Positions 1 through 41,900 of a stretch of DNA of 41,900 nt are shown here, piece by piece. Position 1 is the first letter of the stretch, and each line of letters opens with the position of its first letter. The stretch comes from a virus (taxonomy: Duplodnaviria > Heunggongvirae > Uroviricota > Caudoviricetes). The DNA lies in IMG/VR virus record IMGVR_UViG_3300028960_000080, positions 1-41,900 of that record. The stretch is one strand, 5' to 3'. Position numbers and translations under genes: made by a program. The notes below the pieces were generated by a model. The model was not told the origin of the DNA, made no database searches, and saw nothing but the letters and a program-made list of their open reading frames with translations.

Positions 1-1284
1 TTACTTCTTCGCCTCTGCAACCACTTTGCTACCCACGCCGCGGTTATTGTATTCCCACATGCGGTTGTAGTTAGTGTCATTCAGATTGCGTTGTATTTCG
101 TCGTTATCATCAACGCTGCCGGTGTTACCCGCAAACGGACGATTAGAGATCACCGCATCAGCCCAGGGTTTGGCTGTGTTAAAACCTTCGTTGATGGCGC
201 TATCACGGATCACCACCTGACCGTTGGTATTGGCATCAACATCCAGCGAGCGACCCAGTTGCGCCACGCCATCACCGGAAGCATTGAAACGGCTGTTTAC
301 GGCGAGGAAACCGTAATAGATGTTAGACAGCGTAGCCGGTGCAAACACATACGCTTCTTGCTGAGTACGTGAGTTCACCACGCGGAATTCGGTGTTATCG
401 AACACCACTGCGCCGCGACCAGAAACGATATCCACATCCCCTTCAATGTAACTGTTGGTCACCAGAGTACGCGGCTGACGGTTGGTTTCCAGACGGTTTT
501 GCACACCACTGTTGGTGACAAAGAAGGTATTCTGACGACCGAGAATGTTGACGTTATTGATCTGCACTTTGTCACCATCAGTACGCAGTGCCACCGCCGG
601 ATGGTTACCCGCATCTACGCTATCGCCCAGCGTGTTTTCGATGGTCAGATTTTGCAGTTGCAGGCCATTGTTTTGTGACCAGAAGACCGCAGAGCAGAGA
701 ACACCGATACTGTCGCTGCGTTTGCTCTGGCAGCTATCGTACATATACCACGCTGGTTTACCTGGCATATATTTGCCGCGCGGGTTGACGTCGTGACGCC
801 AGTCGGCAGGGCTCATGCCCCCATCAAGGGAAAGCCCAATCTTCACATCAATCGGTTTTTCACCTGTACCGTACAGAGTAATTCCACCCGGAGCGGCAGG
901 GACATACACCGTTCCCTGATACTCACCAGGCATCACGGCAATATACTGGCGCTTGTTGGTGCGCTTGATAATTGCCGCATCTACCGCCGCCTGAATCGTG
1001 GTATGCGTTACACCTTGAGTACCCGCCGGGCCGACAACAAAGTCAGGTTGCGCAGGCAGGGTAATCGGGGAAGGATTCCACGCTGCCGCACCTGGTGTCA
1101 GGGATGCAAAATAGTGTTGAGCATCGAAATTCTGCGCTTCTTTTGCCGACAGAATCGGGCGAGAAGAGGTACCAGGCGCGGTTTGATCAGAAGGACGTTG
1201 ATCGGGCGGTGTTGAGCTACAGGCGGTCAGCGTCACGCCAAAAGCCAATGCCAGCGCCAGACGGGAAACTGAAAATGTGTTCAC
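1..1284 (-). CDS. ybhC: Host pectinesterase-family outer-membrane lipoprotein YbhC (complete, 427 aa)
   Basis: Full-length ORF with lipoprotein signal (LTACSS); recognised as the gene flanking attB-lambda in E. coli; stop codon at 1..3 on the minus strand. Confidence 0.85.
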   Translation of the reverse strand: MNTFSVSRLALALAFGVTLTACSSTPPDQRPSDQTAPGTSSRPILSAKEAQNFDAQHYFASLTPGAAAWNPSPITLPAQPDFVVGPAGTQGVTHTTIQAAVDAAIIKRTNKRQYIAVMPGEYQGTVYVPAAPGGITLYGTGEKPIDVKIGLSLDGGMSPADWRHDVNPRGKYMPGKPAWYMYDSCQSKRSDSIGVLCSAVFWSQNNGLQLQNLTIENTLGDSVDAGNHPAVALRTDGDKVQINNVNILGRQNTFFVTNSGVQNRLETNRQPRTLVTNSYIEGDVDIVSGRGAVVFDNTEFRVVNSRTQQEAYVFAPATLSNIYYGFLAVNSRFNASGDGVAQLGRSLDVDANTNGQVVIRDSAINEGFNTAKPWADAVISNRPFAGNTGSVDDNDEIQRNLNDTNYNRMWEYNNRGVGSKVVAEAKK

Positions 1285-1330
1285 AGGTTGCTCCGGGCTA
1301 TGAAATAGAAAAATGAATCCGTTGAAGCCT

Positions 1331-1345
1331 GCTTTTTTATACTAA
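1331..1345. other. attL: attL core (GCTTTTTTATACTAA), followed by lambda-like P' arm up to int
   Basis: Exact match to the lambda att core; identical copy at 41319..41333; downstream sequence (TCAGTCAAAATAAAATCATTATTTG...) matches what I recall of the lambda attP arm. Confidence 0.9.
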
Positions 1346-1418
1346 GTTGGCATTATAAAAAAGCATTGCTTATCAATTTGTTGCAACGAACAGGTCACTA
1401 TCAGTCAAAATAAAATCA

Positions 1419-2489
1419 TTATTTGATTTCAATTTTGTCCCACTCCCTGCCTCTGTCATCACGATACTGTGATGCCATGGTGTCCGACTTATGCCCGAGA
1501 AGATGTTGAGCAAACTTATCGCTTATCTGCTTCTCATAGAGTCTTGCAGACAAACTGCGCAACTCGTGAAAGGTAGGCGGATCCCCTTCGAAGGAAAGAC
1601 CTGATGCTTTTCGTGCGCGCATAAAATACCTTGATACTGTGCCGGATGAAAGCGGTTCGCGACGAGTAGATGCAATTATGGTTTCTCCGCCAAGAATCTC
1701 TTTGCATTTATCAAGTGTTTCCTTCATTGATATTCCGAGAGCATCAACATGCAATGCTGTTGGGATGGCAATTTTTACGCCTGTTTTGCTTTGCTCGACA
1801 TAAAGATATCCATCTACGATATCAGACCACTTCATTTCGCATAAATCACCAACTCGCTGCCCGGTAACAACAGCCAGTTCCATTGCAAGTCTAAGCCAAC
1901 ATGGTGATGATTCTGCTGCTTGATAAATTTTCAGGTATTCGTCAGCCGTAAGTCTTGATCTCCTTACCTCTGATTTTGCTGCGCGAGTGGCAGCGACCGG
2001 GTTTGTTGTTATATGGCCTTCAGCTATTGCCTCTCGGAATGCATCGCTCAGTGTTGATCTGATTAACTTGGCTGACGCCGCCTTGCCCTCGTCTATGTAT
2101 CCATTGAGCATTGCTGCAATTTCTTTTGTGGTGATGTCTTCAAGTGGAACATCAGGTAGCCCCCTCCTTATTGCTTTAATTTTGCTCATGTAATTTATAA
2201 GTGTCTTCTGCTTGATTCCTCTGCTGGCGAGGATTTTTTCGTAGCGATCAAGCCATGAATGTAACGTAACAGAATTATCACTGTTGATTCTCGCTGTCAG
2301 AGGCTTGTGTTTGTGTCCTGAAAATAACTCAATGTTTGCCTGTATTGCTTCAGTAATTGCTATCCTCCTGTCTCTGCCTAATCCGAACTCTTTACCCGTC
2401 CTTGGGTCCCTGTAGCAGTAATATCCATTGTTTCTTATATAAAGGTTAGGGGGTAAATCCCGGCGCTCATGACTTCGCCTTCTTCCCAT
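1419..2489 (-). CDS. int: Tyrosine integrase, lambda Int (356 aa)
   Basis: Translation recognisable as lambda Int along its whole length (same 356-aa size; starts MGRRRSHERRDLPPNLYIRNNGYYCYRDPRTGKEF); adjacent to att core. Confidence 0.97.
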   Translation of the reverse strand: MGRRRSHERRDLPPNLYIRNNGYYCYRDPRTGKEFGLGRDRRIAITEAIQANIELFSGHKHKPLTARINSDNSVTLHSWLDRYEKILASRGIKQKTLINYMSKIKAIRRGLPDVPLEDITTKEIAAMLNGYIDEGKAASAKLIRSTLSDAFREAIAEGHITTNPVAATRAAKSEVRRSRLTADEYLKIYQAAESSPCWLRLAMELAVVTGQRVGDLCEMKWSDIVDGYLYVEQSKTGVKIAIPTALHVDALGISMKETLDKCKEILGGETIIASTRREPLSSGTVSRYFMRARKASGLSFEGDPPTFHELRSLSARLYEKQISDKFAQHLLGHKSDTMASQYRDDRGREWDKIEIK

Positions 2490-2685
2490 TTCTGATCCTC
2501 TTCAAAAGGCTACCTGTTACTGGTCGATTTAAGTCAACCTTTACCGCTGATTCGTGGAACAGATACTCTCTTCCATCCTTAACCGGAGGAGGGAATATCC
2601 TGCATTCGCGCACCCATCGACGAACTGTTTCAAGGCTTCTTGGGCGTCGCTGGCGAGCGTTCCACTCCTGAAGTGTCAAGTACAT
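2467..2685 (-). CDS. xis: Excisionase Xis (72 aa)
   Basis: Internal Met of ORF 2467..2775 gives MYLTLQEWNARQRRPRSLETVRRWVRECRIFPPP..., recognisable as lambda Xis; overlaps int start as in lambda. Confidence 0.9.
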   Translation of the reverse strand: MYLTLQEWNARQRRPRSLETVRRWVRECRIFPPPVKDGREYLFHESAVKVDLNRPVTGSLLKRIRNGKKAKS

Positions 2686-2799
2686 CGCAAAGTCTCCGCA
2701 ATTACACGCAAGAAAAAGCCGCATTGATGCGGCGATGGTAGGTCTGGATATCATTGAGCAATGAACAGGCCTCATCGAGTGTGAGGCTGTATGACTCTA

Positions 2800-3105
2800 T
2801 TATTTCACCTCTTGTTGTGACATTGTTGAAAAATGGATACCAGCTCGTTGCTGCCAGATGATCCAACCGAGAGTCATATCCCATGCCATGTATTCGTTAT
2901 CGCCGTTTTTTGCTCTCCGACGATCTACTAAGTCACCGAAACGCTTTTCCATGAATAATTCATAAGCTTCGCGTTCATCTGGTTCTACTTCCAGAGATAG
3001 GAGTGCGATTTCATAAGCACGGCGCTCAATATCGTCTCGCACGTCAAGGCTGCTGATACGCTCTTTAATTTCTTTAATCAGTTCTTTGTCGGTAAAAGTG
3101 GTCAT
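2800..3105 (-). CDS. Hypothetical early-left protein (101 aa, acidic)
   Basis: Uninterrupted ORF co-oriented with the leftward operon; its start overlaps the stop of the upstream gene by 1 nt. Confidence 0.5.
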   Translation of the reverse strand: MTTFTDKELIKEIKERISSLDVRDDIERRAYEIALLSLEVEPDEREAYELFMEKRFGDLVDRRRAKNGDNEYMAWDMTLGWIIWQQRAGIHFSTMSQQEVK

Positions 3106-3467
3106 TATGCTCCAGCCTCCGGTGCTTTTGGCATTACTGCCCAGTGAGTGATATTGACGTTTTCAAGGTCCCCGACCTGAAATGTCCACTGCCATTCTCC
3201 GGTTTCTTTTTGTCCCCTGGTGTACCAGAGAGAACGCCAGCCAATTAGCCAGCCTTCTCCGTTAGCATCGAATAACAAAACACTTTCATTTGCTGGTGGC
3301 AGTTCAGTTGACACTGGTATTACTTTGTTTTCCTGTGCTGCACATTTAGCTTCAAGCGCATCGAATTTACGCACCAGGTATTCAGCATCCGTTTCATTCA
3401 CTTTCAGATCTCGCGGTACACATTTCCCGCGAAGAAACCCTTCCATTTCGAAAACATTCATGCGCAT
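3105..3467 (-). CDS. Hypothetical early-left protein (120 aa)
   Basis: ORF in the leftward operon, overlapping the stop of the HD-domain gene; Trp-rich C-terminal half. Confidence 0.55.
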   Translation of the reverse strand: MRMNVFEMEGFLRGKCVPRDLKVNETDAEYLVRKFDALEAKCAAQENKVIPVSTELPPANESVLLFDANGEGWLIGWRSLWYTRGQKETGEWQWTFQVGDLENVNITHWAVMPKAPEAGA

Positions 3468-3994
3468 TTGCGTAACTCCGATAATTCGTTAAAGCGTTCC
3501 ATAAACATCCCGTAGGCATGGCCTGGAGCTAGTGGAATCACGTTGAACATCTCTGTTGCCGGGATACCTTCCAGCACAGGCCAGAAAGAGCCATCATCAA
3601 GCCCGAGATCGCGGCGTTCGGTTGCCAGCATGATGAGATCGGCATATTTCACGGGGGTACTCATAACCGGGGGTAACCCGTATTTCTCACGGATTACGGC
3701 GTCTATTTTTTCTTCCATCCGTTTATAGTCAGGAAGAAGGCGTTTCAGTGGCGCCGGGATGTCCTGGCAATATGCTTCTGTTGCATCATGCATTAACGCT
3801 TCAAAAGCAAATTCCTGCGGTACCAGTTGGCTGCAAAGCACCGCATGTTGGGCAACGCTGTAGAAATGTGAAAGATGTCCTGCAAAGCGACAGATATTTG
3901 AAAGAGAAACCGCGATATCGTTAATAACGATGTCGTCTTTATTTATCCTGTCATAATAAAAATGCTTCCCGGAAAAAGTTTTAATAAATGACAT
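3458..3994 (-). CDS. HD-domain phosphohydrolase (YfdR-like 5'-deoxynucleotidase family)
   Basis: HD-domain metal-binding signatures (H...HD...H...D pattern, e.g. LMHDATEAY); start set at the ATG at 3994, which has a GGAGAA Shine-Dalgarno, rather than the GTG at 4021. Confidence 0.75.
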   Translation of the reverse strand: MSFIKTFSGKHFYYDRINKDDIVINDIAVSLSNICRFAGHLSHFYSVAQHAVLCSQLVPQEFAFEALMHDATEAYCQDIPAPLKRLLPDYKRMEEKIDAVIREKYGLPPVMSTPVKYADLIMLATERRDLGLDDGSFWPVLEGIPATEMFNVIPLAPGHAYGMFMERFNELSELRKCA

Positions 3995-4087
3995 TTTGTT
4001 CTCCACGTATATGCGCTGCACCGCGCTGAGTTCTGGTAAAAGGAAGCCCTCACCATCCGGCGATTATTGAGTCAATTACGTTTCCAT

Positions 4088-4109
4088 AAATGCCCCCGCA
4101 GGGGCATTT
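4088..4109 (-). terminator. Perfect 9-bp stem / 4-nt loop hairpin directly downstream of the DUF2303-like gene (intra-operon attenuator or RNA-stability element)
   Basis: AAATGCCCC-CGCA-GGGGCATTT seen in sequence; only a short U-tract follows on the minus strand, so terminator function is uncertain. Confidence 0.3.
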
Positions 4110-4121
4110 GCAGTAATGAAA

Positions 4122-4946
4122 TCAGGCGGTGAAAGTACCAATAAAGGTTTCTACTTTGCTGTCCTTGAATTTCTCAACAAGCAGATCACGAAATTCGTTA
4201 GCCATTTCTTCCTGCACTGCTTCCAGCTGAATAATGCGCAGAACCAGTACAGGACGATCGCCAGTGATAATGCTGAGGCGTAATTTAAACGGACGTTCTT
4301 TCAGGCCTTCAAACGGAACGCATTTAAATTCAAATGCCACAGGCATAATATCTTTGGTCTTCGCTTCGACAGACTCCATCAGGGAGCGTTTGCCGCTGAA
4401 GTCATTGTCTTCAAAATCAGCGGTCTGGTTTGCTTCAATCGTGATTTTACGGACTGCCGCAGCCGCTTTTGTTGCCTGAATAGCATCACCATTAGCATCA
4501 AAGCCCACAAGGTAGTCGGCCCAGTCTTCGAGCCATTCTGCCAGTGACTTCTGGTAGTTACGCTCACCGTTAACAGACAACAGGGCAGAGAACGGTGCTG
4601 TCTTTTTCAGTTTGAGAGTGGCGGTGTTATCTGCGTGACCTGGTTCATCAATAGTACCCAGGTTAAGTACACTGACGGCACGCATATTATCAGCATCGAT
4701 AAAGCAGCGGGTGCCTTCATCTGCAAGATCTTTAGAATAACGGGTAAAGTCATCGATGCTGGCAGTGGAAAGCGCACCACGGAAACGGAAGCGATTTAAA
4801 TTAAATTTTTCCAGATCATGAATGCGGAAATTCTCAGGCAATGCCACAGCATCGGCACCAATCTTACTGATAATTTCATTAACACCCTGAGCAGAAATAA
4901 GGGCATGGATTTGATTAATTGCGGTTGCGTCTAAGTTCTGAGACAT
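4122..4946 (-). CDS. YfdQ-like (DUF2303-family) phage protein, 274 aa
   Basis: ORF with GAGGA Shine-Dalgarno; resembles the YfdQ family of SfV/CPS-53-like prophages (family assignment from memory). Confidence 0.65.
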
Positions 4947-5011
4947 AATAAGTCCTCACTATATAAAGATATTCAGTGATGAGATAAATAATCAGTTAAT
5001 TAAGAACGATA

Positions 5012-5374
5012 TTAATGACCTGCTGCGCGTAATTTTCCGTCAGGCTCACCGGCAAGAGTCAGTAATTGTCCCTGGTCTTCCTGCAGAATAGTCAGGCGAC
5101 CACCGCGATTGACATACATCGGCGTTTCGGTGGTGTCTTCTTCGGAAATTTTCCCGCGGTTAGTCGGGCGAACATATGAGAGTTTGTGTTTGATTTTCAC
5201 ACGGTTCTCATCAAATGGTTCGATTTCCAGGTTGAGTGAGACCTTACCTTTGGTTTTCGTGTTCATCACACCGGAAGCGACTTCACTGAGAACTGCGCCG
5301 ATTTTGGTTTCAAATACGCCGCCGTCCAGCTCCCCGATAAATGCCTGCACATCAGTACTGCGTTCGCTAGCCAT
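5012..5374 (-). CDS. Hypothetical early protein (120 aa); start set at the internal ATG with a GAGGAG Shine-Dalgarno
   Basis: The 226-aa track ORF has a GC-rich, Arg/Cys-rich N-terminal extension with no ribosome-binding site; the ATG at 5374 is preceded by GAGGAGCAGCAAA. Confidence 0.6.
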   Translation of the reverse strand: MASERSTDVQAFIGELDGGVFETKIGAVLSEVASGVMNTKTKGKVSLNLEIEPFDENRVKIKHKLSYVRPTNRGKISEEDTTETPMYVNRGGRLTILQEDQGQLLTLAGEPDGKLRAAGH

Positions 5375-5399
5375 TTTGCTGCTCCTCATCATATCGACC

Positions 5400-5700
5400 C
5401 TGCAAGGTCGGTTGGTTTCTCCACAAAACAGAGAAGAACACCTGCGGTGGCAGCCGCCCGGATGGATTGGGTTATGAGCCCGTCGTCCGGTGATGCTCTT
5501 CTCTGTTTTGTAAAAAGGACGGTACCAGCCGGAAGCAAGGGTACAAACTGGTACCGCCAGGACTACACACAGCATAAAGTTGTGGTGCCTGGTGCCTCCC
5601 GGTGCCTGGCGAAGGTTGCACACCAGACGGGTGGGTATCCACAGAAGGTCGACTGTCAGCCTCAACCTTAACCCGCGTGCGCTGAGCCGCATTCACCACA
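5400..5700. other. GC-rich structured non-coding region (candidate cis-acting RNA or sRNA) within the leftward early operon
   Basis: Perfect 15-bp inverted repeat 5423..5437 / 5497..5511; 9-bp inverted repeat 5520..5528 / 5548..5556; three GGTGCCT copies at 5584..5607; no ORF with a credible ribosome-binding site. Confidence 0.4.
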
Positions 5701-5811
5701 ACGCCAAGGATTCTCTTTGGTTGAAAATACTTAGCTGTTATGTGCCTGTCTTTTCACCACTTCAGGCTCGGTGGTATCCTTTTAAGCCCGTATACATAAA
5801 AGGAAAATCAA

Positions 5812-6057
5812 ATGACTTTTGATGAAAAAGAACTTGATAATGCAATTAATAAAATCATCGTAACGTCGCTCTTTTCCTGTCTCAGCGACACTCAGCAGAA
5901 ACAGTTCTACGAATCGGCTTTCAACATGATCGAGAGTTGTTGTTTCTGCGATGCCGACGAGTTACCTGAAATAATCAGGAAACAGTTGGCTGATGCTCTT
6001 CGAGTGCGACTTTCTGACCAATTTTCTGAAATGTGCTCTCCGAATTTGGACAAATAG
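5812..6057 (+). CDS. Hypothetical small acidic protein (81 aa), rightward, AT-rich
   Basis: ATG preceded by AAAAGGAAAA; converges on and overlaps the 91-aa minus-strand ORF by 83 nt, so one of the two may be spurious. Confidence 0.35.
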   Translation: MTFDEKELDNAINKIIVTSLFSCLSDTQQKQFYESAFNMIESCCFCDADELPEIIRKQLADALRVRLSDQFSEMCSPNLDK

Positions 6058-6250
6058 AAAAAGGCCATTTCCATTCAGGGTCTGATGGAAATACTTCAGC
6101 CTGTTCCAAAGCACGGCGTAAAGAGAATACAACTCCAGCCATAGCCTGATGTTTCCCATTGGTCCAGCTATCGCCGCTCTGATCTACAGGAGCGGCTATG
6201 TCGTATGACCAAACGACTTCACCACTATTGTTTAAAATCTGGACTTTCAT
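5975..6250 (-). CDS. Hypothetical small protein (91 aa)
   Basis: Strong GGAGG Shine-Dalgarno 8 nt upstream of ATG; co-oriented with cI and the early-left operon. Confidence 0.5.
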   Translation of the reverse strand: MKVQILNNSGEVVWSYDIAAPVDQSGDSWTNGKHQAMAGVVFSLRRALEQAEVFPSDPEWKWPFSICPNSESTFQKIGQKVALEEHQPTVS

Positions 6251-6258
6251 TTTGTTCT

Positions 6259-6480
6259 TTAACCTCCAGATTTCCGCGCATCTAAAGGTGCATTCTCATT
6301 TGGTGTGAACTGAATAGTTGTGCTGATATTGATTAATGCTCCGACACACAAGACTACGCACTCAGAGCAGATAGCAACTTCATCTTTTCCGCCTTTGGCG
6401 ATGATTTTTTTTGCCTGCAGCTCGTTTGCGCCACAAAACGAGCATGTGAAATAACGGTTCATTTGCGCTCTCTTACACAT
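6259..6480 (-). CDS. Small ClpX-type C4 zinc-finger protein (73 aa)
   Basis: CSFCG...(19 aa)...CSEC spacing matches the ClpX N-terminal zinc-binding domain; first gene downstream of the putative pL. Confidence 0.6.
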   Translation of the reverse strand: MCKRAQMNRYFTCSFCGANELQAKKIIAKGGKDEVAICSECVVLCVGALINISTTIQFTPNENAPLDARKSGG

Positions 6481-6646
6481 AGTATTTAACGAATCATCCG
6501 GTCATCCATACGCCACCGGCGGCTACTTCGTGGGCGTCCTGCCTGTTCGTTATCTTTGACATAAAATCTAACTTAACTTAGTTATTATGGCAAGAGAAAA
6601 CACCAAACTTTTCTTAGTTCGGTGCCTTAGTTAGAGAAGAGAGGTC
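6481..6646 (-). promoter_or_regulatory. Candidate oL/pL region
   Basis: Palindrome CTAACTTAACTTAG (6567..6580) resembles the oR palindrome; minus-strand TTGCCA (6592..6587) - 16 nt - TAGATT (6570..6565) overlaps it. Confidence 0.45.
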
Positions 6647-7273
6647 TTAGAGTTCGTATTGAACTCCTTTGACTACACCAATGATAAGGCAATTACCATT
6701 GATAGGGATGTTGGGATACCGAGGATTTAATGGCACTAAAAACTTTTGAGGGCCATCGATGACTAATTTTTTTACTGTAGCTTCGTTTGTTCCATCAAGT
6801 CGAGCGATGACTATTTTTCCATGACGAGGTTCTGCATCTGGATCTACAATCACTGTTGCGCCTTCTGGTATTGTTGGGAGGCCATTAGGGTTAGTCATGG
6901 AGTCACCTTTAACCTCTAATGCAAATGAGTTATCACCAATCTTTAATGATGTATCTACCCACTTGTCCACTTCACTAAACACTTCTGCTGCCCTGCACTC
7001 AGTAAACTGCCCAGCCTGAACCCACGATATTACAGGAACTCTGCGCATGTTTGTGACGAGTTTGCCTTCAAACTCAGCACCATAAAGAATGTAATCTATT
7101 GACGTATTGAAGAACTTCGCTAATTTCGAAAGTGCCTCCCCACCAGGGGTATTGATGTCTTTCTCCCAGTACCCCACAGCAACGTCGCTTACTCCACAAA
7201 ATTTACCCAATTCTTTCTGGGACGTTCTGGTAACTCTTCTCAGAGCTTTTATACGCTGACCAACCGTTTCCAT
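6647..7273 (-). CDS. cI: CI-type repressor (N-terminal HTH, C-terminal S24 LexA-like autopeptidase)
   Basis: HTH region (QKELGKFCGVSDVAVGYWE), GDSM serine motif and downstream Lys (VKKL) typical of S24 repressors; divergent from a cro-like gene. Confidence 0.9.
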   Translation of the reverse strand: METVGQRIKALRRVTRTSQKELGKFCGVSDVAVGYWEKDINTPGGEALSKLAKFFNTSIDYILYGAEFEGKLVTNMRRVPVISWVQAGQFTECRAAEVFSEVDKWVDTSLKIGDNSFALEVKGDSMTNPNGLPTIPEGATVIVDPDAEPRHGKIVIARLDGTNEATVKKLVIDGPQKFLVPLNPRYPNIPINGNCLIIGVVKGVQYEL

Positions 7274-7370
7274 AGGAGCACCATTTCTTGAATTGCTAAG
7301 TAATCTTAGTTTTTATTGACCAAAGATAGATTTGTAATTAGCATCTAATAAAACTTAGTTTGGAGGGCGT
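7274..7370. promoter_or_regulatory. oR/pR/pRM immunity switch region
   Basis: Divergent cI/cro arrangement; palindromes CTAAGTAATCTTAG (7296..7309) and CTAATAAAACTTAG (7345..7358); TTGACC (7316..7321) as candidate pR -35; GGAGGG Shine-Dalgarno before cro. Confidence 0.6.
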
Positions 7371-7571
7371 ATGACAACTGACGATATCGAAAGCTACTTC
7401 GGCAGTATTGAGAAAGTTGCTGCTTTTTTCGGCATAACAACTGAAGCCGTTTATCAGTGGCGAAACCGTCCGGGCCAGTTAATTCCAAAAGGACGTGCAG
7501 CAGAAGCTGCATATAGAACTTGCGGACGGTTGCCATTTAAACCTGAGCTTTATGAAAAATCTAATGGATAA
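7371..7571 (+). CDS. cro: Cro-like HTH regulator (YdaS-like), 66 aa
   Basis: Small HTH protein (AAFFGITTEAVYQWRNR) divergently transcribed from cI. Confidence 0.75.
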   Translation: MTTDDIESYFGSIEKVAAFFGITTEAVYQWRNRPGQLIPKGRAAEAAYRTCGRLPFKPELYEKSNG

Positions 7572-8166
7572 ATCGATTAACAGAAACCACAGAACGATGA
7601 GGCTAACCGTGGGTAAGCATCACTGGAAAGTAGAAAAACAGCCTGAGTGGTACGTGAAAGCTGTCAGAAAAACTATCGCAAAGTTGCCGGGTGGTTACGC
7701 TGAAGCAGCTGACTGGCTGGATGTAACAGAGAACGCATTATTTAACCGCCTTCGTGCTGATGGCGATCAGATTTTCCCGCTGGGATGGGCAATGATTTTG
7801 CAACGTGCTGGTGGAACTCACTTCATTGCTGATGCTGTGGCGCAGTCTGCTAATGGCGTCTTTGTGTCTCTTCCTGACGTCGAGGATGTGGACAACGCCG
7901 ATATTAACCAGCGTCTGCTGGAAGTCATTGAACAGATCGGCAGTTATTCAAAACAGATTCGTTCAGCAATCGAAGACGGTGTAGTGGAACCGCATGAGAA
8001 GACAGCAATTAACGACGAGCTGTATCTCTCAATTTCGAAGCTGCAGGAGCATGCAGCACTTGTCTACAAAATTTTTTGCATTTCAGAAAGTAATGACGCC
8101 CGCGAGTGTGCAGCTCCGGGCGTCGTGGCGTCGATTGCTTCTGGTTGTGGAGAAACTAACGCATGA
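7495..8166 (+). CDS. YdaT-like protein occupying the cII position (start uncertain)
   Basis: ORF following cro; resembles the ydaS-ydaT pairing of Rac-like prophages; the track start is a GTG overlapping cro and alternative ATGs lack a clear ribosome-binding site. Confidence 0.55.
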
Positions 8167-8501
8167 ACAGTTTAACAACACACTACCGTCGCTCGCAACT
8201 GATTGCGCTTCCTGTACCGGGTGGAAAAGCGAAGGTGGAGTATTGCTATGCAGTAAATGTACCAGGTGACAGGGAAATTGTAACCCACAGCTTTGCAGAG
8301 TGGGCTGTGGGTGATTTCAACCGGCAGAAGGAGACAGTCCTTTGCGACAAGTTAACCGCTGGTTCAAAGATCACTACGGAGTGCCCGTCAGAGTCATTCG
8401 TTGGGAGCCGGAAACACAACGGGTTATCTACCTCCGCGAAGGCTATGAGCATGAGTGCTTCAGTCCGCTCGAACAGTTTCGTCGTAAATTCAGGGAAATA
8501 G
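8163..8501 (+). CDS. Hypothetical protein (112 aa), possibly frameshifted or partly spurious
   Basis: ATGA overlap with the upstream gene suggests coupling, but the C-terminal third is Ser-rich low complexity while an alternative frame encodes a protein-like sequence. Confidence 0.35.
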
Positions 8502-8521
8502 AGGTCGGTCATGAGCACTAA
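8342..8521 (+). CDS. Alternative-frame small ORF (59 aa, TTG start) not in the ORF track
   Basis: GAAGGAGA Shine-Dalgarno at 8327..8334, 7-nt spacer, TTG start; translation ...[42 protein letters not shown]; stop overlaps the start of the O-like gene. Confidence 0.35.
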
Positions 8522-9452
8522 ATTAACCGGCTATGTATGGGATGGTTGCGCAGCGTCAGGCATGAAATTATCCAGCGTGGCAATTATGGCCCGCCTGGCT
8601 GATTTCAGTAATGACGAAGGTGTGTGCTGGCCATCAATTGAAACCATTGCCCGCCAGATTGGCGCGGGGATGAGTACCGTCAGAACGGCTATCGCACGGC
8701 TGGAAGCAGAAGGCTGGTTAACGCGTAAGGCGCGTCGCCAGGGTAACCGCAATGCATCGAATGTTTATCAGCTTAACGTTGCGAAGCTTCAGGCAGCGGC
8801 ATTTTCTCAACTGTCAGATTCTGACACGTCAAAATCTGACGCATCAAAATCTGACCCGTCAAAATTTGATGCGTCGAAATCTGGCAAAAAAGCGGGTTTT
8901 CACCCGTCAGAATCTGGCGGGGATCCGTCAGTAAAATCAAAACATGATCCGTCAGATAAAAAAACTTCTCGTCCGGACGCTTCGCAACCGGACACGCAGA
9001 CGGATGAACAGGATTTTTTAACTCGCCATCCTGATGCGGTTGTATTCAGCCCTAAAAAGCGCCAGTGGGGGACGCAGGATGATTTGACCTGCGCACAGTG
9101 GCTCTGGAAAAAAATCATCGCCCTGTACGAGCAGGCCGCCGAATGTGACGGCGAGGTGGTTCGTCCTAAAGAACCGAACTGGACAGCCTGGGCAAACGAA
9201 ATTCGCCTGATGTGTGTGCAGGATGGTCGTACTCACAAACAAATCTGCGAGATGTACAGCCGCGTCAGCCGCGATCCGTTCTGGTGCCGTAACGTGCTCA
9301 GCCCGTCGAAGCTGCGGGAAAAATGGGATGAGCTTTCCCTGCGCTTATCGCCGTCCGTCAGCACGTACACCGAAAAACGCGAAGACCCGTACTTCAAAGC
9401 CAGTTACGACAACGTGGACTACAGCCAAATCCCGGCAGGATTCAGGGGGTGA
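8511..9452 (+). CDS. Replication initiator (lambda O-like: N-terminal winged-helix iteron binder, internal iteron-encoded linker)
   Basis: N-terminal HTH resembling phage replisome organisers; gene contains the iteron array as lambda O contains ori; sits at the O position after cro/cII-like genes. Confidence 0.75.
   Translation: MSTKLTGYVWDGCAASGMKLSSVAIMARLADFSNDEGVCWPSIETIARQIGAGMSTVRTAIARLEAEGWLTRKARRQGNRNASNVYQLNVAKLQAAAFSQLSDSDTSKSDASKSDPSKFDASKSGKKAGFHPSESGGDPSVKSKHDPSDKKTSRPDASQPDTQTDEQDFLTRHPDAVVFSPKKRQWGTQDDLTCAQWLWKKIIALYEQAAECDGEVVRPKEPNWTAWANEIRLMCVQDGRTHKQICEMYSRVSRDPFWCRNVLSPSKLREKWDELSLRLSPSVSTYTEKREDPYFKASYDNVDYSQIPAGFRG
8811..8918 (+). repeat. Origin iterons (about six ~15-bp repeats of consensus cGTCAAAATCTGAC) followed by an A-rich tract
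   Basis: Direct repeats read in sequence: CTGTCAGATTCTGAC, ACGTCAAAATCTGAC, GCATCAAAATCTGAC, CCGTCAAAATTTGAT, GCGTCGAAATCTGGC, CCGTCAGAATCTGGC. Confidence 0.7.
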
Positions 9453-9943
9453 GCATGAGTCTTTTGAATGACGTTCAGAAATTCATTGAAGCCCATCCGG
9501 GCTGTACTTCCGGAGACATTGCGGATGCTTTTGCAGGTTACTCACGGCAGCGCGTTCTGCAGTCAGCAAGCAAGTTACGTCAGAGTGGGCGTGTGGCTCA
9601 CCGTTGTGAAGGAGATACACACAGACATTTCCCGCGCCTGACTGAGAGAGCGCAGGATCCGGAACCACAACCAGTTCGTGAAACCAGACCTGTGCGCAAT
9701 TTCTATGTCGGCACTAACGACCCGCGGGTGATTTTGTGCCTGACCCGCCAGGCGGAAGAACTGGAGTCCAGGGGCTTATACCGTCGTGCTGCAACGGTGT
9801 GGATGGCGGCATTCCGTGAAAGCCACTCCCAGCCAGAACGAAACAATTTTCTGGCGCGTCGTGAACGGTGTTTACGGAAAAGCAGTAAGCGGGCTGCATC
9901 GGGTGAAGAGTGGTATCTGTCAGGGAATTACGTGGGGGCTTAA
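9449..9943 (+). CDS. PerC-family transcriptional regulator-like protein (164 aa)
   Basis: C-terminal GLYRRAATVWMAAF resembles the GLWRRAA..W motif of PerC/Pch regulators (from memory). Confidence 0.55.
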   Translation: MSMSLLNDVQKFIEAHPGCTSGDIADAFAGYSRQRVLQSASKLRQSGRVAHRCEGDTHRHFPRLTERAQDPEPQPVRETRPVRNFYVGTNDPRVILCLTRQAEELESRGLYRRAATVWMAAFRESHSQPERNNFLARRERCLRKSSKRAASGEEWYLSGNYVGA

Positions 9944-10596
9944 TGAGTAATAAATATTGCCAGGCGCTGGTGGAACTGCGGAACAAACCAGCCCATGAAC
10001 TGAAGGAAGTGGGCGATCAGTGGCGCACGCCGGACAACATTTTCTGGGGAATTAACACCCTGTTTGGCCCGTTTGTTCTGGATCTGTTCACTGATGGTGA
10101 TAACGCCAAATGTGCTGCGTATTACACGGCGGAAGACAACGCGCTGGCGCATGACTGGTCAGAACGTCTTGTGGAGCTTAAAGGTGCTGCCTTTGGTAAT
10201 CCCCCATACAGCCGCGCCAGTCAGCATGAGGGGCAATACATCACCGGCATGCGTTACATCATGAAACATGCCAGTGCCATGCGTGATAAGGGTGGGCGCT
10301 ATGTTTTCCTGATCAAAGCTGCCACCAGCGAAGTGTGGTGGCCGGAAGATGCGGACCATATTGCTTTTATTCGCGGGCGTATTGGTTTTGAACTGCCTGC
10401 CTGGTTTATCCCGAAAGATGAGAAGCAGGTGCCGACAGGCGCTTTCTTCGCTGGTGCTATTGCTGTTTTCGACAAGACCTGGAAGGGACCGGCAATCAGC
10501 TACATCGGGCGCGATGAACTTGAGGCATGTGGTGAGGCGTTTCTGGTGCAGGTTCGCCAGCAGGCGGAAAAACTGGTCAGGGAGATGGCGGCATGA
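9943..10596 (+). CDS. Phage N6-adenine DNA methyltransferase (Dam-like)
   Basis: NPPY catalytic motif (FGNPPYSR); start overlaps the upstream stop (TAATG); typical nin-region phage methylase. Confidence 0.88.
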   Translation: MSNKYCQALVELRNKPAHELKEVGDQWRTPDNIFWGINTLFGPFVLDLFTDGDNAKCAAYYTAEDNALAHDWSERLVELKGAAFGNPPYSRASQHEGQYITGMRYIMKHASAMRDKGGRYVFLIKAATSEVWWPEDADHIAFIRGRIGFELPAWFIPKDEKQVPTGAFFAGAIAVFDKTWKGPAISYIGRDELEACGEAFLVQVRQQAEKLVREMAA

Positions 10597-10919
10597 CGAC
10601 GTTAACTCAATGCCAGCAGCAGGTGCTGGATATGCTGATTTCTTACCAGCAAGAACGTGGCTTCCCGCCAACTAATCAGGAGGTGGCAACCATGCTGGGA
10701 TACCGTTCAGTGAATGCAGCGGTGGAGCATCTTCGCGCACTGGAGAAAAAAGGCGTCATCACGATAAAGCGTGGCGTGGCCCGGGGGATAACGCTTCATA
10801 CCGCGGTGAAGGACGACGACAGCGAGGCGGTCGGGATTATCCGCTCACTGCTTGCCGGTGAGGAAAACGCCAGGCAGCGTGCAGCCCACTGGTTACATGA
10901 GAGGGGCCTGAAAGTATGA
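10593..10919 (+). CDS. LexA N-terminal DNA-binding-domain-only protein (108 aa)
   Basis: Residues 1-70 align by eye with the LexA N-terminal winged helix (QQQVLDMLISYQQERGFPPTNQEVATMLGYRSVNAAVEHLRALEKKGVI); no S24 peptidase domain. Confidence 0.7.
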   Translation: MTTLTQCQQQVLDMLISYQQERGFPPTNQEVATMLGYRSVNAAVEHLRALEKKGVITIKRGVARGITLHTAVKDDDSEAVGIIRSLLAGEENARQRAAHWLHERGLKV

Positions 10920-11305
10920 AGCTGATCTTGCCTTTCCCGCCCAGCGTGAACACGTACTGGCGACACCCCAACAAAGGGGCGTTTGCAGGTAAGAGCCTGA
11001 TAAGCGCGGCGGGGCGCAAATTCCAGAGCGCGGCGTGCGCAGCAATAGTTGAGCAGTTACGTCGTCTGCCAAAACCAACGTCGGCACCTGCTTCAGTGGA
11101 GATCGTGTTGTTTCCTCCGGATAACCGGATCCGCGATCTGGACAACTATAACAAGGCGCTGTTTGACGCCCTGACCCACGCGGGTGTGTGGGAAGACGAC
11201 AGTCAGGTGAAAAGAATGCTGGTGGAGTGGGGACCGGTTATCCCGGAAGGGAAGGTCGAGATCACTATCAGTAAGTACGAGAAAACGGCGGGTGCAGCCG
11301 CCTGA
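10916..11305 (+). CDS. rusA: Holliday-junction resolvase RusA
   Basis: RusA-like motifs (PPSVNTYW, RDLDNYNKALFDALT) and size; nin-region position. Confidence 0.9.
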   Translation: MKLILPFPPSVNTYWRHPNKGAFAGKSLISAAGRKFQSAACAAIVEQLRRLPKPTSAPASVEIVLFPPDNRIRDLDNYNKALFDALTHAGVWEDDSQVKRMLVEWGPVIPEGKVEITISKYEKTAGAAA

Positions 11306-11324
11306 TTAAGAGGAGAAACGAAGT

Positions 11325-12167
11325 ATGAATAATCTGATGGTCATTGATGGTATTGAAGTTCGTCGTGATGCTTATGGACGTTATAGCCTGAACGATCTGC
11401 ATCGCGCAGCAGTAGCATCTGGTGCAAATGCCAGAACCAAGGAGCCGGGAAAGTTTCTTTCCAGCCAACAGATTACTGAGCTGGTTCAGGAATTGATCGA
11501 TACCCAAAATCTGGGTGTCGGTTCATTCAATGAAACTACCCAAAATTTGGGTAGTAAACCTGTCAGTAAAATAGAAGGGCGGAATGGCGGAACATATGTC
11601 TGTAAGGAACTGGTGTATGCCTATGCAATGTGGATCAGCCCGTCATTCCATCTGAAAGTGATCCGTACTTTCGATATGGTAACCAGCGCACCGGAAAAAT
11701 TATCCGGGCAGGCTGCTGACAAGATGCAGGCTGGAGTGATTCTGCTGGACTTTATGCGCAGGGAGTTAAACCTGTCTAACTCTTCAGTGCTTGGTGCCTG
11801 TCAGAAACTCCAGGAGGCTGTTGGCTTACCGAATCTGGCACCGCGCTATGCCATTGATGCTCCTGCTGACGCGCCTGATGGCTCAAGCCGCCCCACGCTG
11901 TCACTGAGTGCACTGCTGAAGCAGTATGGTATCCGCCTGACAGCTAATCAGGCATATCACCAGATGGTGAAGCTGGGGATCGTCGAGCAGCGCGAACGAT
12001 ACAGCCGTACCGCGATTAACAACATCAAAAAATTCTGGTCGCTAACGGCGAAAGGCTGCATGTTCGGCAAGAACATCACCAGTCCCGCAAATCCGCGCGA
12101 GACGCAGCCGCATTTCTTCGAATCCCGATTCCCTGAGCTGTTAAAGCTGCTCGATACCGTTCATTGA
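11325..12167 (+). CDS. KilA-N domain protein (antirepressor-like)
   Basis: N-terminal KilA-N-like region (GTYVCKELVYAYAMWISPSFHLKVIRTF); strong AGGAG Shine-Dalgarno. Confidence 0.7.
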   Translation: MNNLMVIDGIEVRRDAYGRYSLNDLHRAAVASGANARTKEPGKFLSSQQITELVQELIDTQNLGVGSFNETTQNLGSKPVSKIEGRNGGTYVCKELVYAYAMWISPSFHLKVIRTFDMVTSAPEKLSGQAADKMQAGVILLDFMRRELNLSNSSVLGACQKLQEAVGLPNLAPRYAIDAPADAPDGSSRPTLSLSALLKQYGIRLTANQAYHQMVKLGIVEQRERYSRTAINNIKKFWSLTAKGCMFGKNITSPANPRETQPHFFESRFPELLKLLDTVH

Positions 12168-12168
12168 G

Positions 12169-13164
12169 GTGACCGTGAGAGCACTACTGACCCCTGAAAT
12201 TGCCCCGCGTATGGGGATCGTATTGTTCAGACCAGGTTCAGAGCTGATGCCCCTGTTTATGCAGGGGCATGTCCTGCTGGAGCCTGAGCCGGAACGTTAT
12301 TCATCTTTCGCCAGTGGTGCCGTTCCGGCGGCATCACAACCGCTGGCGGATGATCCTGCCGTTCGGGCCGTGTTCCGCAATGAGGCAGTGATCCGTCGTG
12401 CTGGTGGCGTGGAATGTCTTGAAAGCTGGTTACTTCGTGAAAAAGGCTGCCAGTGGCCTCATTCCGACTGGCACAGCGAGAACATGACAACAATGCGACA
12501 CGCGCCGGGCGCAATCCGTCTGTGCTGGCACTGCGATAACCAGTTGCGCGATCAGTTCACGGAACGGCTGGAATCAATGGCAACGGATAACTGTGCCCGC
12601 TGGGTGTTGTCTGTTGTGCGTCTGGATCTCGGTTTTGATGACAGTCACGTTGTGACAATGCCGGAACTGTGCTGGTGGCTGATTCGTAATGATCTGGCGG
12701 ATGCCTTACCGGAAAGTGCAGCCCGTAAGGCACTGAGATTACCGAAGCCTGTTGTGCCGTCTGTCACCCGGGAAAGTGATCTTGTGCCTTCGGTTCCTGC
12801 CACCAGCATCATCCAGGATAAAGCGAAAAAGGTGCTGGCGCTGAAAGTGGATCCGGAGTCGCCGGAGTCTTTTATGTTACGCCCTAAACGTCGCCGCTGG
12901 GTTAACGAAAAGTACACGCGCTGGGTTAAGACGCAGCCGTGTGCATGTTGTGGAAAGCCTGCTGATGATCCCCACCACCTGATAGGTCACGGTCAGGGTG
13001 GAATGGGTACAAAAGCGCATGACCTCTTTGTGTTGCCTTTGTGCAGAAAGCATCACGACGAGCTGCATGCGGATACCGTGGCATTTGAAGAGAAGTATGG
13101 CTCCCAGCTGGAGCTGATATTTCGTTTTATCGACCGTGCGTTGGCAATTGGTGTGCTAGCCTGA
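12169..13164 (+). CDS. DUF968-like phage protein with C-terminal HNH/zinc-binding-like motif
   Basis: C-terminal CACCGKPADDPHHL...CRKHHDELH motif; lies between the KilA-N gene and Q; GTG start with adjacent GAGG. Confidence 0.55.
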   Translation: MTVRALLTPEIAPRMGIVLFRPGSELMPLFMQGHVLLEPEPERYSSFASGAVPAASQPLADDPAVRAVFRNEAVIRRAGGVECLESWLLREKGCQWPHSDWHSENMTTMRHAPGAIRLCWHCDNQLRDQFTERLESMATDNCARWVLSVVRLDLGFDDSHVVTMPELCWWLIRNDLADALPESAARKALRLPKPVVPSVTRESDLVPSVPATSIIQDKAKKVLALKVDPESPESFMLRPKRRRWVNEKYTRWVKTQPCACCGKPADDPHHLIGHGQGGMGTKAHDLFVLPLCRKHHDELHADTVAFEEKYGSQLELIFRFIDRALAIGVLA

Positions 13165-13181
13165 TTTGGTGGAGAAAGTTG

Positions 13182-13535
13182 ATGTGTGATATGTATGAAG
13201 TATTAGACCGTTGGGGAGCGTGGGCTGCGGCAGAGAACAGTGGTGTGGATTGGCAACCGGTAGCCGCTGGCTTCAAGGGGCTTTTACCTCATGGCAGAAA
13301 GTCCCGGATTCAGTGCGATGATGATGAAGGCATCATGATTGATGGCTGTGTCGCCCGCCTGCGGAAGTATAAACCAGAAGAATATGAGCTGATCATTGCT
13401 CATTTTGTGATTGGTATCTCATTACGCACCATTGCTAAGAAAAGAAAATGCTCTGATGGAGCAATTAGAAAAGAGCTTCAGGGAGCTATAGGGTTTATAT
13501 CAGGTATTCTATTATTGTTAGGCGAAGCCCTCTAG
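13182..13535 (+). CDS. Q: Late antiterminator Q (phage 82 / QuuD type)
   Basis: VLDRWGAWAA...AAGFKGL...RIQCDDD...GCVARLRK closely resembles DLP12 QuuD as I recall it; ATG at 13182 with GGAGA Shine-Dalgarno. Confidence 0.8.
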   Translation: MCDMYEVLDRWGAWAAAENSGVDWQPVAAGFKGLLPHGRKSRIQCDDDEGIMIDGCVARLRKYKPEEYELIIAHFVIGISLRTIAKKRKCSDGAIRKELQGAIGFISGILLLLGEAL

Positions 13536-13545
13536 GGCTCCGCTT
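13522..13545. terminator. Short hairpin between convergent Q and methyltransferase genes (possible bidirectional terminator)
   Basis: AGCCC-TCTA-GGGCT stem-loop followed by CCGCTTTTAAAG; weak stem. Confidence 0.3.
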
Positions 13546-14586
13546 TTAAAGTGATGCGATGATAGCCCTTCCAAGAGCTTCAGCCATCTTGGGAGGGACT
13601 GCATTCCCTATCTGTTTGGCTTTCGAGACTAAAGAGCCTGTGAAGGAATAGTCTAATGGGAAAGTCTGTAATAACGCAGCCTCTCTAACAGAAATAGCCC
13701 TATCTTGCTCTGGATGTCCGAAACGTCCATTCGAATAGCTTATACATCTAGTTGTTAATCCACTTGCTGGTTTGTCCCAAGAAAGCCGTCCATAAACATC
13801 AGTATGCCCTTTATATTTTTTATGGCATTTTAGTATAAGTTCTTCAGGCCAAGATTCTCTACCTTTTCCCTCAGGAGTCGCTTTAATACGTTTAATATTT
13901 AGATCAGATAGTTTGGCTGCTGTATGATCCATAACATCTTTATGAGTTTCACCGGCAGCAATAGGAGGTAATCCGCCGATCCAGTCTCTGACAGTTGCAT
14001 ACGGAGTTTTTAACCCATCATGAGTTTGTGATGGAAGCTTAATATTCGTGTGTTTTGACGCCAGTAAAACAAAACGTTCACGTGTTTGAGGAACCCCGAA
14101 CCACAACGCAGGAATCACACCAAAATCAACGTTGTAGTGATGATGTGCTAAAACCTCAAGAAATTTCTGGAAATTTCCATTGTTAATATCGACATTTTGG
14201 ATTCCTGGTACATTCTCTACCAGTACAAAGTCTGGCGTATAATAAGAGACAAACCGTGCAAACTCAGTAAGCAGATCTTTTCTCGGATCATCCTCGTTCC
14301 GTATTTTATTTTGTTTCGAGAATGGTTGACATGGAGCACAACCACAAAATAGGGTTAGAGCTTTGCTTTGTGTTGACGCACAAACCAGATGCTTAATTTC
14401 CTCAACGTGTGTATCTTTGATATCACCATTGATAAAATGTGCAAATGGATTATTCATTTTAAAGGTGTTAGCGGAATCTAGATCAATATCTAAACCGAAA
14501 ATAATTTCCATTCCCACCGCTTTTAGGCCTACACTGGTTCCGCCGCAGCCGGAAAAGAAATCGTAAACGTGTATCTTTTTAGCCAT
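13546..14586 (-). CDS. DNA cytosine-C5 methyltransferase (Dcm-like)
   Basis: Canonical C5-MTase motifs in order: I (DFFSGCGG), IV (GCAPCQPFS, catalytic Cys), VI (LVENV), VIII (QTRERFVLL); AT-rich by eye. Confidence 0.92.
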   Translation of the reverse strand: MAKKIHVYDFFSGCGGTSVGLKAVGMEIIFGLDIDLDSANTFKMNNPFAHFINGDIKDTHVEEIKHLVCASTQSKALTLFCGCAPCQPFSKQNKIRNEDDPRKDLLTEFARFVSYYTPDFVLVENVPGIQNVDINNGNFQKFLEVLAHHHYNVDFGVIPALWFGVPQTRERFVLLASKHTNIKLPSQTHDGLKTPYATVRDWIGGLPPIAAGETHKDVMDHTAAKLSDLNIKRIKATPEGKGRESWPEELILKCHKKYKGHTDVYGRLSWDKPASGLTTRCISYSNGRFGHPEQDRAISVREAALLQTFPLDYSFTGSLVSKAKQIGNAVPPKMAEALGRAIIASL

Positions 14587-14589
14587 TAT

Positions 14590-16380
14590 CTACCTCACTC
14601 TTGGTCTGATAGTATCATTATCTAAAAAGATTTGCAGCAACTCTCGAGTTTTTGTTAACACTTCATGATTATTTGGTATTTTATTAAGAATTCTGATTTG
14701 TGTTTCAAAGATATCGTCACTGGTAACGTTCTCCAACCCTGTGTCTAACTTACAAAGTTCTTTGGTGATTTCTTTAGCATCTTGAATGTTTTTGGGGATT
14801 TGATCTTTATATTCTTTATAATCACCATGAACATTCTCAATAAGAAATGCTTCAGGAGTATAAACAGGAAGAAAAGCAATTTTATCGTGGATGAAATCGA
14901 TAAAATTTCTTTGCATTGTGTATTTTTGATTGTTATTTGATGAGCCATTAGAACCATCACAACTAAATTTTATATCCTGATTGGTTATTTCTTTTATGAT
15001 GTTTTGAAGGTTTGTGTTTTGATTTTCTGGTATGGAATCAGAAGTTGGATAATCATCAGTTCTCGATTGGTCACCATCTAATAAGAAAATAACGTTTTTA
15101 ACATTGGCAACACATAAAGGCACAGCCAAAGTTTGAAGAATACTTCCCGCTCCTCCAGGAACATGTTTTACTTCGAAGGAGTTTAATAATGCTTCACCAC
15201 CCGCTTTAAGCGCCTTTTCTACAAACCTCTTCGCTAACCGATCTTCTACAATAACGGTTCTTTTATCAATGCGTTCACCAAGAATAAAGAAAGATTCTTC
15301 TGGACTGACATTTTGAAGAACATCAACCTTTCCTATTTTATCATTCAGACAGAATAATTTTATGGCATTTTTAGGCAAGTCTTTTACTATTGTTGATGAA
15401 TGTGTGGATATGACAATTTGATGTTTCTTTTTAAGTGCTTGTTCTGATAAAAATTCCATCAATTGACATTGAGCAGAAGGGTGAAGTGATACTTCAGGTT
15501 CATCTAGCAGAATTAAAGATGCATCAGGGCTATCCATTAGTTTATGCACTAATATAGATACAGCAAATTCCCCACTGCCTGCGAAAGCTTCAGAATATTT
15601 TAAGTTTTCTGATTGAAGAATAATTGTGGGAGCTTTGTCATTAGTGAATAAGCTATGTTCAATAAGGCGGATGCTTGTGTATTTGCGACCTAAAATCTTG
15701 CTGATTGCCTCTACCTTACTTTTTTCTAATAAAGTGTTAACAAATAGCTTGTCTTTTTTTCCTTTATGAGGTTGATATTTTTTAAGATCGTTATCTATAA
15801 TGTCTTTTAGCATCTGACTGCGTTTTCTAAGATAATCTTTCTTAGGGTATGTATGAAAATCAGAGTGATAAAAGAACTTATCAAATGCACTGATAGTTGC
15901 TCTGAAATCTAAATATATTACATTTTTGTCAATAGCTTTCCACCTGGTCCTTAGTTGATTGGTTGAGATTTTTGTACTAGGCATTGGAGCCATGTTGTCG
16001 GATTTTAATGGTCTGGATGGTTCCCAGTAATCAGGATCATTTTCTTTAGAGATTCGAGTTTTAATTACTTCAACAATTGAATCAGTAGCTTTGTCATAAT
16101 ATCCATAAATAAATCTAGAACGACCACCATCTTTAATCTCATCTACATCTGTAGAAAACCATAAGCTACCCAGAGAATAGTTGTTTGGAGAACCGAATAG
16201 GGCTCTTAAAACAGAACTTTTATTGGTTCCGTTTTGACCAACTAATGCTGTAATTGGATACTCAAAATCAATCTTGCTACCCTCTGCAAGGTTTTTAAAA
16301 AAAGGAAAACGAATATGTCTAATAAATGGCTCAATTTTAGACGATGCCATAATTTTCTTTAGTTTTAATTCTGTGCTCAT
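14590..16380 (-). CDS. ABC-type ATPase fused to a TOPRIM-like nuclease domain (OLD-family-like / fused PARIS-like), 596 aa
   Basis: Walker A (GQNGTNKSS), Walker B (LILLDEPEVSLHP), H-loop (ISTHS) in the N-terminal half; C-terminal TVIVED and FLLDGDQ fit the TOPRIM Glu and DxD motifs; 3-nt gap to the methyltransferase gene; start could instead be the ATG at 16350. Confidence 0.8.
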   Translation of the reverse strand: MSTELKLKKIMASSKIEPFIRHIRFPFFKNLAEGSKIDFEYPITALVGQNGTNKSSVLRALFGSPNNYSLGSLWFSTDVDEIKDGGRSRFIYGYYDKATDSIVEVIKTRISKENDPDYWEPSRPLKSDNMAPMPSTKISTNQLRTRWKAIDKNVIYLDFRATISAFDKFFYHSDFHTYPKKDYLRKRSQMLKDIIDNDLKKYQPHKGKKDKLFVNTLLEKSKVEAISKILGRKYTSIRLIEHSLFTNDKAPTIILQSENLKYSEAFAGSGEFAVSILVHKLMDSPDASLILLDEPEVSLHPSAQCQLMEFLSEQALKKKHQIVISTHSSTIVKDLPKNAIKLFCLNDKIGKVDVLQNVSPEESFFILGERIDKRTVIVEDRLAKRFVEKALKAGGEALLNSFEVKHVPGGAGSILQTLAVPLCVANVKNVIFLLDGDQSRTDDYPTSDSIPENQNTNLQNIIKEITNQDIKFSCDGSNGSSNNNQKYTMQRNFIDFIHDKIAFLPVYTPEAFLIENVHGDYKEYKDQIPKNIQDAKEITKELCKLDTGLENVTSDDIFETQIRILNKIPNNHEVLTKTRELLQIFLDNDTIRPRVR

Positions 16381-16411
16381 TTTTTATACTGAAATGGTTG
16401 CAAGGTAATGT

Positions 16412-16440
16412 ATTTTACGAAAATGCTAACGCGTACGCAA
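16412..16440 (-). promoter_or_regulatory. Candidate sigma-70 promoter for the Q-S cassette (TTGCGT - 17 nt - TAAAAT)
   Basis: Read on the minus strand: -35 at 16440..16435, -10 at 16417..16412, about 30 nt upstream of the ATG at 16380. Confidence 0.4.
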
Positions 16441-16485
16441 AAATCATTGTAATCTGTTAAGAGTGGTTACTTCGCCACACAGCTT

Positions 16486-16515
16486 AAACCCGCCGTCGAG
16501 CGGGTTTTGTCGTTT
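16486..16515 (+). terminator. tR'-like intrinsic terminator upstream of the lysis genes (end of a short late leader RNA)
   Basis: CCCGC-CGTCGA-GCGGG hairpin followed by TTTTGTCGTTTC on the plus strand; no upstream plus-strand gene nearby; position matches lambda pR'-6S-tR' architecture. Confidence 0.55.
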
Positions 16516-16659
16516 CTGGGGCTGGGGATTCGTTGGTCCTTGCCTATTCCGCAGTTATCCATTGGTTCGGCTTCTTTGACGTTTCCGCTTCTGATTTGCG
16601 GTACATGATGTTTCCTCAATTTGCACCTGCTGTATCAGCGAGGTGAGAGATAACTACAA

Positions 16660-16986
16660 ATGCCTCATAACCCAAATACCTGGCTGGAGTTGGTCCAGAG
16701 CTGGTGGCGTGGAGACACACCGCTGGGCGCAGTGATTATGTCGATTGTTATGGCTGGTTTACGTATCGCCTATTTTGGCGGTGGTGGCGGCTGGAAGCGA
16801 AAAACACTCGAAATTCTACTCTGTGGCGCTCTGACGCTGACTTTTGCATCCGCTCTTGAGTATGTCGGATGGCCTAAATCACTATCTGTTGCCATTGGTG
16901 GTGGGGTGGGGCTGATCGGTGTCGATGCTATTCGTGGGGCTGCAATGCGAGTAATCGGTAACAAATTTGGTGGCTCTAAGGAGTAA
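16660..16986 (+). CDS. Putative holin (108 aa)
   Basis: Small hydrophobic protein with Gly-rich membrane segments immediately upstream of the endolysin; not lambda S-like. Confidence 0.65.
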   Translation: MPHNPNTWLELVQSWWRGDTPLGAVIMSIVMAGLRIAYFGGGGGWKRKTLEILLCGALTLTFASALEYVGWPKSLSVAIGGGVGLIGVDAIRGAAMRVIGNKFGGSKE

Positions 16987-16989
16987 TTT

Positions 16990-17466
16990 ATGCAGGAACT
17001 AAATTCCCAGCGTAAAGCTTTCCTTGATATGGTGGCTTGGTCAGAAGGAACGGATAACGGACGACAACCGACACGTAACCACGGTTATGACGTTATTGTC
17101 GGTGGTGAACTCTTCACTGATTACTCCGATCACCCTCGCAAACTTGTCACGCTAAACCCGAAACTCAAGTCAACAGCCGCCGGACGTTACCAGCTTCTTT
17201 CACGCTGGTGGGATGCTTACCGTAAACAGCTTGGCCTGAAAGATTTTTCTCCAGAAAGCCAGGACGCTGTAGCTCTGCAGCAGATTAAAGAGCGTGGCGC
17301 TTTACCGATGATTGACCGTGGCAATATTCGTCAGGCAATCGACCGTTGCAGCAATATCTGGGCGTCATTACCTGGTGCAGGTTACGGTCAGTATGAACAT
17401 AAAATCGGTGACCTGATTGCACGGTTTGAAGAGGCTGGTGGGGTGATAAATGAAGTTGAGCTATAA
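16990..17466 (+). CDS. R: Endolysin, lambda R-type lytic transglycosylase
   Basis: Translation closely resembles lambda R over its length (e.g. QRKAFLDM.AWSEGTDNGRQ.TRNHGYDVIVGGELFTDYSDHPRKLVTLNPKLKST). Confidence 0.95.
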   Translation: MQELNSQRKAFLDMVAWSEGTDNGRQPTRNHGYDVIVGGELFTDYSDHPRKLVTLNPKLKSTAAGRYQLLSRWWDAYRKQLGLKDFSPESQDAVALQQIKERGALPMIDRGNIRQAIDRCSNIWASLPGAGYGQYEHKIGDLIARFEEAGGVINEVEL

Positions 17467-17842
17467 GCTGGTTATCGCTGCTTTCTTCGTTACTGTCATT
17501 GGTTCTTTCATCTGGTCAGCCAACCACTACTACAGCAAATATCAGTACGAAAAGAAACGTGCTGATGAGGCTGTACGAAATGCTGGATCAGCAACAGCCA
17601 TTACCAATAACGTCCTGCAATCACTGCAAATCGTCAATACAGTACTGGAGGCTAACCAGCATGCAAAACAGCAGATCGCACTGGAGTCACAAAGAACCCA
17701 GGAAGATATCAAAATGGCCGTTGCGGATGATGATTGTGCTTCACGTCTTGTGCCTGCTGCCGCTGCTGAGCGGTTGCGGAAGTATGCGGACAGTTTACGT
17801 GAACACTCCGACGGTACCACTGCCAGCCAGCCTGACGGCTGA
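17450..17842 (+). CDS. Spanin inner-membrane subunit (Rz-like)
   Basis: N-terminal transmembrane helix then coiled-coil-like region; overlaps the endolysin stop; contains the Rz1 start in +1 frame. Confidence 0.75.
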   Translation: MKLSYKLVIAAFFVTVIGSFIWSANHYYSKYQYEKKRADEAVRNAGSATAITNNVLQSLQIVNTVLEANQHAKQQIALESQRTQEDIKMAVADDDCASRLVPAAAAERLRKYADSLREHSDGTTASQPDG

Positions 17843-17996
17843 AACCCCTCAGCCTGATTTACCTGATCATTTTACGTGGGGCTCGAGCTTAGATCTGAAT
17901 GCCGCCTTGTTGTCTGCATTGGCGCAGTGTAATACCGATAAAGCTGACATCAGAAGGATTGAAGTTGAGCGTGGTCACATCATGCAAAAAAAATGA
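17727..17996 (+). CDS. Spanin outer-membrane lipoprotein subunit (Rz1-like), overlapped architecture
   Basis: Internal ATG of track ORF 17499..17996 gives MMIVLHVLCLLPLLSGC with lipobox LLSGC; Pro-rich mature part; starts inside Rz and extends past it. Confidence 0.7.
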   Translation: MMIVLHVLCLLPLLSGCGSMRTVYVNTPTVPLPASLTAETPQPDLPDHFTWGSSLDLNAALLSALAQCNTDKADIRRIEVERGHIMQKK

Positions 17997-18088
17997 TGTT
18001 CACTTTATTTTGTTCCTTGATTTGATATGTGATGACCCAATAGATACAAAGCACCTGATTTGGGTGATTTTTTTGAAGGACTATACAC

Positions 18089-18409
18089 ATGAAAGACGGC
18101 ATTTATTTTGTTGTGTTCAGAAGCGGTCATAATGATGTTGGCAATGGCACGGTCGTTGTGAAGGATAATGCGGTTAATGGTGGTGATTTTGGGTTTACCT
18201 ATCAGGGGCGTGTACAAGATGGGGTATTGAAACTTCATGTATCCCGCCATAACCCTTCAGCACAAAACGTTATTGCAGGCCTTAACGATTATGTGATGGA
18301 TCTCTCTGTGAGAGATATTGGGGATGGTTATTACCTTGAAGGTGGAATTGCTGGTGTTCCTGGTGCGACTCTGTCTGTACAGGCGAAATTTATCGGCAAT
18401 TTGATTTAA
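18089..18409 (+). CDS. Hypothetical protein (106 aa) between lysis and packaging modules
   Basis: ORF followed by a strong intrinsic terminator; no recognisable motif. Confidence 0.5.
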   Translation: MKDGIYFVVFRSGHNDVGNGTVVVKDNAVNGGDFGFTYQGRVQDGVLKLHVSRHNPSAQNVIAGLNDYVMDLSVRDIGDGYYLEGGIAGVPGATLSVQAKFIGNLI

Positions 18410-18427
18410 ATCGATTCTCTCCTAAAC

Positions 18428-18453
18428 CGCCCACTTTCCACGGGCGGTTTTTT
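18428..18453 (+). terminator. Rho-independent terminator
   Basis: CCGCCC-ACTTTCCAC-GGGCGG hairpin followed by TTTTTTG. Confidence 0.7.
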
Positions 18454-18505
18454 GTTGCCATTACGATGGGGTAGACCTGTAGTAATGATTGAAGGAGAAA
18501 TTTAA

Positions 18506-18856
18506 ATGCCCCCACGAACCCCAAAAGCCTGCCGTGTTCGCGGCTGCCGCCATACCACCACTGACCCGTCAGGCTACTGCGAAAGCCACAAAGGCGAAGG
18601 CTGGAAGCAATACAAGCCGGGCCAGTCCCGTCATCAGCGCGGTTATGGTTCGAAGTGGGACGGTATCCGCGAGCGCGTCCTGAAGCGTGACAAAGGTTTA
18701 TGTCAGTCATGTCTGCATGCTGGTGTGGTGCGTGAGGCGAAAACCGTTGACCACATCGTTCCTAAAGCGCATGGCGGCACTGATGCCGACAGTAATCTGC
18801 AGAGTCTGTGCTGGCCGTGTCATAAGGCGAAGACGGCCCGTGAACGGCTGAAGTAA
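18506..18856 (+). CDS. HNH endonuclease (packaging-associated)
   Basis: HNH zinc-finger signature (CxxC...H...N...CxxCH) directly upstream of the terminase genes; GAAGGAGAAA Shine-Dalgarno. Confidence 0.88.
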   Translation: MPPRTPKACRVRGCRHTTTDPSGYCESHKGEGWKQYKPGQSRHQRGYGSKWDGIRERVLKRDKGLCQSCLHAGVVREAKTVDHIVPKAHGGTDADSNLQSLCWPCHKAKTARERLK

Positions 18857-18881
18857 GAACCAGTTTCCACTGCCAGAGGGG

Positions 18882-18945
18882 AGGGGCGGGTCAAATCCCT
18901 GTGACCTGACGTCTTCCGGACTGCCCGCCCCATCGTTTTTTTATA
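18882..18945 (+). other. GC-rich hairpin plus T-tract between HNH and terS (terminator and/or cos-proximal element)
   Basis: GGGGCGGG ... CCCGCCCC inverted repeat followed by ATCGTTTTTTT; HK97-type phages place cos between the HNH gene and terS. Confidence 0.35.
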
Positions 18946-18981
18946 CCCGCGAAAAATGAAATTTAACCAGGAGTGCCGCAT

Positions 18982-19476
18982 ATGGCTGGAACGGCGGGGC
19001 GTTCCGGGCGTCGCCCCAAGCCAACGGCGCGCAAGGCGCTGGCCGGAAACCCCGGCAAGCGAGCCCTGAACAAAGATGAACCTGTTTTTACGCCCATCAA
19101 AGGTGTTGAGCCACCGGAGTGGTTCGCTGAAGAAGATCTCCCTCTCGCCACGATCATGTGGCAACTGACAACCAAAGAACTCTGCGGTCAGGGCCTGCTG
19201 TGCGTGACTGACCTCGCGGTGCTTGAGCGGTGGTGCGTGGCCTATGAGTTCTGGCGACGTGCCGTGAAAAATATTGCCAGACAGGGCAACACCATCACCG
19301 GTGCAATGGGCGGCATGGTCAAAAATCCGGAGCTGACCGCCAAAAAAGAACAGGAGTCCGAGATGAGCAGCACGGGGGCAATGCTCGGACTCGACCCCAG
19401 CAGCCGTCAGCGTCTGATTGGCCTGGCGGGGCAGAAGAAAACCACTAACCCGTTTCTGAAAATCATCGAATCATGA
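18982..19476 (+). CDS. terS: Terminase small subunit (P27 family-like)
   Basis: Immediately upstream of and overlapping the large terminase; AGGAG Shine-Dalgarno 9 nt before the ATG at 18982. Confidence 0.8.
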
Positions 19477-21206
19477 GCCGGAAATCTTACCCCAACGTAA
19501 ATGCTGCCAATCAGTATGCCCGGGATGTCGTGCGCGGAAAGATTGTGGCCTGCCAGTTTGTGATTCAGGCCTGCCAGCGCCATCTTGATGACCTGATGGA
19601 GGAAAAAAGTAAGTCGTTTCGTTACCGCTTCGACAAGGACCTGGCTGAACGGGCCGCGAAATTTATTCAGCTGTTGCCGCACACCAAGGGTGAGTGGGCA
19701 TTTAAGAGGATGCCCATCACGCTGGAGCCGTGGCAGCTCTTTGTGATCTGCTGCGCGTTTGGCTGGGTCAATAAAGGCTCCCGGCTGCGCCGCTTCCGTG
19801 AGGTGTATACCGAAATCCCCCGTAAGAACGGCAAATCGGCAATCTCTGCCGGTGTCGCCCTGTATTGTTTTGCCTGTGATAACGAGTTTGGCGCGGAAGT
19901 GTATTCCGGTGCCACGACAGAGAAACAGGCGTGGGAAGTCTTTCGCCCGGCGCGACTGATGTGTAAACGCACACCCATGCTGACGGAAGCGTTCGGGATT
20001 GAGGTTAACGCCTCAAACATGAACCGTCCGGAGGATGGCGCGCGGTTTGAACCGCTGATCGGCAACCCCGGTGATGGTTCATCACCCCACTGTGCGGTGG
20101 TGGATGAATATCACGAGCACGCCACAGATGCGCTTTACACCACGATGCTTACCGGGATGGGGGCGCGACGTCAACCACTGATGTGGGCTATCACTACCGC
20201 CGGGTACAACATTGAGGGGCCGTGCTACGACAAACGGCGGGAAGTCATCGAGATGCTCAACGGTTCGGTACCCAACGATGAACTGTTCGGGATCATCTAT
20301 ACCGTTGATGAAGGTGACGACTGGACCGACCCGCAGGTGCTGGAAAAAGCCAATCCAAATATTGGCGTGTCGGTTTATCGCGAATTTTTGTTAAGTCAGC
20401 AGCAGCGTGCGAAAAATAACGCCCGTCTGGCAAACGTCTTTAAAACAAAACACCTCAATATCTGGGTGTCGGCGCGTTCGGCGTATTTCAACCTGGTGAG
20501 CTGGCAGAGCTGCGAGGATAAATCACTGACCCTTGAGCAGTTCGAGGGGCAGCCGTGCATTCTGGCCTTTGACCTGGCGCGTAAGCTGGATATGAACAGC
20601 ATGGCGCGACTTTATACCCGCGAGATTGACGGTAAAACGCATTACTACAGTGTGGCCCCGCGTTTCTGGGTACCGTATGACACGGTGTACAGCGTCGAGA
20701 AAAATGAAGATCGCCGGACAGCCGAACGCTTTCAGAAATGGGTGGAAATGGGCGTTCTGACCGTTACCGATGGTGCGGAGGTGGATTATCGCTACATCCT
20801 CGAGGAGGCCAAAGCGGCGAACAAAATCAGCCCGGTCAGTGAGTCACCCATCGACCCCTTCGGGGCGACCGGGTTGTCACATGACCTTGCTGATGAAGAC
20901 CTGAACCCCATCACTATCATTCAGAACTACACCAACATGTCCGACCCGATGAAAGAGCTGGAAGCGGCAATTGAATCGGGGCGCTTTCATCATGATGGCA
21001 ATCCCATCATGACCTGGTGTATCGGCAACGTGGTCGGCAAAACCATTCCGGGTAACGATGATGTGGTGAAGCCCGTCAAAGAGCAGGCGGAAAACAAAAT
21101 CGATGGTGCAGTTGCGCTGATTATGGCGGTTGGCAGAGCCATGCTGTACGAGAAAGAAGACACGCTGTCTGACCACATTGAGTCCTATGGGATCCGCTCG
21201 CTTTAA
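19473..21206 (+). CDS. terL: Terminase large subunit (HK97-type)
   Basis: 577-aa ORF with an N-terminal ATPase region (P-loop-like NGKS) and C-terminal nuclease region; conserved position before the portal. Confidence 0.93.
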
Positions 21207-21217
21207 CTGAGGTAATT

Positions 21218-21400
21218 ATGATCATGCTGATTCTCGCGCCTCTGGTGGGCGTGCTGGGGGCGCTTTTGCTGGCGTATGGTGCCTGGCTGATTTATCCCCC
21301 GGCGGGGTTTGTTGTTGCCGGGGCGTTGTGCCTGTTCTGGTCGTGGCTGGTGGCGCGATATCTCGACCGTACACAGTCGTCTGTCGGCGGAGGTAAATAG
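21218..21400 (+). CDS. Small two-helix membrane protein (60 aa)
   Basis: GAGG Shine-Dalgarno; two hydrophobic helices; unusual position between terL and portal. Confidence 0.45.
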
Positions 21401-22641
21401 TGTTCTTTTCGGGATTATTTCAACGAAAAAGTGACGCACCGGTGACCACGCCAGCAGAGCTGGCGGATGCTATCGGGTTGTCCTACGACACCTATACCGG
21501 AAAGCAGATCAGCAGCCAGCGGGCCATGCGACTGACGGCGGTTTTTTCCTGTGTCAGGGTGCTGGCGGAGTCGGTCGGGATGTTGCCCTGCAACCTGTAT
21601 CACCTGAACGGCAGCCTGAAGCAGAGAGCCACTGGCGAACGTCTGCATAAGCTGATCTCCACGCATCCCAATGGCTATATGACGCCGCAGGAGTTCTGGG
21701 AGCTGGTGGTCACCTGTCTGTGCCTGCGGGGAAACTTTTACGCCTACAAAGTGAAAGCATTTGGCGAAGTGGCTGAACTGCTGCCCGTCGATCCCAGCTG
21801 TGTGGTACCGAAGCTTAACAGTAGCTGGGAGCCGGTCTATCAGGTCACATTCCCGGATGGCTCCACGGATGTACTGAGCCAGGAGGATATCTGGCATGTG
21901 CGCACGCTGACGCTGGACGGACTGGTGGGGCTGAATCCCATCGCCTATGCCCGCGAGGCAATATCGCTGGCGGCAGCGACCGAAGAGCACGGGGCCAGAC
22001 TGTTCAGCAATGGCGCGGTGACGTCGGGTGTGTTGCGTACAGAGCAGACGCTGTCAGATCAGGCTTATGAGCGCCTGAAGAAAGATTTTGAGGAGCGTCA
22101 CACCGGGCTTGGCAATGCTCACCGCCCGATGATCCTTGAGATGGGGCTGGACTGGAAGTCGATGGCGCTGAACGCCGAGGACAGCCAGTTCCTGGAAACC
22201 CGCAAGTTTCAGCTTGAAGAAATCTGTCGTCTGTTCCGGGTGCCGTTGCACATGGTGCAGAACACCGATCGCGCCACCTTCAACAATATCGAAGAGCTGG
22301 GGCTGGGATTTATCAACTATTCACTGGTGCCGTATCTGACCCGCATCGAACAGCGGATCAACACCGGACTGGTACGAAAAAGTAAGCAGGGCGTTTATTA
22401 CGCCAAATTTAACGCCGGGGCGTTACTGCGCGGGGATATGAAGTCCCGTTTTGAAGCCTACGCCACCGGGATCAACTGGGGAATTTACTCTCCCAATGAC
22501 TGCCGCGACCTGGAAGATATGAATCCGCGTCCCGGTGGTGATGTCTATCTCACACCGATGAACATGACCACGAAACCCTCCGATGGCAGTAAAGCCGGTA
22601 AGCAGAAGGATAACGCCAATGCAGACGAAACAACGTCTTGA
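21400..22641 (+). CDS. Portal protein (HK97 family)
   Basis: 413-aa ORF after terL; recognisable as HK97-type portal. Confidence 0.9.
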   Translation: MFFSGLFQRKSDAPVTTPAELADAIGLSYDTYTGKQISSQRAMRLTAVFSCVRVLAESVGMLPCNLYHLNGSLKQRATGERLHKLISTHPNGYMTPQEFWELVVTCLCLRGNFYAYKVKAFGEVAELLPVDPSCVVPKLNSSWEPVYQVTFPDGSTDVLSQEDIWHVRTLTLDGLVGLNPIAYAREAISLAAATEEHGARLFSNGAVTSGVLRTEQTLSDQAYERLKKDFEERHTGLGNAHRPMILEMGLDWKSMALNAEDSQFLETRKFQLEEICRLFRVPLHMVQNTDRATFNNIEELGLGFINYSLVPYLTRIEQRINTGLVRKSKQGVYYAKFNAGALLRGDMKSRFEAYATGINWGIYSPNDCRDLEDMNPRPGGDVYLTPMNMTTKPSDGSKAGKQKDNANADETTS

Positions 22642-23269
22642 TGTACCGCTGAGTCTGAAATCTGTCAGTGACTCCGGGGAGTTTGAAGGGTATGGCTCCG
22701 TCTTTGGTGTAAAGGACAGCCACGATGATGTGGTGATGTCCGGGGCATTTGCTGCTTCCCTGCGGGCGTGGAGTGACAGAAAAGCGTTACCTGCGCTGCT
22801 CTGGCAGCACCGCATGGATGAGCCCATCGGTGTTTACACCGAAATGAAGGAAGACGATGTCGGGCTTTACGTCAGGGGGCGGTTGCTCATTGATGATGAT
22901 CCCCTGGCAAAACGCGCACATGCACACATGAAGGCCGGTTCGTTAACCGGCCTTTCTATTGGGTATGTCCTGAAAGACTGGGAATACGACCGGAGCAAAG
23001 AAGCCTTTCTGCTGAAAGAAATCGACCTCTGGGAAGTCAGCCTGGTGACGTTCCCGTCTAACGACGAGGCGCGGATCAGCGACGTCAAGAACGCGCTGGC
23101 CCGCGGGGAAATCCCCGAACAGAAAAAAATCGAAAGAGTCCTGCGTGATGTCGGACTCTCCCGTACCCAGGCCAAAGCATTCATGGCCGGGGGCTATGGC
23201 GCACTGTCCCTGCGCGACGCTGAGGATGTGAGCTCTGCACTGAATGCACTGAAAAATCTGAACTTCTAA
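22619..23269 (+). CDS. Prohead maturation protease (HK97 family)
   Basis: ATG at 22619 with AAGGA Shine-Dalgarno; lies between portal and major capsid gene. Confidence 0.85.
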   Translation: MQTKQRLDVPLSLKSVSDSGEFEGYGSVFGVKDSHDDVVMSGAFAASLRAWSDRKALPALLWQHRMDEPIGVYTEMKEDDVGLYVRGRLLIDDDPLAKRAHAHMKAGSLTGLSIGYVLKDWEYDRSKEAFLLKEIDLWEVSLVTFPSNDEARISDVKNALARGEIPEQKKIERVLRDVGLSRTQAKAFMAGGYGALSLRDAEDVSSALNALKNLNF

Positions 23270-23283
23270 TCAGGAGAAATACG

Positions 23284-24489
23284 ATGGCGGTAGATATTAA
23301 AGATGTCGAACAGGTCGCGCAGGAGCTGCAGCAGAAGTTTGACGACTTCAAAGCAAAGAACGACAAGCGCGTGGAGGCGATTGAGCAGGAAAAAGGCAAA
23401 CTTGCCGGGCAGGTGGAAACCCTGAACGGAAAACTCAGCGAGCTGGAAAATCTCAAAAGCGACCTTGAAAAAGAGCTGCTTGAGCTGAAACGTCCGGCAG
23501 GTGGTGCGCAAAATAAACTGGCCACCGAGCATAAAGAGGCGTTTGTGGGTTTTCTGCGTAAAGGCCGTGAAGACGGTCTGCGCGATCTGGAGCGTAAGGC
23601 ATTGCAGGTGGGCACCGATGAAGACGGTGGCTACGCCGTGCCGGAAGCACTGGATCGCAACATTCTCAACCTGCTGAAAGATGAAGTGGTGATGCGTCAG
23701 GAAGCCACGGTGATCACCGTTGGCGGTTCCGACTACAAAAAACTGGTGAATCTGGGCGGTACGGCTTCCGGATGGGTGGGGGAAACGGATACGCGATCCC
23801 AGACTGCCACCTCCAGACTGGAGCTGATTGAACCTCTCATGGGGGAAATCTACGGTAACCCGCAGGCCACCCAGAAAATGCTGGACGATGCCTTTTTCAA
23901 CGTGGAGGCCTGGATCAACAGCGAGCTGGCAACCGAATTTGCCGAACAGGAAGAAATTGCCTTTACCTCCGGCGATGGCACCAAGAAGCCAAAAGGGTTC
24001 CTGGCGTATGAATCCACCGATGAAACCGATAAGGTCCGGGCGTTCGGCAAACTTCAGCATATTGTATCCGGCGAAGCGACGGCGGTGACCGCAGACGCCA
24101 TTATCAAACTGATTTACACGCTGCGTAAGGCACACCGCACTGGCGCGAAGTTCATGATGAACAACAACAGCCTGTTTGCCATCCGTCTGCTTAAAGACAG
24201 CGAGGGTAACTATCTGTGGCGTCCGGGGCTGGAACTGGGGCAGCCGTCCTCTCTGGCGGGTTACGGTATCGCTGAAAACGAACAGATGCCGGATATCGCC
24301 GCTGATGCGAAAGCCATTGCATTTGGTAACTTCAAACGGGGTTACACCATCGTTGACCGTATCGGCACCCGCATTCTGCGTGACCCGTACACCAATAAAC
24401 CGTTTGTCGGTTTTTATACCACCAAGCGCACCGGCGGGATGCTGGTCGATTCGCAGGCCATCAAACTGCTGAAGATTGCAGCGGCGTAA
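23284..24489 (+). CDS. Major capsid protein (HK97 fold)
   Basis: 401-aa ORF with an N-terminal coiled-coil-like delta region, after the protease; followed by a strong hairpin. Confidence 0.9.
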   Translation: MAVDIKDVEQVAQELQQKFDDFKAKNDKRVEAIEQEKGKLAGQVETLNGKLSELENLKSDLEKELLELKRPAGGAQNKLATEHKEAFVGFLRKGREDGLRDLERKALQVGTDEDGGYAVPEALDRNILNLLKDEVVMRQEATVITVGGSDYKKLVNLGGTASGWVGETDTRSQTATSRLELIEPLMGEIYGNPQATQKMLDDAFFNVEAWINSELATEFAEQEEIAFTSGDGTKKPKGFLAYESTDETDKVRAFGKLQHIVSGEATAVTADAIIKLIYTLRKAHRTGAKFMMNNNSLFAIRLLKDSEGNYLWRPGLELGQPSSLAGYGIAENEQMPDIAADAKAIAFGNFKRGYTIVDRIGTRILRDPYTNKPFVGFYTTKRTGGMLVDSQAIKLLKIAAA

Positions 24490-24496
24490 TCACTCA

Positions 24497-24516
24497 GGGG
24501 CGCGGAACCGCGCCCC
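24497..24516 (+). terminator. Stable 8-bp GC hairpin after the capsid gene (attenuator or terminator)
   Basis: GGGGCGCG-GAAC-CGCGCCCC followed by TGTTCT (weak U-tract). Confidence 0.45.
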
Positions 24517-24538
24517 CTGTTCTGACGGGTGAAGAATC

Positions 24539-24739
24539 ATGATCCTGAAACAAGATCTGAAATGGTCACCGGACGGTATGCGTGTTGAGGTCATTCGGGC
24601 CGGTGAGTATGACGACGGGGCGCTTCCTGCCCGGGTGCAGGAGATTGCACTTCAGGCCGGGTTAGCAGAGCGCGGAACCAGTGCAAAAAGCAGTAAAGCG
24701 ACAAAAGAGAAAAAAGCCACGACCAGTAAAGAGGGCTGA
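24539..24739 (+). CDS. Hypothetical small head-module protein (66 aa)
   Basis: ORF between the capsid and connector genes; Lys-rich C-terminus. Confidence 0.45.
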   Translation: MILKQDLKWSPDGMRVEVIRAGEYDDGALPARVQEIALQAGLAERGTSAKSSKATKEKKATTSKEG

Positions 24740-24741
24740 GT

Positions 24742-25065
24742 ATGCTTCTGACAATGGAAGAGATTAAAGCCCAACTCCGGCTGGATGAGGATTTCGATGC
24801 TGATGACCGCCATCTGCAACTGCTGGCCTGTGCGGCGCAAAAGCGGACGGAAACGTATCTGAACCGGAAGCTCTATGCACCGGATGAAACCATTCCGGAC
24901 AGCGATCCGGACGGACTACACCTGCCGGATGATATTCGTCTGGGGATGCTGATGCTTATCAGCCATTTTTACGAAAACCGCTCGTCGGTTACGGAAGTGG
25001 AGAAACTCGACATGCCGCAGAGTTTTGGCTGGCTTGTCAGCCCGTACAGGTACTTTCCGCAATGA
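24742..25065 (+). CDS. Head-tail connector protein (gp6-like)
   Basis: Size, position and general resemblance to phage head-tail connector proteins. Confidence 0.65.
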   Translation: MLLTMEEIKAQLRLDEDFDADDRHLQLLACAAQKRTETYLNRKLYAPDETIPDSDPDGLHLPDDIRLGMLMLISHFYENRSSVTEVEKLDMPQSFGWLVSPYRYFPQ

Positions 25066-25472
25066 AAATTCGTCAGGCGCAGACCAGCGCAACCTACATC
25101 CTGCCGGACCCCGGCGAACTGAATAAACGCGTCCTGATCCGCCAGCGGGTGGATATGCCCGCGGATAACTTTGGCGTGGAGCCTCAATACCCGGTTACGT
25201 TCCGGACATGGGCGAAGGTTATCCAGACCAGTGCCACCACCTGGCAGGAAACCGCGCAGACCGGGGACGCCATCACCCATTACATCACCATTCGTTACCG
25301 CCGGGGGATCACCGCTGATTATGAGGTGGTCTGCGGTGACAGTGTGTACCGGGTGAAACGTCAGCGCGATCTGAACGGGGTGCGGCGCTTTCTGCTGCTG
25401 GAGTGTACGGAGCTGGGCGAATGTAGGCAGAGTCACGGAGGCAACAATGACGACTTCCTTTTTGCACGTTGA
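25062..25472 (+). CDS. Head closure / head-tail adaptor protein
   Basis: Position after the connector; overlapping stop/start with neighbours. Confidence 0.55.
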   Translation: MKIRQAQTSATYILPDPGELNKRVLIRQRVDMPADNFGVEPQYPVTFRTWAKVIQTSATTWQETAQTGDAITHYITIRYRRGITADYEVVCGDSVYRVKRQRDLNGVRRFLLLECTELGECRQSHGGNNDDFLFAR

Positions 25473-25953
25473 TTTTCAGCAGCCCGCGGAGATGCGCTTT
25501 AACCGCGCCCGTGTCAGGCGGGCGTTTGTCACGATTGGTCAGCGTCATATGCGTGATGCCCGTCGGCTGGTGATGCGCCGTGCACGGTCGGCACCGGGTG
25601 AAAACCCCGGTTATCAGACCGGACGCCTGGCTCGTTCGATTGGTTACATGGTACCCAGAGCCAGTAAACATCGCCCTGGTTTTATGGCACGTATAGCCCC
25701 TAACCAGCGTAATGGAGAGGGAAACCGCCGTATCAACGGTGATTTTTATCCGGCTTTTTTGTTCTATGGCGTGAGGCGAGGGGCAAAGCGTCGTCGCAGC
25801 CATCATCGTGGTGCATCCGGTGGCAGCGGCTGGCGACTGGCTCCACGTAATAACTTTATGGTGGAAACGCTTGAAAAGAACCGCAGCTGGACACGCTATT
25901 TTCTGGCGCGGGAATTGCGTAAATCACTGAAGCCGGAGCGACGACACAGATGA
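25447..25953 (+). CDS. HK97 gp10-family neck protein
   Basis: Arg-rich protein with a GENPGYQTGRLARSI-type motif typical of the HK97 gp10 family (from memory). Confidence 0.6.
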   Translation: MTTSFLHVDFQQPAEMRFNRARVRRAFVTIGQRHMRDARRLVMRRARSAPGENPGYQTGRLARSIGYMVPRASKHRPGFMARIAPNQRNGEGNRRINGDFYPAFLFYGVRRGAKRRRSHHRGASGGSGWRLAPRNNFMVETLEKNRSWTRYFLARELRKSLKPERRHR

Positions 25954-26510
25954 AACTGACGCCTGTTATTGCTGCGCTGCGTGCCCGCTGCCCGTATTTT
26001 GAAAACCGGGTGGCAGGCGCGGCACAGTTCAAAAATCTGCCGGAGGTCGGAAAGCTGAGACTCCCGGCGGCGTATGTGGTACCGGGTGATGACTCTCCGG
26101 GAGAAAACAAAAGCCAGACCGACTACTGGCAGGAGCTGAAAGAGGGCTTCTCCGTGGTTGTCATACTGAGTAACGGGCGTGATGAGCGCGGTCAGTTTGC
26201 CTCGTATGATGTGGTGGACGATGTCCGGCAGATGCTCTTTAAGGCTCTGCTGGGCTGGAACCCGGAAGCGTGCGGTAACCCGATTACCTATGACGGCGGC
26301 ACGCTGCTGGATCTGAATCGTCATGAGCTGATTTATCAGTTCGATTTTTCGGTCATCAGCGAGCTGACCGAAGACGATACCCGCCAGCAGGATGACCTGA
26401 ACAGTCTGGATGAACTGCGAACGCTGGCGATTGATGTTGATTATCTCGATCCCGGTAACGGGCCTGACGGCGATATCGAACATCACACCGAAATAACCCT
26501 TCCTTCCTGA
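25950..26510 (+). CDS. Tail completion / tail terminator protein (putative)
   Basis: Position between the neck genes and the sheath gene. Confidence 0.45.
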   Translation: MKLTPVIAALRARCPYFENRVAGAAQFKNLPEVGKLRLPAAYVVPGDDSPGENKSQTDYWQELKEGFSVVVILSNGRDERGQFASYDVVDDVRQMLFKALLGWNPEACGNPITYDGGTLLDLNRHELIYQFDFSVISELTEDDTRQQDDLNSLDELRTLAIDVDYLDPGNGPDGDIEHHTEITLPS

Positions 26511-26518
26511 GGATCCTC

Positions 26519-26689
26519 ATGTTTGTGAAACCTGTTAAAGGGCGGTCAGTGCCTGACCCTGCCCGCGGCGACCTTTTGCCCGCCGAAGGGCGAAATGTTG
26601 ACGAGAACAACTACTGGCTGCGCCGTGAAGCAGCGGGTGATATCCGGCGCGTGAATAAAAAGGTGAATACCGATGACGATAAGCTTTAA
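26519..26689 (+). CDS. Small conserved tail-module protein (56 aa) not in the ORF track
   Basis: ATG at 26519 gives MFVKPVKGRSVPDPARGDLLPAEGRNVDENNYWLRREAAGDIRRVNKKVNTDDDKL; overlaps the sheath start; resembles a small protein preceding the sheath in Mu-like modules (from memory). Confidence 0.45.
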   Translation: MFVKPVKGRSVPDPARGDLLPAEGRNVDENNYWLRREAAGDIRRVNKKVNTDDDKL

Positions 26690-28169
26690 CACCATTCCGT
26701 CGAATACGCTGGTTCCGTTGTTTTATGCGGAAATGGATAACCAGGCGGCGAATACTGCACAGGACAGCGGAGCATCGTTGCTGATTGGTCACGCCAATAA
26801 CGGTGCAGAGATTGTTGCCAACAGTCTGGTGCTGATGCCGTCGGCAGACTATGCACGCCAGATTTGTGGTGCGGGAAGTCAGCTGGCGCGTATGGTCGAG
26901 GCTTATCGCCAGACCGACCCGTTTGGCGAGCTGTATGTGATTGCCGTTCCGGAAGCCACAGGCGCGGCGGCAACGGTTACTCTGACGGTGACCGGGGCGG
27001 CAACCGAAACCGGCACGGTGAATGTGTATGTGGGACGTACCCGCGTGCAGGCACCGGTGACCAACGGCGATAACGTCGCGACCATTGCCAGCAGTATCCA
27101 GGATGCTATCAATGCCGTTCCGGCCCTGCCGTTTACGGCCTCATTTTCGGCTGGCGTGGTCACACTGACCGCGCGTCATAAGGGACTTTGCGGGAATGAA
27201 ATTCCTGTCAGCCTCAATTACTACGGCTTTGGTGGGGGCGAAGTGCTGCCAGCGGGTGTACAGATTGCTGTGGCGACGGGTACCGCCGGAACGGGCGCTC
27301 CTGTTCTCACCGGTGCGGTGGCTGCAATGGCGGATGAGCCGTTTGATTATATCGGTCTGCCGTTCAACGACACGGCTTCCGTTAACACGCTGGTGACCGA
27401 GATGAACGATACCAGCGGTCGCTGGAGCTATGCGCGTCAGCTGTATGGTCATGTGTATACGTCAAAGACCGGTACGCTGTCAGAACTGGTGACCGCAGGT
27501 GACCAGTTTAACCAGCAGCACATTACCCTGGCGGGGTACGAAAAAGAAACCCAGACACCTGCCGACGAGCTGGCGGCAAGCCGTACCGCCCGCGCAGCGG
27601 TGTTTATCCGCAACGATCCGGCACGTCCCACGCAGACCGGTGAGCTGGTGGGTATGCTGCCTGCGCCGAAGGGGAAACGGTTCACGATGACCGAGCAGCA
27701 GACCCTGCTGTCTCATGGCGTGGCAACGGCGTATGTCGAAAGCGGGGTACTGCGCATTCAGCGTGATGTCACCACGTACAGGAAAAATGCTTACGGGGTT
27801 GCGGATAACAGCTACCTCGACAGCGAGACGCTGCATACCAGCGCGTATGTGCTGCGCAAACTGAAATCCGTCATTACCAGTAAGTACGGGCGTCACAAGC
27901 TTGCCAGTGACGGTACCCGCTTTGGTCCCGGTCAGGCGATTGTCACCCCGGCGGTGATCAAAGGGGAACTGCTGGCAACCTACCGTCAGCTTGAGCGTGC
28001 GGGGATCGTGGAAAACTACGAACTGTTTAAGCAGTACCTGGTTGTGGAGCGTGATGCCAGCGATCCGAACCGCCTGAACACGCTGTTCCCGCCTGACTAT
28101 GTTAACCAGTTGCGTGTCTTTGCCGTGGTTAACCAGTTCCGTCTTCAGTATTCAGAGGAGTCCGCATAA
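26673..28169 (+). CDS. Contractile tail sheath protein (Mu gpL-like)
   Basis: 498-aa ORF followed by tube, chaperone and tape-measure genes; AAGGTG Shine-Dalgarno. Confidence 0.8.
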   Translation: MTISFNTIPSNTLVPLFYAEMDNQAANTAQDSGASLLIGHANNGAEIVANSLVLMPSADYARQICGAGSQLARMVEAYRQTDPFGELYVIAVPEATGAAATVTLTVTGAATETGTVNVYVGRTRVQAPVTNGDNVATIASSIQDAINAVPALPFTASFSAGVVTLTARHKGLCGNEIPVSLNYYGFGGGEVLPAGVQIAVATGTAGTGAPVLTGAVAAMADEPFDYIGLPFNDTASVNTLVTEMNDTSGRWSYARQLYGHVYTSKTGTLSELVTAGDQFNQQHITLAGYEKETQTPADELAASRTARAAVFIRNDPARPTQTGELVGMLPAPKGKRFTMTEQQTLLSHGVATAYVESGVLRIQRDVTTYRKNAYGVADNSYLDSETLHTSAYVLRKLKSVITSKYGRHKLASDGTRFGPGQAIVTPAVIKGELLATYRQLERAGIVENYELFKQYLVVERDASDPNRLNTLFPPDYVNQLRVFAVVNQFRLQYSEESA

Positions 28170-28525
28170 TGGCCCGTATCGGGGGAACCTGTTATTTCAA
28201 AATTGACGGTCAGCAGCTATCGCTGACCGGCGGCATTGAGGTGCCCATGAACAGGACGGTCAATGATGACATCATCGGCCTGGACGGTTCAGTGGACCGC
28301 AAGGAAACTCACCGTGCGCCTTATGTCAAAGGGACCTTCAAGGTGCCGAAGAATTTTCCGGTGAGCAAAATCACCTCGTCTGATGAGATGACCATCACTG
28401 CCGAGCTGGCGAACGGTCAGGTCTATGTACTGTCGTCTGCCTGGCTGCACGGCGAAGCGAACCATAATGCCGAAGAAGGCACGGTCGATCTTGAGTTCCA
28501 CGGTGAAGAAGGGGATTACCAGTAA
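28169..28525 (+). CDS. Tail tube protein
   Basis: 118-aa ORF directly after the sheath gene, conserved order. Confidence 0.7.
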   Translation: MARIGGTCYFKIDGQQLSLTGGIEVPMNRTVNDDIIGLDGSVDRKETHRAPYVKGTFKVPKNFPVSKITSSDEMTITAELANGQVYVLSSAWLHGEANHNAEEGTVDLEFHGEEGDYQ

Positions 28526-28794
28526 TGAAAGAGCTTGAGTTAAAGAAACCGATTACCGCTCATGGCGAGACACTCTCCGTACTGGAGTTTGATGAGCCCA
28601 CCGGGAAAGATGTCCGCGAGCTGGGGTATCCCTACCAGATGAATCAGGATGAGTCCGTCAGACTTCTGGCGCATGTGGTGTCGAAATACATTGTGCGGCT
28701 GGCGAAAGTGCCGCAAAGCTCTGTCGACCAGATGTCTCCGGCAGACCTGAATGCAGCGGCGTGGCTTGTGGCTGGTTTTTTCCTCCAGGCCTGA
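28525..28794 (+). CDS. Tail assembly chaperone (short, in-frame product)
   Basis: Position before the tape-measure gene; contains a slippery heptamer near its 3' end. Confidence 0.7.
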   Translation: MKELELKKPITAHGETLSVLEFDEPTGKDVRELGYPYQMNQDESVRLLAHVVSKYIVRLAKVPQSSVDQMSPADLNAAAWLVAGFFLQA

Positions 28795-28943
28795 CGGCTG
28801 AATACCTCACTGATCGCTTCTTTGACTGCGCCAGCTACTGGCGCATTAATCCCTTCGAATTGCTGAATATGCCGATCAGTGAAATTCCCTTGCTGGTCAG
28901 TCAGGCAAACAGGATAGAGCAGGAGAAACGCACACATGGCTGA
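28761..28943 (+). CDS. -1 frame extension of the tail assembly chaperone (fusion product 28525..28782 + 28782..28943)
   Basis: Open -1 frame from the slippery site to a stop overlapping the tape-measure start; canonical G/GT-type arrangement. Confidence 0.6.
   Translation: MACGWFFPPGLTAEYLTDRFFDCASYWRINPFELLNMPISEIPLLVSQANRIEQEKRTHG
28776..28782 (+). other. Programmed -1 ribosomal frameshift slippery site (T TTT TTC)
   Basis: X XXY YYZ heptamer in the chaperone frame; the -1 frame continues as PPGLTAEYLTDRFFD... to 28943. Confidence 0.6.
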
Positions 28944-30777
28944 ATTTGAGCTTAAGGCGTTGATCACCGGTGTCGACAGGCTTTCTCCCGCGCTGTCGAA
29001 AATGCAAAAGAAAATCCGGGGATTTAAACGCCAGGCGGAAGAAGCGTCACAGGGTGGGCTGGCGCTTGGTGGCGGACTGGCTGCGGGTCTGACGCTTTCC
29101 CTGAAATCTTATGCCGATCAGGAAAACGCCGCCACCGGGCTGAAAGTCGCCATGATGGATGCGAACGGCGAGGTTGGAAAGCGCTTTCAGGACATCAATA
29201 AACTGGCTATTGGTCTGGGTAACCAGCTACCCGGTACAACGGCTGATTTCCAGAACATGATGCAGATGCTGGTGCGTCAGGGGATCCCGGCAGAAAACAT
29301 TCTGGGTGGTGTGGGTAAAGCGACAGCTTATCTTGCGGTACAACTGAAAAAAACACCGGAAGCGGCTGCTGAGTTTGCTGCAAAGATGCAGGATGCTACC
29401 GGAACGGCGTCAGAAGACATGATGGGGCTGTTCGACACTATCCAGAAGGCGTTTTATCTGGGCGTTGACGATACCAACATGTTGTCCTTCTTCACTAAAA
29501 CCAGTTCTGTTCTGAAGATGGTGAACAAGGACGGTCTTCAGGCTGCACAGAGCCTTGCCCCCATCAGCGTCATGATGGATCAGATGGGGATGAACGGGGA
29601 GTCGGCAGGTAATGCCCTGCGAAAAGTTATCCAGTCCGGATTAAGCGTTAAGAAAATCAGGGACGTCAATAAAGTCATGGCCCGCCAGAAACTCGGGGTA
29701 CAGCTCGATTTTACTGACGGCAAAGGAAGTTTTGGCGGTCTTGATAACATGTTCAGGCAACTGGCAAAGCTGCGAAAACTGACCGACGTTAAGCGAACAG
29801 GTGTACTTAAGGCAATATTTGGTGATGATGCCGAAACCCTTCAGGTGGTCAATGCACTAATCGATAAAGGAAAGGATGGCTACGATCAGATCCAGCAGAA
29901 GATGAATAAACAGGCCAGCCTGAATAAACGTGTTCAGGCCCAGCTTGGTACGCTGTCCAACCTGTGGGAGGCAATGACGGGGACCGCAACTAACGGCCTT
30001 GCGGCTATTGGCGGCGCATTTTCTGGTGACGCCAAAAATATCACGCAATGGCTGGGGGAGTTAGGGGAAAAATTCACGAAGTTTGCGGATGAAAATCCCC
30101 GGGTTATTCGCGGCGTCGTCGGGCTTGCTGCCGGTCTTGCGATTCTGAAACTGGGATTGATGGGCGTTGGCGGGGCCATCAGTATTGTCAGCAGGATCAT
30201 GTCGATGACGCCGATTGGAATGATTGCGACGGCGATAGCCCTGGCTGCGGGATTAATTATCACTAACTGGGATGTTGTCGGACCTTATTTCAAGAAGCTC
30301 TGGGAAACCATTGGTCCTTATTTTGAGGCTGGCTGGGAACTTCTGAAGAAGGTTTTTGCCTGGTCGCCGCTGGGGATGGTAATCAATAACTGGGGACCGG
30401 TTGTTAAGTGGTTTCAGGATATGTGGGACAAGCTGAAGCCAATTATTGAGTGGTTTACCGACAGTTCCGGTGACACGGTCGATGCCATTAACTCTGCGCA
30501 GTGGGGCGCGGGTGCTTATGATGCTTATGGGACGGGATTCCCGGCGCGGGGATACACACCTTATCCGGCCATGGATCCGGCTCAGGCAAACAACGCCTCC
30601 GATGCCACAGGCCCGAATCCCTTCATGATTAACAAAGCTTCTGCGCCAAAAGTTGACGGTGAGATCAAGATCTCTTTTGTGAATTCGCCTCCGGGTATGC
30701 GGGTTATGGAAACGCGATCCAGCGGTATCGACGTGAATCACGACGTTGGCTACACCCGATTTGGTATGGGGGGCTGA
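28936..30777 (+). CDS. Tail tape measure protein
   Basis: 613-aa ORF, helical with Gly/Ala-rich hydrophobic segments; follows the frameshifted chaperone. Confidence 0.9.
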   Translation: MAEFELKALITGVDRLSPALSKMQKKIRGFKRQAEEASQGGLALGGGLAAGLTLSLKSYADQENAATGLKVAMMDANGEVGKRFQDINKLAIGLGNQLPGTTADFQNMMQMLVRQGIPAENILGGVGKATAYLAVQLKKTPEAAAEFAAKMQDATGTASEDMMGLFDTIQKAFYLGVDDTNMLSFFTKTSSVLKMVNKDGLQAAQSLAPISVMMDQMGMNGESAGNALRKVIQSGLSVKKIRDVNKVMARQKLGVQLDFTDGKGSFGGLDNMFRQLAKLRKLTDVKRTGVLKAIFGDDAETLQVVNALIDKGKDGYDQIQQKMNKQASLNKRVQAQLGTLSNLWEAMTGTATNGLAAIGGAFSGDAKNITQWLGELGEKFTKFADENPRVIRGVVGLAAGLAILKLGLMGVGGAISIVSRIMSMTPIGMIATAIALAAGLIITNWDVVGPYFKKLWETIGPYFEAGWELLKKVFAWSPLGMVINNWGPVVKWFQDMWDKLKPIIEWFTDSSGDTVDAINSAQWGAGAYDAYGTGFPARGYTPYPAMDPAQANNASDATGPNPFMINKASAPKVDGEIKISFVNSPPGMRVMETRSSGIDVNHDVGYTRFGMGG

Positions 30778-30858
30778 TACCCCGCTTAAACACGGGTTTT
30801 GTCGTTTAGCAGGTTCTTGGTAGGATTAGTCCGATACTTTAATGATGGGAATAGGGAT

Positions 30859-31536
30859 ATGAAAGTCTTAACAATTTATTCAGTTGTCGGCATGGCTCTT
30901 TTACTCGGGGGATGTACCTCTCCGAAGTACAATTATTTACCAAAAACAGAAAATTATAGTGAACCTCCTGTAGGAAGCATTAATACAGCTTATGTCGGTG
31001 ATTCAATGATTAAGCAGGGGGTGTCACAGAGGTTTGAAGGTCTGAAGGTTAATGCTCCTGCGAGAATTTCCTGGGCGTATACGATCACTCCGGGGATGCT
31101 GAAAAAGGTTGGTGAGGATAACAAGGCTGATTATTACTTTCTCACAAACGGTGCTGATTCAGCCAATGTGGAAAAGGCAGCCCTTGCCGATATGTGGCAG
31201 GGCATCATGGTAGAAAAGAAAAAGAATGCCTTATGTGTAATAACAGTTTTCGGTGTTACCAACTGTGAAACTAACATGCCTATCGAAAAGGTTACTCTGA
31301 ATATCAGTGGTGATTCATCTTTCCAGCAAGCTCTGCTTTACAACGGAAGGGTCGGAAACAAAATCAACATTGGATATCGTGAATTTTCATCGAATACAGC
31401 ACGCCCGGCCTTCAACAACGATGTTGAGTATGATCTCGCGGAGTCTAAAACAATTGGCTATAAAGGGGCTAAATTCGAAGTACTTGATGCGAGTAACCAA
31501 AGCATAAGGTATCGGGTAATAAGTAACTTTAGATAA
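30859..31536 (+). CDS. Moron lipoprotein (about 225 aa) inside the tail module
   Basis: ATG at 30859 gives MKVLTIYSVVGMALLLGGCTSPK with lipobox LLGGC; AT-rich by eye; followed by its own intrinsic terminator. Confidence 0.65.
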   Translation: MKVLTIYSVVGMALLLGGCTSPKYNYLPKTENYSEPPVGSINTAYVGDSMIKQGVSQRFEGLKVNAPARISWAYTITPGMLKKVGEDNKADYYFLTNGADSANVEKAALADMWQGIMVEKKKNALCVITVFGVTNCETNMPIEKVTLNISGDSSFQQALLYNGRVGNKINIGYREFSSNTARPAFNNDVEYDLAESKTIGYKGAKFEVLDASNQSIRYRVISNFR

Positions 31537-31550
31537 GCGATAATTTAATG

Positions 31551-31576
31551 AAACCCGCTTCGGCGGGTTTTTTTAT
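31551..31576 (+). terminator. Rho-independent terminator after the lipoprotein moron
   Basis: AAACCCGC-TTCG-GCGGGTTT hairpin followed by TTTTTA. Confidence 0.8.
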
Positions 31577-31589
31577 ATCCGGAGTTTAT

Positions 31590-32918
31590 ATGACGTGGAA
31601 AGACAGACTTCAGGACGCGTCATTTCGCGGCGTGCCGTTTAAGGTTGAAGAAGAAAGTGCGGGAACCGGTCGTCGTGTGGAAACGCACGAATACCCGAAC
31701 CGCGACAAACCCTATACCGAAGACCTGGGGAAAATCACTTTCCGCCCGTCCATCACGGCTTATGTGGTGGGAGATGACTGCTTTGACCAGCGCGATCGCC
31801 TGATTGACGCGCTGAATAAACCCGGTCCCGGCACGCTTGTCCATCCGACTTACGGTGAGCTGAAAGTCTGTGTTGACGGAGAGGTTCGGGTCAGCACATC
31901 GAAGAGTGAAGGGCGTATTGTCCGCTTTGACCTGAAGTTTGTCGAAGCAGGAGAACTCTCTTACCCCACATCAGGTGCGGCGACGGCGCAGACGCTGATG
32001 TCATCCTGTTCTGCACTGGATGACTGCATCAGTGACAGCTTCAGCGGTTTCAGTATCGATGGTGTGGCGGATTTCGTGCAGAACGACGTTATCGGTAATG
32101 CCAGCATAATGCTGGGGTATGTTTCTGATGCGATGAAAGTGGTGGATTCTGCCGTATCGGATGCCGCCAGGCTGTTGCAGGGGGATATCTCGGTACTTCT
32201 GCCGCCGCCATCGTCAGGCAAAAATTTCGTTGAGCAGGTGCAGAAAATGTGGCGTACCGGGAAACGCCTTTATGGTAACGCCAGCGACCTGGTCACCATG
32301 ATCAAAACGCTTTCCGGTGTCAGCCTCGGCAGCGATCTGCAACCGCGCGGCGTCTGGAAAACGGACAGTAAAACTACCGCTACGGCGACGCAGCAGCGTA
32401 ACGTGGTTGCCAGCACCCTTCGTACGACCGCAATCAGCGAAGCGGCGTATGCCGTCACACGATTGCCTGCGCCAACAACTTCCGCGGTGATGCAGAATGC
32501 CGCAATGGGGCAGGCAACAACACCTGCGCAGAGCACTGGCTGGCCTTCCGTCACGCATCCGGCACTGAACAATGCACCGGCGGTGAAAAGCACGGTTGAC
32601 CTGCCGACGTGGGAAGAACTGACTGACATTCGCGACACACTGAATACGACAATTGATAAGGAGTTGTCCCGTACAACCAGTGATGCGCTGTTTCTGGCGC
32701 TGCGCCGGGTGAAAGCAGATCTGAATGCGGATATCAACATGCGCCTTGAACAGTCTGCGCGGATCATTCAGCGCACACCGGATGAGGTTTTACCCGCGCT
32801 GGTGCTGGCGGCGACCTGGTTTGATAACGCGGCGCGTGACGCGGACATTATCCGGCGTAATGCCATTACGCATCCCGGCTTTGTGCCGGTGATCCCTCTG
32901 AAGGTGCCAGTGCAATGA
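31590..32918 (+). CDS. DNA circulation protein (Mu gpN-like)
   Basis: ATG at 31590 with GGAG Shine-Dalgarno; N-terminal region typical of Mu-like DNA circulation proteins; after the tape-measure gene. Confidence 0.75.
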   Translation: MTWKDRLQDASFRGVPFKVEEESAGTGRRVETHEYPNRDKPYTEDLGKITFRPSITAYVVGDDCFDQRDRLIDALNKPGPGTLVHPTYGELKVCVDGEVRVSTSKSEGRIVRFDLKFVEAGELSYPTSGAATAQTLMSSCSALDDCISDSFSGFSIDGVADFVQNDVIGNASIMLGYVSDAMKVVDSAVSDAARLLQGDISVLLPPPSSGKNFVEQVQKMWRTGKRLYGNASDLVTMIKTLSGVSLGSDLQPRGVWKTDSKTTATATQQRNVVASTLRTTAISEAAYAVTRLPAPTTSAVMQNAAMGQATTPAQSTGWPSVTHPALNNAPAVKSTVDLPTWEELTDIRDTLNTTIDKELSRTTSDALFLALRRVKADLNADINMRLEQSARIIQRTPDEVLPALVLAATWFDNAARDADIIRRNAITHPGFVPVIPLKVPVQ

Positions 32919-33994
32919 ACGACAATGTCACGCTACGGATAAATGGCCGGGAGTGGAATGGCTGGACATCGGTGCGCATCGGTGCCGGTATTGAACGGCT
33001 GGCGCGGGATTTCAGTGTGGAGATCACCCGCCAGTGGCCGGGTGATGAGGGTATCACCACGCTTCAGCCGCGCATTAAAAACGGTTCAAAAGTGGAGGTG
33101 CTGATTGGTGATGAGCTGGTGATCACCGGCTGGGTGGAGGCGACGCCCGTTCGTTACGATGCCCGTTCGGTCAGCACCGGTATTGCCGGACGTAGTCTGA
33201 CGGCTGACCTGATTGACTGTGCAGCCGAACCGACACAGTTTAACGGACGCTCGCTGGTGCAGATTGCGCAGGCGCTTGCTGCGCCTTTCGGCATTGAGGT
33301 GGTGAACAGCGGTGCGCCGTCGGGTGTTATTCCTGATGTTCAGCCTGATCACGGTGAAACGGTGATTGAGGTAATCAACAAAATACTCGGTCAGCAGCAG
33401 GCGCTGGCTTATGACGACCCGCACGGCAGGCTGGTGATTGGTGGTATTGGCTCAACGCGGGCACATACCGCGCTGGTACTCGGGGAAAACATCCTTTCCT
33501 GCGATACGGAGAAGAGTATCCGGGAGCGGTTTTCTGTTTACCAGGTGGCGGGGCAGCGTGCCGGAAACGACGATGATTTCGGTGAGGCCACCACCACCGC
33601 GCTGCGGGCCCGCACAGAGGACGCATTTATTGCCCGTTACCGTCCGATGTATATCAGGCAGACAGGACAGGCTACGGGGGCTGGCTGTATTGCCCGTGCG
33701 GACTTTGAAGCCCGACAACGGGCGGCGCGGACGGATGAAACCACCTATGTGGTGCAGGGCTGGCGACAGGGTAACGGTACGCTGTGGCAGCCCAACCAGC
33801 GGGTGATTGTCTTTGATCCGGTCTGTGGTTTCGACAACACCGAACTGCTTGTTTCGGAAGTCACGTTTACTCAGGACCAGAACGGCACCCTGACGGAAAT
33901 CCGTGTCGGCCCACCAGATGCTTATCTGCCTGAACCCGAAGCCCCCGGCGCGCGGAAAAAGAAAAAAGCCAGAGTACAGGAGGACCCGTTCTGA
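32915..33994 (+). CDS. Baseplate hub / tail protein (Mu gpP-like)
   Basis: Conserved position in the Mu-type baseplate module; Lys-rich C-terminus. Confidence 0.7.
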   Translation: MNDNVTLRINGREWNGWTSVRIGAGIERLARDFSVEITRQWPGDEGITTLQPRIKNGSKVEVLIGDELVITGWVEATPVRYDARSVSTGIAGRSLTADLIDCAAEPTQFNGRSLVQIAQALAAPFGIEVVNSGAPSGVIPDVQPDHGETVIEVINKILGQQQALAYDDPHGRLVIGGIGSTRAHTALVLGENILSCDTEKSIRERFSVYQVAGQRAGNDDDFGEATTTALRARTEDAFIARYRPMYIRQTGQATGAGCIARADFEARQRAARTDETTYVVQGWRQGNGTLWQPNQRVIVFDPVCGFDNTELLVSEVTFTQDQNGTLTEIRVGPPDAYLPEPEAPGARKKKKARVQEDPF

Positions 33995-34542
33995 TGAGGA
34001 CGATTGAAGCCATGCAGCGACAACTCCTCGGCCTGATTGGGCGGGCCGTGGTGAAAAGCATCAGTGCCGCCACGAAATGTCAGACCGTGGATGTGTCCCT
34101 GATTGCCGGTGAACCCAAAGCCGGGGTTGAACATCTTGAACCCTACGGTTTTACTGCAAGGGCAAACAGTGGTGCGGAAGCGGTGGTGTTGTTTCCGGAT
34201 GGCGACCGTTCTCATGCGGTGGTTGTTACGGTGTCGGACCGTCGCTACCGCCTGAAAGGGCTGCAGACGGGGGAGGTGGCTGTCTATGACGATCAGGGGC
34301 AGTCCGTGACGCTGACCCGGGAGGGGATTGTGGTGGACGGTGCAGGTAAAACGATCACGTTTCGCAATGCACCTGAAGCACGTTTTGAAATGGACCTGGA
34401 AGTGACAGGACAGGTGAAAGACCTGTGCGACTCCGGCGGCACCACCATGTCAGCGATGCGGCTTGCCTATAACGGGCATCGTCACAGAGAGAACGGTCAG
34501 GGCAGTAACACCGACAAACCTGATAAATCGATGGAGGCATGA
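33994..34542 (+). CDS. Baseplate assembly protein V (spike)
   Basis: Size and position within the baseplate module. Confidence 0.7.
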   Translation: MRTIEAMQRQLLGLIGRAVVKSISAATKCQTVDVSLIAGEPKAGVEHLEPYGFTARANSGAEAVVLFPDGDRSHAVVVTVSDRRYRLKGLQTGEVAVYDDQGQSVTLTREGIVVDGAGKTITFRNAPEARFEMDLEVTGQVKDLCDSGGTTMSAMRLAYNGHRHRENGQGSNTDKPDKSMEA

Positions 34543-34967
34543 TGGAACTGTGGCTGACGGTGAACGGTAAACGCACCTGCGCCAGCGCACCGCTGGATCC
34601 GCTGACCCGCGCCGTGGTGATTTCCCTGTTTACCTGGCGGCGGGCGGAGCCTGATGACAATGCCGACGTCCCGATGGGATGGTGGGGGGATACCTGGCCT
34701 GAGGTACAGAATGACCGTTACGGCTCCCGACTGTGGCTGCTTCAGCGCAGCAAACTGACCAATCAACTGGTGCAGACGGTAAGGGGGTATATCCGCGAAT
34801 GCCTGCAATGGATGATTGATGACGGCGTGGTGTCCCGTATTGATCTGGATATCCGCCGCACCGGGATTAATGAACTGGGTAACAGTATCACTCTCTGGCG
34901 TCGTGACGGACCGGTAATGATTTCTTTTGATGATCTGTGGAGTGCGATAACGCATGGCGGACAGTGA
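34539..34967 (+). CDS. Baseplate protein (Mu gp46 / gpW-like)
   Basis: 142-aa ORF before the baseplate J-like gene. Confidence 0.65.
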   Translation: MMELWLTVNGKRTCASAPLDPLTRAVVISLFTWRRAEPDDNADVPMGWWGDTWPEVQNDRYGSRLWLLQRSKLTNQLVQTVRGYIRECLQWMIDDGVVSRIDLDIRRTGINELGNSITLWRRDGPVMISFDDLWSAITHGGQ

Positions 34968-36012
34968 ATTTCAGCGCCCGACGCTGGCAGAAAATATCAG
35001 TATGCTCCGTAACGATTTATTCGCCAGGCTGGACGTCAGCGACACGCTCCGGCGCATGGATGAAGACGTGCGGGCAAAGGTGTATGCGGCGGCGCTGCAT
35101 ACGGTTTACGGGTACATCGATTATCTGGCAATGAACATGCTGCCTGACCTGTGCGATGAGTCCTGGCTGGCGCAACATGCTGCGATGAAACGGTGTCCGC
35201 GCAAGGGGGCCACGGCTGCCAGCGGGTATATGCGCTGGGAAGGTGTCAGCGATGGCCTGAAGGTGACCGCCGGAAGTGTTATTCAGCGCGATGACCTGGT
35301 TCAGTACACGGCAACTGCCGATGCAACCAGCACCGGTGGTGTCCTGCGCGTGCCGATCGCCTGCTCAAGTGCAGGCGCGGTCGGTAACGCTGACGACGGT
35401 ACGTCATTAATCCTGGTCACGCCGGTTAATGGTCTGCCGTCTTCCGGCGAGGCAGATACCCTGACAGGTGGATTTGATACTGAAGAGCTGGAAACGTGGC
35501 GCGCCCGCGTCATTGAGCGGTATTACTGGACGCCTCAGGGCGGGGCTGACGGGGACTATGTCGTCTGGGCTAAAGAAGTGCCCGGCATTACCCGCGCATG
35601 GACATACCGACACTGGATGGGAACGGGGACTGTCGGTGTGATGATTGCCAGCAGTGACCTGATTAACCCCATTCCGGAAGAATCAACGGAAACGGCGGCA
35701 AGACAACATATCGAGCCACTGGCCCCGGTGGCAGGCTCTGATTTGTATGTATTCAGGCCGGTGGCGCACAAAGTGGATTTTCATATCCGCGTGACGCCGG
35801 ACACACCGGAAATACGGGCTGCCATCACCGCGGAGTTGCGTTCATTCCTGCTGCGTGATGGTTATCCGCAGGGAGAGCTTAAGGTATCGCGTATCAGTGA
35901 AGCGATTTCCGGTGCGAACGGGGAATACAGCCATCAGTTGCTTGCTCCGGCGGACAATATCTCCATTGCAAAAAATGAACTGGCGGTTCTGGGGACGATT
36001 TCATGGACGTGA
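34954..36012 (+). CDS. Baseplate J-like protein
   Basis: 352-aa ORF in the conserved baseplate position. Confidence 0.8.
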
Positions 36013-36587
36013 CAAACGATGATTACATCCGTCTGTTGTCGGCACTGTTGCCCCCTGGTCCGGCGTGGTCAGCCAGCGATCCGGCGATTGCCGGTGCGGC
36101 ACAGTCATTAACCCGTGCTCATCAGCGTGCGGATGCCCTGATGCGGGAGCTGGATCCGCGCACCACCACCGAACTGATAAACCGCTGGGAGCGTCTGTGC
36201 GGCCTGCCGGATGAATGTATTCCGGCAGGGACGCAGACCCTTCGCCAGCGTCAGCAACGGCTGGATGCGAAGGTTAACCTGGCGGGTGGCATCAATGAGG
36301 ATTTTTACCTTGCGCAGCTTGCTGCCCTGGGCAGACCAGATGCCACCATCACGCGATACGACAAAAGCACGTTCACCTGCTCATCGGCCTGTACTGACGC
36401 GGTGAATGCGCCGGAATGGCGGTATTACTGGCAGGTCAATATGCCAGCTGCCACCAACACCACCTGGATGACATGTGGCGATCCCTGTGATTCCGCACTG
36501 CGTATCTGGGGGGACACCGTTGTCGAGTGCGTGCTTAACAAACTCTGCCCGTCGCATACCTACGTAATTTTTAAATATCCGGAGTAA
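36003..36587 (+). CDS. Tail protein, YmfQ / Mu gp48-like (DUF2313-like)
   Basis: 194 aa; directly precedes the tail fibre gene as in e14/Mu-like modules. Confidence 0.7.
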
Positions 36588-36590
36588 TTC

Positions 36591-37523
36591 ATGCATCGTA
36601 TAGACACGAAAACCGCGCAGAAGGATAAGTTCGGCGCGGGTAAGAACGGTTTTACCCGTGGTAACCCCCAGACCGGCACGCCTGCCACCGATCTGGATGA
36701 TGACTACTTTGACATGTTGCAGGAGGAGCTTTGCAGCGTGGTGGAGGCATCCGGTGCCAGCCTGGAGAAGGGGCGGCATGACCAGTTGCTTACAGCGCTT
36801 CGTGAGCTGCTGTTAAGCCGCAAGAATCCGTTTGGCGATATCAAATCGGATGGCACGGTGAAAACGGCTCTCGAAAACCTTGGTTTGGGAGATGGCTCGG
36901 GGCGTTACAGCAAAACTGTCGTTTTTTCATCGTCGGGTTCATATACGTGGCCAGCTGACGTAAAACGAATTGACGTTATTCTGACTGCGGCGGGCGGCGG
37001 TGGCGGTGGATGTAACGCGGAGAACGCAAATCAGACATTTTCAGGGGCTGGCGGAGGAGCCGGAGGTACTGTTTTTGCCACTATTTATGCGACAGACAAC
37101 GATGCCGGGCCAGGGACCTATACAGTGACAATTGGTAGCGGTGGTAGTGGTGCCAATGGGCCAGGGTCTGGAAATAATGGCGGTCATAGTTCGTTCATGA
37201 CATTAACTGCGCTCGGCGGCCAGGGTGGGCAATGGGGCGGCGCTACAAATACCGCTGGCGGGCTCGGTGGTTCAGGCTCTGGCGGTTATAAAACTGAACA
37301 AGGCGGAGACGGTTCAGACGGACAGGCGGGCCAGGCGCTATTAGTAGGCAATGGGGCATCGAGCTATTGGGGTGGCGGCGGCCGCGCTGGGCAACTGAGC
37401 GGTAATTCTGGAGTTTGCTCTGGCTCCGGCGGCGGGGGTGCATACGATAATAGCTATTCACACACGTCAGGACGTGGCGGGCACGGAGCTAATGGCGTGC
37501 TGGTAATTCGGGAGTACATGTAA
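36591..37523 (+). CDS. Tail fibre protein with Gly-rich C-terminal region
   Basis: N-terminus [22 protein letters not shown] typical of side tail fibre N-termini; long Gly-rich repeats ([23 protein letters not shown]). Confidence 0.7.
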
Positions 37524-37928
37524 ATGAATGATGTTTATGCAGTTGTTGATAATAACGTTGTTATTAATGTCATTATCTGGGACGGAATTTCTGAATGGAA
37601 ACCAGAGGCTGGTAATTTAGTTCCGTTAAACGGCGATGCTGGCATCGGTTGGTCATATTCAGACGGAGTATTTACCGCGCCACCTCCCCCAGAACGCTCT
37701 CACAACGCGTTAGTTGCGGAGGCTGAGCTGCAGAAATCAGCACTACTGACCGTAGCAAATAACGCAATAGCACCGCTGCAGGATGCCGTTGATTTGGAAA
37801 TGGCGACAGACGATGAACAGACGTTACTGCTGGCGTGGAAAAAATACAGGGTACTGCTGAACCGTGTTGATACCTCAGCGGCACCCGAAATAGAGTGGCC
37901 TACGCAACCGGGGGAGCGGGCCAGTTGA
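37524..37928 (+). CDS. Tail fibre assembly protein (Tfa)
   Basis: N-terminus MNDVYA... and C-terminus ...[22 protein letters not shown] characteristic of Tfa chaperones. Confidence 0.8.
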
Positions 37929-38035
37929 TATCAGGCGCAGGGGCAGCATCAACTGCTGTCACTGCGTCGATGTAGTCGAGTACCGCATTCATCCGCCTTT
38001 TTTCATCATCAGTCAGTTTGCGTCCTACACCTCTC
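37898..38035 (-). pseudogene. Inverted remnant of an alternative tail-fibre-assembly gene C-terminus (relic of an invertible host-range segment)
   Basis: Minus-strand reading gives ...[32 protein letters not shown], paralleling the Tfa C-terminal motif (V.D..AP.I.WP..P); only about 45 codons and no invertase gene. Confidence 0.35.
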
Positions 38036-38226
38036 CGTTAACATCTTTGTTATATGGTACAACTGCGCAGAGGCCTGTCTCTCCAATTGTGCCAGTTGAA
38101 TACTACGATACAACGCTAGGTCTTCCTATTTGGTGGAACATAACCACATCCACATGGAAAAGAGCTGATGGTGCAGATGTATAATTCTGGTGCCGCGCAT
38201 GCGGCACCAATAAAAAACATATTAAA

Positions 38227-39702
38227 CTAAAGTGAATCTATTCCATTTTTCCAAATAAGAACTTTTTTGTCTTGTATTTTATGAGTGCTATCAGGCTGCC
38301 CAAACTGTTTTATGGCCTTTTCCTCTTGCTCTACATCATCAGCAATTAAAAAATTAGCTCCTTTTTGGTACCATTCTTTTTTTGATAACCAATTATATGG
38401 TGTGAATCTATCACCATACGACTCAAATGGAGCTACGTTGATATCACTAAATCCAGCAACAGATGATGCAAACCAAAATGATGCATAACCTCTTTGTAGT
38501 TTATTTTTTATTAAGAAATCTCTTAATTCTATTGTAATATCATTTTTATTAACAATGTTTTTTGTTGTTGCCATCGTTGGCAACGATAACGCAATAACGA
38601 TTAATGATATTAGTAAATTTGTCTTCACTGGTAAGGAGAAAGAATTTCTAGCAATCACAATTGACATGAAAATAAACGTTGGGACTATGTATCTAATTGA
38701 GAAAAGATTTGTTGGCCTGTCACTTGAAATATAGGCAATCAACATGACTAATGATGATACAATAAGAACCTGGTCAATAAAATCAATTTCTTTAAATTTA
38801 AGAATATTTTTATAAGATAAAAATAAGAATACGAAAATGAAAAACACCTTTATCATGGTGAATAATGAGTTAAAGCTACCTATCTCCATTCCAAACGCGT
38901 ACCCACCAAAAAATTTGAATACGCCCATGATAACAAGAGATATGTTGCTTGTTATTTGTTGAAACTCTACTATGTGAGGTTTGGTTATGCCTGGCAGGTT
39001 AAATCCACCAAGCTTAATGAATATAAATGATATGAGCTCAGCAATAAATATAGATGATATAGTGAAAACCAACAATAACAAATCATTAGTATTCAACGAA
39101 TCTCTTTTCATTAGAGAAGCATACATTCTATATATGCAAACAAAAACTATAGGTATTATAAAGGCATATTTAGATATATCATCACTAAAAACAAGCAACG
39201 ATAACATAAATACATATGGAAAAAGTAATTTTAAATCATTTTTCTTTCTGTATCTATCTATTATTAGTATGATCGCCAGCATGTAAATGTACGCACCAAT
39301 ATGTATACATGCTATAAGCATTATACTTGATGAGAAAACCGTTGGAATTCCAAATACAGAAAGAACAGGCCATAACGATGCCCTACTTTTAGTATGAGAG
39401 ATATATAGCGATAGTGTTACTAATATAGACATGAAAACTCCAGGCACAATATAGTACAGATTTTCATTAAATCCTATTATTTTTATCGCTATAGCATATG
39501 GTATTATTTCTGTGAAATAGAATGATACAGTTGATAAATCCCACCCACTGAGAAAAATATTTCCTTCAGTAATATCCCTTGCCTCTCTGAATGAAGACAT
39601 GACATCTGAGTTTGGAATTATGTTTTTAGCAATCATTGAGTAAATTATTGATAATACAATAAATGTTGCCAGCCAATATAAAAGCTCAAGCTTCTTGCTC
39701 AT
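38227..39702 (-). CDS. Serotype-specific O-antigen glucosyltransferase (GtrC-type polytopic membrane protein)
   Basis: 491-aa multi-pass membrane protein immediately downstream of gtrB; very AT-rich. Confidence 0.8.
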
Positions 39703-40616
39703 TTTTTACCCTTAAGTACATACTTTGGACGCTGCTTAACTTCAATGTAAATTCTACCAATATACTCACCGAGCACTCCAATCCCAATTAACTGGATGCC
39801 GCCAAGAAATAATATTGATACAAGAATTGAAGGGTATCCAGGTACATTATTACCAAAAATTAATTTATCAATTATCATCCATGAACCGTATGTAAATGAT
39901 ATACATGCAATAAATAACCCAATATAGGTCCACATGCGAAGCGGGAATGTTGAGAAGCTAGTGATCCCTTCCAGCGCCAAGTTCCATAGCTTCCATCCAT
40001 TGAACTTTGTGCTTCCTGCAACGCGTTCTGCTCGCGCATATTCTACGACATCGGTTCGACCACCAACCCAGCTCAGCACACCCTTCATAAACAGGTTTCG
40101 TTCTGGCATGAGCTTAATGTTTTCTACTACTTCGCGAGACATGAGCCGGAAGTCGCCAACATTCTCTTCTATCTGAGGGTTGCTGATTTTGTTATGAAGT
40201 TTATAGAACCACTCAGCAGATTTACGCTTCAGCCTGCTGTCAGTGGAGCGGTCAGAGCGTTTAGCCAGAACCATATCTGCACCGGCCTGCCATTTCTCTA
40301 TCAAGTGAGGAATAACTTCGATAGGGTCTTGCAGATCAACGTCAATCGGGATAATTGCCTCCCCGGTAGCATGGTCCAGACCTGCGAACAGGGCGGGTTC
40401 TTTGCCGAAGTTACGTGTGAACGACAGCGAAACCACAAGCGGGTCGGCAACAGCAAGCTCGTTGATAATTGATTCTGTAGCGTCTTTGCTGCCATCGTTT
40501 ATGAAGACTATCTCGACTTCATGCTGCTGAAGCCCTTCAAATTCGCGCACGGTTTTATAAAAAATAGGTATCGTGGCCTCTTCGTTAAAGACCGGAACGA
40601 CTAAAGAAATTTTCAT
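39699..40616 (-). CDS. gtrB: Bactoprenol glucosyltransferase GtrB
   Basis: GT2-family glycosyltransferase signatures ([22 protein letters not shown]) and two C-terminal transmembrane helices. Confidence 0.92.
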
Positions 40617-40975
40617 TTCGCATCCCTAAAGACAATGTATTTTGAATAAATGAACCCGCATATCAGGCTGATGGCGGAGAAGGTGACAAGAGTTATCATC
40701 GGGGGAAGTGCGCATCTATCAGCAGCCCATCCAACAGTAGCACTGAGTGTTCCCATGAACCCGACATATAACATGTAGCGCATCGTTGTAGTTGATGATT
40801 TGAATGTGAATTTTGCATTCGCGAAGAAGCTAAAACTCACAGCCACAACGAAACCTGCGAAGTTTGCCAGAGCCTGATTGGTATGCGCGGCATAGATACA
40901 TACACTAAAAACCACCCAGTGTATAAGTGTGTTCAGCACACCAATCGAGGTGTACCTTGCAAATATATTTAACAT
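40613..40975 (-). CDS. gtrA: GtrA flippase-like small membrane protein
   Basis: 120-aa four-helix membrane protein upstream of gtrB; the three genes overlap by 4 nt each. Confidence 0.85.
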
Positions 40976-41318
40976 TTATTTAATCAATGAGTTCTGAAAG
41001 GTATGAAGTCTATCATCCAAGTCTCAATCGATCGATACTTGCGGTAGTTGATGAGGAAAACTCTGGTACACAAAGCTTTGCACTGGACTGCAAGGTGTTG
41101 TGCTTCTCTGGAGTGCGATATGTTTGATGACAAAAAATTAGCGCAAGAGGACAAAAAATCACCTTGCGCTAATGCTCTGTTACAGGTCACTAATACTATC
41201 TAAGTAGTTGATTCATAGTGACTGGATATGTTGTGTTTTGCAGTATTATACAGTCTATTTTTTAAGCCAAATGTATTGTAATGGATTGATATTAATGATT
41301 TTTGCTGTTTCTGGTTCA

Positions 41319-41333
41319 GCTTTTTTATACTAA
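41319..41333. other. attR: attR core (GCTTTTTTATACTAA) preceded by a diverged lambda-like P arm
   Basis: Exact direct repeat of the attL core; followed by CTTGAGCGAAACGGGAAGG, which matches what I recall of the bio-side attB flank. Confidence 0.9.
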
Positions 41334-41423
41334 CTTGAGCGAAACGGGAAGGTAAAAAGACAAAAAGTTGTTTTTAATACCTTTAAGTGATACCAGATGG
41401 CATAGCGCCATCTGGCAGAGTGA

Positions 41424-41900
41424 TTAACTAAACATCGCAGTAATCGAGGCGCTTGCCAGAGAATGGAAATGGACGTTAAACCCGACCATCGCGCCGCTGG
41501 CACCTTCATCGACATCAATACGTTCTACATCCAGCGCGTGAACGGTAAAAATGTAGCGATGGGTTTCGCCTTTCGGCGGCGCTGCACCATCGTACCCGGT
41601 TTTACCAAAGTCGGTACGCGTCTGCAAAACGCCGTCTGGCATTGCTACCAGACCAGAGCCAAACCCTTGCGGTAATACGCGGGTATCAGCGGGTAAATTA
41701 ACAACTACCCAGTGCCACCAGCCGGAGCCGGTTGGCGCATCCGGGTCGTAGCAGGTGACAACAAAACTTTTCGTTCCCGCAGGAACATCATCCCACGCCA
41801 GATGCGGTGAAACATTATCGCCATCGTAACCCATGCCGTTAAAGACATGACGATGTGGCAACTTATCGCCATCGCGCAGATCATTACTGATGAGTTTCAT
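41424..41900 (-). CDS. ybhB: Host PEBP-family protein YbhB (complete, 158 aa)
   Basis: Full ORF; recognised as the gene flanking attB-lambda on the bio side; start codon at the window edge. Confidence 0.85.
   Translation of the reverse strand: MKLISNDLRDGDKLPHRHVFNGMGYDGDNVSPHLAWDDVPAGTKSFVVTCYDPDAPTGSGWWHWVVVNLPADTRVLPQGFGSGLVAMPDGVLQTRTDFGKTGYDGAAPPKGETHRYIFTVHALDVERIDVDEGASGAMVGFNVHFHSLASASITAMFS

What the first reader, a model, noticed from the sequence alone, without database searches (positions are those of the whole stretch)
10593..10919. LexA DNA-binding-domain-only protein in the nin-like region
The 108-aa protein matches the LexA N-terminal winged-helix domain by eye but lacks the S24 autopeptidase domain, so it would be an uncleavable binder of LexA-type operators. 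A phage-encoded LexA mimic could repress host SOS genes or phage genes independently of RecA, or heterodimerise with host LexA. It is translationally coupled to rusA (ATGA overlap).
Basis: partly seen in the sequence, partly recalled or inferred. Interest (0 to 1): 0.45.

Follow-up and report, generated by a model that had tools for sequence, protein, structure and literature searches.

The report
Protease-less LexA-like phage DNA binder
A prophage gene encodes a small protein that keeps only the DNA-binding half of LexA, the bacterial DNA-damage switch; it is real, very common in E. coli phages and already catalogued, but nobody has shown which DNA it binds.

Summary
The ORF at 10593-10919 (+) encodes a 108-aa protein. 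Residues 1-70 are a LexA winged-helix domain (Pfam E=2.5e-19; about 50% identical to E. coli LexA; model rmsd 1.0 Å to 3JSO). There is no S24 protease domain. ATGA overlaps join it to dam upstream and rusA downstream.

It is not new as a sequence. The same gene (≥95% nt) is in 2233 of 5426 complete E. coli genomes and about 50 phage records (SfV orf42, cdtI, mEp460, SfII/SfIV, Stx2c/Stx2a phages). It is annotated "LexA family transcriptional regulator" (PHROG 362). I found no functional study.

- A conserved, selected two-helix C-terminal tail (dN/dS about 0.18).
- A fixed module LexN-RusA-(KilA-N)-DUF968 that moves between phages with different immunity, replication and Q modules.
- Four of the five LexA base-contact residues are kept. 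Glu44 is conserved in 21/24 true LexA relatives but is never kept in this family (0/102).
- The prophage has no SOS box.

The "uncleavable LexA-type DNA binder" reading is therefore plausible. Strict SOS-box mimicry is doubtful, and heterodimerisation with LexA is unsupported. The closest characterised analogue is GIL01 gp6, a truncated LexA homologue with diverged specificity.

The parts
10593..10919 (+). CDS of the 108-aa LexA-N-terminal-domain-only protein (called 'LexN' here), stop codon included
   Evidence: ORF list and sequence; Pfam PF01726 E=2.5e-19; PHROG 362 full length, E=2e-59
10593..10802 (+). Residues 1-70: winged helix-turn-helix of LexA type (helices 6-22, 28-35, 40-52; wing strands 56-58 and 66-68)
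   Evidence: AF2 model; Foldseek top hits are LexA 3jso/1lea, rmsd 1.0-1.2 Å; phmmer against PDB
10707..10748 (+). Residues 39-52: recognition helix region SVNAAVEHLRALEK. Ser39, Asn41, Ala42 and Glu45 are kept; Pro40 is Val and Glu44 is Val relative to E. coli LexA SPNAAEEHLKALAR
   Evidence: Ungapped alignment to 1lea; family alignments; contact residues as listed in PMC3091678
10815..10901 (+). Residues 75-103: conserved C-terminal two-helix tail (helices 75-87 and 93-103). It is absent from GIL01 gp6 and replaces the LexA S24 domain; a dimerisation role is inferred
   Evidence: AF2 pLDDT about 86 for these blocks; conserved L86, L87, A93, A97, W100, L101; dN/dS 0.18 in the sister clade
10593..10596 (+). 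ATGA overlap: dam stop / LexN start
   Evidence: Sequence
10916..10919 (+). ATGA overlap: LexN stop / rusA start. The same ATGA ending is present in 121 of 123 related loci
   Evidence: Sequence; locus survey
9910..10596 (+). Upstream phage N6-adenine methyltransferase (Dam). It is not part of the conserved module and is missing in phages Ayreon and 2H10
   Evidence: Pfam PF05869 E=1.2e-45; mosaic joints
10916..11305 (+). RusA Holliday-junction resolvase, translationally coupled downstream gene
   Evidence: Pfam PF05866 E=6e-15; follows the LexN-type gene in 95 of 125 loci
11325..12167 (+). KilA-N domain protein, an optional member of the module
   Evidence: Pfam PF04383 E=6.8e-21; present in 16 of 125 loci
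12169..13164 (+). DUF968 protein (Orf/NinB-like plus HNH), the most constant partner of the LexN-type gene
   Evidence: Pfam PF06147 E=3.5e-81; within 4 kb in 120 of 125 loci; family described in PMC4118853
13179..13535 (+). Q-type antiterminator, marking the end of the nin-type region
   Evidence: Homologous position annotated as Q in SfII and in E. coli RM10466
6647..7273 (-). cI-type prophage repressor with an S24 autopeptidase domain (Ala-Gly in VQAGQ, GDSM, VKKL). It makes expression of the rightward operon, including LexN, SOS-dependent in a lysogen
   Evidence: NCBIfam hits to UmuD/LexA C-terminal domain and DicA; translation

Best explanation
The gene encodes a RecA-insensitive, sequence-specific DNA-binding regulator. 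It descends from a bacterial lexA gene that lost its S24 protease/dimerisation domain. Shown: residues 1-70 are a LexA-type winged helix. Similarity to LexA continues through the linker and cleavage-site region to about residue 92. The catalytic domain is gone and is replaced by a short two-helix tail that is conserved and under purifying selection. The gene lies in the rightward early operon, between the replication genes and Q, and overlaps its neighbours. It belongs to a 2.6-kb module (LexN-RusA-KilA-N-DUF968) that is exchanged intact among otherwise different lambdoid phages. Inferred: in a lysogen it is made only after RecA-stimulated cleavage of the S24-type cI, which is when host LexA has been destroyed, and it is also made on infection. 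It probably binds a palindromic operator as a dimer, with the tail supplying the contacts that LexA gets from its C-terminal domain. Because Glu44 is systematically replaced by a small hydrophobic residue, the operator is probably related to the SOS box but not identical to it. The regulator is 95-99% conserved across phages whose immunity, replication, Q/late-promoter and structural modules differ. Its target should therefore be equally invariant, meaning the host chromosome or its own module. Whether it represses or activates is unknown.
For: Domain identity and fold. No S24 domain, and the TIGR00498 match stops at model position 92. The tail is conserved across relatives of 40-52% identity, with dN/dS 0.18, like the wHTH at 0.20. 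Invariant across the family: Ser39, Asn41, His46, Lys53, Arg64, Gly65. Position 44 is never Glu (0/102 and 0/18), whereas it is Glu in 21/24 S24-bearing LexA relatives. Operon position and ATGA coupling. Module synteny. Mosaic joints fall exactly at the LexN start codon and after DUF968, with all other regulatory modules different in cdtI, Ayreon and 2H10. SOS-inducible cI. No SOS box in the prophage. Precedent: GIL01 gp6 is a truncated LexA homologue that evolved its own palindromic site (PMC6182141), and it is homologous to this family (hhalign probability 96%).
Against: No DNA-binding data exist, and I could not identify an operator. Palindrome and promoter scans of the intergenic regions and of the module gave nothing above chance. 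Dimerisation through the tail is an inference from amphipathic conservation only, because no multimer model could be run. Four of the five LexA contact residues are retained in this sub-family, so canonical SOS boxes may still be bound. The mosaicism argument is weakened by other shared blocks (2981-5559, 7585-8199, 9377-9946), which could carry a target.
Confidence: 0.5

Rival explanations
1. True SOS-box mimic. The protein binds canonical CTGT-N8-ACAG boxes on the host chromosome and, being uncleavable, re-imposes repression of SOS genes while host LexA is destroyed. Targets could include LexA-controlled antirepressors of rival prophages or colicin lysis genes.
For: It is about 50% identical to the E. 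coli LexA N-terminal domain without gaps. Ser39, Asn41, Ala42 and Glu45, the wing residues Arg64 and Gly65, and Lys53 are retained. It is expressed only after cI cleavage or on infection. There is no SOS box in the phage itself, so a LexA-like specificity would point to host targets. The mosaic distribution fits an invariant host target. From established knowledge (Neher et al. 2003, Genes Dev), the LexA N-terminal cleavage fragment keeps residual repressor activity and is removed by ClpXP, so a stable copy of it could repress.
Against: Glu44, the best-conserved recognition-helix residue in real LexA proteins (21/24), is never kept in this family (0/102, 0/18). Glu45 is lost in about 38% of the wider family. 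Under mimicry, selection should hold both. The LexA dimerisation domain is missing. The characterised analogue gp6 binds a different site.
Confidence: 0.25
2. gp6-like activator or repressor of a phage promoter. The protein recognises a phage-borne site and times late or accessory gene expression, as GIL01 gp6 does at the P3 promoter.
For: The only characterised truncated phage LexA homologue works this way (PMC6182141). PHROG and RefSeq label the family as a transcriptional repressor or regulator.
Against: Near-identical copies occur with different immunity regions, Q genes, late-promoter regions and lysis and structural modules. A phage operator would therefore have to lie inside the 10593-13170 module, which has almost no non-coding DNA. 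Its best palindrome (11535-11555) falls in a segment that is not shared with phage 2H10. Lambdoid late expression is already accounted for by Q.
Confidence: 0.12
3. Non-transcriptional DNA-binding accessory of the recombination module, for example targeting or modulating RusA or the Orf-like HNH protein DUF968 on DNA.
For: Synteny and translational coupling with RusA (95/125 loci; ATGA in 121/123) and with DUF968 (120/125) persist down to 40% identity. DUF968 is related to the recombination mediator Orf (PMC4118853). A variant with a different C-terminal domain sits at the same position before rusA.
Against: Synteny in tightly packed phage operons is weak evidence of a physical partnership. 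The invariant recognition-helix residues (Ser39, Asn41, His46) suggest base-specific reading rather than structure-specific binding. In one clade RusA is absent.
Confidence: 0.08
4. Poisoning host LexA by heterodimerisation, or acting as a pseudo-substrate through the retained Ala-Gly motif (LLAGEE aligned with the LexA cleavage site VAAGEP).
For: phmmer and TIGR00498 align residues 78-92 with the LexA linker and cleavage-site region, including A88-G89-E90.
Against: The LexA dimer interface lies in the absent C-terminal domain. Gly89 is Asn or Lys in some close homologues and Ala88 is Val in one, and the motif is absent from distant members. AF2 predicts this segment as a helix, not the LexA hairpin.
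Confidence: 0.03
5. A decaying lexA fragment without function.
For: It looks like a truncated lexA, and some pipelines even call it 'LexA repressor and protease'.
Against: It is intact in 2233 E. coli genomes at 95% nt identity or more. Its architecture is conserved down to 40% identity. dN/dS is about 0.2 for both halves. The coupled start and stop codons are conserved.
Confidence: 0.02

Closest known systems
E. coli LexA repressor (N-terminal domain; PDB 1LEA, 3JSO)
   Same: Same winged-helix fold (rmsd 1.0 Å). About 50% identity over residues 2-69 without gaps. Ser39, Asn41, Ala42, Glu45, Lys53, Arg64 and Gly65 are retained. Similarity continues through the linker to the Ala-Gly region.
   Different: No S24 autopeptidase/dimerisation domain, so it has no RecA-stimulated cleavage and no canonical dimer. 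Glu44 is Val and Pro40 is Val. A two-helix tail takes the place of the C-terminal domain. It is phage-encoded in an early lytic operon, and no SOS box lies in front of it.
Bacillus phage GIL01 gp6 (66 aa; PMC6182141)
   Same: A phage-encoded, truncated LexA homologue consisting of the DNA-binding domain only. It is homologous to this family (hhalign probability 96%, 33% identity over 63 columns). It is made from an early operon after SOS induction.
   Different: gp6 has no C-terminal tail. It comes from a tectivirus of a Gram-positive host and is closest to its own host's LexA, which implies an independent capture. Its function is known: it activates the late promoter P3 by binding GaCACAnnTGTGaC. 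BLASTP detects no pairwise similarity.
PHROG 362 / RefSeq WP_000210187 'LexA family transcriptional regulator' (SfV orf42, cdtI orf48, mEp460, SfII_44, Stx2c and Stx2a phages)
   Same: This is the same protein: 94-99% amino-acid identity, the same length and the same neighbours.
   Different: Nothing structural. These are annotations only, and I found no functional study. Some records mislabel it as 'SOS-response repressor and protease LexA' or 'RecA-mediated autopeptidase'.
LexA N-terminal cleavage fragment (residues 1-84) of E. coli
   Same: The same domain without the C-terminal domain. The fragment is known to retain weak operator binding (established knowledge: Little and co-workers; Neher et al. 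2003).
   Different: The host fragment ends in a ClpXP degradation signal and is removed. The phage protein has a different, conserved C-terminal extension. Whether it is stable was not tested.
Anti-SOS or SOS-modulating proteins of mobile elements (plasmid PsiB, phage/prophage DinI, GIL01 gp7)
   Same: They share the possible biological aim of damping or reshaping the host SOS response during the element's own DNA transactions. DinI genes occur in some phages that carry this gene (cdtI, 2H10).
   Different: Those proteins act on RecA or on LexA protein, not on DNA, and share no sequence or fold with this protein.

Membership tests
LexA repressor proper (TIGR00498 equivalog) | N-terminal LexA-type winged-helix DNA-binding domain (PF01726) | tested here: met
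   PF01726 E=2.5e-19 over the full model; rmsd 1.0 Å to 3jso
LexA repressor proper (TIGR00498 equivalog) | C-terminal S24 peptidase domain with a Ser119/Lys156 dyad | tested here: not met
   The protein ends at residue 108. There is no Peptidase_S24 hit. TIGR00498 scores 71 bits against a cut-off of 111 and matches model positions 1-92 only
LexA repressor proper (TIGR00498 equivalog) | Ala-Gly self-cleavage site | tested here: inconclusive
   A88-G89 aligns with LexA A84-G85. However, Gly89 is Asn or Lys in some close homologues and Ala88 is Val in one, and the motif is absent in distant ones. It is irrelevant without a catalytic domain in cis
LexA repressor proper (TIGR00498 equivalog) | Base-contacting residues Ser39, Asn41, Ala42, Glu44, Glu45 | tested here: not met
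   Four of five are kept. Glu44 is Val here and is never Glu in the family, against 21/24 in S24-bearing relatives
LexA repressor proper (TIGR00498 equivalog) | Binds CTGT-N8-ACAG SOS boxes and autoregulates through a box at its own promoter | tested here: inconclusive
   There is no SOS box anywhere in the window. The best PWM score of 9.6 bits is below the weakest reference box (13.5) and below the mean maximum in shuffles. Actual binding is not testable with these tools
Phage LexA_DNA_bind-only proteins (PHROG 362) | Full-length match to the family profile; about 105-110 aa; wHTH plus conserved tail | tested here: met
   PHROG 362 E=2e-59, residues 1-108 against profile positions 1-106 of 106; 94-99% identity to annotated members
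Phage LexA_DNA_bind-only proteins (PHROG 362) | Position in the nin-type region, overlapping the downstream gene (usually rusA) and near DUF968 | tested here: met
GIL01 gp6-type truncated LexA activators | Phage-encoded LexA homologue lacking the C-terminal domain | tested here: met
GIL01 gp6-type truncated LexA activators | Close sequence relationship to gp6 (same lineage), including Lys38 in the recognition helix | tested here: not met
   BLASTP finds no alignment and hhalign gives 33% identity. The residue aligned to gp6 Lys38 is Asn41, as in LexA. Each protein is closer to its own host's LexA, so these look like independent captures
GIL01 gp6-type truncated LexA activators | Binds a palindrome at the phage late promoter and activates it | not testable with these tools
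   No candidate site was found. The late-promoter regions differ among phages carrying the same protein

The most novel reading that the evidence does not exclude
The protein is an uncleavable 'SOS re-silencer'. It is produced from the early operon just as RecA has destroyed host LexA. It then occupies SOS-type operators on the chromosome and shuts down part of the SOS regulon, for example LexA-controlled antirepressors of competing prophages, colicin lysis genes, SOS-induced defence or mutagenesis genes. Because it sits in about 41% of complete E. coli genomes, including Stx2a and Stx2c phages, it would be a widespread phage-encoded modifier of the SOS response, of prophage competition and possibly of Shiga-toxin output.
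Probability: 0.2. Interest if true: 0.7.

Novelty: new member of a known kind. Interest (0 to 1): 0.33.

Why it matters
If this protein binds host SOS-type operators, a large fraction of E. coli and Shigella lysogens, including Shiga-toxin phage carriers, would hold a RecA-proof regulator. It could reshape the DNA-damage response during induction, with consequences for mutagenesis, prophage competition and toxin release. If instead it has its own operator, it is a second, independent case (after tectivirus gp6) of a phage capturing the host LexA DNA-binding domain and retargeting it. That would give a natural experiment in how a winged helix changes specificity, here through position 44. Either way the experiment is cheap (EMSA or ChIP plus an SOS reporter), and the gene is uncharacterised despite its prevalence. 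As a sequence observation it is ordinary, because the gene is already annotated everywhere.

Tried and rejected
1. SOS-box search. There is no exact CTGT-N8-ACAG. One-mismatch hits (23 against 13.6 expected) all lie in coding DNA with GC-rich spacers. A PWM built from E. coli boxes recalled from memory gave a best score of 9.6 bits. That is below the weakest real box (13.5) and below the mean maximum of shuffled sequence (12.4).

2. Apparent enrichment of CTG-N10-CAG. There are 26 sites against 9.7 expected from dinucleotide shuffles. I rejected this as a codon-usage artefact, because spacings of 2-24 give 13-38 sites and N10 is unremarkable.

3. Operator hunt. Inverted repeats and promoter-like sites in 5600-17000, and dyads in all intergenic regions, showed nothing distinctive or LexA-like. 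The perfect palindrome at 11535-11555 inside the KilA-N gene is not shared by phage 2H10.

4. The search for related loci with the mixed alignment failed for lack of a conserved stretch. I replaced it with three single-protein scans.

5. Pairwise BLASTP against gp6 found nothing. A profile comparison did.

6. Trans-cleavage or pseudo-substrate idea from the aligned Ala-Gly. Rejected because the motif is not conserved and is predicted helical.

7. Heterodimerisation with LexA. Rejected because the interface domain is absent.

8. Literature. Eight full-text searches found no functional study of this protein. The Zhang et al. 2010 LexA-DNA paper was not available, so the contact residues are taken from a secondary source.

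9. PADLOC gave only a sub-threshold CARF-like wHTH hit, which I judged meaningless.
Full report
**Observation.**
The ORF at 10593..10919 (+) is present exactly as described: ATG start, 108 codons, TGA stop. Its start overlaps the stop of the upstream Dam methyltransferase gene (GC-ATGA-CG). Its stop overlaps the start of rusA (GT-ATGA-AG). Pfam LexA_DNA_bind covers residues 1-65 end to end (E=2.5e-19). Dam, RusA, KilA-N and DUF968 domains identify the neighbours. phmmer against PDB sequences aligns residues 2-69 to E. coli LexA without gaps at about 50% identity (E about 7e-16). An AlphaFold2 model (mean pLDDT 80.8) has the LexA topology: three helices and a two-strand wing. It superposes on LexA in the LexA-DNA crystal 3JSO at 1.0 Å over 68 residues. 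There is no S24 peptidase domain. The curated LexA equivalog TIGR00498 scores 71 bits (cut-off 111) and matches only model positions 1-92 of 203.

**Genomic setting.**
- The window is a complete lambdoid prophage at the lambda attachment site. It lies between a ybhC-like pectinesterase-family gene and a ybhB-like PEBP gene.
- It has a lambda-type integrase at the left end and gtrA/gtrB O-antigen modification genes at the right end.
- It is closest to Shigella phages SfII and SfIV and coliphage mEp460.
- The gene lies in the rightward early operon. The order is cro / ymfL-like / O-like replication gene / PerC / Dam / this gene / RusA / KilA-N / DUF968 / Q.
- The prophage repressor (6647-7273, minus strand) has an XRE helix-turn-helix and an S24 domain with an Ala-Gly site and the GDSM and VKKL motifs. 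In a lysogen the operon, and so this protein, is expressed after RecA-stimulated repressor cleavage. That is when host LexA is also being cleaved (inference from the standard lambdoid induction pathway).

**How common and how known.**
- The same gene at 95% nucleotide identity or more is in 2233 of 5426 complete E. coli genomes, where RefSeq calls it "LexA family transcriptional regulator" (WP_000210187).
- It is in about 50 phage records: SfV (orf42, "unknown"), cdtI, mEp460, SfII, SfIV, Ayreon, 2H10, fifteen Stx2c phages and several Stx2a/Stx2k phages.
- It matches PHROG 362 ("transcriptional repressor") over its whole length (E=2e-59).
- A survey of Stx phages lists a "LexA family transcriptional regulator, pfam01726" phamily in 15 phages without functional comment (PMC8136144).
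- Some records mislabel it "SOS-response repressor and protease LexA" or "RecA-mediated autopeptidases".
- Eight full-text searches found no experimental work on it.
- Small LexA-DNA-binding-domain-only proteins are common in predicted phage proteomes generally.

After the wing and a low-confidence linker (residues 71-75), the model has two helices, 75-87 and 93-103, at pLDDT about 86. This tail is conserved in the 18 close homologues (L86, L87, A93, R96, A97, L101 invariant).

An exhaustive HMMER search found relatives of only 40-52% identity with the same architecture, 105-135 aa long, and a shared tail pattern: hydrophobic-hydrophobic-R-x-L-L ... A-x-x-x-A-x-x-W/F-L. In a sister clade with DNA in hand (68 unique genes), dN/dS is 0.20 for the winged helix and 0.18 for the tail. 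The tail is therefore a selected, functional part.

HMMER aligns tail residues 78-92 with the LexA linker and cleavage-site region, LLAGEE against VAAGEP. This suggests descent from a lexA gene truncated just after that region. The Ala-Gly is not conserved in the family, and the segment is predicted helical. I do not read it as a cleavage site. I infer, but could not test, that the amphipathic hairpin supplies dimer contacts in place of the missing LexA C-terminal domain.

**DNA-contact residues.**
The residues of E. coli LexA listed as DNA-contacting are Ser39, Asn41, Ala42, Glu44 and Glu45 (PMC3091678). The protein has Ser39, Asn41, Ala42, Val44 and Glu45, and Pro40 is Val.

Across 102 unique family members taken from 123 viral loci:
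- Ser39, Asn41, His46, Lys53, Arg64 and Gly65 are invariant.
- Position 44 is Ala, Val or Phe and never Glu.
- Position 45 is Glu in 63, and Ala, Leu or Ser in most of the rest.

Among the LexA relatives from the same database search that carry an S24 domain, position 44 is Glu in 21 of 24. Pro40 is not diagnostic, because true LexA proteins have Pro, Ala, Val or Ile there. The family has therefore kept the scaffold, the wing and two base-reading residues, but has systematically given up the best-conserved acidic residue of the recognition helix. I read this as a shifted or relaxed specificity, not as proof that SOS boxes cannot be bound.

**Search for targets.**
- The window has no exact CTGT-N8-ACAG.
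- A position weight matrix built from twenty E. coli SOS boxes (recalled from memory, so approximate) scores at best 9.6 bits. That is below the weakest reference box (13.5) and below the average best score in shuffled sequence (12.4).
- An apparent excess of CTG-N10-CAG (26 against 9.7) is a codon-usage artefact, since other spacings give 13-38.
- Inverted-repeat, promoter and dyad scans gave nothing distinctive.

So if the protein reads SOS-like sites, they are not on this phage.

**Synteny and mosaicism.**
- Among the 125 related loci from viral contigs, 121 of the 123 from which the gene could be extracted end in ATGA overlapping the next gene.
- RusA follows in 95 loci, and DUF968 lies within 4 kb in 120. 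DUF968 is an Orf/NinB-like domain fused to an HNH nuclease (PMC4118853).
- One clade has a small ORF instead of RusA.
- Another clade has the same winged helix joined to a different 90-residue C-terminal domain, still overlapping rusA.
- Against the full genomes of phages cdtI, Ayreon and 2H10, the window shares 10593-13154 at 95-97%. In Ayreon and 2H10 the joint falls exactly at this gene's start codon. The immunity, replication, Q, lysis and structural modules are unrelated.

A regulator this conserved across such mosaics most likely acts on something equally invariant: the host chromosome or its own 2.6-kb module. Other shared blocks (2981-5559, 7585-8199, 9377-9946) weaken this argument somewhat.

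**Mechanism.**
My best-supported account (confidence about 0.5) is a RecA-insensitive, LexA-derived, sequence-specific DNA-binding regulator. It is made in the delayed-early phase, probably dimerises through its tail, and reads an operator related to but not identical with the SOS box.

The rivals are:
- Strict SOS-box mimic, about 0.25. For it: overall similarity, the timing of expression, and the known residual repressor activity of the LexA N-terminal fragment, which the cell removes with ClpXP (established knowledge). Against it: the family-wide loss of Glu44.
- gp6-like role at a phage promoter, about 0.12.
- Accessory role in the RusA/DUF968 recombination module, about 0.08.
- Heterodimerisation with LexA, about 0.03, because the LexA dimer interface is in the absent domain.
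- Decaying pseudogene, about 0.02, excluded by the conservation data.

**Comparison with the known.**
The closest characterised system is GIL01 gp6. It is a 66-aa truncated LexA homologue that binds its own palindrome at the late promoter and activates it (PMC6182141). The two are homologous (hhalign probability 96%, 33% identity), but pairwise BLASTP does not detect the relationship. Each is nearer to its own host's LexA, so they look like independent captures. gp6 lacks the tail. This protein is not a LexA by membership: the S24 domain and Glu44 both fail the test.

**Verdict.**
The gene is a catalogued member of the class of phage LexA-DNA-binding-domain-only proteins. The reading as a real, uncleavable LexA-type DNA binder holds. 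Its target and its effect on SOS remain open and would be easy to test.

Noticed in passing
window 13546-16380 (minus strand): Between Q and the holin lies a two-gene cargo on the opposite strand. One gene is a Dcm-type C5 cytosine methyltransferase (13546-14586; TIGR00675 8.6e-42; PADLOC MTase_II 6.8e-91). The other is a 596-aa OLD/Gabija/PtuA-like ABC ATPase (14590-16380; PADLOC HEC-04 2e-36, ATPase-Toprim_I-B 1e-24). This is probably a defence moron at the Q-S hotspot; other phages carry different cargo there.
   Followed up: partly
window 8813-8875: There are tandem inverted repeats of GTCAAAATCTGAC inside the O-like replication gene (8511-9452). They look like origin iterons.
   Followed up: no
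L005-L012, about 4001-4477 (e.g. L007): A variant at the same position, also overlapping rusA by ATGA, joins the LexA-type winged helix (about 60% identical over residues 1-68) to an unrelated C-terminal domain of about 90 residues (158 aa in total). This suggests the DNA-binding head is combined with alternative tails.
   Followed up: partly
window 10593 and about 13154-13229: Mosaic recombination joints with phages Ayreon and 2H10 fall exactly at the LexN start codon and just after DUF968. They define a 2.6-kb exchangeable module, LexN-RusA-KilA-N-DUF968, and Dam is outside it.
   Followed up: yes
window 1-1284, 1336-1359, 1419-2489 and 41424-41900: The prophage sits at the lambda attachment site. 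It is flanked by a ybhC-like gene and a ybhB-like PEBP gene, has a lambda-type integrase with an arm-binding domain, and carries a TTTATAC-containing core-like sequence at 1336-1359. Yet it also carries gtrA/gtrB serotype-conversion genes (39699-40975).
   Followed up: partly
public records matched: Annotation errors are propagated in databases. This protease-less protein is called 'SOS-response repressor and protease LexA' or 'RecA-mediated autopeptidases'. The neighbouring Dam methyltransferase is called 'phosphoadenosine phosphosulfate reductase' in RefSeq phage records and in PHROG 33262.
   Followed up: no
window 16234-16262 and 16486-16507: A promoter-like site is followed by a GC-rich hairpin plus a T-run just upstream of the holin gene. 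This is probably the late promoter and its leader terminator, the target of Q, displaced 3 kb from Q by the inserted cargo.
   Followed up: no
L128 26458-26706; L130 26202-26450: Two phages that carry this gene (cdtI and 2H10) also carry a DinI-like RecA-filament-binding gene near the integrase. The window's prophage does not. This is possibly a second SOS-modulating function in the same phage group.
   Followed up: no

What the first reader, a model, noticed from the sequence alone, without database searches (positions are those of the whole stretch)
13546..16440. AT-rich two-gene cassette between Q and the lysis genes: OLD-like ABC-ATPase/TOPRIM nuclease candidate coupled to a Dcm-like C5 methyltransferase
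Two minus-strand genes lie between the late antiterminator Q and the holin, opposite to all surrounding phage genes and visibly AT-rich against the GC-richer backbone. The upstream gene (14590..16380) has ABC-ATPase motifs (GQNGTNKSS, LILLDEPEVSLHP, ISTHS) and a C-terminal region with TVIVED and FLLDGDQ, consistent with a TOPRIM Glu and DxD as in OLD/Gabija GajA/PARIS AriB nucleases. The downstream gene (13546..14586) is an unambiguous C5-cytosine methyltransferase (FSGCGG, PCQ, ENV, QTRER). Only 3 nt separate them, and a promoter-like TTGCGT-17-TAAAAT sits upstream, so they are probably one lysogen-expressed operon. The Q-S gap is a known moron hotspot (Stx toxin genes sit there in Stx phages). 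A nuclease-type ATPase tightly coupled to a C5 methylase suggests a restriction-modification-like defence or exclusion module where methylation marks self. I know of no described system with this pairing, but I cannot search to confirm novelty. Alternatively the methylase is an orphan anti-restriction enzyme and the ATPase/TOPRIM protein a stand-alone OLD-like defence gene.
Basis: partly seen in the sequence, partly recalled or inferred. Interest (0 to 1): 0.88.

Follow-up and report, generated by a model that had tools for sequence, protein, structure and literature searches.

The report
Methylase-coupled OLD-like nuclease defence cassette
A prophage carries a two-gene insert, an ATP-driven nuclease of the OLD type next to a cytosine DNA methylase; the same gene pair turns up together in bacteria of about a dozen phyla, so it is probably an undescribed restriction-modification-like defence unit, although nobody has tested how it works.

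Summary
Two minus-strand genes lie between Q and the holin: a 596-aa ABC-ATPase/TOPRIM protein (14590..16380) and a 346-aa C5 cytosine methyltransferase (13546..14586). They are 3 nt apart, and their GC is 36% against 51% for the rest of the window.

The main new result is that the pairing is not accidental. Every locus with room to show a neighbour encodes a C5 methylase next to or near the ATPase: 78 of 78 species genomes and 60 of 60 viral contigs. Three of three methylase homologues have the ATPase gene directly upstream. The two proteins co-diverge (Mantel r 0.58).

Variants add Vsr, GHKL ATPases or a complete HpaII restriction-modification (R-M) pair. The nearest named relative, HEC-04/IbfA, is a stand-alone defence gene.

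I found no paper describing this pair. The most likely function is methylation-gated (R-M-like) defence, with confidence about 0.5. The main rival is a PrrC/PARIS-like guard. The mechanism is inferred, not shown.

The parts
14590..16380 (-). Gene for a 596-aa ABC ATPase fused to a TOPRIM nuclease domain (OLD-like; 'AT'). The start could also be M11 at 16350.
   Evidence: ORF. Pfam AAA_15 8e-16 and AAA_21 2e-13. PADLOC HEC-04 2e-36 and ATPase-Toprim_I-B 1e-24. AF2 model pLDDT 87.4. Foldseek best full-length hits are TsOLD 6p74 (3.8e-14) and GajA (1.4e-12). RefSeq annotates it as 'ATP-dependent nuclease'.
16213..16239 (-). Walker A / P-loop GQNGTNKSS (residues 48-56; K54).
   Evidence: G48, N50, G51, N53 and K54 are invariant in 30 homologues.
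15478..15516 (-). Walker B and D-loop region LILLDEPEVSLHP (residues 289-301; D293, E294). The H-loop H327 follows.
   Evidence: Invariant columns. This is the stretch that aligns to TsOLD, PtuA, AriA and GajA in the PDB sequence search.
14851..15273 (-). TOPRIM nuclease domain (residues about 370-510), with catalytic E379 (15244..15246) and D435-G-D437 (15070..15078).
14593..14823 (-). C-terminal helical region (residues about 520-596), the most variable part of the protein. It is a candidate partner-binding or DNA-binding module.
   Evidence: Column conservation is 0.16-0.31 here against 0.6-0.75 in the ATPase core. tblastn matches in the GHKL-type and HpaII-type loci often stop near residue 510. 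There is a non-significant DpnI_C HTH hit, E 0.083.
14587..14589 (-). 3-nt spacer (ATA) between the ATPase stop codon and the methylase start codon. A GAGG Shine-Dalgarno sequence lies inside the end of the ATPase gene.
   Evidence: Sequence. In related loci the two genes are typically 0-30 nt apart or overlap by 4 nt.
13546..14586 (-). Gene for a 346-aa C5 cytosine DNA methyltransferase ('MT'). The catalytic Cys of the PCQ motif is at 14329..14331.
   Evidence: Pfam DNA_methylase 3e-59, full length. NCBIfam dcm 9e-42. PADLOC MTase_II 7e-91 and DruM 4e-82. Motifs I, IV, VI, VIII, IX and X are present.
16381..16440 (-). Short upstream region of the cassette, with the weak promoter-like TTGCGT-17-TAAAAT (16440..16412).
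   Evidence: Sequence. It is below the scanner's threshold, and promoter-like sites are not enriched in the region.
16432..16508 (+). Right-hand boundary of the insert: a segment conserved upstream of the holin in lambda-like phages, containing a terminator-like hairpin at 16486..16507. It may be the late promoter/terminator region; that is inference.
   Evidence: 91% identity to lambda-like phages over query 3033-3109, which is window 16432-16508. Hairpin with 8 pairs followed by a T-run.
13179..13535 (+). Antiterminator Q gene, the left-hand boundary. Its stop codon is 10 nt from the methylase stop codon.
   Evidence: Pfam Phage_antitermQ 9e-44.
16660..16986 (+). Lambda-family holin gene, the flank on the right.
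   Evidence: Pfam Phage_holin_3_1 6e-25.

Best explanation
The cassette is a mobile two-gene defence unit that works like a restriction-modification system.

The C5 methyltransferase marks the DNA of the lysogen, and of the prophage itself, with 5-methylcytosine. The ABC-ATPase/TOPRIM protein is the ATP-dependent effector. It is held off by that methylation and is unleashed by incoming unmethylated DNA.

Shown here: both domain assignments, intact catalytic residues, and obligate, reciprocal, co-evolving linkage of the two genes across phyla and on prophages.

Inferred: that methylation status is the signal. It is also inferred how the nuclease reads that signal. One route is through the methylase acting as its DNA-recognition partner, as Mod does for Res in Type III systems. 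I favour this because the nuclease has no obvious variable DNA-reading domain and can sit beside a different C5 methylase, M.HpaII-like. The other route is through the nuclease's own variable C-terminal region.

The substrate of the TOPRIM domain is also inferred. DNA would fit GajA and retron-Eco8 OLD; tRNA would fit AriB and P2 Old.
For: Linkage. A C5 methylase lies in 78 of 80 loci from one-genome-per-species contigs; the 2 exceptions are contigs that end at the ATPase gene. In 55 of 84 loci the genes are directly adjacent, mostly on the same strand. In an independent IMG/VR set, 60 of 60 evaluable loci have the methylase, 56 of them adjacent.

Reverse test. Methylase homologues at 69%, 59% and 57% identity (a lambdoid Q-holin locus, Burkholderia, Pseudomonas) all have the ~600-aa AAA_15 gene directly upstream.

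Co-divergence. Mantel r is 0.58, and 0 of 2000 permutations reached it.

Tight spacing. There are many 4-nt overlaps or gaps under 30 nt.

E. coli. Two alleles, about 72% identical in DNA, are found in 8 and 10 of 5426 genomes. Both genes are always present, and the pair sits in different lambdoid late regions.

DNA is the methylase's substrate. Vsr, the endonuclease that repairs T:G mismatches left by 5mC deamination, is encoded in 19 of the 84 loci.

Decay pattern. The ATPase gene has a nonsense or frameshift mutation in 4 loci where the methylase is intact, and the reverse was never seen.

Interchangeable partners. Sister methylases (40-46% identity) pair instead with GHKL ATPases or with DUF262+HEPN nucleases, the pattern of R-M-like systems with swappable NTPase-nuclease modules (PMC2292703, PMC3710099).

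Relatives. The effector's relatives are proven defence nucleases. HEC-04 needs its Walker A lysine and its TOPRIM E/D/D residues for defence and is toxic when induced (10.1101/2024.01.29.577857). A precedent for methylase + ABC ATPase + TOPRIM-like nuclease is MADS: the NCBIfam MAD3 hit is weak, and MADS is discussed in PMC12065111.

Mobility. The cassette is AT-rich relative to its flanks in 24 of 28 loci, typical of mobile defence cargo.
Against: There is no experiment on this pair, so neither toxicity of the nuclease without the methylase nor escape of methylated phage is shown.

In 8 loci the ATPase sits beside a complete HpaII-type R-M pair, and in about 18 loci beside GHKL ATPase modules. 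There it is not the only candidate restriction component and may be an accessory.

The closest named relatives (HEC-04, IbfA), and a 28%-identical plasmid homologue with no methylase nearby, act or exist alone. The ancestral logic is therefore a stand-alone abortive-infection sensor-effector, not restriction.

The 4:0 decay asymmetry is not statistically significant.

The ATPase gene lies upstream of the methylase gene with no visible mechanism to delay nuclease expression.
Confidence: 0.5

Rival explanations
1. Guard or back-up abortive-infection model, like PrrC and PARIS. The ABC-ATPase/TOPRIM protein is a latent suicidal nuclease, possibly a tRNase. It is kept silent by physical association with the C5 methylase or with the R-M-like module it is embedded in. 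It fires when a phage factor disables or hijacks that partner. Methylation itself is not the signal.
For: The relatives work this way. PARIS AriA senses anti-restriction proteins and releases the AriB tRNase (PMC11464382). P2 Old is reported as an abortive tRNase (10.64898/2026.07.10.737580). PrrC is an ABC ATPase embedded in a Type I R-M locus (PMC3710099). HEC-04 was found embedded in the methylase-containing Hma system and defends as a single gene. OLD-ABC modules have been proposed as back-up effectors of BREX (PMC12839542). In this family the ATPase occurs inside complete R-M-like operons: HpaII R+M, and GHKL+receiver+Vsr. Co-divergence and the variable C-terminus fit protein-protein contact.
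Against: In the commonest form, including this window, there is nothing to guard except a lone methylase. To my knowledge no phage inhibitor of Type II C5 methylases is known. The model does not explain why the partner is always a C5 methylase, and specifically one conserved subfamily whose target-recognition region is also conserved.
Confidence: 0.25
2. Genome-maintenance accessory of C5 methylation. The ABC ATPase, which belongs to the same superfamily as MutS, Rad50 and UvrA, senses damage caused by C5 methylases (T:G mismatches or trapped covalent methylase-DNA adducts). The TOPRIM domain nicks the DNA to start repair, lowering the cost of carrying the methylase.
Against: All characterised close relatives are toxic defence effectors. 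Vsr and this protein co-occur rather than replace each other. The cassette behaves as AT-rich mobile cargo on prophages. The ATPase gene is lost by mutation while the methylase is kept.
Confidence: 0.1
3. Two independent morons: an orphan methylase that protects the phage genome from host restriction, and a stand-alone OLD-like exclusion gene. They would be adjacent only because the Q-holin gap is an insertion hotspot.
For: The site does hold unrelated minus-strand cargo in other phages: a porin in phage D2 and two hypothetical genes in SfII. Stand-alone relatives of the ATPase exist.
Against: The two genes co-occur in 138 of 138 evaluable loci, in many genomic contexts and about a dozen phyla. 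The reverse association is 3 of 3. The proteins co-diverge, the genes overlap by 4 nt, and both E. coli alleles move as a pair.
Confidence: 0.03

Closest known systems
HEC-04 (PADLOC PDLC04149; Payne et al., bioRxiv 10.1101/2024.01.29.577857) and IbfA of IncI1 plasmids (PMC12111858)
   Same: [quoted passage not shown] It is the best defence-profile hit (2e-36). The TOPRIM region alone also matches the part of the profile that holds the mutated E319/D375/D377 residues. HEC-04 was found in a methylase-containing context (Hma).
   Different: HEC-04 and IbfA defend as single genes. The profile is 494 positions and matches only residues 209-469 here. This clade is about 600 aa, has its own invariant motifs (DPDYWEPSRP, TRW, DFRxxxSAFDKFFYH), and is obligately linked to a C5 methylase.
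OLD family nucleases: Class 1 (P2 Old, TsOLD 6P74), Class 2 (GajA of Gabija), Class 3 (retron-Eco8 OLD), Class 4 (PARIS AriA/AriB)
   Same: ABC ATPase plus TOPRIM architecture with a conserved Glu and DxD. These are the best full-length structural matches and among the best domain-level matches. The retron I-B ATPase-Toprim profile hits at 1e-24 across residues 40-488.
   Different: The partner differs: not none (Class 1), not a UvrD-like helicase (Class 2), not a reverse transcriptase with ncRNA (Class 3), and not a split AriA/AriB pair (Class 4). The 2023 classification review lists no methylase-linked class (PMC10568477). No Pfam TOPRIM family is matched by sequence.
Type II/III restriction-modification systems, including prophage-borne ones
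   Same: A methylase tightly linked to a nuclease, mobile and AT-rich. The methylase is retained when the nuclease decays. Vsr is often co-encoded, as with other C5 systems.
   Different: The nuclease is not a PD-(D/E)xK, HNH, GIY-YIG or PLD enzyme, nor an SF2-helicase Res subunit; it is an ABC ATPase-TOPRIM fusion. No shared recognition sequence has been shown. In 8 loci a canonical REase (HpaII family) is present as well.
MADS (methylation-associated defence system; Mad2 methylase, Mad3 ABC ATPase, Mad4 DUF4276 TOPRIM-like nuclease)
   Same: It combines DNA methylation with an ABC ATPase and a TOPRIM-fold nuclease (PMC12065111). There is a weak NCBIfam MAD3 hit (0.0011).
   Different: MADS is an eight-gene system in which the ATPase and the nuclease are separate proteins. 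The similarity here is marginal and limited to the ATPase core.
PrrC/RloC embedded in Type I/III R-M loci
   Same: An ABC-ATPase-regulated nuclease genetically tied to a DNA-modification system. This is the model for the rival explanation.
   Different: The nuclease domain there is HEPN, not TOPRIM, and the partner is a multi-subunit Type I or III enzyme, not a lone C5 methylase.
C5-methylase-linked GHKL (paraMORC) and DUF262+HEPN modules (Iyer et al. 2008, PMC2292703; Anantharaman et al. 2013, PMC3710099)
   Same: The same methylase subfamily (40-46% identity) pairs with these NTPase/nuclease modules. In Bacteroidota the GHKL module and this ATPase share one operon.
   Different: The effector families are different. 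Neither paper's text, as far as I could search it, mentions an ABC-TOPRIM partner for C5 methylases.

Membership tests
OLD-family nuclease (ABC ATPase + TOPRIM) | N-terminal ABC-type ATPase with Walker A, signature-like motif, Walker B and H-loop | tested here: met
OLD-family nuclease (ABC ATPase + TOPRIM) | C-terminal TOPRIM fold with a conserved Glu and a DxD metal-binding motif | tested here: met
OLD-family nuclease (ABC ATPase + TOPRIM) | Sequence match to a curated OLD-type TOPRIM family (Pfam) | tested here: not met
   hmmscan of residues 366-596 at E up to 10 returned no TOPRIM family, only a non-significant DpnI_C hit.
OLD-family nuclease (ABC ATPase + TOPRIM) | ATP-dependent nuclease activity | not testable with these tools
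   Needs biochemistry.
HEC-04 / IbfA single-gene defence | Full-length match to the HEC-04 profile | tested here: inconclusive
   E is 2e-36, but only residues 209-469 match profile positions 155-386 of 494. The C-terminal domain alone gives 1.9e-6.
HEC-04 / IbfA single-gene defence | Functions and occurs as a stand-alone gene | tested here: not met
   138 of 138 evaluable loci of this clade carry a C5 methylase.
Gabija (GajA/GajB) | Adjacent UvrD/PcrA-like helicase GajB | tested here: not met
   The neighbours are Q, the methylase and the holin. GajA profile hits cover only the Walker B region.
PARIS (AriA/AriB) | Separate ABC ATPase and DUF4435 TOPRIM proteins | tested here: not met
   One fused polypeptide. 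AriA profile hits are 2e-16 and cover the ATPase only.
Retron type I-B (Class 3 OLD) | Adjacent reverse transcriptase and msr/msd ncRNA | tested here: not met
   No RT gene lies in the cassette or its flanks, although the ATPase-Toprim_I-B profile hits at 1e-24. The ncRNA was not searched for separately.
C5 cytosine DNA methyltransferase (Dcm/PF00145) | Full-length family match with motifs I (FxGxG), IV (PCQ), VI (ENV), VIII (QxRxR), IX and X | tested here: met
   PF00145 3e-59 over residues 6-343. TIGR00675 9e-42. The motifs can be read.
C5 cytosine DNA methyltransferase (Dcm/PF00145) | Acts on DNA and produces 5mC at a defined motif | not testable with these tools
   Indirect support only. 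Vsr genes lie in 19 of the 84 related loci. One source names a 67%-identical homologue 'M.HgiDII', which is an automatic name, not a test.
Restriction-modification system | Methylase genetically linked to a nuclease | tested here: met
Restriction-modification system | The nuclease cuts unmethylated DNA, the cognate methylation protects, and the methylase is needed for viability | not testable with these tools
   The only hint is weak: 4 loci have a broken nuclease gene with an intact methylase, and none shows the reverse.
MADS | Multi-gene mad1-8 locus with Mad3 reaching the NCBIfam cut-off | tested here: not met
   MAD3 scores 18.3 bits against a cut-off of 420. The cassette has two genes.

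The most novel reading that the evidence does not exclude
This is a distinct, previously unnamed class of R-M-like immunity. A small C5 methyltransferase supplies the self-mark, and perhaps the DNA recognition as well, as Mod does for Res. An OLD-family ABC-ATPase/TOPRIM protein is the ATP-dependent effector. It would be a minimal two-gene module spread across about a dozen bacterial phyla that travels as prophage cargo. It would amount to a fifth, methylase-linked class of OLD nucleases and the first TOPRIM-based restriction enzyme.
Probability: 0.4. Interest if true: 0.8.

Novelty: new variant of a known kind. Interest (0 to 1): 0.68.

Why it matters
OLD-family nucleases are at the centre of several recently solved defence systems (Gabija, PARIS, retron-Eco8, P2 Old), and what switches them on is an open question for the stand-alone forms.

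A clade whose activity is tied to a C5 methylase would give a simple, genetically tractable switch. The experiment is to compare outcomes with and without the methylase, and with methylated and unmethylated phage. That would test directly whether an ABC-TOPRIM effector can read DNA methylation state.

If it is a true restriction component, it would add a new nuclease fold and an ATP-dependent mechanism to C5-based R-M systems. It would also explain hundreds of 'orphan' Dcm-like methylases annotated beside 'AAA family ATPase' genes.

It further shows that the gap between Q and the holin in lambdoid prophages carries exchangeable defence cargo, which matters for predicting phage host range. The cassette is rare in E. 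coli (18 of 5426 complete genomes), so its practical impact there is small.

Tried and rejected
(1) Sequence search for a curated TOPRIM family in the C-terminal domain found nothing in Pfam, even at E 10. I therefore relied on structure and on the HEC-04 profile.

(3) Phage (50,697 records) and plasmid (72,556 records) collections hold no close homologue of the ATPase. Only distant stand-alone relatives turned up.

(4) Six literature searches for the pairing found no description. The PluTI paper's OLD-like gene is a Gabija pair, not this system. A Tn-seq preprint that mentions an essential cytosine methylase concerns MvaI/SmaI systems.

(5) I could not read Krishnan et al. [quoted passage not shown] It may already list this neighbourhood.

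(6) The idea that the methylase acts on tRNA, like Dnmt2, to shield it from a TOPRIM tRNase was considered and set aside, because Vsr genes in 19 loci point to 5mC in DNA.

(8) Prediction of the ATPase-methylase complex was not possible: the structure tool takes one protein and refuses chimeric sequences.

(9) The asymmetry of gene decay (4 broken ATPase genes, 0 broken methylase genes) is too small a sample to count as evidence on its own.


Full report
1. What is in the window

Two minus-strand ORFs fill the gap between the antiterminator Q gene (13179..13535, +) and the lambda-family holin gene (16660..16986, +). One is 14590..16380 (596 aa) and the other is 13546..14586 (346 aa). The upstream gene ends in TAG, 3 nt follow, and then comes the ATG of the downstream gene, with a GAGG in front of it. 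The methylase stop codon is 10 nt from the Q stop codon. On the other side, only about 50 nt separate the ATPase start codon from a segment (16432..16508) that is conserved upstream of the holin in lambda-like phages. The insert is therefore exactly two genes, about 2.9 kb. Its GC content is 0.36, against 0.51 for the rest of the window. The proposed promoter is only a weak consensus match, and the start codon could be M1 or M11.

2. What the two proteins are

The downstream protein is a full-length C5 cytosine methyltransferase: Pfam DNA_methylase 3e-59, NCBIfam dcm 9e-42, PADLOC MTase_II 7e-91, with all catalytic motifs present.

The upstream protein matches the ABC-type ATPase families AAA_15 and AAA_21. 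Among defence profiles, its best hits are HEC-04 (2e-36) and the ATPase-Toprim effector of type I-B retrons (1e-24, covering residues 40-488).

In an alignment of 30 homologues down to 43% identity, the following are invariant: the Walker A lysine (K54), an FAGSGE signature-like motif, Walker B D293/E294, H327, the TOPRIM glutamate E379 and D435-G-D437.

No Pfam TOPRIM family is matched by sequence. However, the HEC-04 profile region that contains the experimentally mutated E319/D375/D377 residues aligns to residues 368-524 (paper read).

3. The pairing is conserved

This is the main result. I scanned one genome per species (GTDB) with patterns from the ATPase alignment and obtained 80 loci. 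They come from Pseudomonadota, Acidobacteriota, Actinomycetota, Bacillota, Bacteroidota, Ignavibacteria, Nitrospirota, Desulfobacterales, Bdellovibrionales, Patescibacteria, Lentisphaerae and others, at 35-53% identity. A phmmer search with the window's methylase found a C5 methylase in 78 of them. The other two are contigs that end at the ATPase gene.

Counting four E. coli loci as well, 55 of 84 have the two genes directly adjacent, 53 of those on the same strand, in either order. Many overlap by 4 nt or lie less than 30 nt apart.

An independent scan of IMG/VR gave 62 viral or prophage loci. The methylase is adjacent in 56 and within 0.7-4.6 kb in 4. It is missing only from 2 contigs that stop at the ATPase gene.

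In the reverse direction, three methylase homologues (69%, 59% and 57% identity) each have a ~600-aa AAA_15 gene immediately upstream. One sits in another lambdoid Q-holin gap, one beside an integrase and inovirus genes in Burkholderia, and one beside a prophage repressor in Pseudomonas.

Pairwise identities of the two proteins are correlated across loci (Mantel r 0.58; 0 of 2000 permutations reached it).

In E. coli there are two alleles, about 72% identical in DNA. They occur in 8 and 10 of 5426 complete genomes, always as a pair, always chromosomal, and in different late-region backgrounds.

The cassette is more AT-rich than its flanks in 24 of 28 loci that have enough flank to judge.

4. 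Variant architectures

Clustering the neighbouring genes shows several forms:
- The two-gene core alone is the commonest.
- A Vsr gene is present in 19 loci.
- In 12 loci, mostly Bacteroidota, the operon reads: methylase, a ~1000-aa GHKL/HEF_HK protein, a ~550-aa Response_reg_2 protein, the ATPase, and sometimes Vsr.
- About 6 loci carry a shorter HATPase_c_3 protein.
- In 8 loci the order is an M.HpaII-like methylase, an HpaII-family REase (PF09561, 2e-144), then the ATPase.

Vsr repairs T:G mismatches left by 5mC deamination, so its presence argues that the methylase acts on DNA.

Sister methylases (40-46% identity) on plasmids pair instead with GHKL ATPases, or with a DUF262 protein plus a MAE_28990 HEPN nuclease. 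Those combinations were described as R-M-like in PMC2292703 and PMC3710099. This methylase subfamily thus acts as a hub for non-canonical NTPase/nuclease partners.

A 28%-identical homologue of the ATPase on a Clostridium plasmid has no methylase nearby. HEC-04 and IbfA also act alone. The methylase linkage therefore defines this clade rather than the whole group of fused ABC-TOPRIM proteins.

5. How it most likely works

I favour an R-M-like logic, with confidence about 0.5. The methylase marks resident DNA, and the ABC-ATPase/TOPRIM effector is restrained by that mark and fires on unmethylated incoming DNA.

Supporting points:
- The linkage is obligate and reciprocal.
- The methylase subfamily has interchangeable nuclease partners.
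- The cassette behaves as mobile, AT-rich cargo.
- Four loci have a nonsense or frameshift mutation in the ATPase gene with an intact methylase, and none shows the reverse. This is suggestive, not significant.
- HEC-04 is toxic, and its defence depends on its Walker A lysine and its TOPRIM residues.

The ATPase is conserved along most of its length, with family-specific invariant motifs, and only its last ~80 residues vary. It can also sit beside an unrelated C5 methylase. For these reasons I think it more likely reads DNA through the methylase, as Res does through Mod in Type III systems, than through a recognition domain of its own. That step is inference.

The substrate is open. GajA and retron-Eco8 OLD cut DNA, whereas AriB and, in a 2026 preprint, P2 Old cut tRNA.

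The main rival, at about 0.25, is a PrrC/PARIS-like guard: the nuclease is silenced by contact with the methylase or the surrounding R-M-like module and is released by a phage factor. It fits the embedded architectures and the behaviour of relatives. It leaves unexplained why a lone C5 methylase would need guarding.

A repair role for methylase-induced damage (about 0.1) fits the universality across C5 methylases, but not the family's record as toxic defence effectors.

6. Comparison with what is known, and novelty

PGAP calls the protein 'ATP-dependent nuclease'. PHROGs places it in phrog_3940, 'unknown function' (6e-67). The 2023 review of OLD classes lists stand-alone, helicase-linked and retron-linked classes, and mentions a fourth class (PARIS in my reading), but no methylase-linked one. 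Six full-text searches found no description of the pair.

I could not read Krishnan et al. [quoted passage not shown] That paper may already show this neighbourhood, so I do not claim categorical novelty.

I rate the finding a new variant of a known kind: an OLD-family effector combined with R-M logic. It is widespread and untested.

7. Verdict

The added comparative evidence turns a single odd gene pair into a conserved two-gene module found in about a dozen phyla. The mechanism is not shown. A small set of cloning and plaque experiments would decide between the restriction model and the guard model. Interest: 0.68.

Noticed in passing
window 16432-16508 (hairpin 16486-16507, + strand): A segment conserved at about 91-95% in lambda-like, SfII and Stx2a phages lies just upstream of the holin gene and contains a strong terminator-like hairpin. 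It may be the late promoter/terminator region on which Q acts. If so, the cassette sits between Q and the late promoter and is not Q-driven, unlike the stx genes.
   Followed up: partly
L095 (phage D2) 1-827; L096 (SfII) 1-1463: The same site upstream of the holin holds other minus-strand cargo in related phages: an OmpD-like porin gene in phage D2 and two hypothetical genes (SfII_49 and SfII_50) in SfII. The gap is an exchangeable cargo slot.
   Followed up: partly
L003 7247-8653; L004 6884-8290: In E. coli strains carrying the second allele of the cassette, a further 350-aa 'DNA-methyltransferase' and a small hypothetical gene (plus strand) lie between the cassette and the essD holin gene.
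   Followed up: no
L042, L047, L052, L057, L059, L061, L064, L068, L070, L074, L083 (about 200-8200); L082 in inverted order: Twelve loci, mostly Bacteroidota, have a four- or five-gene operon: C5 methylase, a ~1000-aa protein with HATPase_c_3, HEF_HK and HATPase_c domains, a ~550-aa Response_reg_2 protein, the ABC-TOPRIM protein, and sometimes Vsr. It looks like a two-component-like, R-M-associated system of unknown function.
   Followed up: partly
L030, L032, L033, L037, L046, L060, L072, L078: The ABC-TOPRIM gene sits directly downstream of a complete HpaII-type R-M pair (an M.HpaII-like methylase of about 421 aa and an RE_HpaII endonuclease of 358 aa). The ATPase can therefore accompany a canonical Type II system that has a different C5 methylase.
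   Followed up: partly
L091 3498-6570; L092 3468-6183; L093 566-3373; L094 3495-6380: Methylases 40-46% identical to the window's methylase pair on plasmids with HATPase_c_3 (GHKL) proteins, or with a DUF262/GmrSD_N protein plus a MAE_28990 HEPN nuclease. This methylase subfamily seems to be a hub for non-canonical effector modules.
   Followed up: partly
L016 about 7030-7077; L074 6001-6360; L149 about 5935; L153 about 6025-6080: The ABC-TOPRIM gene carries an in-frame stop (L016, L074) or a frameshift (L149, L153) while the neighbouring methylase gene is intact. No locus showed the reverse. Sequencing errors are not excluded.
   Followed up: partly
window 14593-14718 (residues 550-591 of the ATPase): The variable C-terminal three-helix region gives a non-significant hit (E 0.083) to the DpnI C-terminal HTH domain, which binds methylated DNA. 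It is only a hint that this tail might contact DNA.
   Followed up: no
window 17800-18400: There is a second AT-rich dip (GC 0.42-0.44) just after the Rz-like genes, with small ORFs on both strands (18005..18250 minus, 18089..18409 plus). RefSeq annotates a minus-strand hypothetical gene at the equivalent place (L001 10704-10988). It may be another small cargo gene.
   Followed up: no
L085 3890-5701: A 603-aa homologue (28% identity) on Clostridium estertheticum plasmid pCEST-001D keeps the ATPase and TOPRIM motifs. It has about 2 kb without any ORF of 80 aa or more upstream and no methylase nearby, so it is a stand-alone sister lineage.
   Followed up: partly
L089 6078-11041: In Burkholderia cenocepacia the gene pair lies beside an integrase and filamentous-phage genes (RepSA-like, secretin, Zot). 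The cassette therefore also travels with inovirus-like elements.
   Followed up: no

What the first reader, a model, noticed from the sequence alone, without database searches (positions are those of the whole stretch)
16381..16659. Late-promoter region displaced about 2.8 kb from Q by the inserted cassette, with divergent promoter and tR'-like terminator
In lambda, Q acts at a site overlapping pR' immediately downstream of the Q gene. Here Q ends at 13535, but the only terminator consistent with a short late leader RNA (hairpin plus U-tract, 16486..16515, plus strand) lies just upstream of the holin, on the far side of the minus-strand cassette. The same interval carries the cassette's candidate promoter on the other strand (TTGCGT-17-TAAAAT). 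The cassette therefore appears to have inserted between Q and its target promoter, with cassette and late transcription diverging from one ~280-bp region; I could not identify a convincing pR' -35/-10.
Basis: partly seen in the sequence, partly recalled or inferred. Interest (0 to 1): 0.4.

Follow-up and report, generated by a model that had tools for sequence, protein, structure and literature searches.

The report
Late promoter displaced by defence cassette
This 280-bp gap holds the prophage's late-gene promoter, the likely docking site for its Q antiterminator and a short-leader terminator, cut off from the Q gene by an inserted anti-phage defence cassette; the layout is real but common and already known from E. 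coli K-12 DLP12 and phage PA-2.

Summary
Window 16411-16515 is a compact late-regulatory module. It has an A-tract, a weak -35 (CTAACG 16426-31) and a palindromic block (core GCGTACGC 16431-38). It then has a -10 (TAATCT 16450-55), a start at about A16462, a lambda/phage-21-like pause element (TAAGAGTGG 16458-66) and a terminator (16486-16515).

The same module sits directly at the Q stop codon in phage 1720a-02 and in the Stx2a prophage Sp5. In Sp5, published dRNA-seq places the PR' start at the base equivalent to 16462.

In 136 related loci, 0.5-3.8 kb inserts separate Q from the module. They form 78 unrelated groups, and 75 are coded on the minus strand. Many inserts match defence-system models. 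K-12 DLP12 (quuD-nmpC-essD) has the same layout.

The palindrome co-varies perfectly with two residues in the helix-turn-helix of Q, so it is probably the Q-binding element.

The element is a new occupant of a known moron site, not a new kind of system. No transcript data exist for this locus.

The parts
13179..13535 (+). Q antiterminator gene (118 aa), Q21/Q933W family
   Evidence: PF06530 at E = 8.8e-44. A profile of relatives matches the PDB Q21 chains at E = 6.6e-9 over residues 8-86. The C-terminus is shorter than in relatives without a cassette.
13546..14586 (-). Cassette gene 2: C5 cytosine DNA methyltransferase
   Evidence: PF00145 at E = 3e-59. TIGR00675 dcm. PADLOC MTase_II and DruM-like models.
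14590..16380 (-). Cassette gene 1: OLD-like ABC/AAA ATPase, named 'ATP-dependent nuclease' in RefSeq
   Evidence: Pfam AAA_15 and AAA_21. PADLOC HEC-04 at 2e-36 and ATPase-Toprim_I-B at 1e-24. RefSeq name. It lies 3 bp from the methyltransferase gene, so the two probably form an operon.
16412..16440 (-). Leftward (cassette) promoter: -35 TTGCGT (16440->16435), 17-bp spacer, -10 TAAAAT (16417->16412); predicted start about 16405
   Evidence: Sequence. In modules of the same palindrome type, a TAnnnT hexamer lies 16-18 bp from TTGCGT in 40 of 57 independent flank groups, against about 6% expected.
16417..16423 (+). A-tract, at -45 to -39 relative to the start, in the position of a proximal UP-element subsite
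   Evidence: A-rich in 71-100 of 111 unique modules at five of six positions (window 16417 and 16419-16422), although the flanking cassettes are unrelated; the sixth, 16418 (C in this window), is A in only 56. The UP-element role is inference.
16426..16431 (+). pR' -35-like hexamer CTAACG, with an 18-bp spacer to the -10
   Evidence: Consensus YTAACG across modules. It is a weak match to TTGACA. The assignment is inference.
16428..16443 (+). Candidate Q-binding element: AACGCGTACGCAAAAA, with core palindrome GCGTACGC at 16431-16438
   Evidence: It lies between the -35 and -10, as the Q-binding element does in phage 21. The palindrome type co-varies with the Q subtype in about 170 loci. It also co-varies perfectly with two helix-turn-helix residues (L/K and G/K-R) among 98 unique Q proteins.
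16450..16455 (+). pR' -10 hexamer TAATCT
   Evidence: Pattern T-A-n-n-n-T: T in 108, A in 111 and T in 111 of 111 unique modules from many genera, with variable middle bases. It lies 7 nt upstream of the start mapped in the Sp5 homologue.
16462..16462 (+). Predicted late transcription start (A)
   Evidence: Homologous to the dRNA-seq PR' start of Sakai Sp5. Not measured in this locus.
16458..16474 (+). Nearly invariant start-proximal region TAAGAGTGGTTACTTCG: candidate sigma-dependent pause element (TAAGAG/AAGAGT-GG) and pause site (about 16473-74)
   Evidence: TAAGAGT is invariant or nearly so, and G16474 is invariant in 111 of 111 modules. It resembles the phage 21 pause element TAAGCT. It matches lambda pR' +1 to +18 in 13 of 18 columns. 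The pause function is inference.
16486..16515 (+). Intrinsic terminator of the short late leader (about 47-54 nt)
   Evidence: A terminator lies 45-69 nt after the predicted start in 111 of 124 unique modules, and three more have one at 85-99 nt. The phage 21 leader is about 50 nt.
16660..16986 (+). Lambda-family holin, first late gene downstream
   Evidence: PF05106 and TIGR01594.

Best explanation
Window 16411-16515 is the Q-dependent late regulatory module (pR', Q-binding site, pause region, proximal terminator) of a lambdoid prophage whose Q belongs to the Q21/Q933W family.

RNA polymerase with sigma-70 starts constitutively at about A16462 from the -10 TAATCT. Without Q it terminates at 16486-16515, giving a leader of about 50 nt. 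When Q is made, it binds the palindromic block between the -35 and -10, loads onto polymerase held at the start-proximal TAAGAGTGG region, and makes it read through into the holin and the other late genes.

Ancestrally the module overlaps the 3' end of Q. Here, as in most relatives, a foreign low-GC cassette on the minus strand (OLD-like ATPase plus cytosine methyltransferase, probably anti-phage defence) occupies the Q/pR' junction. The cassette is transcribed leftward from a promoter whose -35 lies inside the Q-binding block. Q acts in trans, so the 2.9-kb separation does not impair late control.

Shown by computation or by published data on homologues: the identity and conservation of the module, the start site, the hotspot and the covariation. 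Inferred: Q binding to the palindrome, the pause, and activity of the leftward promoter.
For: - Family: Q is a PF06530 protein related to Q21.
- Reference architecture: the annotated phage 21 record shows a compact module of about 85 bp, in the order -35, Q-binding element, -10, start, pause element, then a terminator ending about 50 nt after the start.
- Same module at the Q stop: phage 1720a-02 and Sakai Sp5.
- Same module beyond a minus-strand insert: SfII, K-12 DLP12 after nmpC and PA-2 after lc.
- Start site: the published PR' start and tR' 3' end of Sp5 are 257 nt apart. They map to the A homologous to 16462 and to the last U of the second terminator.
- Promoter: the -10 pattern TAnnnT is invariant in 111 unique modules.
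- Terminator: present in 114 of 124 unique modules, within 45-69 nt of the predicted start in 111 of them.
- Q-binding element: the palindrome type co-varies with Q and with its helix-turn-helix residues.
- Hotspot: 27 of 106 loci are empty and 79 are occupied. Over both collections, 136 occupied loci fall into 78 groups, 75 of them coded on the minus strand. Of 20 representative insert proteins, 11 match PADLOC defence models.
- Leftward promoter: it recurs in 40 of 57 flank groups.
- Copy number: only one module copy is in the window.
Against: - No transcript, binding or antitermination data exist for this locus or for this Q subtype.
- The -35 is weak (3 of 6) with an 18-bp spacer, and 19 bp in the sister type.
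- The candidate pause element straddles the predicted start (-4 to +5). In lambda and phage 21 it begins at +1 or +2. The pause would therefore occur with an RNA of only about 12-13 nt, which is untested.
- The Q-binding element is a palindrome, whereas the solved Q21 element is a direct repeat.
- Converting the published Sakai coordinates (NC_002695.1) to the held record (.2) uses a 142-bp shift. It rests partly on my memory of the stx2A position in version .1. It is corroborated because the mapped 3' end then falls on the last U of the terminator.
- Flank groups used for the leftward-promoter count are not fully independent by descent.
Confidence: 0.85

Rival explanations
1. The late promoter sits at or inside the 3' end of Q, and late transcription reads antisense through the 2.8-kb cassette. 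In this reading, 16486-16515 is only a downstream terminator or insulator.
For: This is the canonical lambda layout. In relatives without a cassette, the promoter does overlap the end of Q.
Against: Only 10 bp separate Q from the cassette. No promoter-like site lies in 13100-13600. The conserved block and the -10/pause motif occur once in the window, at 16428-16466. The C-terminus of Q here is replaced relative to relatives without a cassette, so the ancestral overlap sequence is gone.
Confidence: 0.03
2. The architecture copies phage 21 exactly. The true -10 would be the weaker upstream hexamer CATTGT (16445-50), and transcription would start at G16456/T16457. TAAGAG would then be a pause element at +2 to +7, giving a pause at +18 as in phage 21. 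The invariant TAATCT would serve some other role.
For: CATTGT to TAAGAG is 13 bp, the same as the -10-to-pause-element spacing in lambda and phage 21. An inverted repeat, GNTAAG (16456-61) with CTTANC (16483-88), shows some covariation and would be transcribed only from such a start.
Against: The key A of that hexamer is present in only 67 of 111 modules, and K-12 DLP12 lacks the hexamer. It has no -35 and no extended -10. The Sp5 dRNA-seq start maps to the A equivalent to 16462. Sp5 lacks the CTTA arm.
Confidence: 0.08
3. The palindromic block is not the Q-binding element. It would instead be a shared pair of -35 regions for the two divergent promoters, or an operator for another regulator, and Q would recognise something else in the module.
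For: The half-sites double as -35-like hexamers on both strands: TTTACG on each strand in K-12, and TTGCGT leftward here. The Q21 element is a direct repeat, not a palindrome.
Against: The block type tracks the Q subtype perfectly across about 170 loci, even though unrelated cassettes lie between Q and the block. It also tracks two residues in the predicted helix-turn-helix of Q. The rest of the module does not vary with Q type.
Confidence: 0.12

Closest known systems
PR' of 933W-type Shiga-toxin phages (Sakai Sp5/Sp15; the PR'-tR' transcript is the precursor of the StxS small RNA, Sy et al. 2020, PMC7547250)
   Same: The DNA module is homologous: palindrome, TAnnnT -10, G-n-TAAGAGTGGTTAC, and a proximal GC hairpin with a U-tract. 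Q is from the same family. The promoter is described as constitutively active, with a dRNA-seq-mapped start.
   Different: In Sp5 the module overlaps the Q stop codon, and the moron (tRNAs, stx2AB) lies downstream of PR' on the plus strand. Here the moron lies upstream of pR' on the minus strand. The palindrome subtype also differs (ACGATCGT against GCGTACGC). The published tR' is a second hairpin at +258, which this window lacks.
E. coli K-12 DLP12 (qsr') quuD-nmpC-essD, and phage PA-2 Q-lc-S
   Same: The layout is the same: Q, then a minus-strand moron of about 2.9 kb (a porin gene), then this module, then the lysis genes. From memory, Rueggeberg et al. 2013 (Microbiology 159:691, listed as a reference) reported that DLP12 Q controls the essD lysis-cassette promoter.
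   Different: The cargo is a porin gene rather than an ATPase-methyltransferase pair. The palindrome is TTTACGTACGTAAA. The leftward -10 at 17 bp is absent, and the porin genes seem to have their own promoter closer to the gene.
Phage 21 late regulatory cassette (Q21, Q-binding element, pause element, tR'; Yin et al. 2019; annotated record OL657228)
   Same: The Q protein family is the same. The binding element lies between the -35 and -10. There is a TAAG-type start-proximal element. The leader is about 50 nt and ends in an intrinsic terminator.
   Different: There is no DNA homology. The Q21 element is two direct 8-bp repeats read by a helix-turn[loop]-helix, whereas here there is a short palindrome and an ordinary short turn. 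The spacing from the -10 to the pause element is 9 bp against 13 bp. Phage 21 has a consensus -35.
Lambda pR'-qut-6S RNA-tR'
   Same: The logic is the same: a constitutive promoter, a promoter-proximal pause and a terminated leader. The initial transcribed sequence is alike, AACGATGGGTTAATTCGC against AAGAGTGG-TTACTTCGC.
   Different: Lambda Q belongs to an unrelated family (PF03589). Its leader is 194 nt. Its pause element starts at +1.
Defence hotspots of P2-like phages and P4-like satellites (Rousset et al. 2022, PMC9122126)
   Same: A fixed position between conserved phage genes holds many unrelated, low-GC defence cassettes.
   Different: The phage group and position differ. Here the hotspot is bounded by a regulatory element, pR', and the cargo has a nearly uniform orientation.

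Membership tests
Q21/Q933W-family Q-dependent late regulatory cassette | Q protein of Pfam PF06530 | tested here: met
   E = 8.8e-44 with full-length coverage. A profile of relatives matches the PDB Q21 chains at E = 6.6e-9.
Q21/Q933W-family Q-dependent late regulatory cassette | Sigma-70 promoter (pR') upstream of the late (lysis) genes | tested here: met
   The -10 pattern TAnnnT is invariant in 111 unique modules. The homologous Sp5 promoter has a dRNA-seq start at the equivalent base. The holin gene starts 198 nt downstream of the predicted start.
Q21/Q933W-family Q-dependent late regulatory cassette | Q-binding element next to the promoter and specific to the cognate Q | tested here: inconclusive
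   The conserved block between the -35 and -10 co-varies perfectly with the Q subtype and with two helix-turn-helix residues. Binding itself cannot be tested with these tools.
Q21/Q933W-family Q-dependent late regulatory cassette | Q-binding element built as two direct 8-bp repeats, as solved for Q21 | tested here: not met
   The block is a palindrome in every subtype: GCGTACGC, GCGGWCCGC, TTTACGTACGTAAA, GGAATTCC and GTAATTAC.
Q21/Q933W-family Q-dependent late regulatory cassette | Sigma-dependent pause element just downstream of the start | tested here: inconclusive
   The nearly invariant TAAGAGTGG resembles the pause elements of phage 21 and lambda, but it straddles the start at -4 to +5. 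Pausing was not measured.
Q21/Q933W-family Q-dependent late regulatory cassette | Intrinsic terminator closing a short leader | tested here: met
   A terminator is present in 114 of 124 unique modules, 45-69 nt from the start in 111 of them.
Q21/Q933W-family Q-dependent late regulatory cassette | pR' immediately downstream of the Q gene | tested here: not met
   The gap is 2.89 kb here. The feature is met in 27 of 106 related IMG/VR loci and in Sp5.
Q21/Q933W-family Q-dependent late regulatory cassette | Q-dependent read-through of the terminator | not testable with these tools
   This needs in vivo or in vitro transcription.
Phage moron or defence hotspot | Variable, unrelated cargo at a fixed site between conserved flanks | tested here: met
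   136 occupied loci fall into 78 k-mer groups between Q and the module. Empty sites also exist.
Phage moron or defence hotspot | Foreign base composition | tested here: met
   Insert GC is 0.29-0.45. In the window the cassette is 0.31-0.42 against 0.48-0.58 in the flanks.
Phage moron or defence hotspot | Own promoter and own terminator | tested here: inconclusive
   The promoter is supported by recurrence. Most relatives have a bidirectional terminator after the Q stop. The window has only a short hairpin at 13526-13539, with no U-tract on the minus strand.
Phage moron or defence hotspot | Cargo protects against phage | not testable with these tools
   PADLOC models match the window's two proteins and 11 of 20 representative proteins from other inserts. 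Function was not assayed.

The most novel reading that the evidence does not exclude
In this reading, the pR' module of this Q clade is a bidirectional switch that responds to Q and serves as a docking platform for defence cassettes. The palindromic Q-binding element overlaps the -35 of a conserved leftward promoter that expresses whatever cargo is inserted. In the lysogen, the cargo would compete with the constitutive pR' for polymerase. On induction, Q binding would both load onto rightward polymerase and shut off the leftward defence genes, sparing the phage's own late replication and packaging. The two helix-turn-helix residues (L/K and G/K-R) would form a simple recognition code for the Q-binding element, one that also governs Shiga-toxin phages.
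Probability: 0.2. Interest if true: 0.55.

Novelty: new member of a known kind. Interest (0 to 1): 0.3.

Why it matters
It shows that late-gene control in this prophage is intact despite the 2.9-kb gap, and it places the promoter, start and terminator to within a few bases.

More broadly, the Q/pR' junction of this Q clade is a widespread, orientation-biased landing site for defence cassettes across Enterobacterales. The clade includes the Shiga-toxin phages.

The covariation between Q residues and the palindrome gives a directly testable hypothesis for how Q933W-type antiterminators choose their promoter. That choice matters for the control of Shiga-toxin expression.

Tried and rejected
- Rfam, at permissive thresholds on 16300-16750, found no family. 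In particular IsrK, the Gifsy-1 small RNA encoded immediately downstream of the Q-like gene antQ, did not match.
- Direct start-site or 3'-end data for the K-12 copy (predicted start 577,229) could not be found:
  - Thomason 2015 is not held.
  - The supplements of Adams 2021 have no entry for this region.
  - The supplements of Conway 2014 and Sy 2020 are not held.
  - Text searches for the module sequence and for DLP12 literature found nothing useful.
- The promoter fragment used in a DLP12 reporter study starts inside nmpC. It refers to a different upstream promoter (RpoE-type, about 350 nt upstream of the module), so it does not calibrate pR'.
- An upstream -10 in the A-run (CAAAAA or AAAAAT) was rejected because the final T is present in only 24-38 of 111 modules.
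- Reading TAATCT as the pause element rather than the promoter -10 was rejected, because no promoter is conserved upstream of it and the Sp5 start lies 7 nt downstream of it.
- A CRP site is annotated over the module in the 1986 PA-2 record. The conserved inverted repeat is GTGR-N8-YCAC, which does not have CRP spacing.
- MAFFT gave an ungapped alignment that misplaces the 3' arm of the outer inverted repeat, so that test was done with a custom anchor instead.

Full report
**What is there**

The window is a lambdoid prophage of E. coli. Positions 13100-16700 are 99.6-99.7% identical over the full length to four complete E. coli genomes.

The ORF at 13179-13535 is a 118-aa Q antiterminator. It matches PF06530 at E = 8.8e-44. 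It is distantly related to the solved Q21 protein: E = 0.003 alone and 6.6e-9 with a profile of relatives, over residues 8-86. Yin et al. call this group the Q21/Q933W family.

Ten base pairs after the Q stop, a two-gene minus-strand cassette ends.
- The upstream gene is an OLD-like ATPase (14590-16380). It matches Pfam AAA_15 and AAA_21 and PADLOC HEC-04 and ATPase-Toprim_I-B.
- The downstream gene is a C5 cytosine methyltransferase (13546-14586).
- The cassette has GC of 0.31-0.42, against 0.48-0.58 around it.
- It occurs in only 8 of 5,426 complete E. coli genomes.

The interval 16381-16659 lies between the ATPase start codon and a lambda-family holin gene (16660-16986).

**Check of the observation**

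The hairpin with U-tract at 16486-16515 is real. It is the strongest terminator-like site in 12500-18000. The leader folds well beyond shuffled controls, with z = -3.2.

The minus-strand TTGCGT-17-TAAAAT is present, as the complement of 16435-16440 and of 16412-16417. By consensus score alone it is unremarkable, since the scan found fewer promoter-like sites than shuffles give.

**Identifying the late promoter by comparison**

The annotated phage 21 record shows what a Q21-family late module looks like. A -35 lies 6 bp after the Q stop. A 16-bp Q-binding element lies between the -35 and -10. The start is followed by the pause element TAAGCT, and the annotated terminator region ends about 50 nt after the start. 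The whole module is about 85 bp.

A block equivalent to window 16426-16508 follows the Q stop directly in phage 1720a-02. In Shigella phage SfII it lies beyond a different minus-strand two-gene insert.

An exact 25-mer from the block retrieved 120 IMG/VR contigs. A scan of one genome per species with a Q alignment retrieved 80 loci from many genera of Enterobacterales. A profile of the module found it downstream of Q in 63 of them.

Across 111 unique modules the upstream part has these features:
- an A-rich tract (window 16417-22);
- the hexamer YTAACG;
- a short palindrome followed by A(A/T)4;
- about six variable bases;
- T-A-n-n-n-T, with T in 108, A in 111 and T in 111 of 111;
- an invariant G, one variable base, and then a nearly invariant TAAGAGTGGT.

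G16474 is also invariant. The pattern TAnnnT with free middle bases is the signature of a sigma-70 -10 element. In the window it is TAATCT (16450-55), which predicts a start at A16462.

An intrinsic terminator is present in 114 of 124 unique modules, within 45-69 nt of that start in 111 of them.

**Experimental anchor**

The Stx2a prophage Sp5 of E. coli Sakai carries the same module, overlapping the Q933W stop codon.

Sy et al. (PMC7547250) mapped the PR' start by dRNA-seq and the tR' 3' end by Term-seq, 257 nt apart. In the held record, the A homologous to window 16462 lies exactly 257 nt upstream of the last U of the second terminator.

The coordinate shift this implies is 142 bp. It agrees with the stx2A position in the held version compared with the older-version position as I remember it.

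The module is therefore the known PR' of 933W-type phages, and TAnnnT is its -10. A rival assignment that copies phage 21 spacing (-10 CATTGT, start at 16456) fits less well. Its key A is present in only 67 of 111 modules, and it is absent from K-12 DLP12.

**Probable Q-binding element**

The palindrome between the -35 and -10 comes in discrete types: GCGTACGC here, GCGGWCCGC, TTTACGTACGTAAA or ACRATCGT, GGAATTCC and GTAATTAC. All are centred 15.5-16 bp upstream of the -10.

Type and Q subtype go together in about 170 loci, although unrelated inserts lie between the gene and the site. The three apparent exceptions in that table are Erwinia Q proteins whose best match was the other reference; they carry the L and G residues expected for their palindrome.

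Among 98 unique Q proteins of the two large types, two alignment columns separate the types without exception:
- Leu against Lys, in ISLRT versus ISKRQ;
- Gly against Lys or Arg, in SDGAI versus SEKAI.

Both lie in the predicted helix-turn-helix. I take this as good indirect evidence that the block is the Q-binding element.

It differs from the solved Q21 element, which is a direct repeat read by a helix-turn[loop]-helix. The profile match of these Q proteins to Q21 covers only residues 8-86 and stops at the start of this segment. By my own reading of the sequences, they have an ordinary short turn (KCSDG) where Q21 has a long loop.

**Pause region**

TAAGAGTGG resembles the phage 21 pause element TAAGCT-G. 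The sequence from AAGAGT onward matches lambda pR' +1 to +18 in 13 of 18 columns, including the TTCG at which lambda pauses.

The palindrome-to-TAAGAG distance is 13-15 bp, close to the 12 bp between the binding element and the pause element in phage 21.

Unlike lambda and phage 21, the element straddles the start, at -4 to +5. A sigma-dependent pause would then fall at about 16473-74 with an RNA of only about 12-13 nt. This step is inference.

**The cassette site is a hotspot**

Among IMG/VR loci with a Q upstream, 27 of 106 have the Q stop 6-47 nt before the module and 79 have inserts of 0.5-3.8 kb.

Over both collections, 136 occupied loci fall into 78 unrelated groups with GC of 0.29-0.45. 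In 75 of the 78 groups the coding is on the minus strand.

Of 20 representative insert proteins, 11 match PADLOC defence or candidate-defence models. These include KwaB, PD-Lambda-5, PDC-S20, -S33, -S49, -S60 and -M53, an AriA/NsnB-like ATPase and a TIR effector.

K-12 DLP12 has nmpC at this position, with the module about 170 bp upstream of essD. PA-2 has lc there. The layout is therefore classical, and the window adds a rare cargo.

In empty loci the Q ORF runs into the module, with the stop codon inside the palindrome or even at -3 to -1 relative to AAGAGT. In occupied loci, Q ends earlier, and a bidirectional terminator usually follows.

**The leftward promoter**

In modules with the GCGTACGC palindrome, a TAnnnT hexamer lies 16-18 bp (mostly 17) from TTGCGT on the minus strand in 40 of 57 flank groups. 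The expected rate is about 6%, taken from the same test run deeper in the cassettes.

The sister type GCGGWCCGC shows it in only 5 of 28 groups.

Its -35 lies inside the putative Q-binding element, and its spacer covers the pR' -35. The two promoters should therefore be mutually exclusive, and Q binding could repress the leftward one. That last point is speculation.

**Verdict**

The element is a new member of a known kind. Confidence in the main reading is 0.85. The Q-binding assignment, the pause and the leftward promoter each stand at roughly 0.6. Interest is modest at 0.3.

Noticed in passing
window 16456-16461 and 16483-16488: An inverted repeat, GNTAAG with CTTANC, encloses the start-proximal region. 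The variable base pairs with its partner in 54 of 76 unique modules, against 31.6 expected, and one locus (L134) has a double change, TTAGG with CCTAA. Sixteen further cases are A-C or C-A, which would be G-U pairs only on the minus strand. The 5' arm lies upstream of the mapped start, so an RNA helix in the pR' leader cannot explain it. Sp5 lacks the 3' arm. This remains unexplained.
   Followed up: partly
window 13546-16380; related loci L003-L205: The Q/pR' junction of this Q clade is a hotspot for defence systems across Enterobacterales. It holds 78 unrelated insert groups, 75 of them on the minus strand. The cargo includes Kiwa (KwaB), PD-Lambda-5, several PADLOC candidate systems, TIR and OLD/AriA-like ATPases, and the porins nmpC and lc. 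I found no paper in the held library describing this hotspot.
   Followed up: partly
L208 1070-1095 (Sakai Sp5): The Stx2a phage PR' module carries its own canonical terminator, AACCCGCCGATGCGCGGGTTTTTTT, about 25-50 nt after the mapped start. The published tR' is the second hairpin at +258. A PR' RNA of about 50 nt may have been missed, or this hairpin may leak.
   Followed up: no
window 13526-13539: The short inverted repeat AGCCCT-CT-AGGGCT contains the Q stop codon (TAG, 13533-35) at the convergent ends of Q and the methyltransferase gene. SfII has a similar repeat. Most other occupied loci have a clear bidirectional terminator here, with an A-run, a GC hairpin and a T-run.
   Followed up: partly
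window 13500-13535: The C-terminus of Q (…GILLLLGEAL) is shorter than, and unrelated to, the …GCLSVLGVRLEMDDW… tail of relatives without a cassette. This suggests the insert junction lies inside the ancestral 3' end of Q.
   Followed up: partly
window 16508: In 4 of the 8 genomes that share the cassette, homology stops exactly at the terminator stem (query position 3409). Modules elsewhere are joined to at least three different downstream sequences. The terminator is therefore a mosaic boundary between the regulatory module and the lysis modules.
   Followed up: partly
L207 1531-1551 (phage PA-2, J02580): The 1986 PA-2 record annotates a CRP-binding site over what is the start-proximal region of pR' (GTGG-N8-CCAC). 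The spacing does not fit CRP, so the annotation is probably a misreading of the module.
   Followed up: partly
L206 (phage 434 isolate 434B, OL657227): This 434 isolate carries the DLP12-type nmpC::IS5 region and the same module upstream of a phage 21-type pinholin. It looks like a recombinant with the K-12 DLP12 prophage.
   Followed up: no

What the first reader, a model, noticed from the sequence alone, without database searches (positions are those of the whole stretch)
30799..31576. Lipoprotein moron with its own terminator inserted between tape measure and baseplate genes
A roughly 225-aa protein with a signal peptide and lipobox (MKVLTIYSVVGMALLLGGC) sits between the tape-measure and DNA-circulation genes, visibly AT-rich and followed by a clean intrinsic terminator (31551..31576). 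Mu-type tail modules normally run without interruption here. Phage lipoproteins of this kind are classic superinfection-exclusion or receptor-masking factors (lambdoid Cor and T5 Llp are precedents), so this is a candidate lysogenic-conversion gene.
Basis: partly seen in the sequence, partly recalled or inferred. Interest (0 to 1): 0.55.

Follow-up and report, generated by a model that had tools for sequence, protein, structure and literature searches.

The report
Portable prophage lipoprotein gene beside tape-measure gene
A prophage in E. coli carries an optional, self-contained gene for an outer-membrane-type lipoprotein of unknown function. It sits at a cargo hot spot in the tail genes and belongs to a very large, unstudied protein family that phages repeatedly place next to their tape-measure gene.

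Summary
A 225-aa ORF (ATG 30859 to stop 31536, not the TTG at 30799) has a signal peptide and lipobox. It has 41.6% GC against 52-59% in the flanks, and a hairpin plus T-run follows it (31550-31577). It lies between the tape-measure gene and the Mu gp43-like "DNA circulation" gene of an SfV/SfII-like prophage.

Moron status is well supported:
- SfI, SfII and SfV lack the gene.
- In a spread sample of 47 E. coli junctions, 30 were empty and 17 held one of at least 5 other AT-rich cargo genes.
- A promoter-like element (TTGTCG, 16 nt, TGGTAGGAT) travels with the gene into unrelated phages.
- dN/dS is 0.06-0.12.

The terminator is not the gene's own. The same hairpin, kept by compensatory stem changes, sits at empty sites.

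The protein matches no Pfam, PADLOC or PDB entry, and its confident all-beta model matches no solved fold. The family is large (3058 clusters at 50% identity), spans many phyla and has no conserved partner gene. In phages of Enterobacterales and Moraxellaceae it almost always adjoins a tape-measure gene.

Superinfection exclusion is plausible but untested. Receptor masking of the Cor/Llp type looks unlikely.

The parts
28936..30777 (+). Tail tape-measure protein gene (613 aa), the left flank of the cargo site. Its last ~75 nt already differ from SfII.
   Evidence: PF10145 E 5e-27 and phrog_28/17727. The junction comparison with SfII and SKA5 shows the 3' end differences.
30780..30802 (+). Weak hairpin plus TTTT (CCCG-cttaaaca-CGGG-TTTT). 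It looks like a decayed copy of the upstream terminator that precedes the cassette in other phages.
   Evidence: The K. aerogenes prophage L005 has an intact AAACCCGC-TTAACT-GCGGGTTT hairpin at the homologous position, and Acinetobacter phage L003 has an analogous one. The fold in the window is not better than shuffles.
30799..30826 (+). Promoter-like element: -35 TTGTCG (30799-30804), a 16-nt spacer, and an extended -10 TGGTAGGAT (30818-30826).
   Evidence: It scores 8/12 plus a TG extension, below the threshold of the consensus scan. The architecture TTGnnn-16-TGnTAGGAT-30..40-ATG recurs in 14 of 23 distinct upstream regions of the Enterobacterales clade, and 2 more have a 15-nt spacer. Homology between contexts begins at the -35. 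No expression data exist.
30847..30857 (+). Ribosome-binding region GGGAATAGGGA.
   Evidence: GGGATATG is invariant in 5 aligned relatives from 3 genera.
30859..31536 (+). Lipoprotein gene, 225 aa. The signal peptide is aa 1-18, the lipobox is LLGG-C19 (Cys codon 30913-30915), and the mature protein is ~207 aa and all-beta.
   Evidence: Full-length match to phrog_1353, E 1.5e-98. AF2 pLDDT 90.8. dN/dS 0.06-0.12.
31550..31577 (+). Intrinsic-terminator-like hairpin (9-bp stem, TTCG loop) plus T-run. It is shared with empty sites and with other same-strand cargos at this junction.
31581..32918 (+). RBS (GGAG 31581-31584) and the gene for the Mu gp43-like 'DNA circulation'/baseplate hub protein (ATG 31590), the right flank.
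   Evidence: PF07157 E 7e-34 and phrog_184. The start matches the SKA5 and PGAP annotations.
13179..13535 (+). Q-type late antiterminator gene (context). It explains how late transcription can pass the terminators inside the tail operon.
   Evidence: PF06530 E 9e-44. Read-through itself is an inference from what is known of lambda Q.

Best explanation
Window 30778-31577 holds a moron. This is a portable, single-gene transcription unit (promoter-like element, leader, lipoprotein gene) sitting at a cargo hot spot between the tape-measure gene and the baseplate-hub gene of an SfV/SfII-like, Q-regulated prophage. It lies just upstream of a terminator hairpin that belongs to the junction.

Shown by sequence. 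The product has a Sec/LspA-type signal peptide and an invariant lipobox cysteine. Residue +2 is Thr, and it is never Asp in the family. Two further cysteines are invariant.

Inferred. By the E. coli Lol sorting rule, the protein is lipid-anchored to the outer membrane, with an oxidised, all-beta domain of about 207 aa in the periplasm or on the surface. It works alone, because no partner gene is conserved.

Proposed mechanism (inference). In the lysogen the gene is transcribed from its own weak extended -10 promoter and stopped by the junction terminator. During lytic growth it is also read as part of the Q-antiterminated late operon. The protein binds something conserved in the envelope of diderm bacteria, or in what crosses that envelope. 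This protects the lysogen, most likely by blocking a post-adsorption step of superinfecting phages: tail-tip or tape-measure passage through the periplasm. Masking of one specific receptor is less likely.

My probabilities: moron and lipoprotein about 0.9; anti-phage exclusion as the benefit about 0.35; a tape-measure-directed mechanism about 0.2.
For: Optional gene. It is absent from SfI, SfII and SfV with otherwise 93-94% identical flanks. 868 E. coli genomes hold both flanks. In a spread sample of 47 junctions, 30 were empty, 1 held this gene and 16 held other cargos. The gene is present in 55 of 5426 genomes, always at this junction, as two alleles.

Foreign composition. The gene is 41.6% GC against 52-59% in the flanks. 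It is more AT-rich than its flanks in 60 of 71 loci across phyla, by a median of 7.2 points.

Own promoter-like element. Homology between different phage contexts starts at the -35. TTGnnn-16-TGnTAGGAT is present in 14 of 23 distinct upstream regions. Upstream terminator hairpins insulate the cassette in Klebsiella and Acinetobacter phages.

Selection. dN/dS is 0.06-0.12, and there are 38 invariant columns among 50 homologues.

Lipoprotein. Cys19 is invariant, and +2 is A/T/V/S/L and never D.

Stand-alone gene. No neighbour family is shared by more than 9 of 78 loci.

Defence-like neighbourhoods. A Fels-2 homologue lies between the replication gene gpA and the portal gene. That position is described as the P2 old/tin defence hot spot in bioRxiv 10.1101/2024.10.15.618418. 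A Geobacter copy lies next to an integrase in an island that also carries a reverse transcriptase gene.

Linkage to tape-measure genes. Of 57 viral contigs with enough flank, 40 have a large same-strand ORF within 700 nt. These ORFs fall into at least 7 clusters at 50% identity, and 9 of 9 tested are tape-measure proteins of 4 PHROG families.

Precedent. The HK97 gp15 moron lies next to the tape-measure gene and blocks genome injection (PMC3594210).

Other occupants of this hot spot are mostly exported or membrane proteins.
Against: There are no expression data and no phenotype. The promoter scores only 8/12 and was missed by the standard consensus scan.

Nothing matches PADLOC, Pfam, PDB sequences or solved or viral predicted folds. 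The function therefore rests on context alone.

In the one-genome-per-species genome sample, tape-measure adjacency was confirmed only in Enterobacterales and Moraxellaceae, and the distant loci I tested have ordinary chromosomal neighbours such as rpoD or topoisomerase genes. The phage copy keeps every invariant residue. The ancestral function, which need not concern phages, is therefore probably retained.

The position next to the tape-measure gene may only reflect a permissive insertion site in late operons.
Confidence: 0.4

Rival explanations
1. The gene is a general envelope-protection or homeostasis factor unrelated to phages. The phage has borrowed a widespread bacterial lipoprotein that binds or inhibits something conserved in the periplasm or outer membrane. 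Candidates are a peptidoglycan hydrolase or lysozyme, a bacteriocin or contact-dependent toxin, complement, or an envelope stress. The lysogen would gain fitness in the way it does from Bor, TraT or the lysozyme inhibitors.
For: The family is very large and found in many phyla (3058 clusters at 50% identity; taxa). It mostly lies in chromosomal contexts with no phage genes. The phage copy keeps all invariant residues and shows 45-52% identity to distant chromosomal copies. This differs from HK97 gp15, which diverged from YebO (PMC3594210). No effector-like partner gene is conserved.
Against: There is no sequence or fold similarity to Bor, TraT, lysozyme inhibitors or any solved protein. The gene is persistently AT-richer than its flanks. 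It turns up in phage hot spots and integrase-adjacent islands, which is more typical of conflict genes than of housekeeping genes.
Confidence: 0.3
2. The gene serves the phage during lytic growth. Transcribed with the late tail operon, the lipoprotein would modify the envelope of the dying cell. For example, it could prevent progeny from being inactivated on debris or outer-membrane vesicles, or it could tune lysis. It would then not act mainly in the lysogen.
For: The gene has the same orientation as the Q-dependent late operon and lies inside it. In phages it lies between tail genes and in their orientation. T5 Llp is thought to have such a dual role (own knowledge).
Against: A conserved promoter-like element, and in some phages an upstream terminator, insulate the gene from the operon. 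Most closely related phages do without it. A distant Fels-2 homologue sits outside the late genes.
Confidence: 0.12
3. The protein is a structural or assembly component of the tail, such as a tail-tip or baseplate accessory.
For: Its position lies between the tape-measure and baseplate genes, and it is recurrently adjacent to tape-measure genes.
Against: SfI, SfII, SfV and about 95% of E. coli prophages with the same tail genes lack it. It has a cleavable lipoprotein signal peptide, so it is exported before virions assemble in the cytoplasm. It occurs widely in non-phage chromosomal contexts. Alternative, unrelated cargos occupy the same site, some on the opposite strand.
Confidence: 0.03

Closest known systems
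HK97 gp15 moron (Juhala et al. 2000; Cumby et al. 2012; reviewed in PMC3594210)
   Same: Both are single-gene inserts in the tail operon directly next to the tape-measure gene. Both have deviating base composition and their own promoter and terminator logic. Both encode a cell-envelope protein that has bacterial homologues outside prophages. gp15 blocks genome injection in a way that depends on the tail of the incoming phage.
   Different: gp15 is a small inner-membrane protein of the YebO family that diverged from its cellular relatives. The present protein is a 207-aa all-beta lipoprotein, unrelated in sequence, that keeps all family-invariant residues. It lies downstream of the tape-measure gene in this myovirus-type tail. 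No phenotype is known.
Cor (phi80/N15/HK022) and Llp (T5) exclusion lipoproteins
   Same: Both are phage-encoded outer-membrane lipoproteins that act alone.
   Different: Cor and Llp are small proteins (roughly 60-80 residues, own knowledge) that block one receptor, FhuA, and are encoded near receptor-binding genes. The present family is three times larger. It shows no sequence or fold match. It is conserved across phyla where no single receptor is shared, and it is linked to tape-measure genes rather than receptor-binding genes.
Ltp of Streptococcus phage TP-J34 (PMC3952083)
   Same: Both are prophage lipoproteins exposed outside the cytoplasmic membrane. Ltp excludes superinfecting phages at DNA injection, with the tape-measure protein reported as its target (own knowledge of Bebeacua et al. 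2013). This is the closest functional model for the novel reading.
   Different: Ltp comes from a Gram-positive host. It is encoded in the lysogeny module, it is helical rather than all-beta, and there is no sequence similarity.
TraT (F-like plasmids) and Bor (lambda)
   Same: Both are outer-membrane lipoproteins carried by mobile elements that act alone. TraT is of similar size (about 220 aa mature, own knowledge) and gives surface exclusion and serum resistance.
   Different: No Pfam family, TraT and Bor models included so far as Pfam holds them, reaches E 0.01. No fold match was found.
phrog_1353 (PHROGs v4, function unknown)
   Same: The window protein matches it over its full length (E 1.5e-98, residues 1-225 on profile positions 1-227 of 230). 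It is a member.
   Different: The family carries no annotation, so membership says nothing about function.

Membership tests
Moron (Juhala/Hendrix definition, as summarised in PMC3594210) | Present in one phage and absent from closely related phages ('more DNA') | tested here: met
   SfI, SfII and SfV lack it and have 93-94% identical flanks. 30 of 47 sampled E. coli junctions are empty.
Moron (Juhala/Hendrix definition, as summarised in PMC3594210) | Base composition differs from the surrounding genes | tested here: met
   41.6% GC against 52-59% in the flanks, and GC3 40.7% against 58-64%.
Moron (Juhala/Hendrix definition, as summarised in PMC3594210) | Own promoter | tested here: inconclusive
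   TTGTCG-16-TGGTAGGAT scores 8/12 plus a TG extension and was missed by the standard scan. The element is positionally conserved, and cassette homology starts at it in unrelated phages. No transcript data exist.
Moron (Juhala/Hendrix definition, as summarised in PMC3594210) | Own terminator | tested here: inconclusive
   The hairpin plus T-run at 31550-31577 is real. An equivalent hairpin with a compensatory stem change is present at the empty SfII site and with other cargos. A similar one follows the gene in a Citrobacter siphovirus.
Moron (Juhala/Hendrix definition, as summarised in PMC3594210) | Expressed from the repressed prophage | not testable with these tools
   This needs RNA-seq or 5'-RACE on a lysogen.
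Bacterial lipoprotein (Lgt/LspA/Lnt pathway) | N-terminal signal peptide ending in a lipobox with an invariant Cys | tested here: met
   The N-terminus is MKV, a hydrophobic core, then LLGG-C19. Cys19 is invariant in 50 homologues. A lipobox was found in at least 66 of 78 genome copies.
Bacterial lipoprotein (Lgt/LspA/Lnt pathway) | Actual lipidation and outer-membrane localisation | not testable with these tools
   Only inferred. Residue +2 is Thr here and A/T/V/S/L, never Asp, in the family. By the E. coli Lol rule this predicts outer-membrane sorting.
Cor/Llp-type receptor-masking exclusion lipoproteins | Sequence or fold similarity to Cor or Llp | tested here: not met
Cor/Llp-type receptor-masking exclusion lipoproteins | Blocks a defined outer-membrane receptor (FhuA) and gives an exclusion phenotype | not testable with these tools
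   This needs plating and adsorption assays. The cross-phylum conservation argues against a lineage-specific receptor, but that is an inference.
Known anti-phage defence families (PADLOC-DB 2.0) | Match to a model of a known or candidate defence protein | tested here: not met
   0 families at E up to 1.
phrog_1353 | Full-length profile match | tested here: met
   E 1.5e-98, 330 bits, residues 1-225 on profile positions 1-227 of 230.

The most novel reading that the evidence does not exclude
The family is a previously unrecognised, very widespread single-protein envelope defence of diderm bacteria. In this reading, an outer-membrane-anchored lipoprotein intercepts the tape-measure or tail-tip complex of incoming tailed phages in the periplasm, as a Gram-negative counterpart of Ltp. 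Phages would keep it next to their own tape-measure gene because the two must be compatible, or are co-selected.
Probability: 0.18. Interest if true: 0.7.

Novelty: new member of a known kind. Interest (0 to 1): 0.45.

Why it matters
If it is expressed in lysogens, this is a cheap, testable candidate for a new prophage-conferred envelope trait, and it is present in about 1% of complete E. coli genomes. More broadly, it points to an unstudied lipoprotein family: about 3000 clusters at 50% identity, no Pfam model, and no fold match in the PDB or BFVD. Temperate phages of two bacterial orders repeatedly park this family beside their tape-measure gene. The tape-measure/baseplate junction of SfV-like prophages is itself a compact cargo hot spot, with at least 6 alternative AT-rich genes that mostly encode envelope proteins. 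It could be mined in the way the P2 hot spots have been.

Tried and rejected
- Pfam on the window protein and on 10 distant or longer relatives, including Fels-2 STM2726: nothing significant.
- NCBIfam: only a spurious pilin hit (17 bits against a cut-off of 138).
- PADLOC: nothing.
- PDB sequence profile search: nothing.
- Foldseek against BFVD and the PDB: no hit below E 0.05.
- The afdb50 library was unavailable.
- Literature searches for STM2726, the WP_ accessions, phrog_1353 and EcHS_A0921: nothing useful. The transcriptomics paper PMC7067206 does not cover Fels-2. Rousset et al. 2022 does not mention a lipoprotein.
- Search for a conserved partner gene by all-against-all clustering of neighbours in 78 genome loci: none. 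The commonest neighbour, an ABC transporter, occurs in 9 loci at about 3 kb.
- Structural tail protein, spanin and pseudogene readings were rejected. The gene shows presence/absence polymorphism, it is too large for a spanin and lies outside a lysis cassette, and its dN/dS is low.
- The TTG start at 30799 was rejected in favour of ATG 30859.

Full report

Yes. The + strand carries an ORF at 30799..31536. The mechanical ORF starts at a TTG. The biologically sensible start is ATG 30859, preceded by GGGAATAGGGA, which gives a 225-aa protein beginning MKVLTIYSVVGMALLLGGC. NCBI's pipeline calls exactly this 678-nt CDS in E. coli genomes, and homologues begin at the same place.

The N-terminus is a textbook lipoprotein signal: a short basic n-region, a hydrophobic core, and the lipobox LLGG-C. 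Cys19 is invariant in an alignment of 50 homologues.

The gene has 41.6% GC (GC3 40.7%), while the sheath, tape-measure, DNA-circulation and gpP-like genes have 52-59% (GC3 58-64%).

A 9-bp GC-rich hairpin with a TTCG loop and a T-run lies at 31550-31577. It folds at -16.4 kcal/mol, and 1 of 200 shuffles folds as well.

The downstream gene starts at ATG 31590 behind GGAG, not at the ATG 31548 that lies inside the hairpin.

**2. What phage is this?**

The window is an SfV/SfI/SfII-like temperate phage with a Mu-like contractile tail. It has a CI-like repressor and a lambda-Q-type antiterminator (13179-13535). At its right end it carries a gtrA-gtrB-gtr(type) O-antigen glucosylation cassette.

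Q antitermination is inferred from what is known of lambda. It explains why intrinsic terminators inside the late operon are tolerated.

**3. The gene is optional and the site is a hot spot.**

SfI, SfII and SfV match both flanks at 93-94% identity but lack the gene.

I searched a 901-nt query made only of the two flanks against 5426 complete E. coli genomes. 868 genomes hold both flanks together. In an evenly spread sample of 47 such junctions, the spans were:
- 30 empty (1023 nt);
- 1 with this lipoprotein (1781 nt);
- 9 of 1643-1644 nt, annotated as a hypothetical protein, with a span that fits the phage SKA5 type;
- 5 with an "OB-fold protein" (1549 or 1406 nt);
- 2 with a "PH domain-containing protein" (1456 nt).

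One lower-identity row carried yet another gene.

All these alternative cargos are AT-rich (31-41% GC). Most are envelope proteins: one has a signal peptide, one an N-terminal membrane anchor, and one two membrane segments. Three of the cargo genes retrieved, of two types, lie on the opposite strand to the tail operon.

The lipoprotein DNA itself is in 55 of 5426 genomes as two alleles, 30 records at 99% identity or more and 25 at about 94%. It was at this junction in the three records whose annotated context I retrieved, one of them a 100-kb plasmid carrying the same tail module. The exact protein is on at least 1000 contigs of the large collection and is named only "hypothetical protein".

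**4. The transcription signals.**

The standard consensus scan found no promoter in 30778-30858. A relaxed scan finds TTGTCG (30799), 16 nt, then TGGTAGGAT (30818-30826), which scores 8/12 with an extended -10 TG.

Comparison makes this element credible. The 60 nt before the ATG are conserved in the second E. coli allele, in Pseudocitrobacter and in Citrobacter pasteurii, although the gene upstream is different in each.

Across 23 distinct upstream regions of the Enterobacterales clade, 14 have TTGnnn-16-TGnTAGGAT-30..40-ATG, and two more have a 15-nt spacer. The sequence 5' of the -35 is unrelated between contexts. Homology of the mobile unit therefore begins at the promoter-like element.

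In a Klebsiella aerogenes siphovirus prophage the element is TTGACC-16-TGTTAGGAT (9/12 plus TG), and a strong terminator hairpin precedes it. Acinetobacter phage Ab1656-2 has the same layout with different sequences. The weak hairpin at 30780-30802 in the window looks like a decayed copy of that upstream terminator.

The downstream terminator is a different matter. The empty SfII junction has TCCCAC-TCCG-GTGGGA-T6 at the same distance from the GGAG of the next gene, and its depositors annotated it as a terminator. The PH-domain cargo is followed by GCCCAC-TTCG-GTGGGC-T6. The SKA5 cargo shares the 3' arm GGCGGG-T6-ATATCCGGAG with the window.

The stems differ by a compensatory change (CCCGC/GCGGG versus CCCAC/GTGGG). 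The hairpin is therefore a conserved feature of the junction, not something the lipoprotein gene brought with it. A similar hairpin does follow the gene in the Citrobacter siphovirus. Terminators may thus be the joints at which these cassettes recombine.

**5. The protein and its family.**

There is no Pfam family, no NCBIfam family above cut-off, no PADLOC model and no PDB sequence match. The only named home is phrog_1353, of unknown function, matched over the full length.

The family is large:
- 1067 hits in the word-indexed search;
- 3058 clusters at 50% identity at E up to 0.001, and 1898 at 1e-10, in the exhaustive search. Nearly all are single-domain proteins of about 225 aa.

Members occur in gamma-, beta- and alphaproteobacteria, Geobacter and Desulfuromusa, Nitrospirota, Planctomycetota, Gemmatimonadota, Omnitrophota, Verrucomicrobiota and Bacteroidota.

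Conservation is unusually high for phage cargo. Mean column identity is 60%, and 38 columns are invariant. These include the lipid-attachment Cys, two further Cys (126 and 136, which I infer form a disulfide) and the signature GNKINIGYREFSxNxARPAFNNDVEYDL.

dN/dS is 0.11 between the two E. coli alleles and 0.06 against the Pseudocitrobacter copy.

**6. Genomic habits of the family.**

All-against-all clustering of neighbours in 78 one-per-species genome loci finds no conserved partner. The commonest neighbour family occurs in 9 loci at about 3 kb and is an ABC transporter. Integrases are adjacent in 5 loci. The protein therefore acts alone.

The gene is AT-richer than its 12-kb surroundings by more than 3 points in 60 of 71 loci, and never GC-richer (median -7.2 points). 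Amino-acid composition may explain part of this. The pattern still fits a gene that is repeatedly transferred.

In distant phyla the neighbours are ordinary chromosomal genes, for example rpoD or a type II topoisomerase.

In Enterobacterales and Moraxellaceae the picture differs. There the gene is phage cargo and sits beside the tape-measure gene. Of 57 IMG/VR loci with enough flank:
- 40 have a large same-strand ORF within 700 nt;
- 46 have one within 2.5 kb.

These ORFs fall into at least 7 clusters at 50% identity. Nine of nine tested are tape-measure proteins, best assigned to phrog_1107, phrog_24 and phrog_1506, with phrog_2854 a strong second match for one. In the genome set, the large neighbours tested in Rouxiella, Erwinia and two Acinetobacter species are also tape-measure proteins.

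In siphovirus-type tails the gene lies just upstream of the tape-measure gene, sometimes within a cluster of other morons (Arc, antirepressor, Rha). In the SfV-like myovirus tail it lies just downstream.

An NJ tree puts the phage-borne copies in three host-specific clades: Enterobacterales, Acinetobacter, and Psychrobacter/Moraxella. The tree has no support values, so the number of independent captures is uncertain.

A 27%-identical lipoprotein homologue in Fels-2 and in Klebsiella P2-like phages lies instead between gpA/DinI and the portal gene. That position is described as the P2 old/tin defence hot spot in bioRxiv 10.1101/2024.10.15.618418. A Geobacter copy lies next to an integrase in an island that also carries a reverse transcriptase gene.

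**7. Most likely function.**

What is shown: a portable, selected, single-gene unit encoding an exported lipoprotein, sitting at a hot spot whose other occupants are mostly envelope proteins.

What is inferred: it is expressed in the lysogen and changes the envelope to the lysogen's benefit.

The closest precedent is the first moron ever described, HK97 gene 15. It also lies next to the tape-measure gene. It encodes an envelope protein with non-phage bacterial homologues, and it blocks genome injection in a way that depends on the tail of the incoming phage (PMC3594210).

I therefore rank [quoted passage not shown] first, at about 0.35. A non-phage protective role inherited from the chromosomal family follows at about 0.3. 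A lytic-cycle role comes third at about 0.12.

Receptor masking in the manner of Cor or Llp is unlikely. A family with 45-50% identity from E. coli to Geobacter and Planctomycetota must recognise something broadly conserved.

The adjacency to tape-measure genes has two readings that I could not separate. It may be a permissive insertion site in late operons, as the other cargos at this junction suggest. Or it may be a functional link to the tape-measure protein, as with Ltp, gp15 and Tab, all of which act through that protein (PMC10884400; for Ltp, my own knowledge of Bebeacua et al. 2013).

**8. Verdict.**

The finding is real and its core reading, a lipoprotein moron and candidate lysogenic-conversion gene, stands. 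Three corrections apply:
- the terminator belongs to the junction;
- the junction is a hot spot rather than a normally uninterrupted run;
- the Cor/Llp analogy is weak.

As a kind of element it is known. The protein family is uncharacterised, large, structurally unmatched and easy to test.

Noticed in passing
window 30778-31589, and the equivalent junction in L001 and L097-L100: The tape-measure/DNA-circulation junction of SfV-like E. coli prophages is a cargo hot spot. At least 6 alternative AT-rich single genes occupy it: this lipoprotein, the SKA5-type secreted protein, two forms of a membrane-anchored OB-fold protein, a PH-domain protein, and a protein with two membrane segments. Three of the cargo genes retrieved, of two types, lie on the opposite strand. 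About a third of sampled junctions are occupied.
   Followed up: partly
window 31550-31577; L013:585-623; L097 ~1190-1215: The terminator-like hairpin just before the DNA-circulation gene is kept at empty and occupied sites with a compensatory stem change (CCCGC/GCGGG versus CCCAC/GTGGG). Why a late tail operon keeps an intrinsic terminator here is unexplained. Cassette exchange seems to happen at or in it.
   Followed up: partly
window 13546-16380 (- strand): Directly after the Q antiterminator gene, on the opposite strand, lies a C-5 cytosine DNA methylase (PF00145) followed by a 596-aa AAA_15/AAA_21 ATPase. This looks like a second cargo module, possibly defence or restriction-modification related.
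   Followed up: no
window 38227-40975 (- strand): This is a gtrA (PF04138), gtrB (GT2) and 491-aa type-specific gtr cassette for O-antigen glucosylation, as in the Shigella serotype-converting phages. It is a second envelope-modifying module in the same prophage. The ORF at 41424-41900 is a YbhB/PEBP-like gene, which may be host DNA beyond the prophage end.
   Followed up: no
L014:6772-7065: In Pseudocitrobacter the lipoprotein gene is followed by a second small cargo ORF (97 aa, MKKWFFVAA...). It has nearly the same translation-initiation region (GGGGATAGGGATATG) as the lipoprotein gene.
   Followed up: no
L094 (NZ_CP104632.1, 100,861-bp plasmid pHNAH212872-2): A complete SfV-like tail module including the lipoprotein cassette lies on a circular 100-kb E. 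coli plasmid. This may be a phage-plasmid or an integrated prophage.
   Followed up: no
L002:4947-5678 (Fels-2 STM2726) and the Klebsiella P2-like phages: A 27%-identical lipoprotein homologue occupies the position between gpA/DinI and the portal gene in P2-like phages, next to a 565-aa hypothetical protein (STM2723.1). That position is described in bioRxiv 10.1101/2024.10.15.618418 as the P2 old/tin defence hot spot.
   Followed up: partly
L013:591 (SfII_17) and window 31548: Some database annotations start the DNA-circulation gene at an ATG inside the terminator hairpin. The conserved GGAG-N5-ATG (window 31590) is the more likely start.
   Followed up: yes
P0175 (446 aa): One library protein joins a phage capsid domain (PF05065, residues 115-310) to the C-terminal two thirds of the lipoprotein domain. 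This is probably a gene-calling or assembly artefact rather than a real fusion.
   Followed up: no

What the first reader, a model, noticed from the sequence alone, without database searches (positions are those of the whole stretch)
37898..38226. Degenerate invertible host-range segment: inverted Tfa C-terminus remnant, no invertase
Immediately after the tail fibre assembly gene, the opposite strand encodes about 45 codons ending ...[17 protein letters not shown], paralleling the C-terminal motif of the intact Tfa (...[15 protein letters not shown]). This is the signature of a Mu G-segment/e14-type invertible tail-fibre cassette, but here the alternative genes are truncated, no invertase gene is present, and the gtr operon follows. 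It suggests the phage lost host-range switching, possibly when the gtr module was acquired. A GC palindrome (GGTGCCGCGCATGCGGCACC, about 38181..38200) lies at the boundary with the gtr operon.
Basis: partly seen in the sequence, partly recalled or inferred. Interest (0 to 1): 0.45.

Follow-up and report, generated by a model that had tools for sequence, protein, structure and literature searches.

The report
Relic of invertible tail-fibre switch
This stretch is the dead stump of a phage "flip-switch" that once alternated two tail-fibre genes, cut off where it was welded to the end of another phage's tailspike gene and its O-antigen-modifying gtr operon; it is an ordinary, already annotated piece of prophage decay.

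Summary
Window 37900-38037 (minus strand) encodes the last 45 codons of a tail fibre assembly protein (Pfam Caudo_TAP, E 2.9e-9). It overlaps the intact Tfa gene tail-to-tail by 29 nt, exactly as tfaP and tfaE do in the invertible P segment of prophage e14. RefSeq already annotates it as a Tfa pseudogene in E. coli 042.

- The left crossover site survives at 36868-36893 inside the tail fibre gene, matching e14 at 25 of 26 bases. Homology to e14, SfV, SfIV and CPS-53 stops there.
- The window has no second site and no invertase, so the fibre is locked in one orientation.
- The rest of the finding (about 38056-38184, plus strand) is not an alternative fibre gene. It is the last 43 codons of a P22-like tailspike gene.
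- The palindrome is at 38189-38208, not 38181-38200. It is the hairpin that separates tailspike from gtrC in P22-like prophages at the same chromosomal site.

The composite (Tfa 3' end, Tfa' stump, tailspike stump, hairpin, gtrCBA) recurs at about 98% identity in a P2-like and a lambdoid prophage. gtrC types are swapped by recombination inside the tailspike stump. Interest is low to moderate.

The parts
36591..37523 (+). Tail fibre gene (310 aa). The constant N-terminal part is StfP-like and runs to about 36880. The variable C-terminal part is a glycine-rich domain.
   Evidence: A single ORF. Pfam Gly_rich_2 PF21722, E 8.5e-18, on residues 114-307. The N-terminal part is 96% identical in DNA to e14 stfP, SfV orf21, SfIV gp20 and CPS-53 yfdL, and the homology stops at 36892-36898.
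36868..36893 (.). Surviving left crossover site of a Pin/Gin-type invertase (CTCTCGAAAACCTTGGTTTGGGAGAT, central TT at 36880-36881). It is the only copy in the window.
   Evidence: The core AAACCTTGGTTT lies 284 nt into the fibre gene, the same offset as in e14 stfP. It matches the experimentally defined e14 P-segment repeat TTGGTTTGGGAGAAGG at 15 of 16 bases (PMC12529663). No second copy is found with up to 3 mismatches and no flanking inverted repeat is present.
37524..37928 (+). Intact tail fibre assembly gene (Tfa, 134 aa), cognate of the expressed fibre.
   Evidence: Pfam Caudo_TAP, E 1e-32. RefSeq names it 'tail fiber assembly protein'.
37900..38037 (-). Tfa' stump: the last 45 codons plus stop of the alternative, inverted TfaE-type assembly gene. 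It overlaps Tfa tail-to-tail by 29 nt.
   Evidence: RefSeq annotates it as a pseudogene 'missing N-terminus'. The same 29-nt overlap occurs in e14 tfaP/tfaE, SfIV gp21/gp22 and CPS-53 yfdK/tfaS. The ATG at 37992 is unique to the window and 042; the other variants have CTG.
38026..38055 (.). Illegitimate recombination joint between the Tfa' stump and the tailspike stump. The origin of these roughly 30 nt is unresolved.
   Evidence: TfaE homology ends at 38025. Tailspike homology begins at about 38056. The joint is the same in all 9 variants aligned.
38056..38184 (+). 3' stump of a P22-like tailspike gene: the last 43 codons, GTTAQRP..YYDTTLGLPIWWN..WKRADGADV*. It lies within the 45-codon ORF 38047-38184.
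   Evidence: tblastn gives CBA120 orf212 tailspike at 62% identity, E 2e-11, plus other tailspikes. The stump aligns to the extreme C-terminus of intact tailspikes of prophages ST3 and MB53 and of phage Henuyfy11N. It carries a 4-nt frameshifting deletion in strain EcPF15.
38189..38208 (.). GC-rich hairpin between the convergent tailspike stump and gtrC. It is presumably a transcription terminator or RNA 3'-end hairpin imported with the gtr module.
   Evidence: Exact position. The 9-10 bp stem gives a fold of -21 kcal/mol, z about -3 on both strands. There is no T-run on either strand and the scanner does not call it a terminator. Every module variant and every intact tailspike has its own different hairpin at the same place.
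38227..40975 (-). gtrC (38227-39702), gtrB (39699-40616) and gtrA (40613-40975): the O-antigen glucosylation operon.
   Evidence: ORFs. GT2 PF00535 and GtrA PF04138 hits. RefSeq annotation. gtrC has no Pfam hit.
37767..41381 (.). Portable cassette shared with other phage types. It comprises the Tfa 3' end, Tfa' stump, tailspike stump, hairpin, gtrCBA, the att core and a short flank.
   Evidence: 97.6% identity to the P2-like prophage of strain ET650 (between tfa and sheath), over 37767-41381. 97.9% identity to the lambdoid prophage of strain 300081, over 37788-41095.
41319..41333 (.). attR core (GCTTTTTTATACTAA, the lambda att core). The matching attL core is at 1331-1345.
   Evidence: ybhC is at 1-1284 and ybhB at 41424-41900. 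The integrase at 1419-2489 is lambda-type.

Best explanation
The finding is a fossil recombination joint with no present switching function. An ancestor of this SfV/e14-like prophage carried a Pin-type invertible tail-fibre segment laid out as: constant fibre 5' part, crossover site, variable part, Tfa, then inverted Tfa', inverted variable part', second crossover site and invertase. An illegitimate recombination inside the inverted Tfa' gene joined it to the last 43 codons of a P22-like tailspike gene. That tailspike came with its terminator hairpin and the convergent gtrCBA operon, as seen in P22-like prophages sitting at the same att-lambda site. Everything distal was removed: the N-terminal two thirds of Tfa', the alternative fibre end, the right crossover site and the invertase with its enhancer. 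With a single site and no invertase the fibre gene is locked in the glycine-rich orientation. The two stumps now act only as patches of homology. Recombination in the conserved tailspike stump exchanges gtrC or oac modules with P22-like prophages. Recombination in or near the Tfa 3' end has carried the whole cassette into P2-like and lambdoid prophages. Shown here: the identity of each piece, the single site, the absence of an invertase, the intact relatives, the cassette sharing and the block-wise mosaic. Inferred: the order of events and that one event did both the deletion and the gtr acquisition.
For: - The Tfa' stump is real and TfaE-type.
- The 26-bp crossover site sits at the constant/variable joint of the fibre gene and matches e14 pixL at 25 of 26 bases. 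Homology to five relatives stops exactly there. The e14 repeats are experimentally defined (PMC12529663).
- There is only one site and no Pin homologue in 41.9 kb.
- e14 has the complete layout with the same 29-nt Tfa/Tfa' overlap.
- Among 19 loci sharing the constant fibre end there is a graded series. e14, L033 and L023 are intact. SfIV keeps a full Tfa' but nothing else. CPS-53 keeps a 101-codon tfaS. L026 keeps only a Pin fragment. SfV keeps nothing.
- The closest full-length relatives of the stump lie in intact invertible segments of P1-like and P2-like phages.
- The tailspike stump aligns to the C-terminus of intact tailspikes. The ST3 prophage shows tailspike, hairpin, then gtrCBA, attR and ybhB at the same locus.
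- The 9-variant alignment shows a conserved joint with block-wise divergence starting inside the tailspike stump and co-varying with the gtrC or oac type. EcPF15's right block matches ST3's intact tailspike end apart from one mismatch and a 4-nt deletion.
- All 67 E. coli genomes that hold at least 80% of the variable stretch 36900-38040 cover it through the truncated Tfa' in a single collinear match.
Against: - The order of events is not observable. The cassette boundaries inside tfa in P2-like and lambdoid prophages show the stump can be imported ready-made, so this particular prophage may never have had a working switch.
- No relative was found with this same glycine-rich variable part inside an intact two-site segment.
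- The hairpin lacks a U-tract, so its terminator role is an inference.
- Inversion was not tested experimentally, and a trans-acting invertase elsewhere in the genome could not be examined.
Confidence: 0.82

Rival explanations
1. The stump is imported baggage and not evidence of local loss. The gtr cassette, with the Tfa 3' end and Tfa' stump already attached, entered this prophage by recombination within tfa. On this view the host-range switch was lost in some other phage, and this lineage's fibre was already fixed.
For: The same 3.3-3.6 kb cassette starts inside tfa (window 37767 or 37788) in a P2-like and a lambdoid prophage at about 98% identity. In the lambdoid prophage the forward Tfa is itself only a 30-codon remnant.
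Against: The fibre gene of this prophage carries its own Pin-type crossover site at the constant/variable joint. Its fibre module therefore did descend from an invertible segment. The variable part, Tfa and stump are contiguous and co-inherited in all 67 genomes. The P2-like copy carries the att-lambda core and a chromosomal-flank-like sequence, which points to a prophage at att-lambda, like this one, as the donor.
Confidence: 0.12
2. The region is functional as it stands. It would encode a small protein (the 45-codon plus-strand ORF 38047-38184 or the 30-codon minus-strand ORF 37900-37992), for example a toxic or exclusion peptide analogous to K-12 YodE, or a regulatory antisense RNA for gtrC or tfa.
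For: In K-12 CPS-53 the annotated toxic small protein YodE lies inside the equivalent podophage-fibre 3' remnant between tfaS and yfdI. The plus-strand ORF is open in 8 of 9 variants.
Against: The 45-aa ORF is not homologous to YodE. It is frameshifted by a 4-nt deletion in EcPF15, and its 3' third is replaced block-wise together with the downstream module. The ATG of the 30-codon ORF is unique to the window and 042, while the others have CTG like TfaE. No convincing promoter was found.
Confidence: 0.04
3. The minus-strand similarity arose by chance or by a local palindromic duplication of the Tfa 3' end and has nothing to do with invertible segments.
For: Tfa C-termini share a short proline-rich motif that could recur by chance.
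Against: The Pfam hit is E 2.9e-9. The stump is only 40% identical to the neighbouring Tfa but 66% identical to e14 TfaE, 71% to a P2-like Tfa' and 76% to a P1-like Tfa'. The 29-nt overlap geometry is identical to that of intact segments.
Confidence: 0.02

Closest known systems
Invertible P segment of E. coli K-12 cryptic prophage e14 (stfP-tfaP / tfaE-stfE', pinE)
   Same: The baseplate and ymfQ module and the constant fibre 5' part are the same at 96% DNA identity. The crossover site has the same sequence (25 of 26 bases) and the same offset of 284 nt into the gene. The 29-nt tail-to-tail Tfa/Tfa' overlap is the same. The stump is TfaE-type at 66% identity.
   Different: Here the variable fibre part is a different glycine-rich domain. 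Tfa' is cut to 45 codons. There is no stfE', no right site (AAACCAACGTTT in e14), no pinE and no mcrA. A tailspike stump and gtrCBA take their place.
tfaS pseudogene of K-12 prophage CPS-53/KplE1 (yfdL-yfdK / tfaS, yodE, yfdI-yfdH-yfdG)
   Same: The degenerate layout is the same: a fibre gene with one crossover site, Tfa, an inverted TfaE-type stump overlapping by 29 nt, a podophage fibre or tailspike 3' remnant, a hairpin and a convergent gtrC.
   Different: The truncation point differs (101 codons against 45). The tailspike-like remnant is unrelated and contains yodE. The integration site differs (argW). It therefore appears to be an independent event or a later deletion.
Shigella serotype-converting phages SfIV, SfV, SfII and SfI
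   Same: The Mu-like tail module, the constant fibre part and the single crossover-site sequence are shared, and gtr lies directly downstream of the fibre and tfa genes.
   Different: SfIV keeps a full-length inverted Tfa' (gp22, 174 aa), followed by an IS and gtrIV. The SfIV paper read gp22 as an extra assembly protein (PMC3851460). In SfV no inverted Tfa is annotated after tfa and TfaE-type Tfa' queries were not run against it, so absence of a stump was not tested. These phages integrate at tRNA sites with their own integrases.
Mu G segment/Gin, P1 C segment/Cin and EC958 prophage tail-fibre switches (Din-family invertases)
   Same: The design is the same: a 26-bp crossover site inside the fibre gene, with mirror-image sets of variable fibre end plus assembly gene. 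The site fits the published consensus core (PMC4134206). A P1-like phage holds the closest full-length Tfa' next to its invertase.
   Different: Those systems are complete and active. This one has one site, one and a third gene sets and no invertase.
P22-like prophage layout: tailspike, hairpin, convergent gtrC-gtrB-gtrA, att
   Same: The 43-codon stump aligns to the tailspike C-terminus. A hairpin follows, then a convergent gtrC. The ybhB-side attachment site is the same in strain ST3, and gtrB, gtrA and the flank are 95.7% identical.
   Different: Only the last 43 codons of the tailspike remain here, and the virion module upstream is a contractile-tail (Mu-like) one.

Membership tests
Din-family (Pin/Gin/Cin/Hin) invertible tail-fibre segment | Serine DNA invertase gene adjacent to the segment | tested here: not met
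   tblastn of e14 PinE against the whole window finds no hit at E <= 0.01. gtrC follows directly.
Din-family (Pin/Gin/Cin/Hin) invertible tail-fibre segment | Two 26-bp crossover sites in inverted orientation flanking the segment | tested here: not met
   There is one site at 36868-36893. No second copy is found with up to 3 mismatches for the 22-mer or the 16-mer. The core pattern with one mismatch hits only unrelated places at 25602 and 30788. No flanking inverted repeat is present.
Din-family (Pin/Gin/Cin/Hin) invertible tail-fibre segment | Crossover site inside the fibre gene at the joint between the constant 5' part and the variable 3' part | tested here: met
   The site lies 284 nt into the gene, as in e14. 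The 96% homology to e14, SfV, SfIV, CPS-53 and vB_EcoM-689R6 ends at 36892-36898.
Din-family (Pin/Gin/Cin/Hin) invertible tail-fibre segment | Two mirror-image sets of variable fibre end plus assembly gene, arranged tail-to-tail | tested here: not met
   There is one complete set plus only the last 45 codons of the second Tfa, and no alternative fibre end. The 29-nt overlap geometry is retained.
Din-family (Pin/Gin/Cin/Hin) invertible tail-fibre segment | Segment found in both orientations in populations or genomes | tested here: not met
   All 67 E. coli genomes that hold at least 80% of the variable stretch cover it end to end in one collinear match, so no inverted isoform was seen. No sequencing reads were available to test within-culture heterogeneity.
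Din-family (Pin/Gin/Cin/Hin) invertible tail-fibre segment | Fis-dependent recombinational enhancer in cis, normally in the invertase gene 5' end | not testable with these tools
   There is no invertase gene and hence no expected location. No enhancer model was available.
Caudovirales tail fibre assembly protein (Pfam PF02413, Caudo_TAP) | Significant match to the family profile | tested here: met
   E 2.9e-9 and 37.6 bits against a cut-off of 22.1, but only profile positions 95-130 of 131 are matched. It is a C-terminal fragment and not a complete member.
P22-like tailspike protein | Head-binding N-terminus, beta-helix and C-terminal domain | tested here: not met
   Only the terminal 43 residues align. 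The upstream reading frame has no tailspike similarity.
Rho-independent terminator | GC-rich hairpin followed by a U-tract | tested here: inconclusive
   The hairpin is strong (fold of -21 kcal/mol, z about -3). There is no T-run on either strand and the scanner does not call it. The position is conserved while the sequence differs across module variants.
gtrABC O-antigen glucosylation operon | GtrA flippase-like protein, GtrB GT2 bactoprenol glucosyltransferase and a serotype-specific polytopic GtrC | tested here: met
   PF04138 and PF00535 hits. gtrC is a 491-aa ORF with no Pfam hit, as is usual for serotype-specific GtrC. The RefSeq names agree.

The most novel reading that the evidence does not exclude
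The two gene stumps are more than debris. They would act as portable 'homology adaptors' that let an O-antigen-modifying gtr moron dock behind the receptor-binding genes of any tail type. The Tfa 3' end and Tfa' stump would serve myo- and siphophages that use Tfa chaperones. The tailspike 3' stump would serve podophages. On this reading, invertible-segment decay repeatedly creates the landing pad through which receptor-modifying genes become linked to receptor-binding genes. A corollary is that the orphan crossover site in the fibre gene could still pair with sites in other prophages when a Pin invertase is supplied in trans.
Probability: 0.3. Interest if true: 0.4.

Novelty: new member of a known kind. 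Interest (0 to 1): 0.25.

Why it matters
The finding explains why this prophage family (SfV-like, e14-like and CPS-53-like elements in E. coli and Shigella) carries odd inverted Tfa pseudogenes next to serotype-conversion genes. It corrects readings of such fragments as extra assembly proteins or as hypothetical small ORFs. It also gives a concrete, base-level example of how O-antigen-modifying modules are shuffled between podo-, myo- and siphophage backbones through short conserved gene ends. In practice it flags two annotation artefacts: the fibre gene split at the crossover site, and small ORFs inside tailspike remnants. It predicts that this prophage has a fixed host range. It does not reveal a new mechanism.

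Tried and rejected
- Megablast of 37400-38400 against the phage collection found nothing. Only the distant mode and the E. coli genome collection were informative.
- A tblastn extension of TfaP across 38187-37909 on the minus strand (26% identity, 44 gaps, 3 stops) was rejected as spurious. The plus-strand tailspike match explains that DNA far better.
- I tested whether the 45-codon plus-strand ORF is a YodE homologue. It is not, although YodE lies in the analogous remnant of CPS-53.
- I considered the palindrome as a recombination or att-like site. This was rejected because every module variant has a different hairpin at that position, and the true att cores are at 1331 and 41319.
- I considered it as a canonical intrinsic terminator. 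That is not supported by the scanner, because no T-run is present.
- The genome-contig scan with the fibre protein returned only relatives of the constant N-terminus. No intact invertible segment with the same glycine-rich variable part was found.
- The literature searches found no paper that describes tfaS or this stump as a relic of an invertible segment. The SfV genome paper and Sandmeier's review were not in the searchable library.

Full report
**Context.** The window is a 40-kb prophage at the lambda attachment site.
- The core GCTTTTTTATACTAA occurs at 1331 and 41319.
- ybhC lies at 1-1284 and ybhB at 41424-41900. A lambda-type integrase lies at 1419-2489.
- Window 36500-38400 is 99.3% identical to E. 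coli 042 (NC_017626), and window 38026-38230 is 100% identical to strain FDAARGOS_1288.
- The tail module is Mu-like, as in the Shigella phage SfV and the K-12 element e14.
- The order around the finding is: ymfQ/gp48 (36003-36587), tail fibre (36591-37523), Tfa (37524-37928), the finding (37898-38226), then gtrC, gtrB and gtrA on the minus strand (38227-40975).

**Check of the observation.**
- The minus strand of 37900-38037 reads [45 protein letters not shown], which is 45 codons after an in-frame stop.
- It matches Pfam Caudo_TAP at profile positions 95-130 of 131, E 2.9e-9, above the curated cut-off.
- It matches the neighbouring intact Tfa at 40% identity over 35 aa, E 2e-6.
- It matches e14 TfaE residues 160-200 at 66% identity, E 2e-12.
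- RefSeq already lists it in E. coli 042 as a pseudogene: 'tail fiber assembly protein, incomplete, missing N-terminus'.
- PinE has no homologue anywhere in the window.
- The palindrome exists but lies at 38189-38208, 8 nt to the right of the stated position.

**Is it a relic of an invertible segment?** Four lines of evidence say yes.
1. The fibre gene contains CTCTCGAAAACCTTGGTTTGGGAGAT at 36868-36893.
   - Its core AAACCTTGGTTT is unique in the window.
   - It lies 284 nt into the gene, the same offset as the left crossover site in e14 stfP, and differs from that site at one of 26 bases.
   - The e14 P segment has been shown experimentally to invert between TTGGTTTGGGAGAAGG and its complement (PMC12529663). 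The window matches that repeat at 15 of 16 bases.
   - The site fits the general Din-family consensus quoted in PMC4134206.
   - The 96% DNA homology to e14, SfV, SfIV, CPS-53 and phage vB_EcoM-689R6 ends exactly at this site, at 36892-36898. That is what a constant/variable joint should look like.
2. Tfa and the stump overlap tail-to-tail by 29 nt (37900-37928). The same overlap occurs in e14 tfaP/tfaE, SfIV gp21/gp22, CPS-53 yfdK/tfaS and a P2-like phage with an intact mirror arrangement.
3. Relatives that share the constant fibre end form a decay series.
   - e14 and two Shigella flexneri prophages have two sites, two gene sets and Pin.
   - SfIV keeps a full inverted Tfa' but no alternative fibre end and no invertase.
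   - CPS-53 keeps 101 codons (tfaS).
   - A Scandinavium locus keeps only a Pin fragment.
   - In SfV no inverted Tfa is annotated downstream of tfa. TfaE-type Tfa' queries were not run against it, so the absence of a stump there was not tested.
4. The closest full-length relatives of the stump lie inside intact invertible segments. These are a P1-like phage, where it sits next to its invertase (76% over 38 aa), and a P2-like phage (71%).

The switch itself is gone. There is no second site and no invertase. All 67 E. coli genomes that hold at least 80% of the variable stretch 36900-38040 cover it end to end, through the truncated Tfa', in a single collinear match.

**What the rest of the finding is.** The DNA between the stump and gtrC is not part of the old segment.
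- On the plus strand, 38056-38184 encodes GTTAQRPVSPIVPVEYYDTTLGLPIWWNITTSTWKRADGADV*.
- tblastn matches it to tailspike proteins, for example CBA120 orf212 at 62% identity, E 2e-11.
- It aligns to the very C-terminus of intact tailspikes of P22-like prophages and of phage Henuyfy11N.
- In strain ST3 a P22-like prophage at the same chromosomal site shows the full layout: tailspike, hairpin, convergent gtrC-gtrB-gtrA, attR and ybhB. Its gtrB, gtrA and flank are 95.7% identical to the window.
- The region 38056-38226 is therefore the 3' end of a tailspike gene plus its inter-gene hairpin, imported together with the gtr operon.
- The joint with the Tfa' stump lies within 38026-38055.
- The hairpin folds strongly (-21 kcal/mol, z about -3) but has no T-run and is not called a terminator.
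- Every module variant has a different hairpin at the same place. This argues for a structural role at RNA 3' ends rather than a recombination site.

**Mobility.**
- A 3.3-3.6 kb block (window 37767 or 37788 to 41095 or 41381) recurs at about 98% identity in two unrelated prophages. One is P2-like (strain ET650), where the block sits between tfa and the sheath gene. The other is lambdoid (strain 300081), where it sits after Stf and even the forward Tfa is only a 30-codon remnant.
- The P2-like copy includes the att-lambda core and about 48 nt resembling the bacterial B' flank. The cassette was therefore picked up from an integrated prophage.
- In an alignment of nine variants, the Tfa' stump, the joint and the first 85 nt or so of the tailspike stump are nearly invariant. 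Sequence then diverges in blocks that co-vary with the downstream gene: four gtrC types and one acyltransferase.
- The right-hand block of strain EcPF15 matches the intact tailspike end of ST3 apart from one mismatch and a 4-nt deletion.
- This pattern indicates one ancestral illegitimate joint, followed by repeated homologous exchanges within the conserved 'DTTLGLPIW' coding patch.

**Function of the stumps.** Neither small ORF looks conserved.
- The ATG at 37992 is unique to the window and 042; the other variants have CTG, as in TfaE.
- The plus-strand ORF is frameshifted in EcPF15, and its 3' third is replaceable.
- K-12 yodE, annotated as a toxic small protein, lies in the analogous but non-homologous remnant of CPS-53. 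A peptide role therefore cannot be fully excluded, but it is unlikely here.

**Verdict.** Four amendments apply.
- One crossover site survives, about 1 kb upstream of the stated coordinates.
- Half of the stated interval is a tailspike remnant and not an alternative fibre gene.
- The palindrome is a module-borne hairpin, and its coordinates were off by 8 nt.
- The stump is part of a cassette that moves between phage types.

The phenomenon is a decayed Din-type switch, annotated here as a pseudogene and paralleled by K-12 tfaS. It is of a known kind. I found no paper that spells out the relic interpretation or the tailspike remnant, but it is ordinary phage mosaicism.

Noticed in passing
window 36591-37523: RefSeq/PGAP splits this single uninterrupted 310-codon fibre ORF into a 'StfP pseudogene, missing C-terminus' and an overlapping 'glycine-rich domain-containing protein'. 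This looks like an annotation artefact caused by the mosaic joint at the crossover site.
   Followed up: partly
window 1331-1345 and 41319-41333: The lambda att core GCTTTTTTATACTAA occurs at both prophage ends, with a lambda-like P' arm at attL and a lambda-type integrase at 1419-2489. An SfV-like virion module is thus combined with a lambda integration module at att-lambda (ybhC/ybhB).
   Followed up: partly
L009 (E. coli ET650, NZ_CP100936) about 7480-7550: The gtr cassette inside a P2-like prophage carries the att-lambda core plus about 48 nt that resemble, at roughly 85%, the bacterial B' flank next to ybhB. The cassette seems to have been captured from an integrated prophage, possibly in another species.
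   Followed up: partly
L008 (K-12 CPS-53) 4498-4782: The annotated toxic small protein gene yodE lies entirely inside a roughly 94-codon 3' remnant of a podophage tail fibre or tailspike gene (36% identity to the vB_EcoP_P64441 tail fiber, E 9e-12), between tfaS and yfdI.
   Followed up: partly
L004 (phage SfIV) 6812-7483: Between the IS element and gtrIV there is a plus-strand coding-looking stretch that ends in a C/G-rich hairpin just before the gtrIV stop. It may be another fibre or tailspike 3' remnant. It had no hit to the tailspike queries tried.
   Followed up: no
window 13546-16380 (minus strand): A two-gene insert lies in the late regulatory region. One gene is a C-5 cytosine DNA methylase (PF00145, E 3e-59). 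The other is a 596-aa AAA_15/AAA_21 ATPase (AbiEii/OLD-like). It is possibly a defence or anti-restriction moron.
   Followed up: no
L006 (phage vB_EcoM-689R6) 5092-7373: This is an SfV-like phage whose fibre gene, cut at the same crossover site, is followed by mcrA and a DNA invertase in the opposite orientation to e14, at the end of a partial genome record. It may be a rearranged e14-type segment.
   Followed up: no
L026 (Scandinavium hiltneri) 8510-8737; L023 (S. flexneri SFBU0723) 8293-8845: These are further decay states of the same switch. L026 has only the C-terminal 76 residues of a Pin invertase. L023 has two crossover sites, a segment in the flipped orientation and a Pin gene that matches in two overlapping pieces, so it may be disrupted.
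   Followed up: no

What the first reader, a model, noticed from the sequence alone, without database searches (positions are those of the whole stretch)
38227..40975. gtrABC O-antigen glucosylation (serotype-conversion) operon at the right prophage end
Three overlapping, very AT-rich minus-strand genes encode a GtrA-like flippase, a GT2 bactoprenol glucosyltransferase (GtrB) and a large polytopic membrane protein in the GtrC position. They sit between the tail-fibre genes and attR, which is the position gtr occupies next to attP in circular SfV/SfII-type genomes. The variable GtrC determines which O-antigen sugar is glucosylated, so this lysogen probably has a modified O-antigen and altered phage-receptor properties. 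The gtr promoter region (40976..41318) overlaps the attR P arm.
Basis: partly seen in the sequence, partly recalled or inferred. Interest (0 to 1): 0.4.

Follow-up and report, generated by a model that had tools for sequence, protein, structure and literature searches.

The report
Known O44-type prophage O-antigen glucosylation operon
This is an intact three-gene phage cassette that adds a glucose side-branch to the E. coli O-antigen; it is almost identical to the cassette already described in the O44 strain 042, so it is real but not new.

Summary
Three minus-strand genes with 4-nt overlaps encode GtrA (40613-40975), GtrB (39699-40616) and a 491-aa polytopic membrane protein (38227-39702). 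They lie between the tail-fibre assembly gene and the right copy of the 15-bp lambda att core (41319-41333). The left copy is at 1331-1345, next to lambda-type int and xis. The flanks are ybhC and ybhB-bioA, so this is a 40-kb prophage at attB-lambda.

- Only gtrC is very AT-rich.
- The conserved gtr promoter lies in the roughly 90 bp next to gtrA, downstream of a lambda tI/sib-like terminator, not in the P arm.
- The Dam/OxyR phase-variation module is absent (one GATC of four).

Verdict: already known, low interest.

The parts
40613..40975 (-). gtrA, 120 aa: small membrane protein, the putative Und-P-glucose flippase
   Evidence: PF04138, E 5e-14. 100% identical to FDAARGOS_1288, 95.8% to E. 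coli 042, 82.5% to SfV GtrA.
39699..40616 (-). gtrB, 305 aa: GT2 bactoprenol (Und-P) glucosyltransferase with a DVD motif at residues 92-94 and two C-terminal hydrophobic helices
   Evidence: PF00535, E 3e-30. Best NCBIfam matches are the polyprenyl-phosphate glycosyltransferases PgfS and ArnC, both below their cut-offs. 100% identical to 042 GtrB, 86.6% to SfV, 89% to P22-like SPN9CC. Motif.
38227..39702 (-). gtrC of the O44/'WbbG' type, 491 aa: GT-C-fold polytopic membrane glycosyltransferase with a C-terminal alpha/beta domain of about 100 residues. GC is 0.31.
41007..41035 (-). Predicted gtr promoter: -35 TCGATC (41030-41035, containing the only upstream GATC), TG at 41014-41015, -10 TAGACT (41007-41012)
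   Evidence: These blocks are conserved in register, at the same distance from the ATG, in SfII, SfV, HF4s, P22-like SPN9CC and S. Carrau. PMC3688519 describes the gtr -35 as encompassing GATC-4. Inferred, not mapped.
40976..41063 (-). SfV/SfII-type gtrA-proximal leader and promoter segment
   Evidence: Megablast homology to SfII, SfV, SfI and SfIV ends at window 41062. In SfII an annotated terminator sits immediately upstream of this point.
41131..41173 (-). Lambda tI/sib-like hairpin followed by a U run: an intrinsic terminator between the att core and gtrA
   Evidence: Aligns with lambda at about 27.5 kb. In the RNA fold of window 41060-41185 this hairpin is a long, near-perfect stem followed by UUUUUUG. 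That 126-nt stretch folds at -37.4 kcal/mol, z -3.4.
41065..41318 (.). Lambda-like P arm (with the P1 and P2 arm-type Int sites) plus the sib region of attR
   Evidence: 91% identity to a lambda-derived record. Base-by-base alignment to lambda 27.47-27.74 kb covers the annotated int 1 and int 2 sites.
41319..41333 (+). attR core (O), 15 bp, identical to the lambda core
   Evidence: followed by the attB B' sequence CTTGAGCG.
1331..1345 (+). attL core, the other copy of the 15-bp direct repeat that bounds the 40.0-kb prophage
1419..2489 (-). Lambda-type integrase with an arm-DNA-binding domain. It is on the same strand as gtrABC, so it lies directly upstream of gtrA across attP in the circular phage.
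   Evidence: PF00589 E 3e-40 and PF09003 E 7e-33. The adjacent xis (2467-2775) matches PF07825.
38187..38210 (-). GC-rich 10-bp hairpin beginning 17 nt after the gtrC stop codon: a possible 3' end or stabiliser, with no U tract on either strand
   Evidence: The 56-nt stretch 38175-38230 folds at -20.6 kcal/mol, z -4.5.
37524..37928 (+). Tail fibre assembly gene: the last morphogenesis gene, marking the left boundary of the cassette
   Evidence: PF02413, E 1e-32.
41424..41900 (-). Host ybhB (PEBP family), the chromosomal flank on the bio side
   Evidence: PF01161 E 2e-42; annotated ybhB-bioA-bioB in 042 and FDAARGOS_1288.

Best explanation
This is a functional gtrABC lysogenic-conversion cassette. 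It is carried at the attR end of a 40-kb hybrid prophage (lambda-like int/att, SfV/Mu-like contractile tail) integrated at attB-lambda between ybhC and ybhB.

Proposed mechanism:
- GtrB transfers glucose from UDP-glucose to undecaprenyl phosphate at the cytoplasmic face of the inner membrane.
- GtrA moves Und-P-glucose to the periplasmic face.
- The GT-C-fold GtrC transfers the glucose to one defined sugar of the O-unit. For this allele that is a mannose of the ->6)Man-(a1->2)Man-(a1->2)Man-(b1->3)GlcNAc(a1-> backbone shared by O17/O44/O73/O77/O106, which converts O77-type O-antigen to O44.
- Expression comes from a short conserved promoter about 25-60 bp upstream of gtrA. This promoter is insulated from upstream transcription by the lambda tI/sib-like terminator. 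It lacks the Dam/OxyR switch, so expression is probably constitutive rather than phase-variable.

Basis of each step:
- Shown here: gene identities, intactness, GT-C fold, conserved synteny, att structure, near-identity to the 042 locus, and association with the O77-group gene cluster.
- Taken from the literature: the assignment to the O44 side-branch.
- Inferred: promoter position, constitutive expression, and the catalytic role of the invariant Asp33 and Asp174.
For: - Genes: Pfam and identity data for GtrA and GtrB.
- Conserved residues: the family alignment shows invariant S32-D33 just after TM1, and F172-S173-D174.
- Synteny: homologues of GtrC (30-62% identical) in E. coli, Salmonella Carrau, Citrobacter freundii and an unassigned phage contig all lie immediately after a PF04138 gene and a PF00535 gene.
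- Match to 042: GtrC differs by only L223I and I325V, GtrB is identical, and the locus is 98.8% identical in DNA and at the same chromosomal site.
- Literature: PMC2808357 lists prophage ROD15/042p1 with a 15-bp direct repeat and cargo gtrAB plus Ec042-0853. PMC7685785 and PMC10304059, both citing Wang et al. 2007, attribute the O44 glucose branch to gtrA, gtrB and wbbG in a prophage between ybhB and ybhC.
- O-type association: at least 9 of the 12 complete-genome records with this allele carry the O17/O44/O73/O77/O106 wzx-wzy genes, against 94 of 5426 genomes overall. Fisher p = 2e-14.
- Promoter: conserved blocks.
Against: - No experiment on this strain, and the window does not include the O-antigen gene cluster, so the acceptor backbone is only inferred. 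The nearest genome, FDAARGOS_1288, does have the O77-group cluster.
- Wang et al. 2007 could not be read directly. How far wbbG was tested genetically is known to me only through secondary citations.
- Three of the 12 records with this allele were not seen in the listed part of the O77-group hits (12 of the 94 hits were never displayed).
- GtrC has no sequence similarity to any characterised GtrC.
- The simple promoter scan did not flag the proposed promoter, whose -35 matches the consensus at only 3 of 6 positions.
Confidence: 0.9

Rival explanations
1. The cassette is intact but has no phenotypic effect in this host. Either the host O-antigen is not the O77-group backbone, so GtrC lacks its acceptor, or the operon is not expressed, as with the cryptic CPS-53 yfdGHI remnant of K-12.
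For: The window contains no O-antigen genes. PGAP names the genes yfdG and yfdH after the K-12 cryptic prophage. The promoter is weak by consensus. Three of the 12 carriers were not confirmed as O77-group.
Against: At least 9 of 12 carriers are O77-group, including the 99.9%-identical FDAARGOS_1288. All three ORFs are intact, and the GtrC changes relative to 042 are conservative. The promoter blocks are conserved across functional gtr operons of SfII, SfV and P22-type phages.
Confidence: 0.06
2. The third protein is a GT-C enzyme that glucosylates a different acceptor (enterobacterial common antigen, LPS core, lipid A or a periplasmic protein) rather than the O-antigen.
For: The closest structural neighbours are ArnT (lipid A) and PglB/STT3 (protein). 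There is no sequence relationship to proven O-antigen GtrCs.
Against: Fixed position after gtrA-gtrB in several prophages. Strong restriction of this allele to one O-antigen backbone, with mutual exclusion against a second allele at the same slot. The literature assigns it to the O44 Glc-Man linkage (PMC10304059). A Salmonella homologue occurs in serovar Carrau, which is O:6,14,24 by my own knowledge of the Kauffmann-White scheme. I recall from the Wang et al. 2007 title that Salmonella O:6,14 shares this backbone, but I did not read the paper.
Confidence: 0.03
3. Expression is phase-variable through Dam methylation and OxyR, as in most Salmonella gtr operons, so that clonal populations mix glucosylated and non-glucosylated cells.
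For: One GATC is retained at the position of GATC-4 in the -35 region. The related S. Carrau operon has the full four-GATC signature.
Against: Only one of the four GATC sites is present, and the sequence upstream of it is lambda sib/tI rather than the OxyR-binding region. PMC3688519 reports that operons lacking the signature do not phase-vary.
Confidence: 0.03

Closest known systems
E. coli 042 (O44:H18) prophage 042p1/ROD15: gtrA-gtrB-Ec042-0853 ('wbbG', Wang et al. 2007)
   Same: Same chromosomal site (attB-lambda, next to ybhB-bioA), same 15-bp repeat and same gene order. DNA is 98.8% identical over 3.4 kb. GtrB is identical and GtrC 99.6% identical (PMC2808357).
   Different: Five substitutions in GtrA and two conservative ones in GtrC. 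19 differences in the 358-bp stretch from gtrA to the end of the att core. Some tail-fibre and baseplate genes upstream are mosaic between carriers.
Shigella flexneri serotype-converting phages SfV, SfII, SfI and SfIV (gtrA-gtrB-gtr[type])
   Same: Three-gene operon next to attP and downstream of int on the same strand. GtrA is 82% and GtrB 87% identical. The roughly 87 bp upstream of gtrA is conserved. SfV-like myovirus morphogenesis genes.
   Different: GtrC is unrelated in sequence (no tblastn hit; hhalign probability 0.6%). The acceptor is a mannose backbone rather than the rhamnose backbone. The integration module is lambda int with the lambda att core at ybhC/ybhB; the SfV and SfII integrases are annotated at about 387 aa and, from my own knowledge, target tRNA-Thr (thrW).
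Salmonella gtr operons (P22, epsilon34 and the ten GtrC families of Davies et al. 2013)
   Same: Same operon logic. GtrB is 89% identical to P22-like SPN9CC. The core promoter blocks are conserved. A 33%-identical GtrC homologue lies in a gtr operon of S. Carrau.
   Different: The window lacks GATC-1 to GATC-3 and the OxyR region of the phase-variation signature (PMC3688519).
GT-C fold lipid-phosphate-sugar transferases (ArnT, PglB/STT3, PMT, ALG and Aft enzymes)
   Different: 7-12% sequence identity, no profile match to any solved chain, and different donor and acceptor.
Alternative gtrC allele (PF14264 GtrII-like) in the same prophage slot of other O77-group E. coli, including the O17 reference strain K12a
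   Same: Same att-lambda prophage and the same flanking tail-fibre-assembly gene and ybhB. gtrA is identical to that of 042 (same RefSeq protein WP_000931964.1) and gtrB is near-identical (WP_000703625.1 versus WP_000703624.1). Found in O77-group strains.
   Different: The third gene is unrelated. The 35 records carrying it do not overlap the 12 records carrying the window's allele.

Membership tests
gtrABC O-antigen glucosylation (serotype-conversion) operon | GtrA: small (about 120 aa) multi-pass membrane protein of the GtrA/DPMS family | tested here: met
   PF04138, E 5e-14, full-length match; 82.5% identical to SfV GtrA.
gtrABC O-antigen glucosylation (serotype-conversion) operon | GtrB: GT2 polyprenyl-phosphate glucosyltransferase with a DXD motif and C-terminal membrane anchor | tested here: met
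   PF00535, E 3e-30; DVD at residues 92-94 and hydrophobic C-terminal helices; 86.6% identical to SfV GtrB.
gtrABC O-antigen glucosylation (serotype-conversion) operon | Third gene immediately downstream, translationally coupled, encoding a polytopic inner-membrane glycosyltransferase that varies between operons | tested here: met
gtrABC O-antigen glucosylation (serotype-conversion) operon | Location next to the phage attachment site, downstream of int in the circular genome | tested here: met
   att cores; int and xis on the same strand at attL; the same layout in SfII and SfV.
gtrABC O-antigen glucosylation (serotype-conversion) operon | Demonstrated addition of glucose to the O-unit, i.e. 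a serotype change | not testable with these tools
   Known only from the literature on the 99.6%-identical 042 protein (PMC7685785 and PMC10304059, citing Wang et al. 2007, which is not held in the library).
Dam/OxyR phase-variable gtr operons (Broadbent 2010; Davies 2013) | [quoted passage not shown] | tested here: not met
   One GATC, at -58. SPN9CC and S. Carrau show -135, -122, -71 and -58. The upstream part is replaced by lambda sib/tI sequence.
Sequence families of characterised GtrCs (PF14264 Glucos_trans_II, PF19528 DUF6056, GtrV) | Significant match to the family HMM or to a member | tested here: not met
   No Pfam hit at E up to 10 for 16 family members. No tblastn hit in 50,697 phage records. 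hhalign probability 0.6%. GtrII hits PF14264, the HF4s GtrC hits PF19528 and GtrV hits nothing.
GT-C glycosyltransferase superfamily | Multi-helix membrane fold shared with ArnT, STT3 and PMT | tested here: met
GT-C glycosyltransferase superfamily | Conserved acidic residue in the first extracytoplasmic loop acting in catalysis | tested here: inconclusive
   D33 is invariant in 16 homologues and lies just after TM1; D174 is also invariant. No residue-level structural superposition was available, so equivalence to ArnT or PglB catalytic residues is inferred.
Lambda-type attR (P-O-B') | 15-bp core identical to lambda, a P arm with arm-type Int sites, a B' half-site, and a cognate Int with an arm-binding domain | tested here: met
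   Core. Alignment to lambda 27.47-27.74 kb including the annotated int 1 and int 2 sites, then CTTGAGCG. Int matches PF09003.

The most novel reading that the evidence does not exclude
The gtrC slot of this att-lambda prophage is the genetic determinant that splits the in-silico 'O77g' group into its serogroups: the WbbG-type allele seen here gives O44, and the PF14264 allele of reference strain K12a gives O17. If so, allele typing would resolve serogroups that current genoserotyping cannot separate. In addition, the WbbG-type proteins represent a large GT-C family (at least 4,400 clusters at 50% identity) that has no Pfam or NCBIfam model.
Probability: 0.45. Interest if true: 0.3.

Novelty: already known. 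Interest (0 to 1): 0.15.

Why it matters
The cassette sets a serologically and ecologically relevant surface trait. Glucose branches on this mannose backbone distinguish O44 from O77, O17, O73 and O106. They change phage-receptor properties, and according to PMC10304059 they influence recognition by amoebae. All of this was already proposed for strain 042, so the window adds only another carrier. One modest practical point follows. Papers from 2026 (PMC13188871, PMC13248637) still treat O17/O44/O73/O77/O106 as indistinguishable in silico. In complete genomes, however, the gtrC alleles at this one prophage slot are mutually exclusive, and one of them is present in the O17 reference strain. They could therefore serve as typing markers.

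Tried and rejected
- **Dam/OxyR phase variation.** Rejected: one GATC instead of four.
- **Similarity to characterised GtrCs.** None found by tblastn against all phage records, blastp against GtrII, GtrV and the HF4s GtrC, or hhalign.
- **Family models for GtrC and 25 relatives.** Pfam, NCBIfam and PDB sequence searches found nothing.
- **Promoter and terminator scan.** It flagged no promoter between the att core and gtrA, and it missed the tI-like terminator because of its long loop. Both were found by alignment and folding instead.
- **Rfam.** Only a sub-threshold IS009 hit, inside the tail-fibre assembly gene.
- **Wang et al. 2007.** Not held in the library.
- **The 40%-identical allele P0003.** Absent from the complete E. 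coli genome set.
- **The 298 bp between the tail-fibre assembly gene and gtrC.** No phage DNA match.
- **Acetyltransferase-type 'GtrC'.** Rejected, because the fold is GT-C.
- **Truncated or pseudogenised gtrC.** Rejected, because the length matches all homologues.
Full report

Yes. The ORF table contains three minus-strand ORFs at exactly the stated coordinates: 40613-40975 (120 aa), 39699-40616 (305 aa) and 38227-39702 (491 aa). Each ends in a single stop codon. Successive genes overlap by the 4-nt ATGA motif, which is typical of translational coupling.

Pfam assigns the first to GtrA_DPMS_TM (PF04138, E 5e-14) and the second to GT2 (PF00535, E 3e-30). The third matches no Pfam or NCBIfam model.

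GC content is 0.44 for gtrA, 0.44 for gtrB and 0.31 for gtrC, against 0.51 for the rest of the prophage. 'Very AT-rich' is therefore true only of gtrC, the usual mark of a foreign, swappable specificity gene.

**2. Context**

The 15-bp lambda core GCTTTTTTATACTAA occurs exactly twice, at 1331-1345 and 41319-41333, where 0.01 matches are expected by chance.

- Left of the first copy lies a pectinesterase-family gene (ybhC). Right of it lie a lambda-type integrase with the arm-binding domain and an excisionase.
- Right of the second copy lie the attB B' sequence and ybhB. In the two closest genomes ybhB is followed by bioA and bioB.
- Between the cores are a terminase, portal, HK97-type capsid, contractile sheath, Mu-type baseplate genes and a tail-fibre assembly gene.

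In SfII and SfV the annotated order is xis-int-(attP)-gtrA-gtrB-gtr[type], all on one strand. Joining the ends of the present prophage gives the same order.

**3. The upstream region in detail**

Alignment with lambda shows that window 41065-41318 is homologous to lambda 27.47-27.72 kb. This is the P arm with the annotated Int arm sites, plus the sib/tI region. On the minus strand this includes a long hairpin followed by UUUUUUG at 41131-41173. The 126-nt stretch containing it folds at -37.4 kcal/mol (z -3.4). Any transcript entering from ybhB in the lysogen, or from int in the circular phage, meets this terminator before gtrA.

Homology to the Shigella phages begins where the lambda homology stops, at window 41062/41063. 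In SfII an annotated terminator sits at the equivalent point.

Within the remaining roughly 87 bp, six gtr operons align in register (the window, SfII, SfV, HF4s, P22-like SPN9CC and S. Carrau). The conserved blocks are ATCGATC, then TG-n-TA(G/C)ACT, then ACCTTT, all at a fixed distance from the ATG. I read these as:

- -35: TCGATC, 41030-41035
- extended -10: TG-a-TAGACT, 41007-41015

This agrees with the statement in PMC3688519 that the gtr -35 encompasses GATC-4. It is an inference; no transcript data were available.

The intergenic space contains the P arm, but the conserved promoter is a separate module next to gtrA.

**4. Phase variation**

The Salmonella signature is four GATC sites within OxyR half-sites (PMC3688519). 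SPN9CC and the S. Carrau operon have GATC at -135, -122, -71 and -58. The window, SfII and HF4s keep only the site at -58, and SfV has none. In the whole 40976-41318 region there is a single GATC, at 41030. The module is absent.

**5. The third gene**

A database search found 17 homologues at 26-99% identity. Most are about 476-495 aa and cover at least 93% of the query, so the window's protein is not truncated.

The alignment shows these invariant residues: S32-D33 directly after the first helix; D43; G47-N48; W54; the block L56 to T64 except S60, which is nearly invariant; H134; and F172-S173-D174.

An AlphaFold model built on this alignment is confident (pLDDT 85.2, pTM 0.86). It has about a dozen long helices and a C-terminal alpha/beta domain of about 100 residues.

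- Foldseek against the PDB returns only GT-C enzymes for its top 18 hits: PglB, STT3, ArnT, AftA, AftB and ALG9.

These enzymes use polyprenyl-phosphate-linked sugars on the extracytoplasmic side, which is exactly the chemistry expected of a GtrC.

Synteny supports the same reading. Homologues in S. Carrau, E. coli, Citrobacter freundii and an unassigned phage contig all lie immediately after a PF04138 gene and a PF00535 gene, in five different genomic contexts.

By sequence the protein is unrelated to characterised GtrCs:

- no tblastn hit in 50,697 phage records;
- blastp E above 0.3 to GtrV;
- hhalign probability 0.6% against GtrII, GtrV and the HF4s GtrC.

Those three proteins themselves fall into different Pfam families or none, so 'GtrC' is a functional and positional class rather than one sequence family.

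The family of the present protein is large. It has 4,413 cluster representatives at E <= 1e-3 and 763 at E <= 1e-30. None of the 26 members scanned matches any Pfam model, and the family profile finds no solved structure by sequence.

**6. Is it known?**

Yes. Twelve of the 5,426 complete E. coli genomes in the collection carry the whole 3.4-kb locus at 98.4-99.9% identity, and one of them is E. coli 042. Compared with 042:

- GtrB is identical.
- GtrA has five substitutions.
- GtrC has two, L223I and I325V, both conservative and outside the invariant columns.

The 042 genome paper lists prophage ROD15/042p1 (40.8 kb, 15-bp direct repeat) with cargo 'gtrAB and Ec042-0853', and it predicts serotype alteration (PMC2808357). 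The FEMS review of E. coli O antigens states that O17, O44, O73, O77 and O106 share one gene cluster and backbone and differ by Gtr-added glucose. [quoted passage not shown] PMC10304059, citing Wang et al. 2007, names the three proteins GtrB, GtrA and WbbG. It places them in a prophage between ybhB and ybhC and says WbbG forms the Glc-Man linkage. I could not read Wang et al. 2007 itself.

**7. An independent check of the O-antigen link**

I took wzx and wzy from the 042 O-antigen cluster and searched the complete genomes. 94 of 5,426 carry them. Of the 12 records with the window's gtrC allele, at least 9 are among the O77-group records that were displayed. That set includes FDAARGOS_1288, which matches the window at 99.9%. 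Twelve of the 94 records were never displayed, so the true number may be higher. Fisher's exact p is 2e-14.

The same prophage slot holds an unrelated PF14264-type gtrC in 35 other records:

- Most of them are in the O77-group lists.
- None overlaps the 12 carriers of the window's allele.
- They include the O17 reference strain K12a.

This fits the model that allele exchange at one prophage slot generates the serogroups of this group.

**8. Mechanism and verdict**

The best explanation, at confidence 0.9, is a functional gtrABC conversion cassette of the O44 type:

- GtrB charges Und-P with glucose.
- GtrA flips the product to the periplasmic face.
- The GT-C GtrC transfers glucose to a backbone mannose in the periplasm.
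- Expression comes from a short conserved promoter that is not phase-variable.

The rivals are a silent cassette or one without an acceptor, a non-O-antigen acceptor, and Dam/OxyR switching. Each is at or below 0.06.

The feature is already known from strain 042, so interest is low (0.15).

Noticed in passing
window 13546-16380 (minus strand): A two-gene opposite-strand insert in the middle of the prophage. It encodes a C-5 cytosine DNA methyltransferase (PF00145, E 3e-59) and a 596-aa AAA_15/AAA_21 ATPase. It could be a defence or restriction-modification-like moron.
   Followed up: partly
window 41131-41173 (minus strand): A lambda tI/sib-like terminator is retained between the attR core and gtrA. 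In the circular phage it would separate int from gtrABC; in the lysogen it separates ybhB read-through from gtrABC.
   Followed up: yes
window 37900-38226: The junk-like spacer between the tail-fibre assembly gene and gtrC contains three things. There is a minus-strand tail-fibre-assembly pseudogene remnant, annotated in 042 and FDAARGOS_1288 at the equivalent of 37900-38025. There is a 45-aa plus-strand ORF at 38047-38184. There is a GC-rich hairpin at 38187-38210 with no U tract. The region has no DNA match in the phage collection.
   Followed up: partly
L017 1731-3218 (E. coli KK05-19) and 34 other complete-genome records: The same att-lambda prophage slot holds an unrelated PF14264-type gtrC in other O17/O44/O73/O77/O106-cluster strains, including the O17 reference strain K12a. 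This set does not overlap the carriers of the window's allele. It is a candidate O17-specific gene and a possible in-silico marker for subtyping 'O77g'.
   Followed up: partly
L005 3568-3723 (S. enterica serovar Carrau): The Salmonella operon carrying a 33%-identical GtrC homologue keeps the full four-GATC phase-variation signature, identical in spacing to P22-type phages. The E. coli and Shigella operons keep at most the promoter-proximal site.
   Followed up: yes
proteins P0013-P0166 (family of the window's GtrC): The family has 4,413 cluster representatives at 50% identity with E <= 1e-3, mostly full-length at 480-650 aa. Yet none of 26 members tested matches any Pfam-A model, and the window's own GtrC, the only member scanned against NCBIfam, matches none there either. 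It is a sizeable GT-C family without a Pfam model.
   Followed up: partly
window 37691-37879 (plus strand): A sub-threshold Rfam match to IS009 (48.8 bits against a gathering score of 117, E 3e-9) lies inside the tail-fibre assembly gene. It probably reflects the conserved coding sequence from which that Rfam family was built.
   Followed up: no
L007-L009 5001-6464 (E. coli metagenome and genome contigs): A third allele, 40% identical to the window's GtrC, occupies the same slot in the same prophage next to ybhB. In some copies an IS200-like Y1 transposase lies beside it. It is absent from the complete E. coli genome set.
   Followed up: partly
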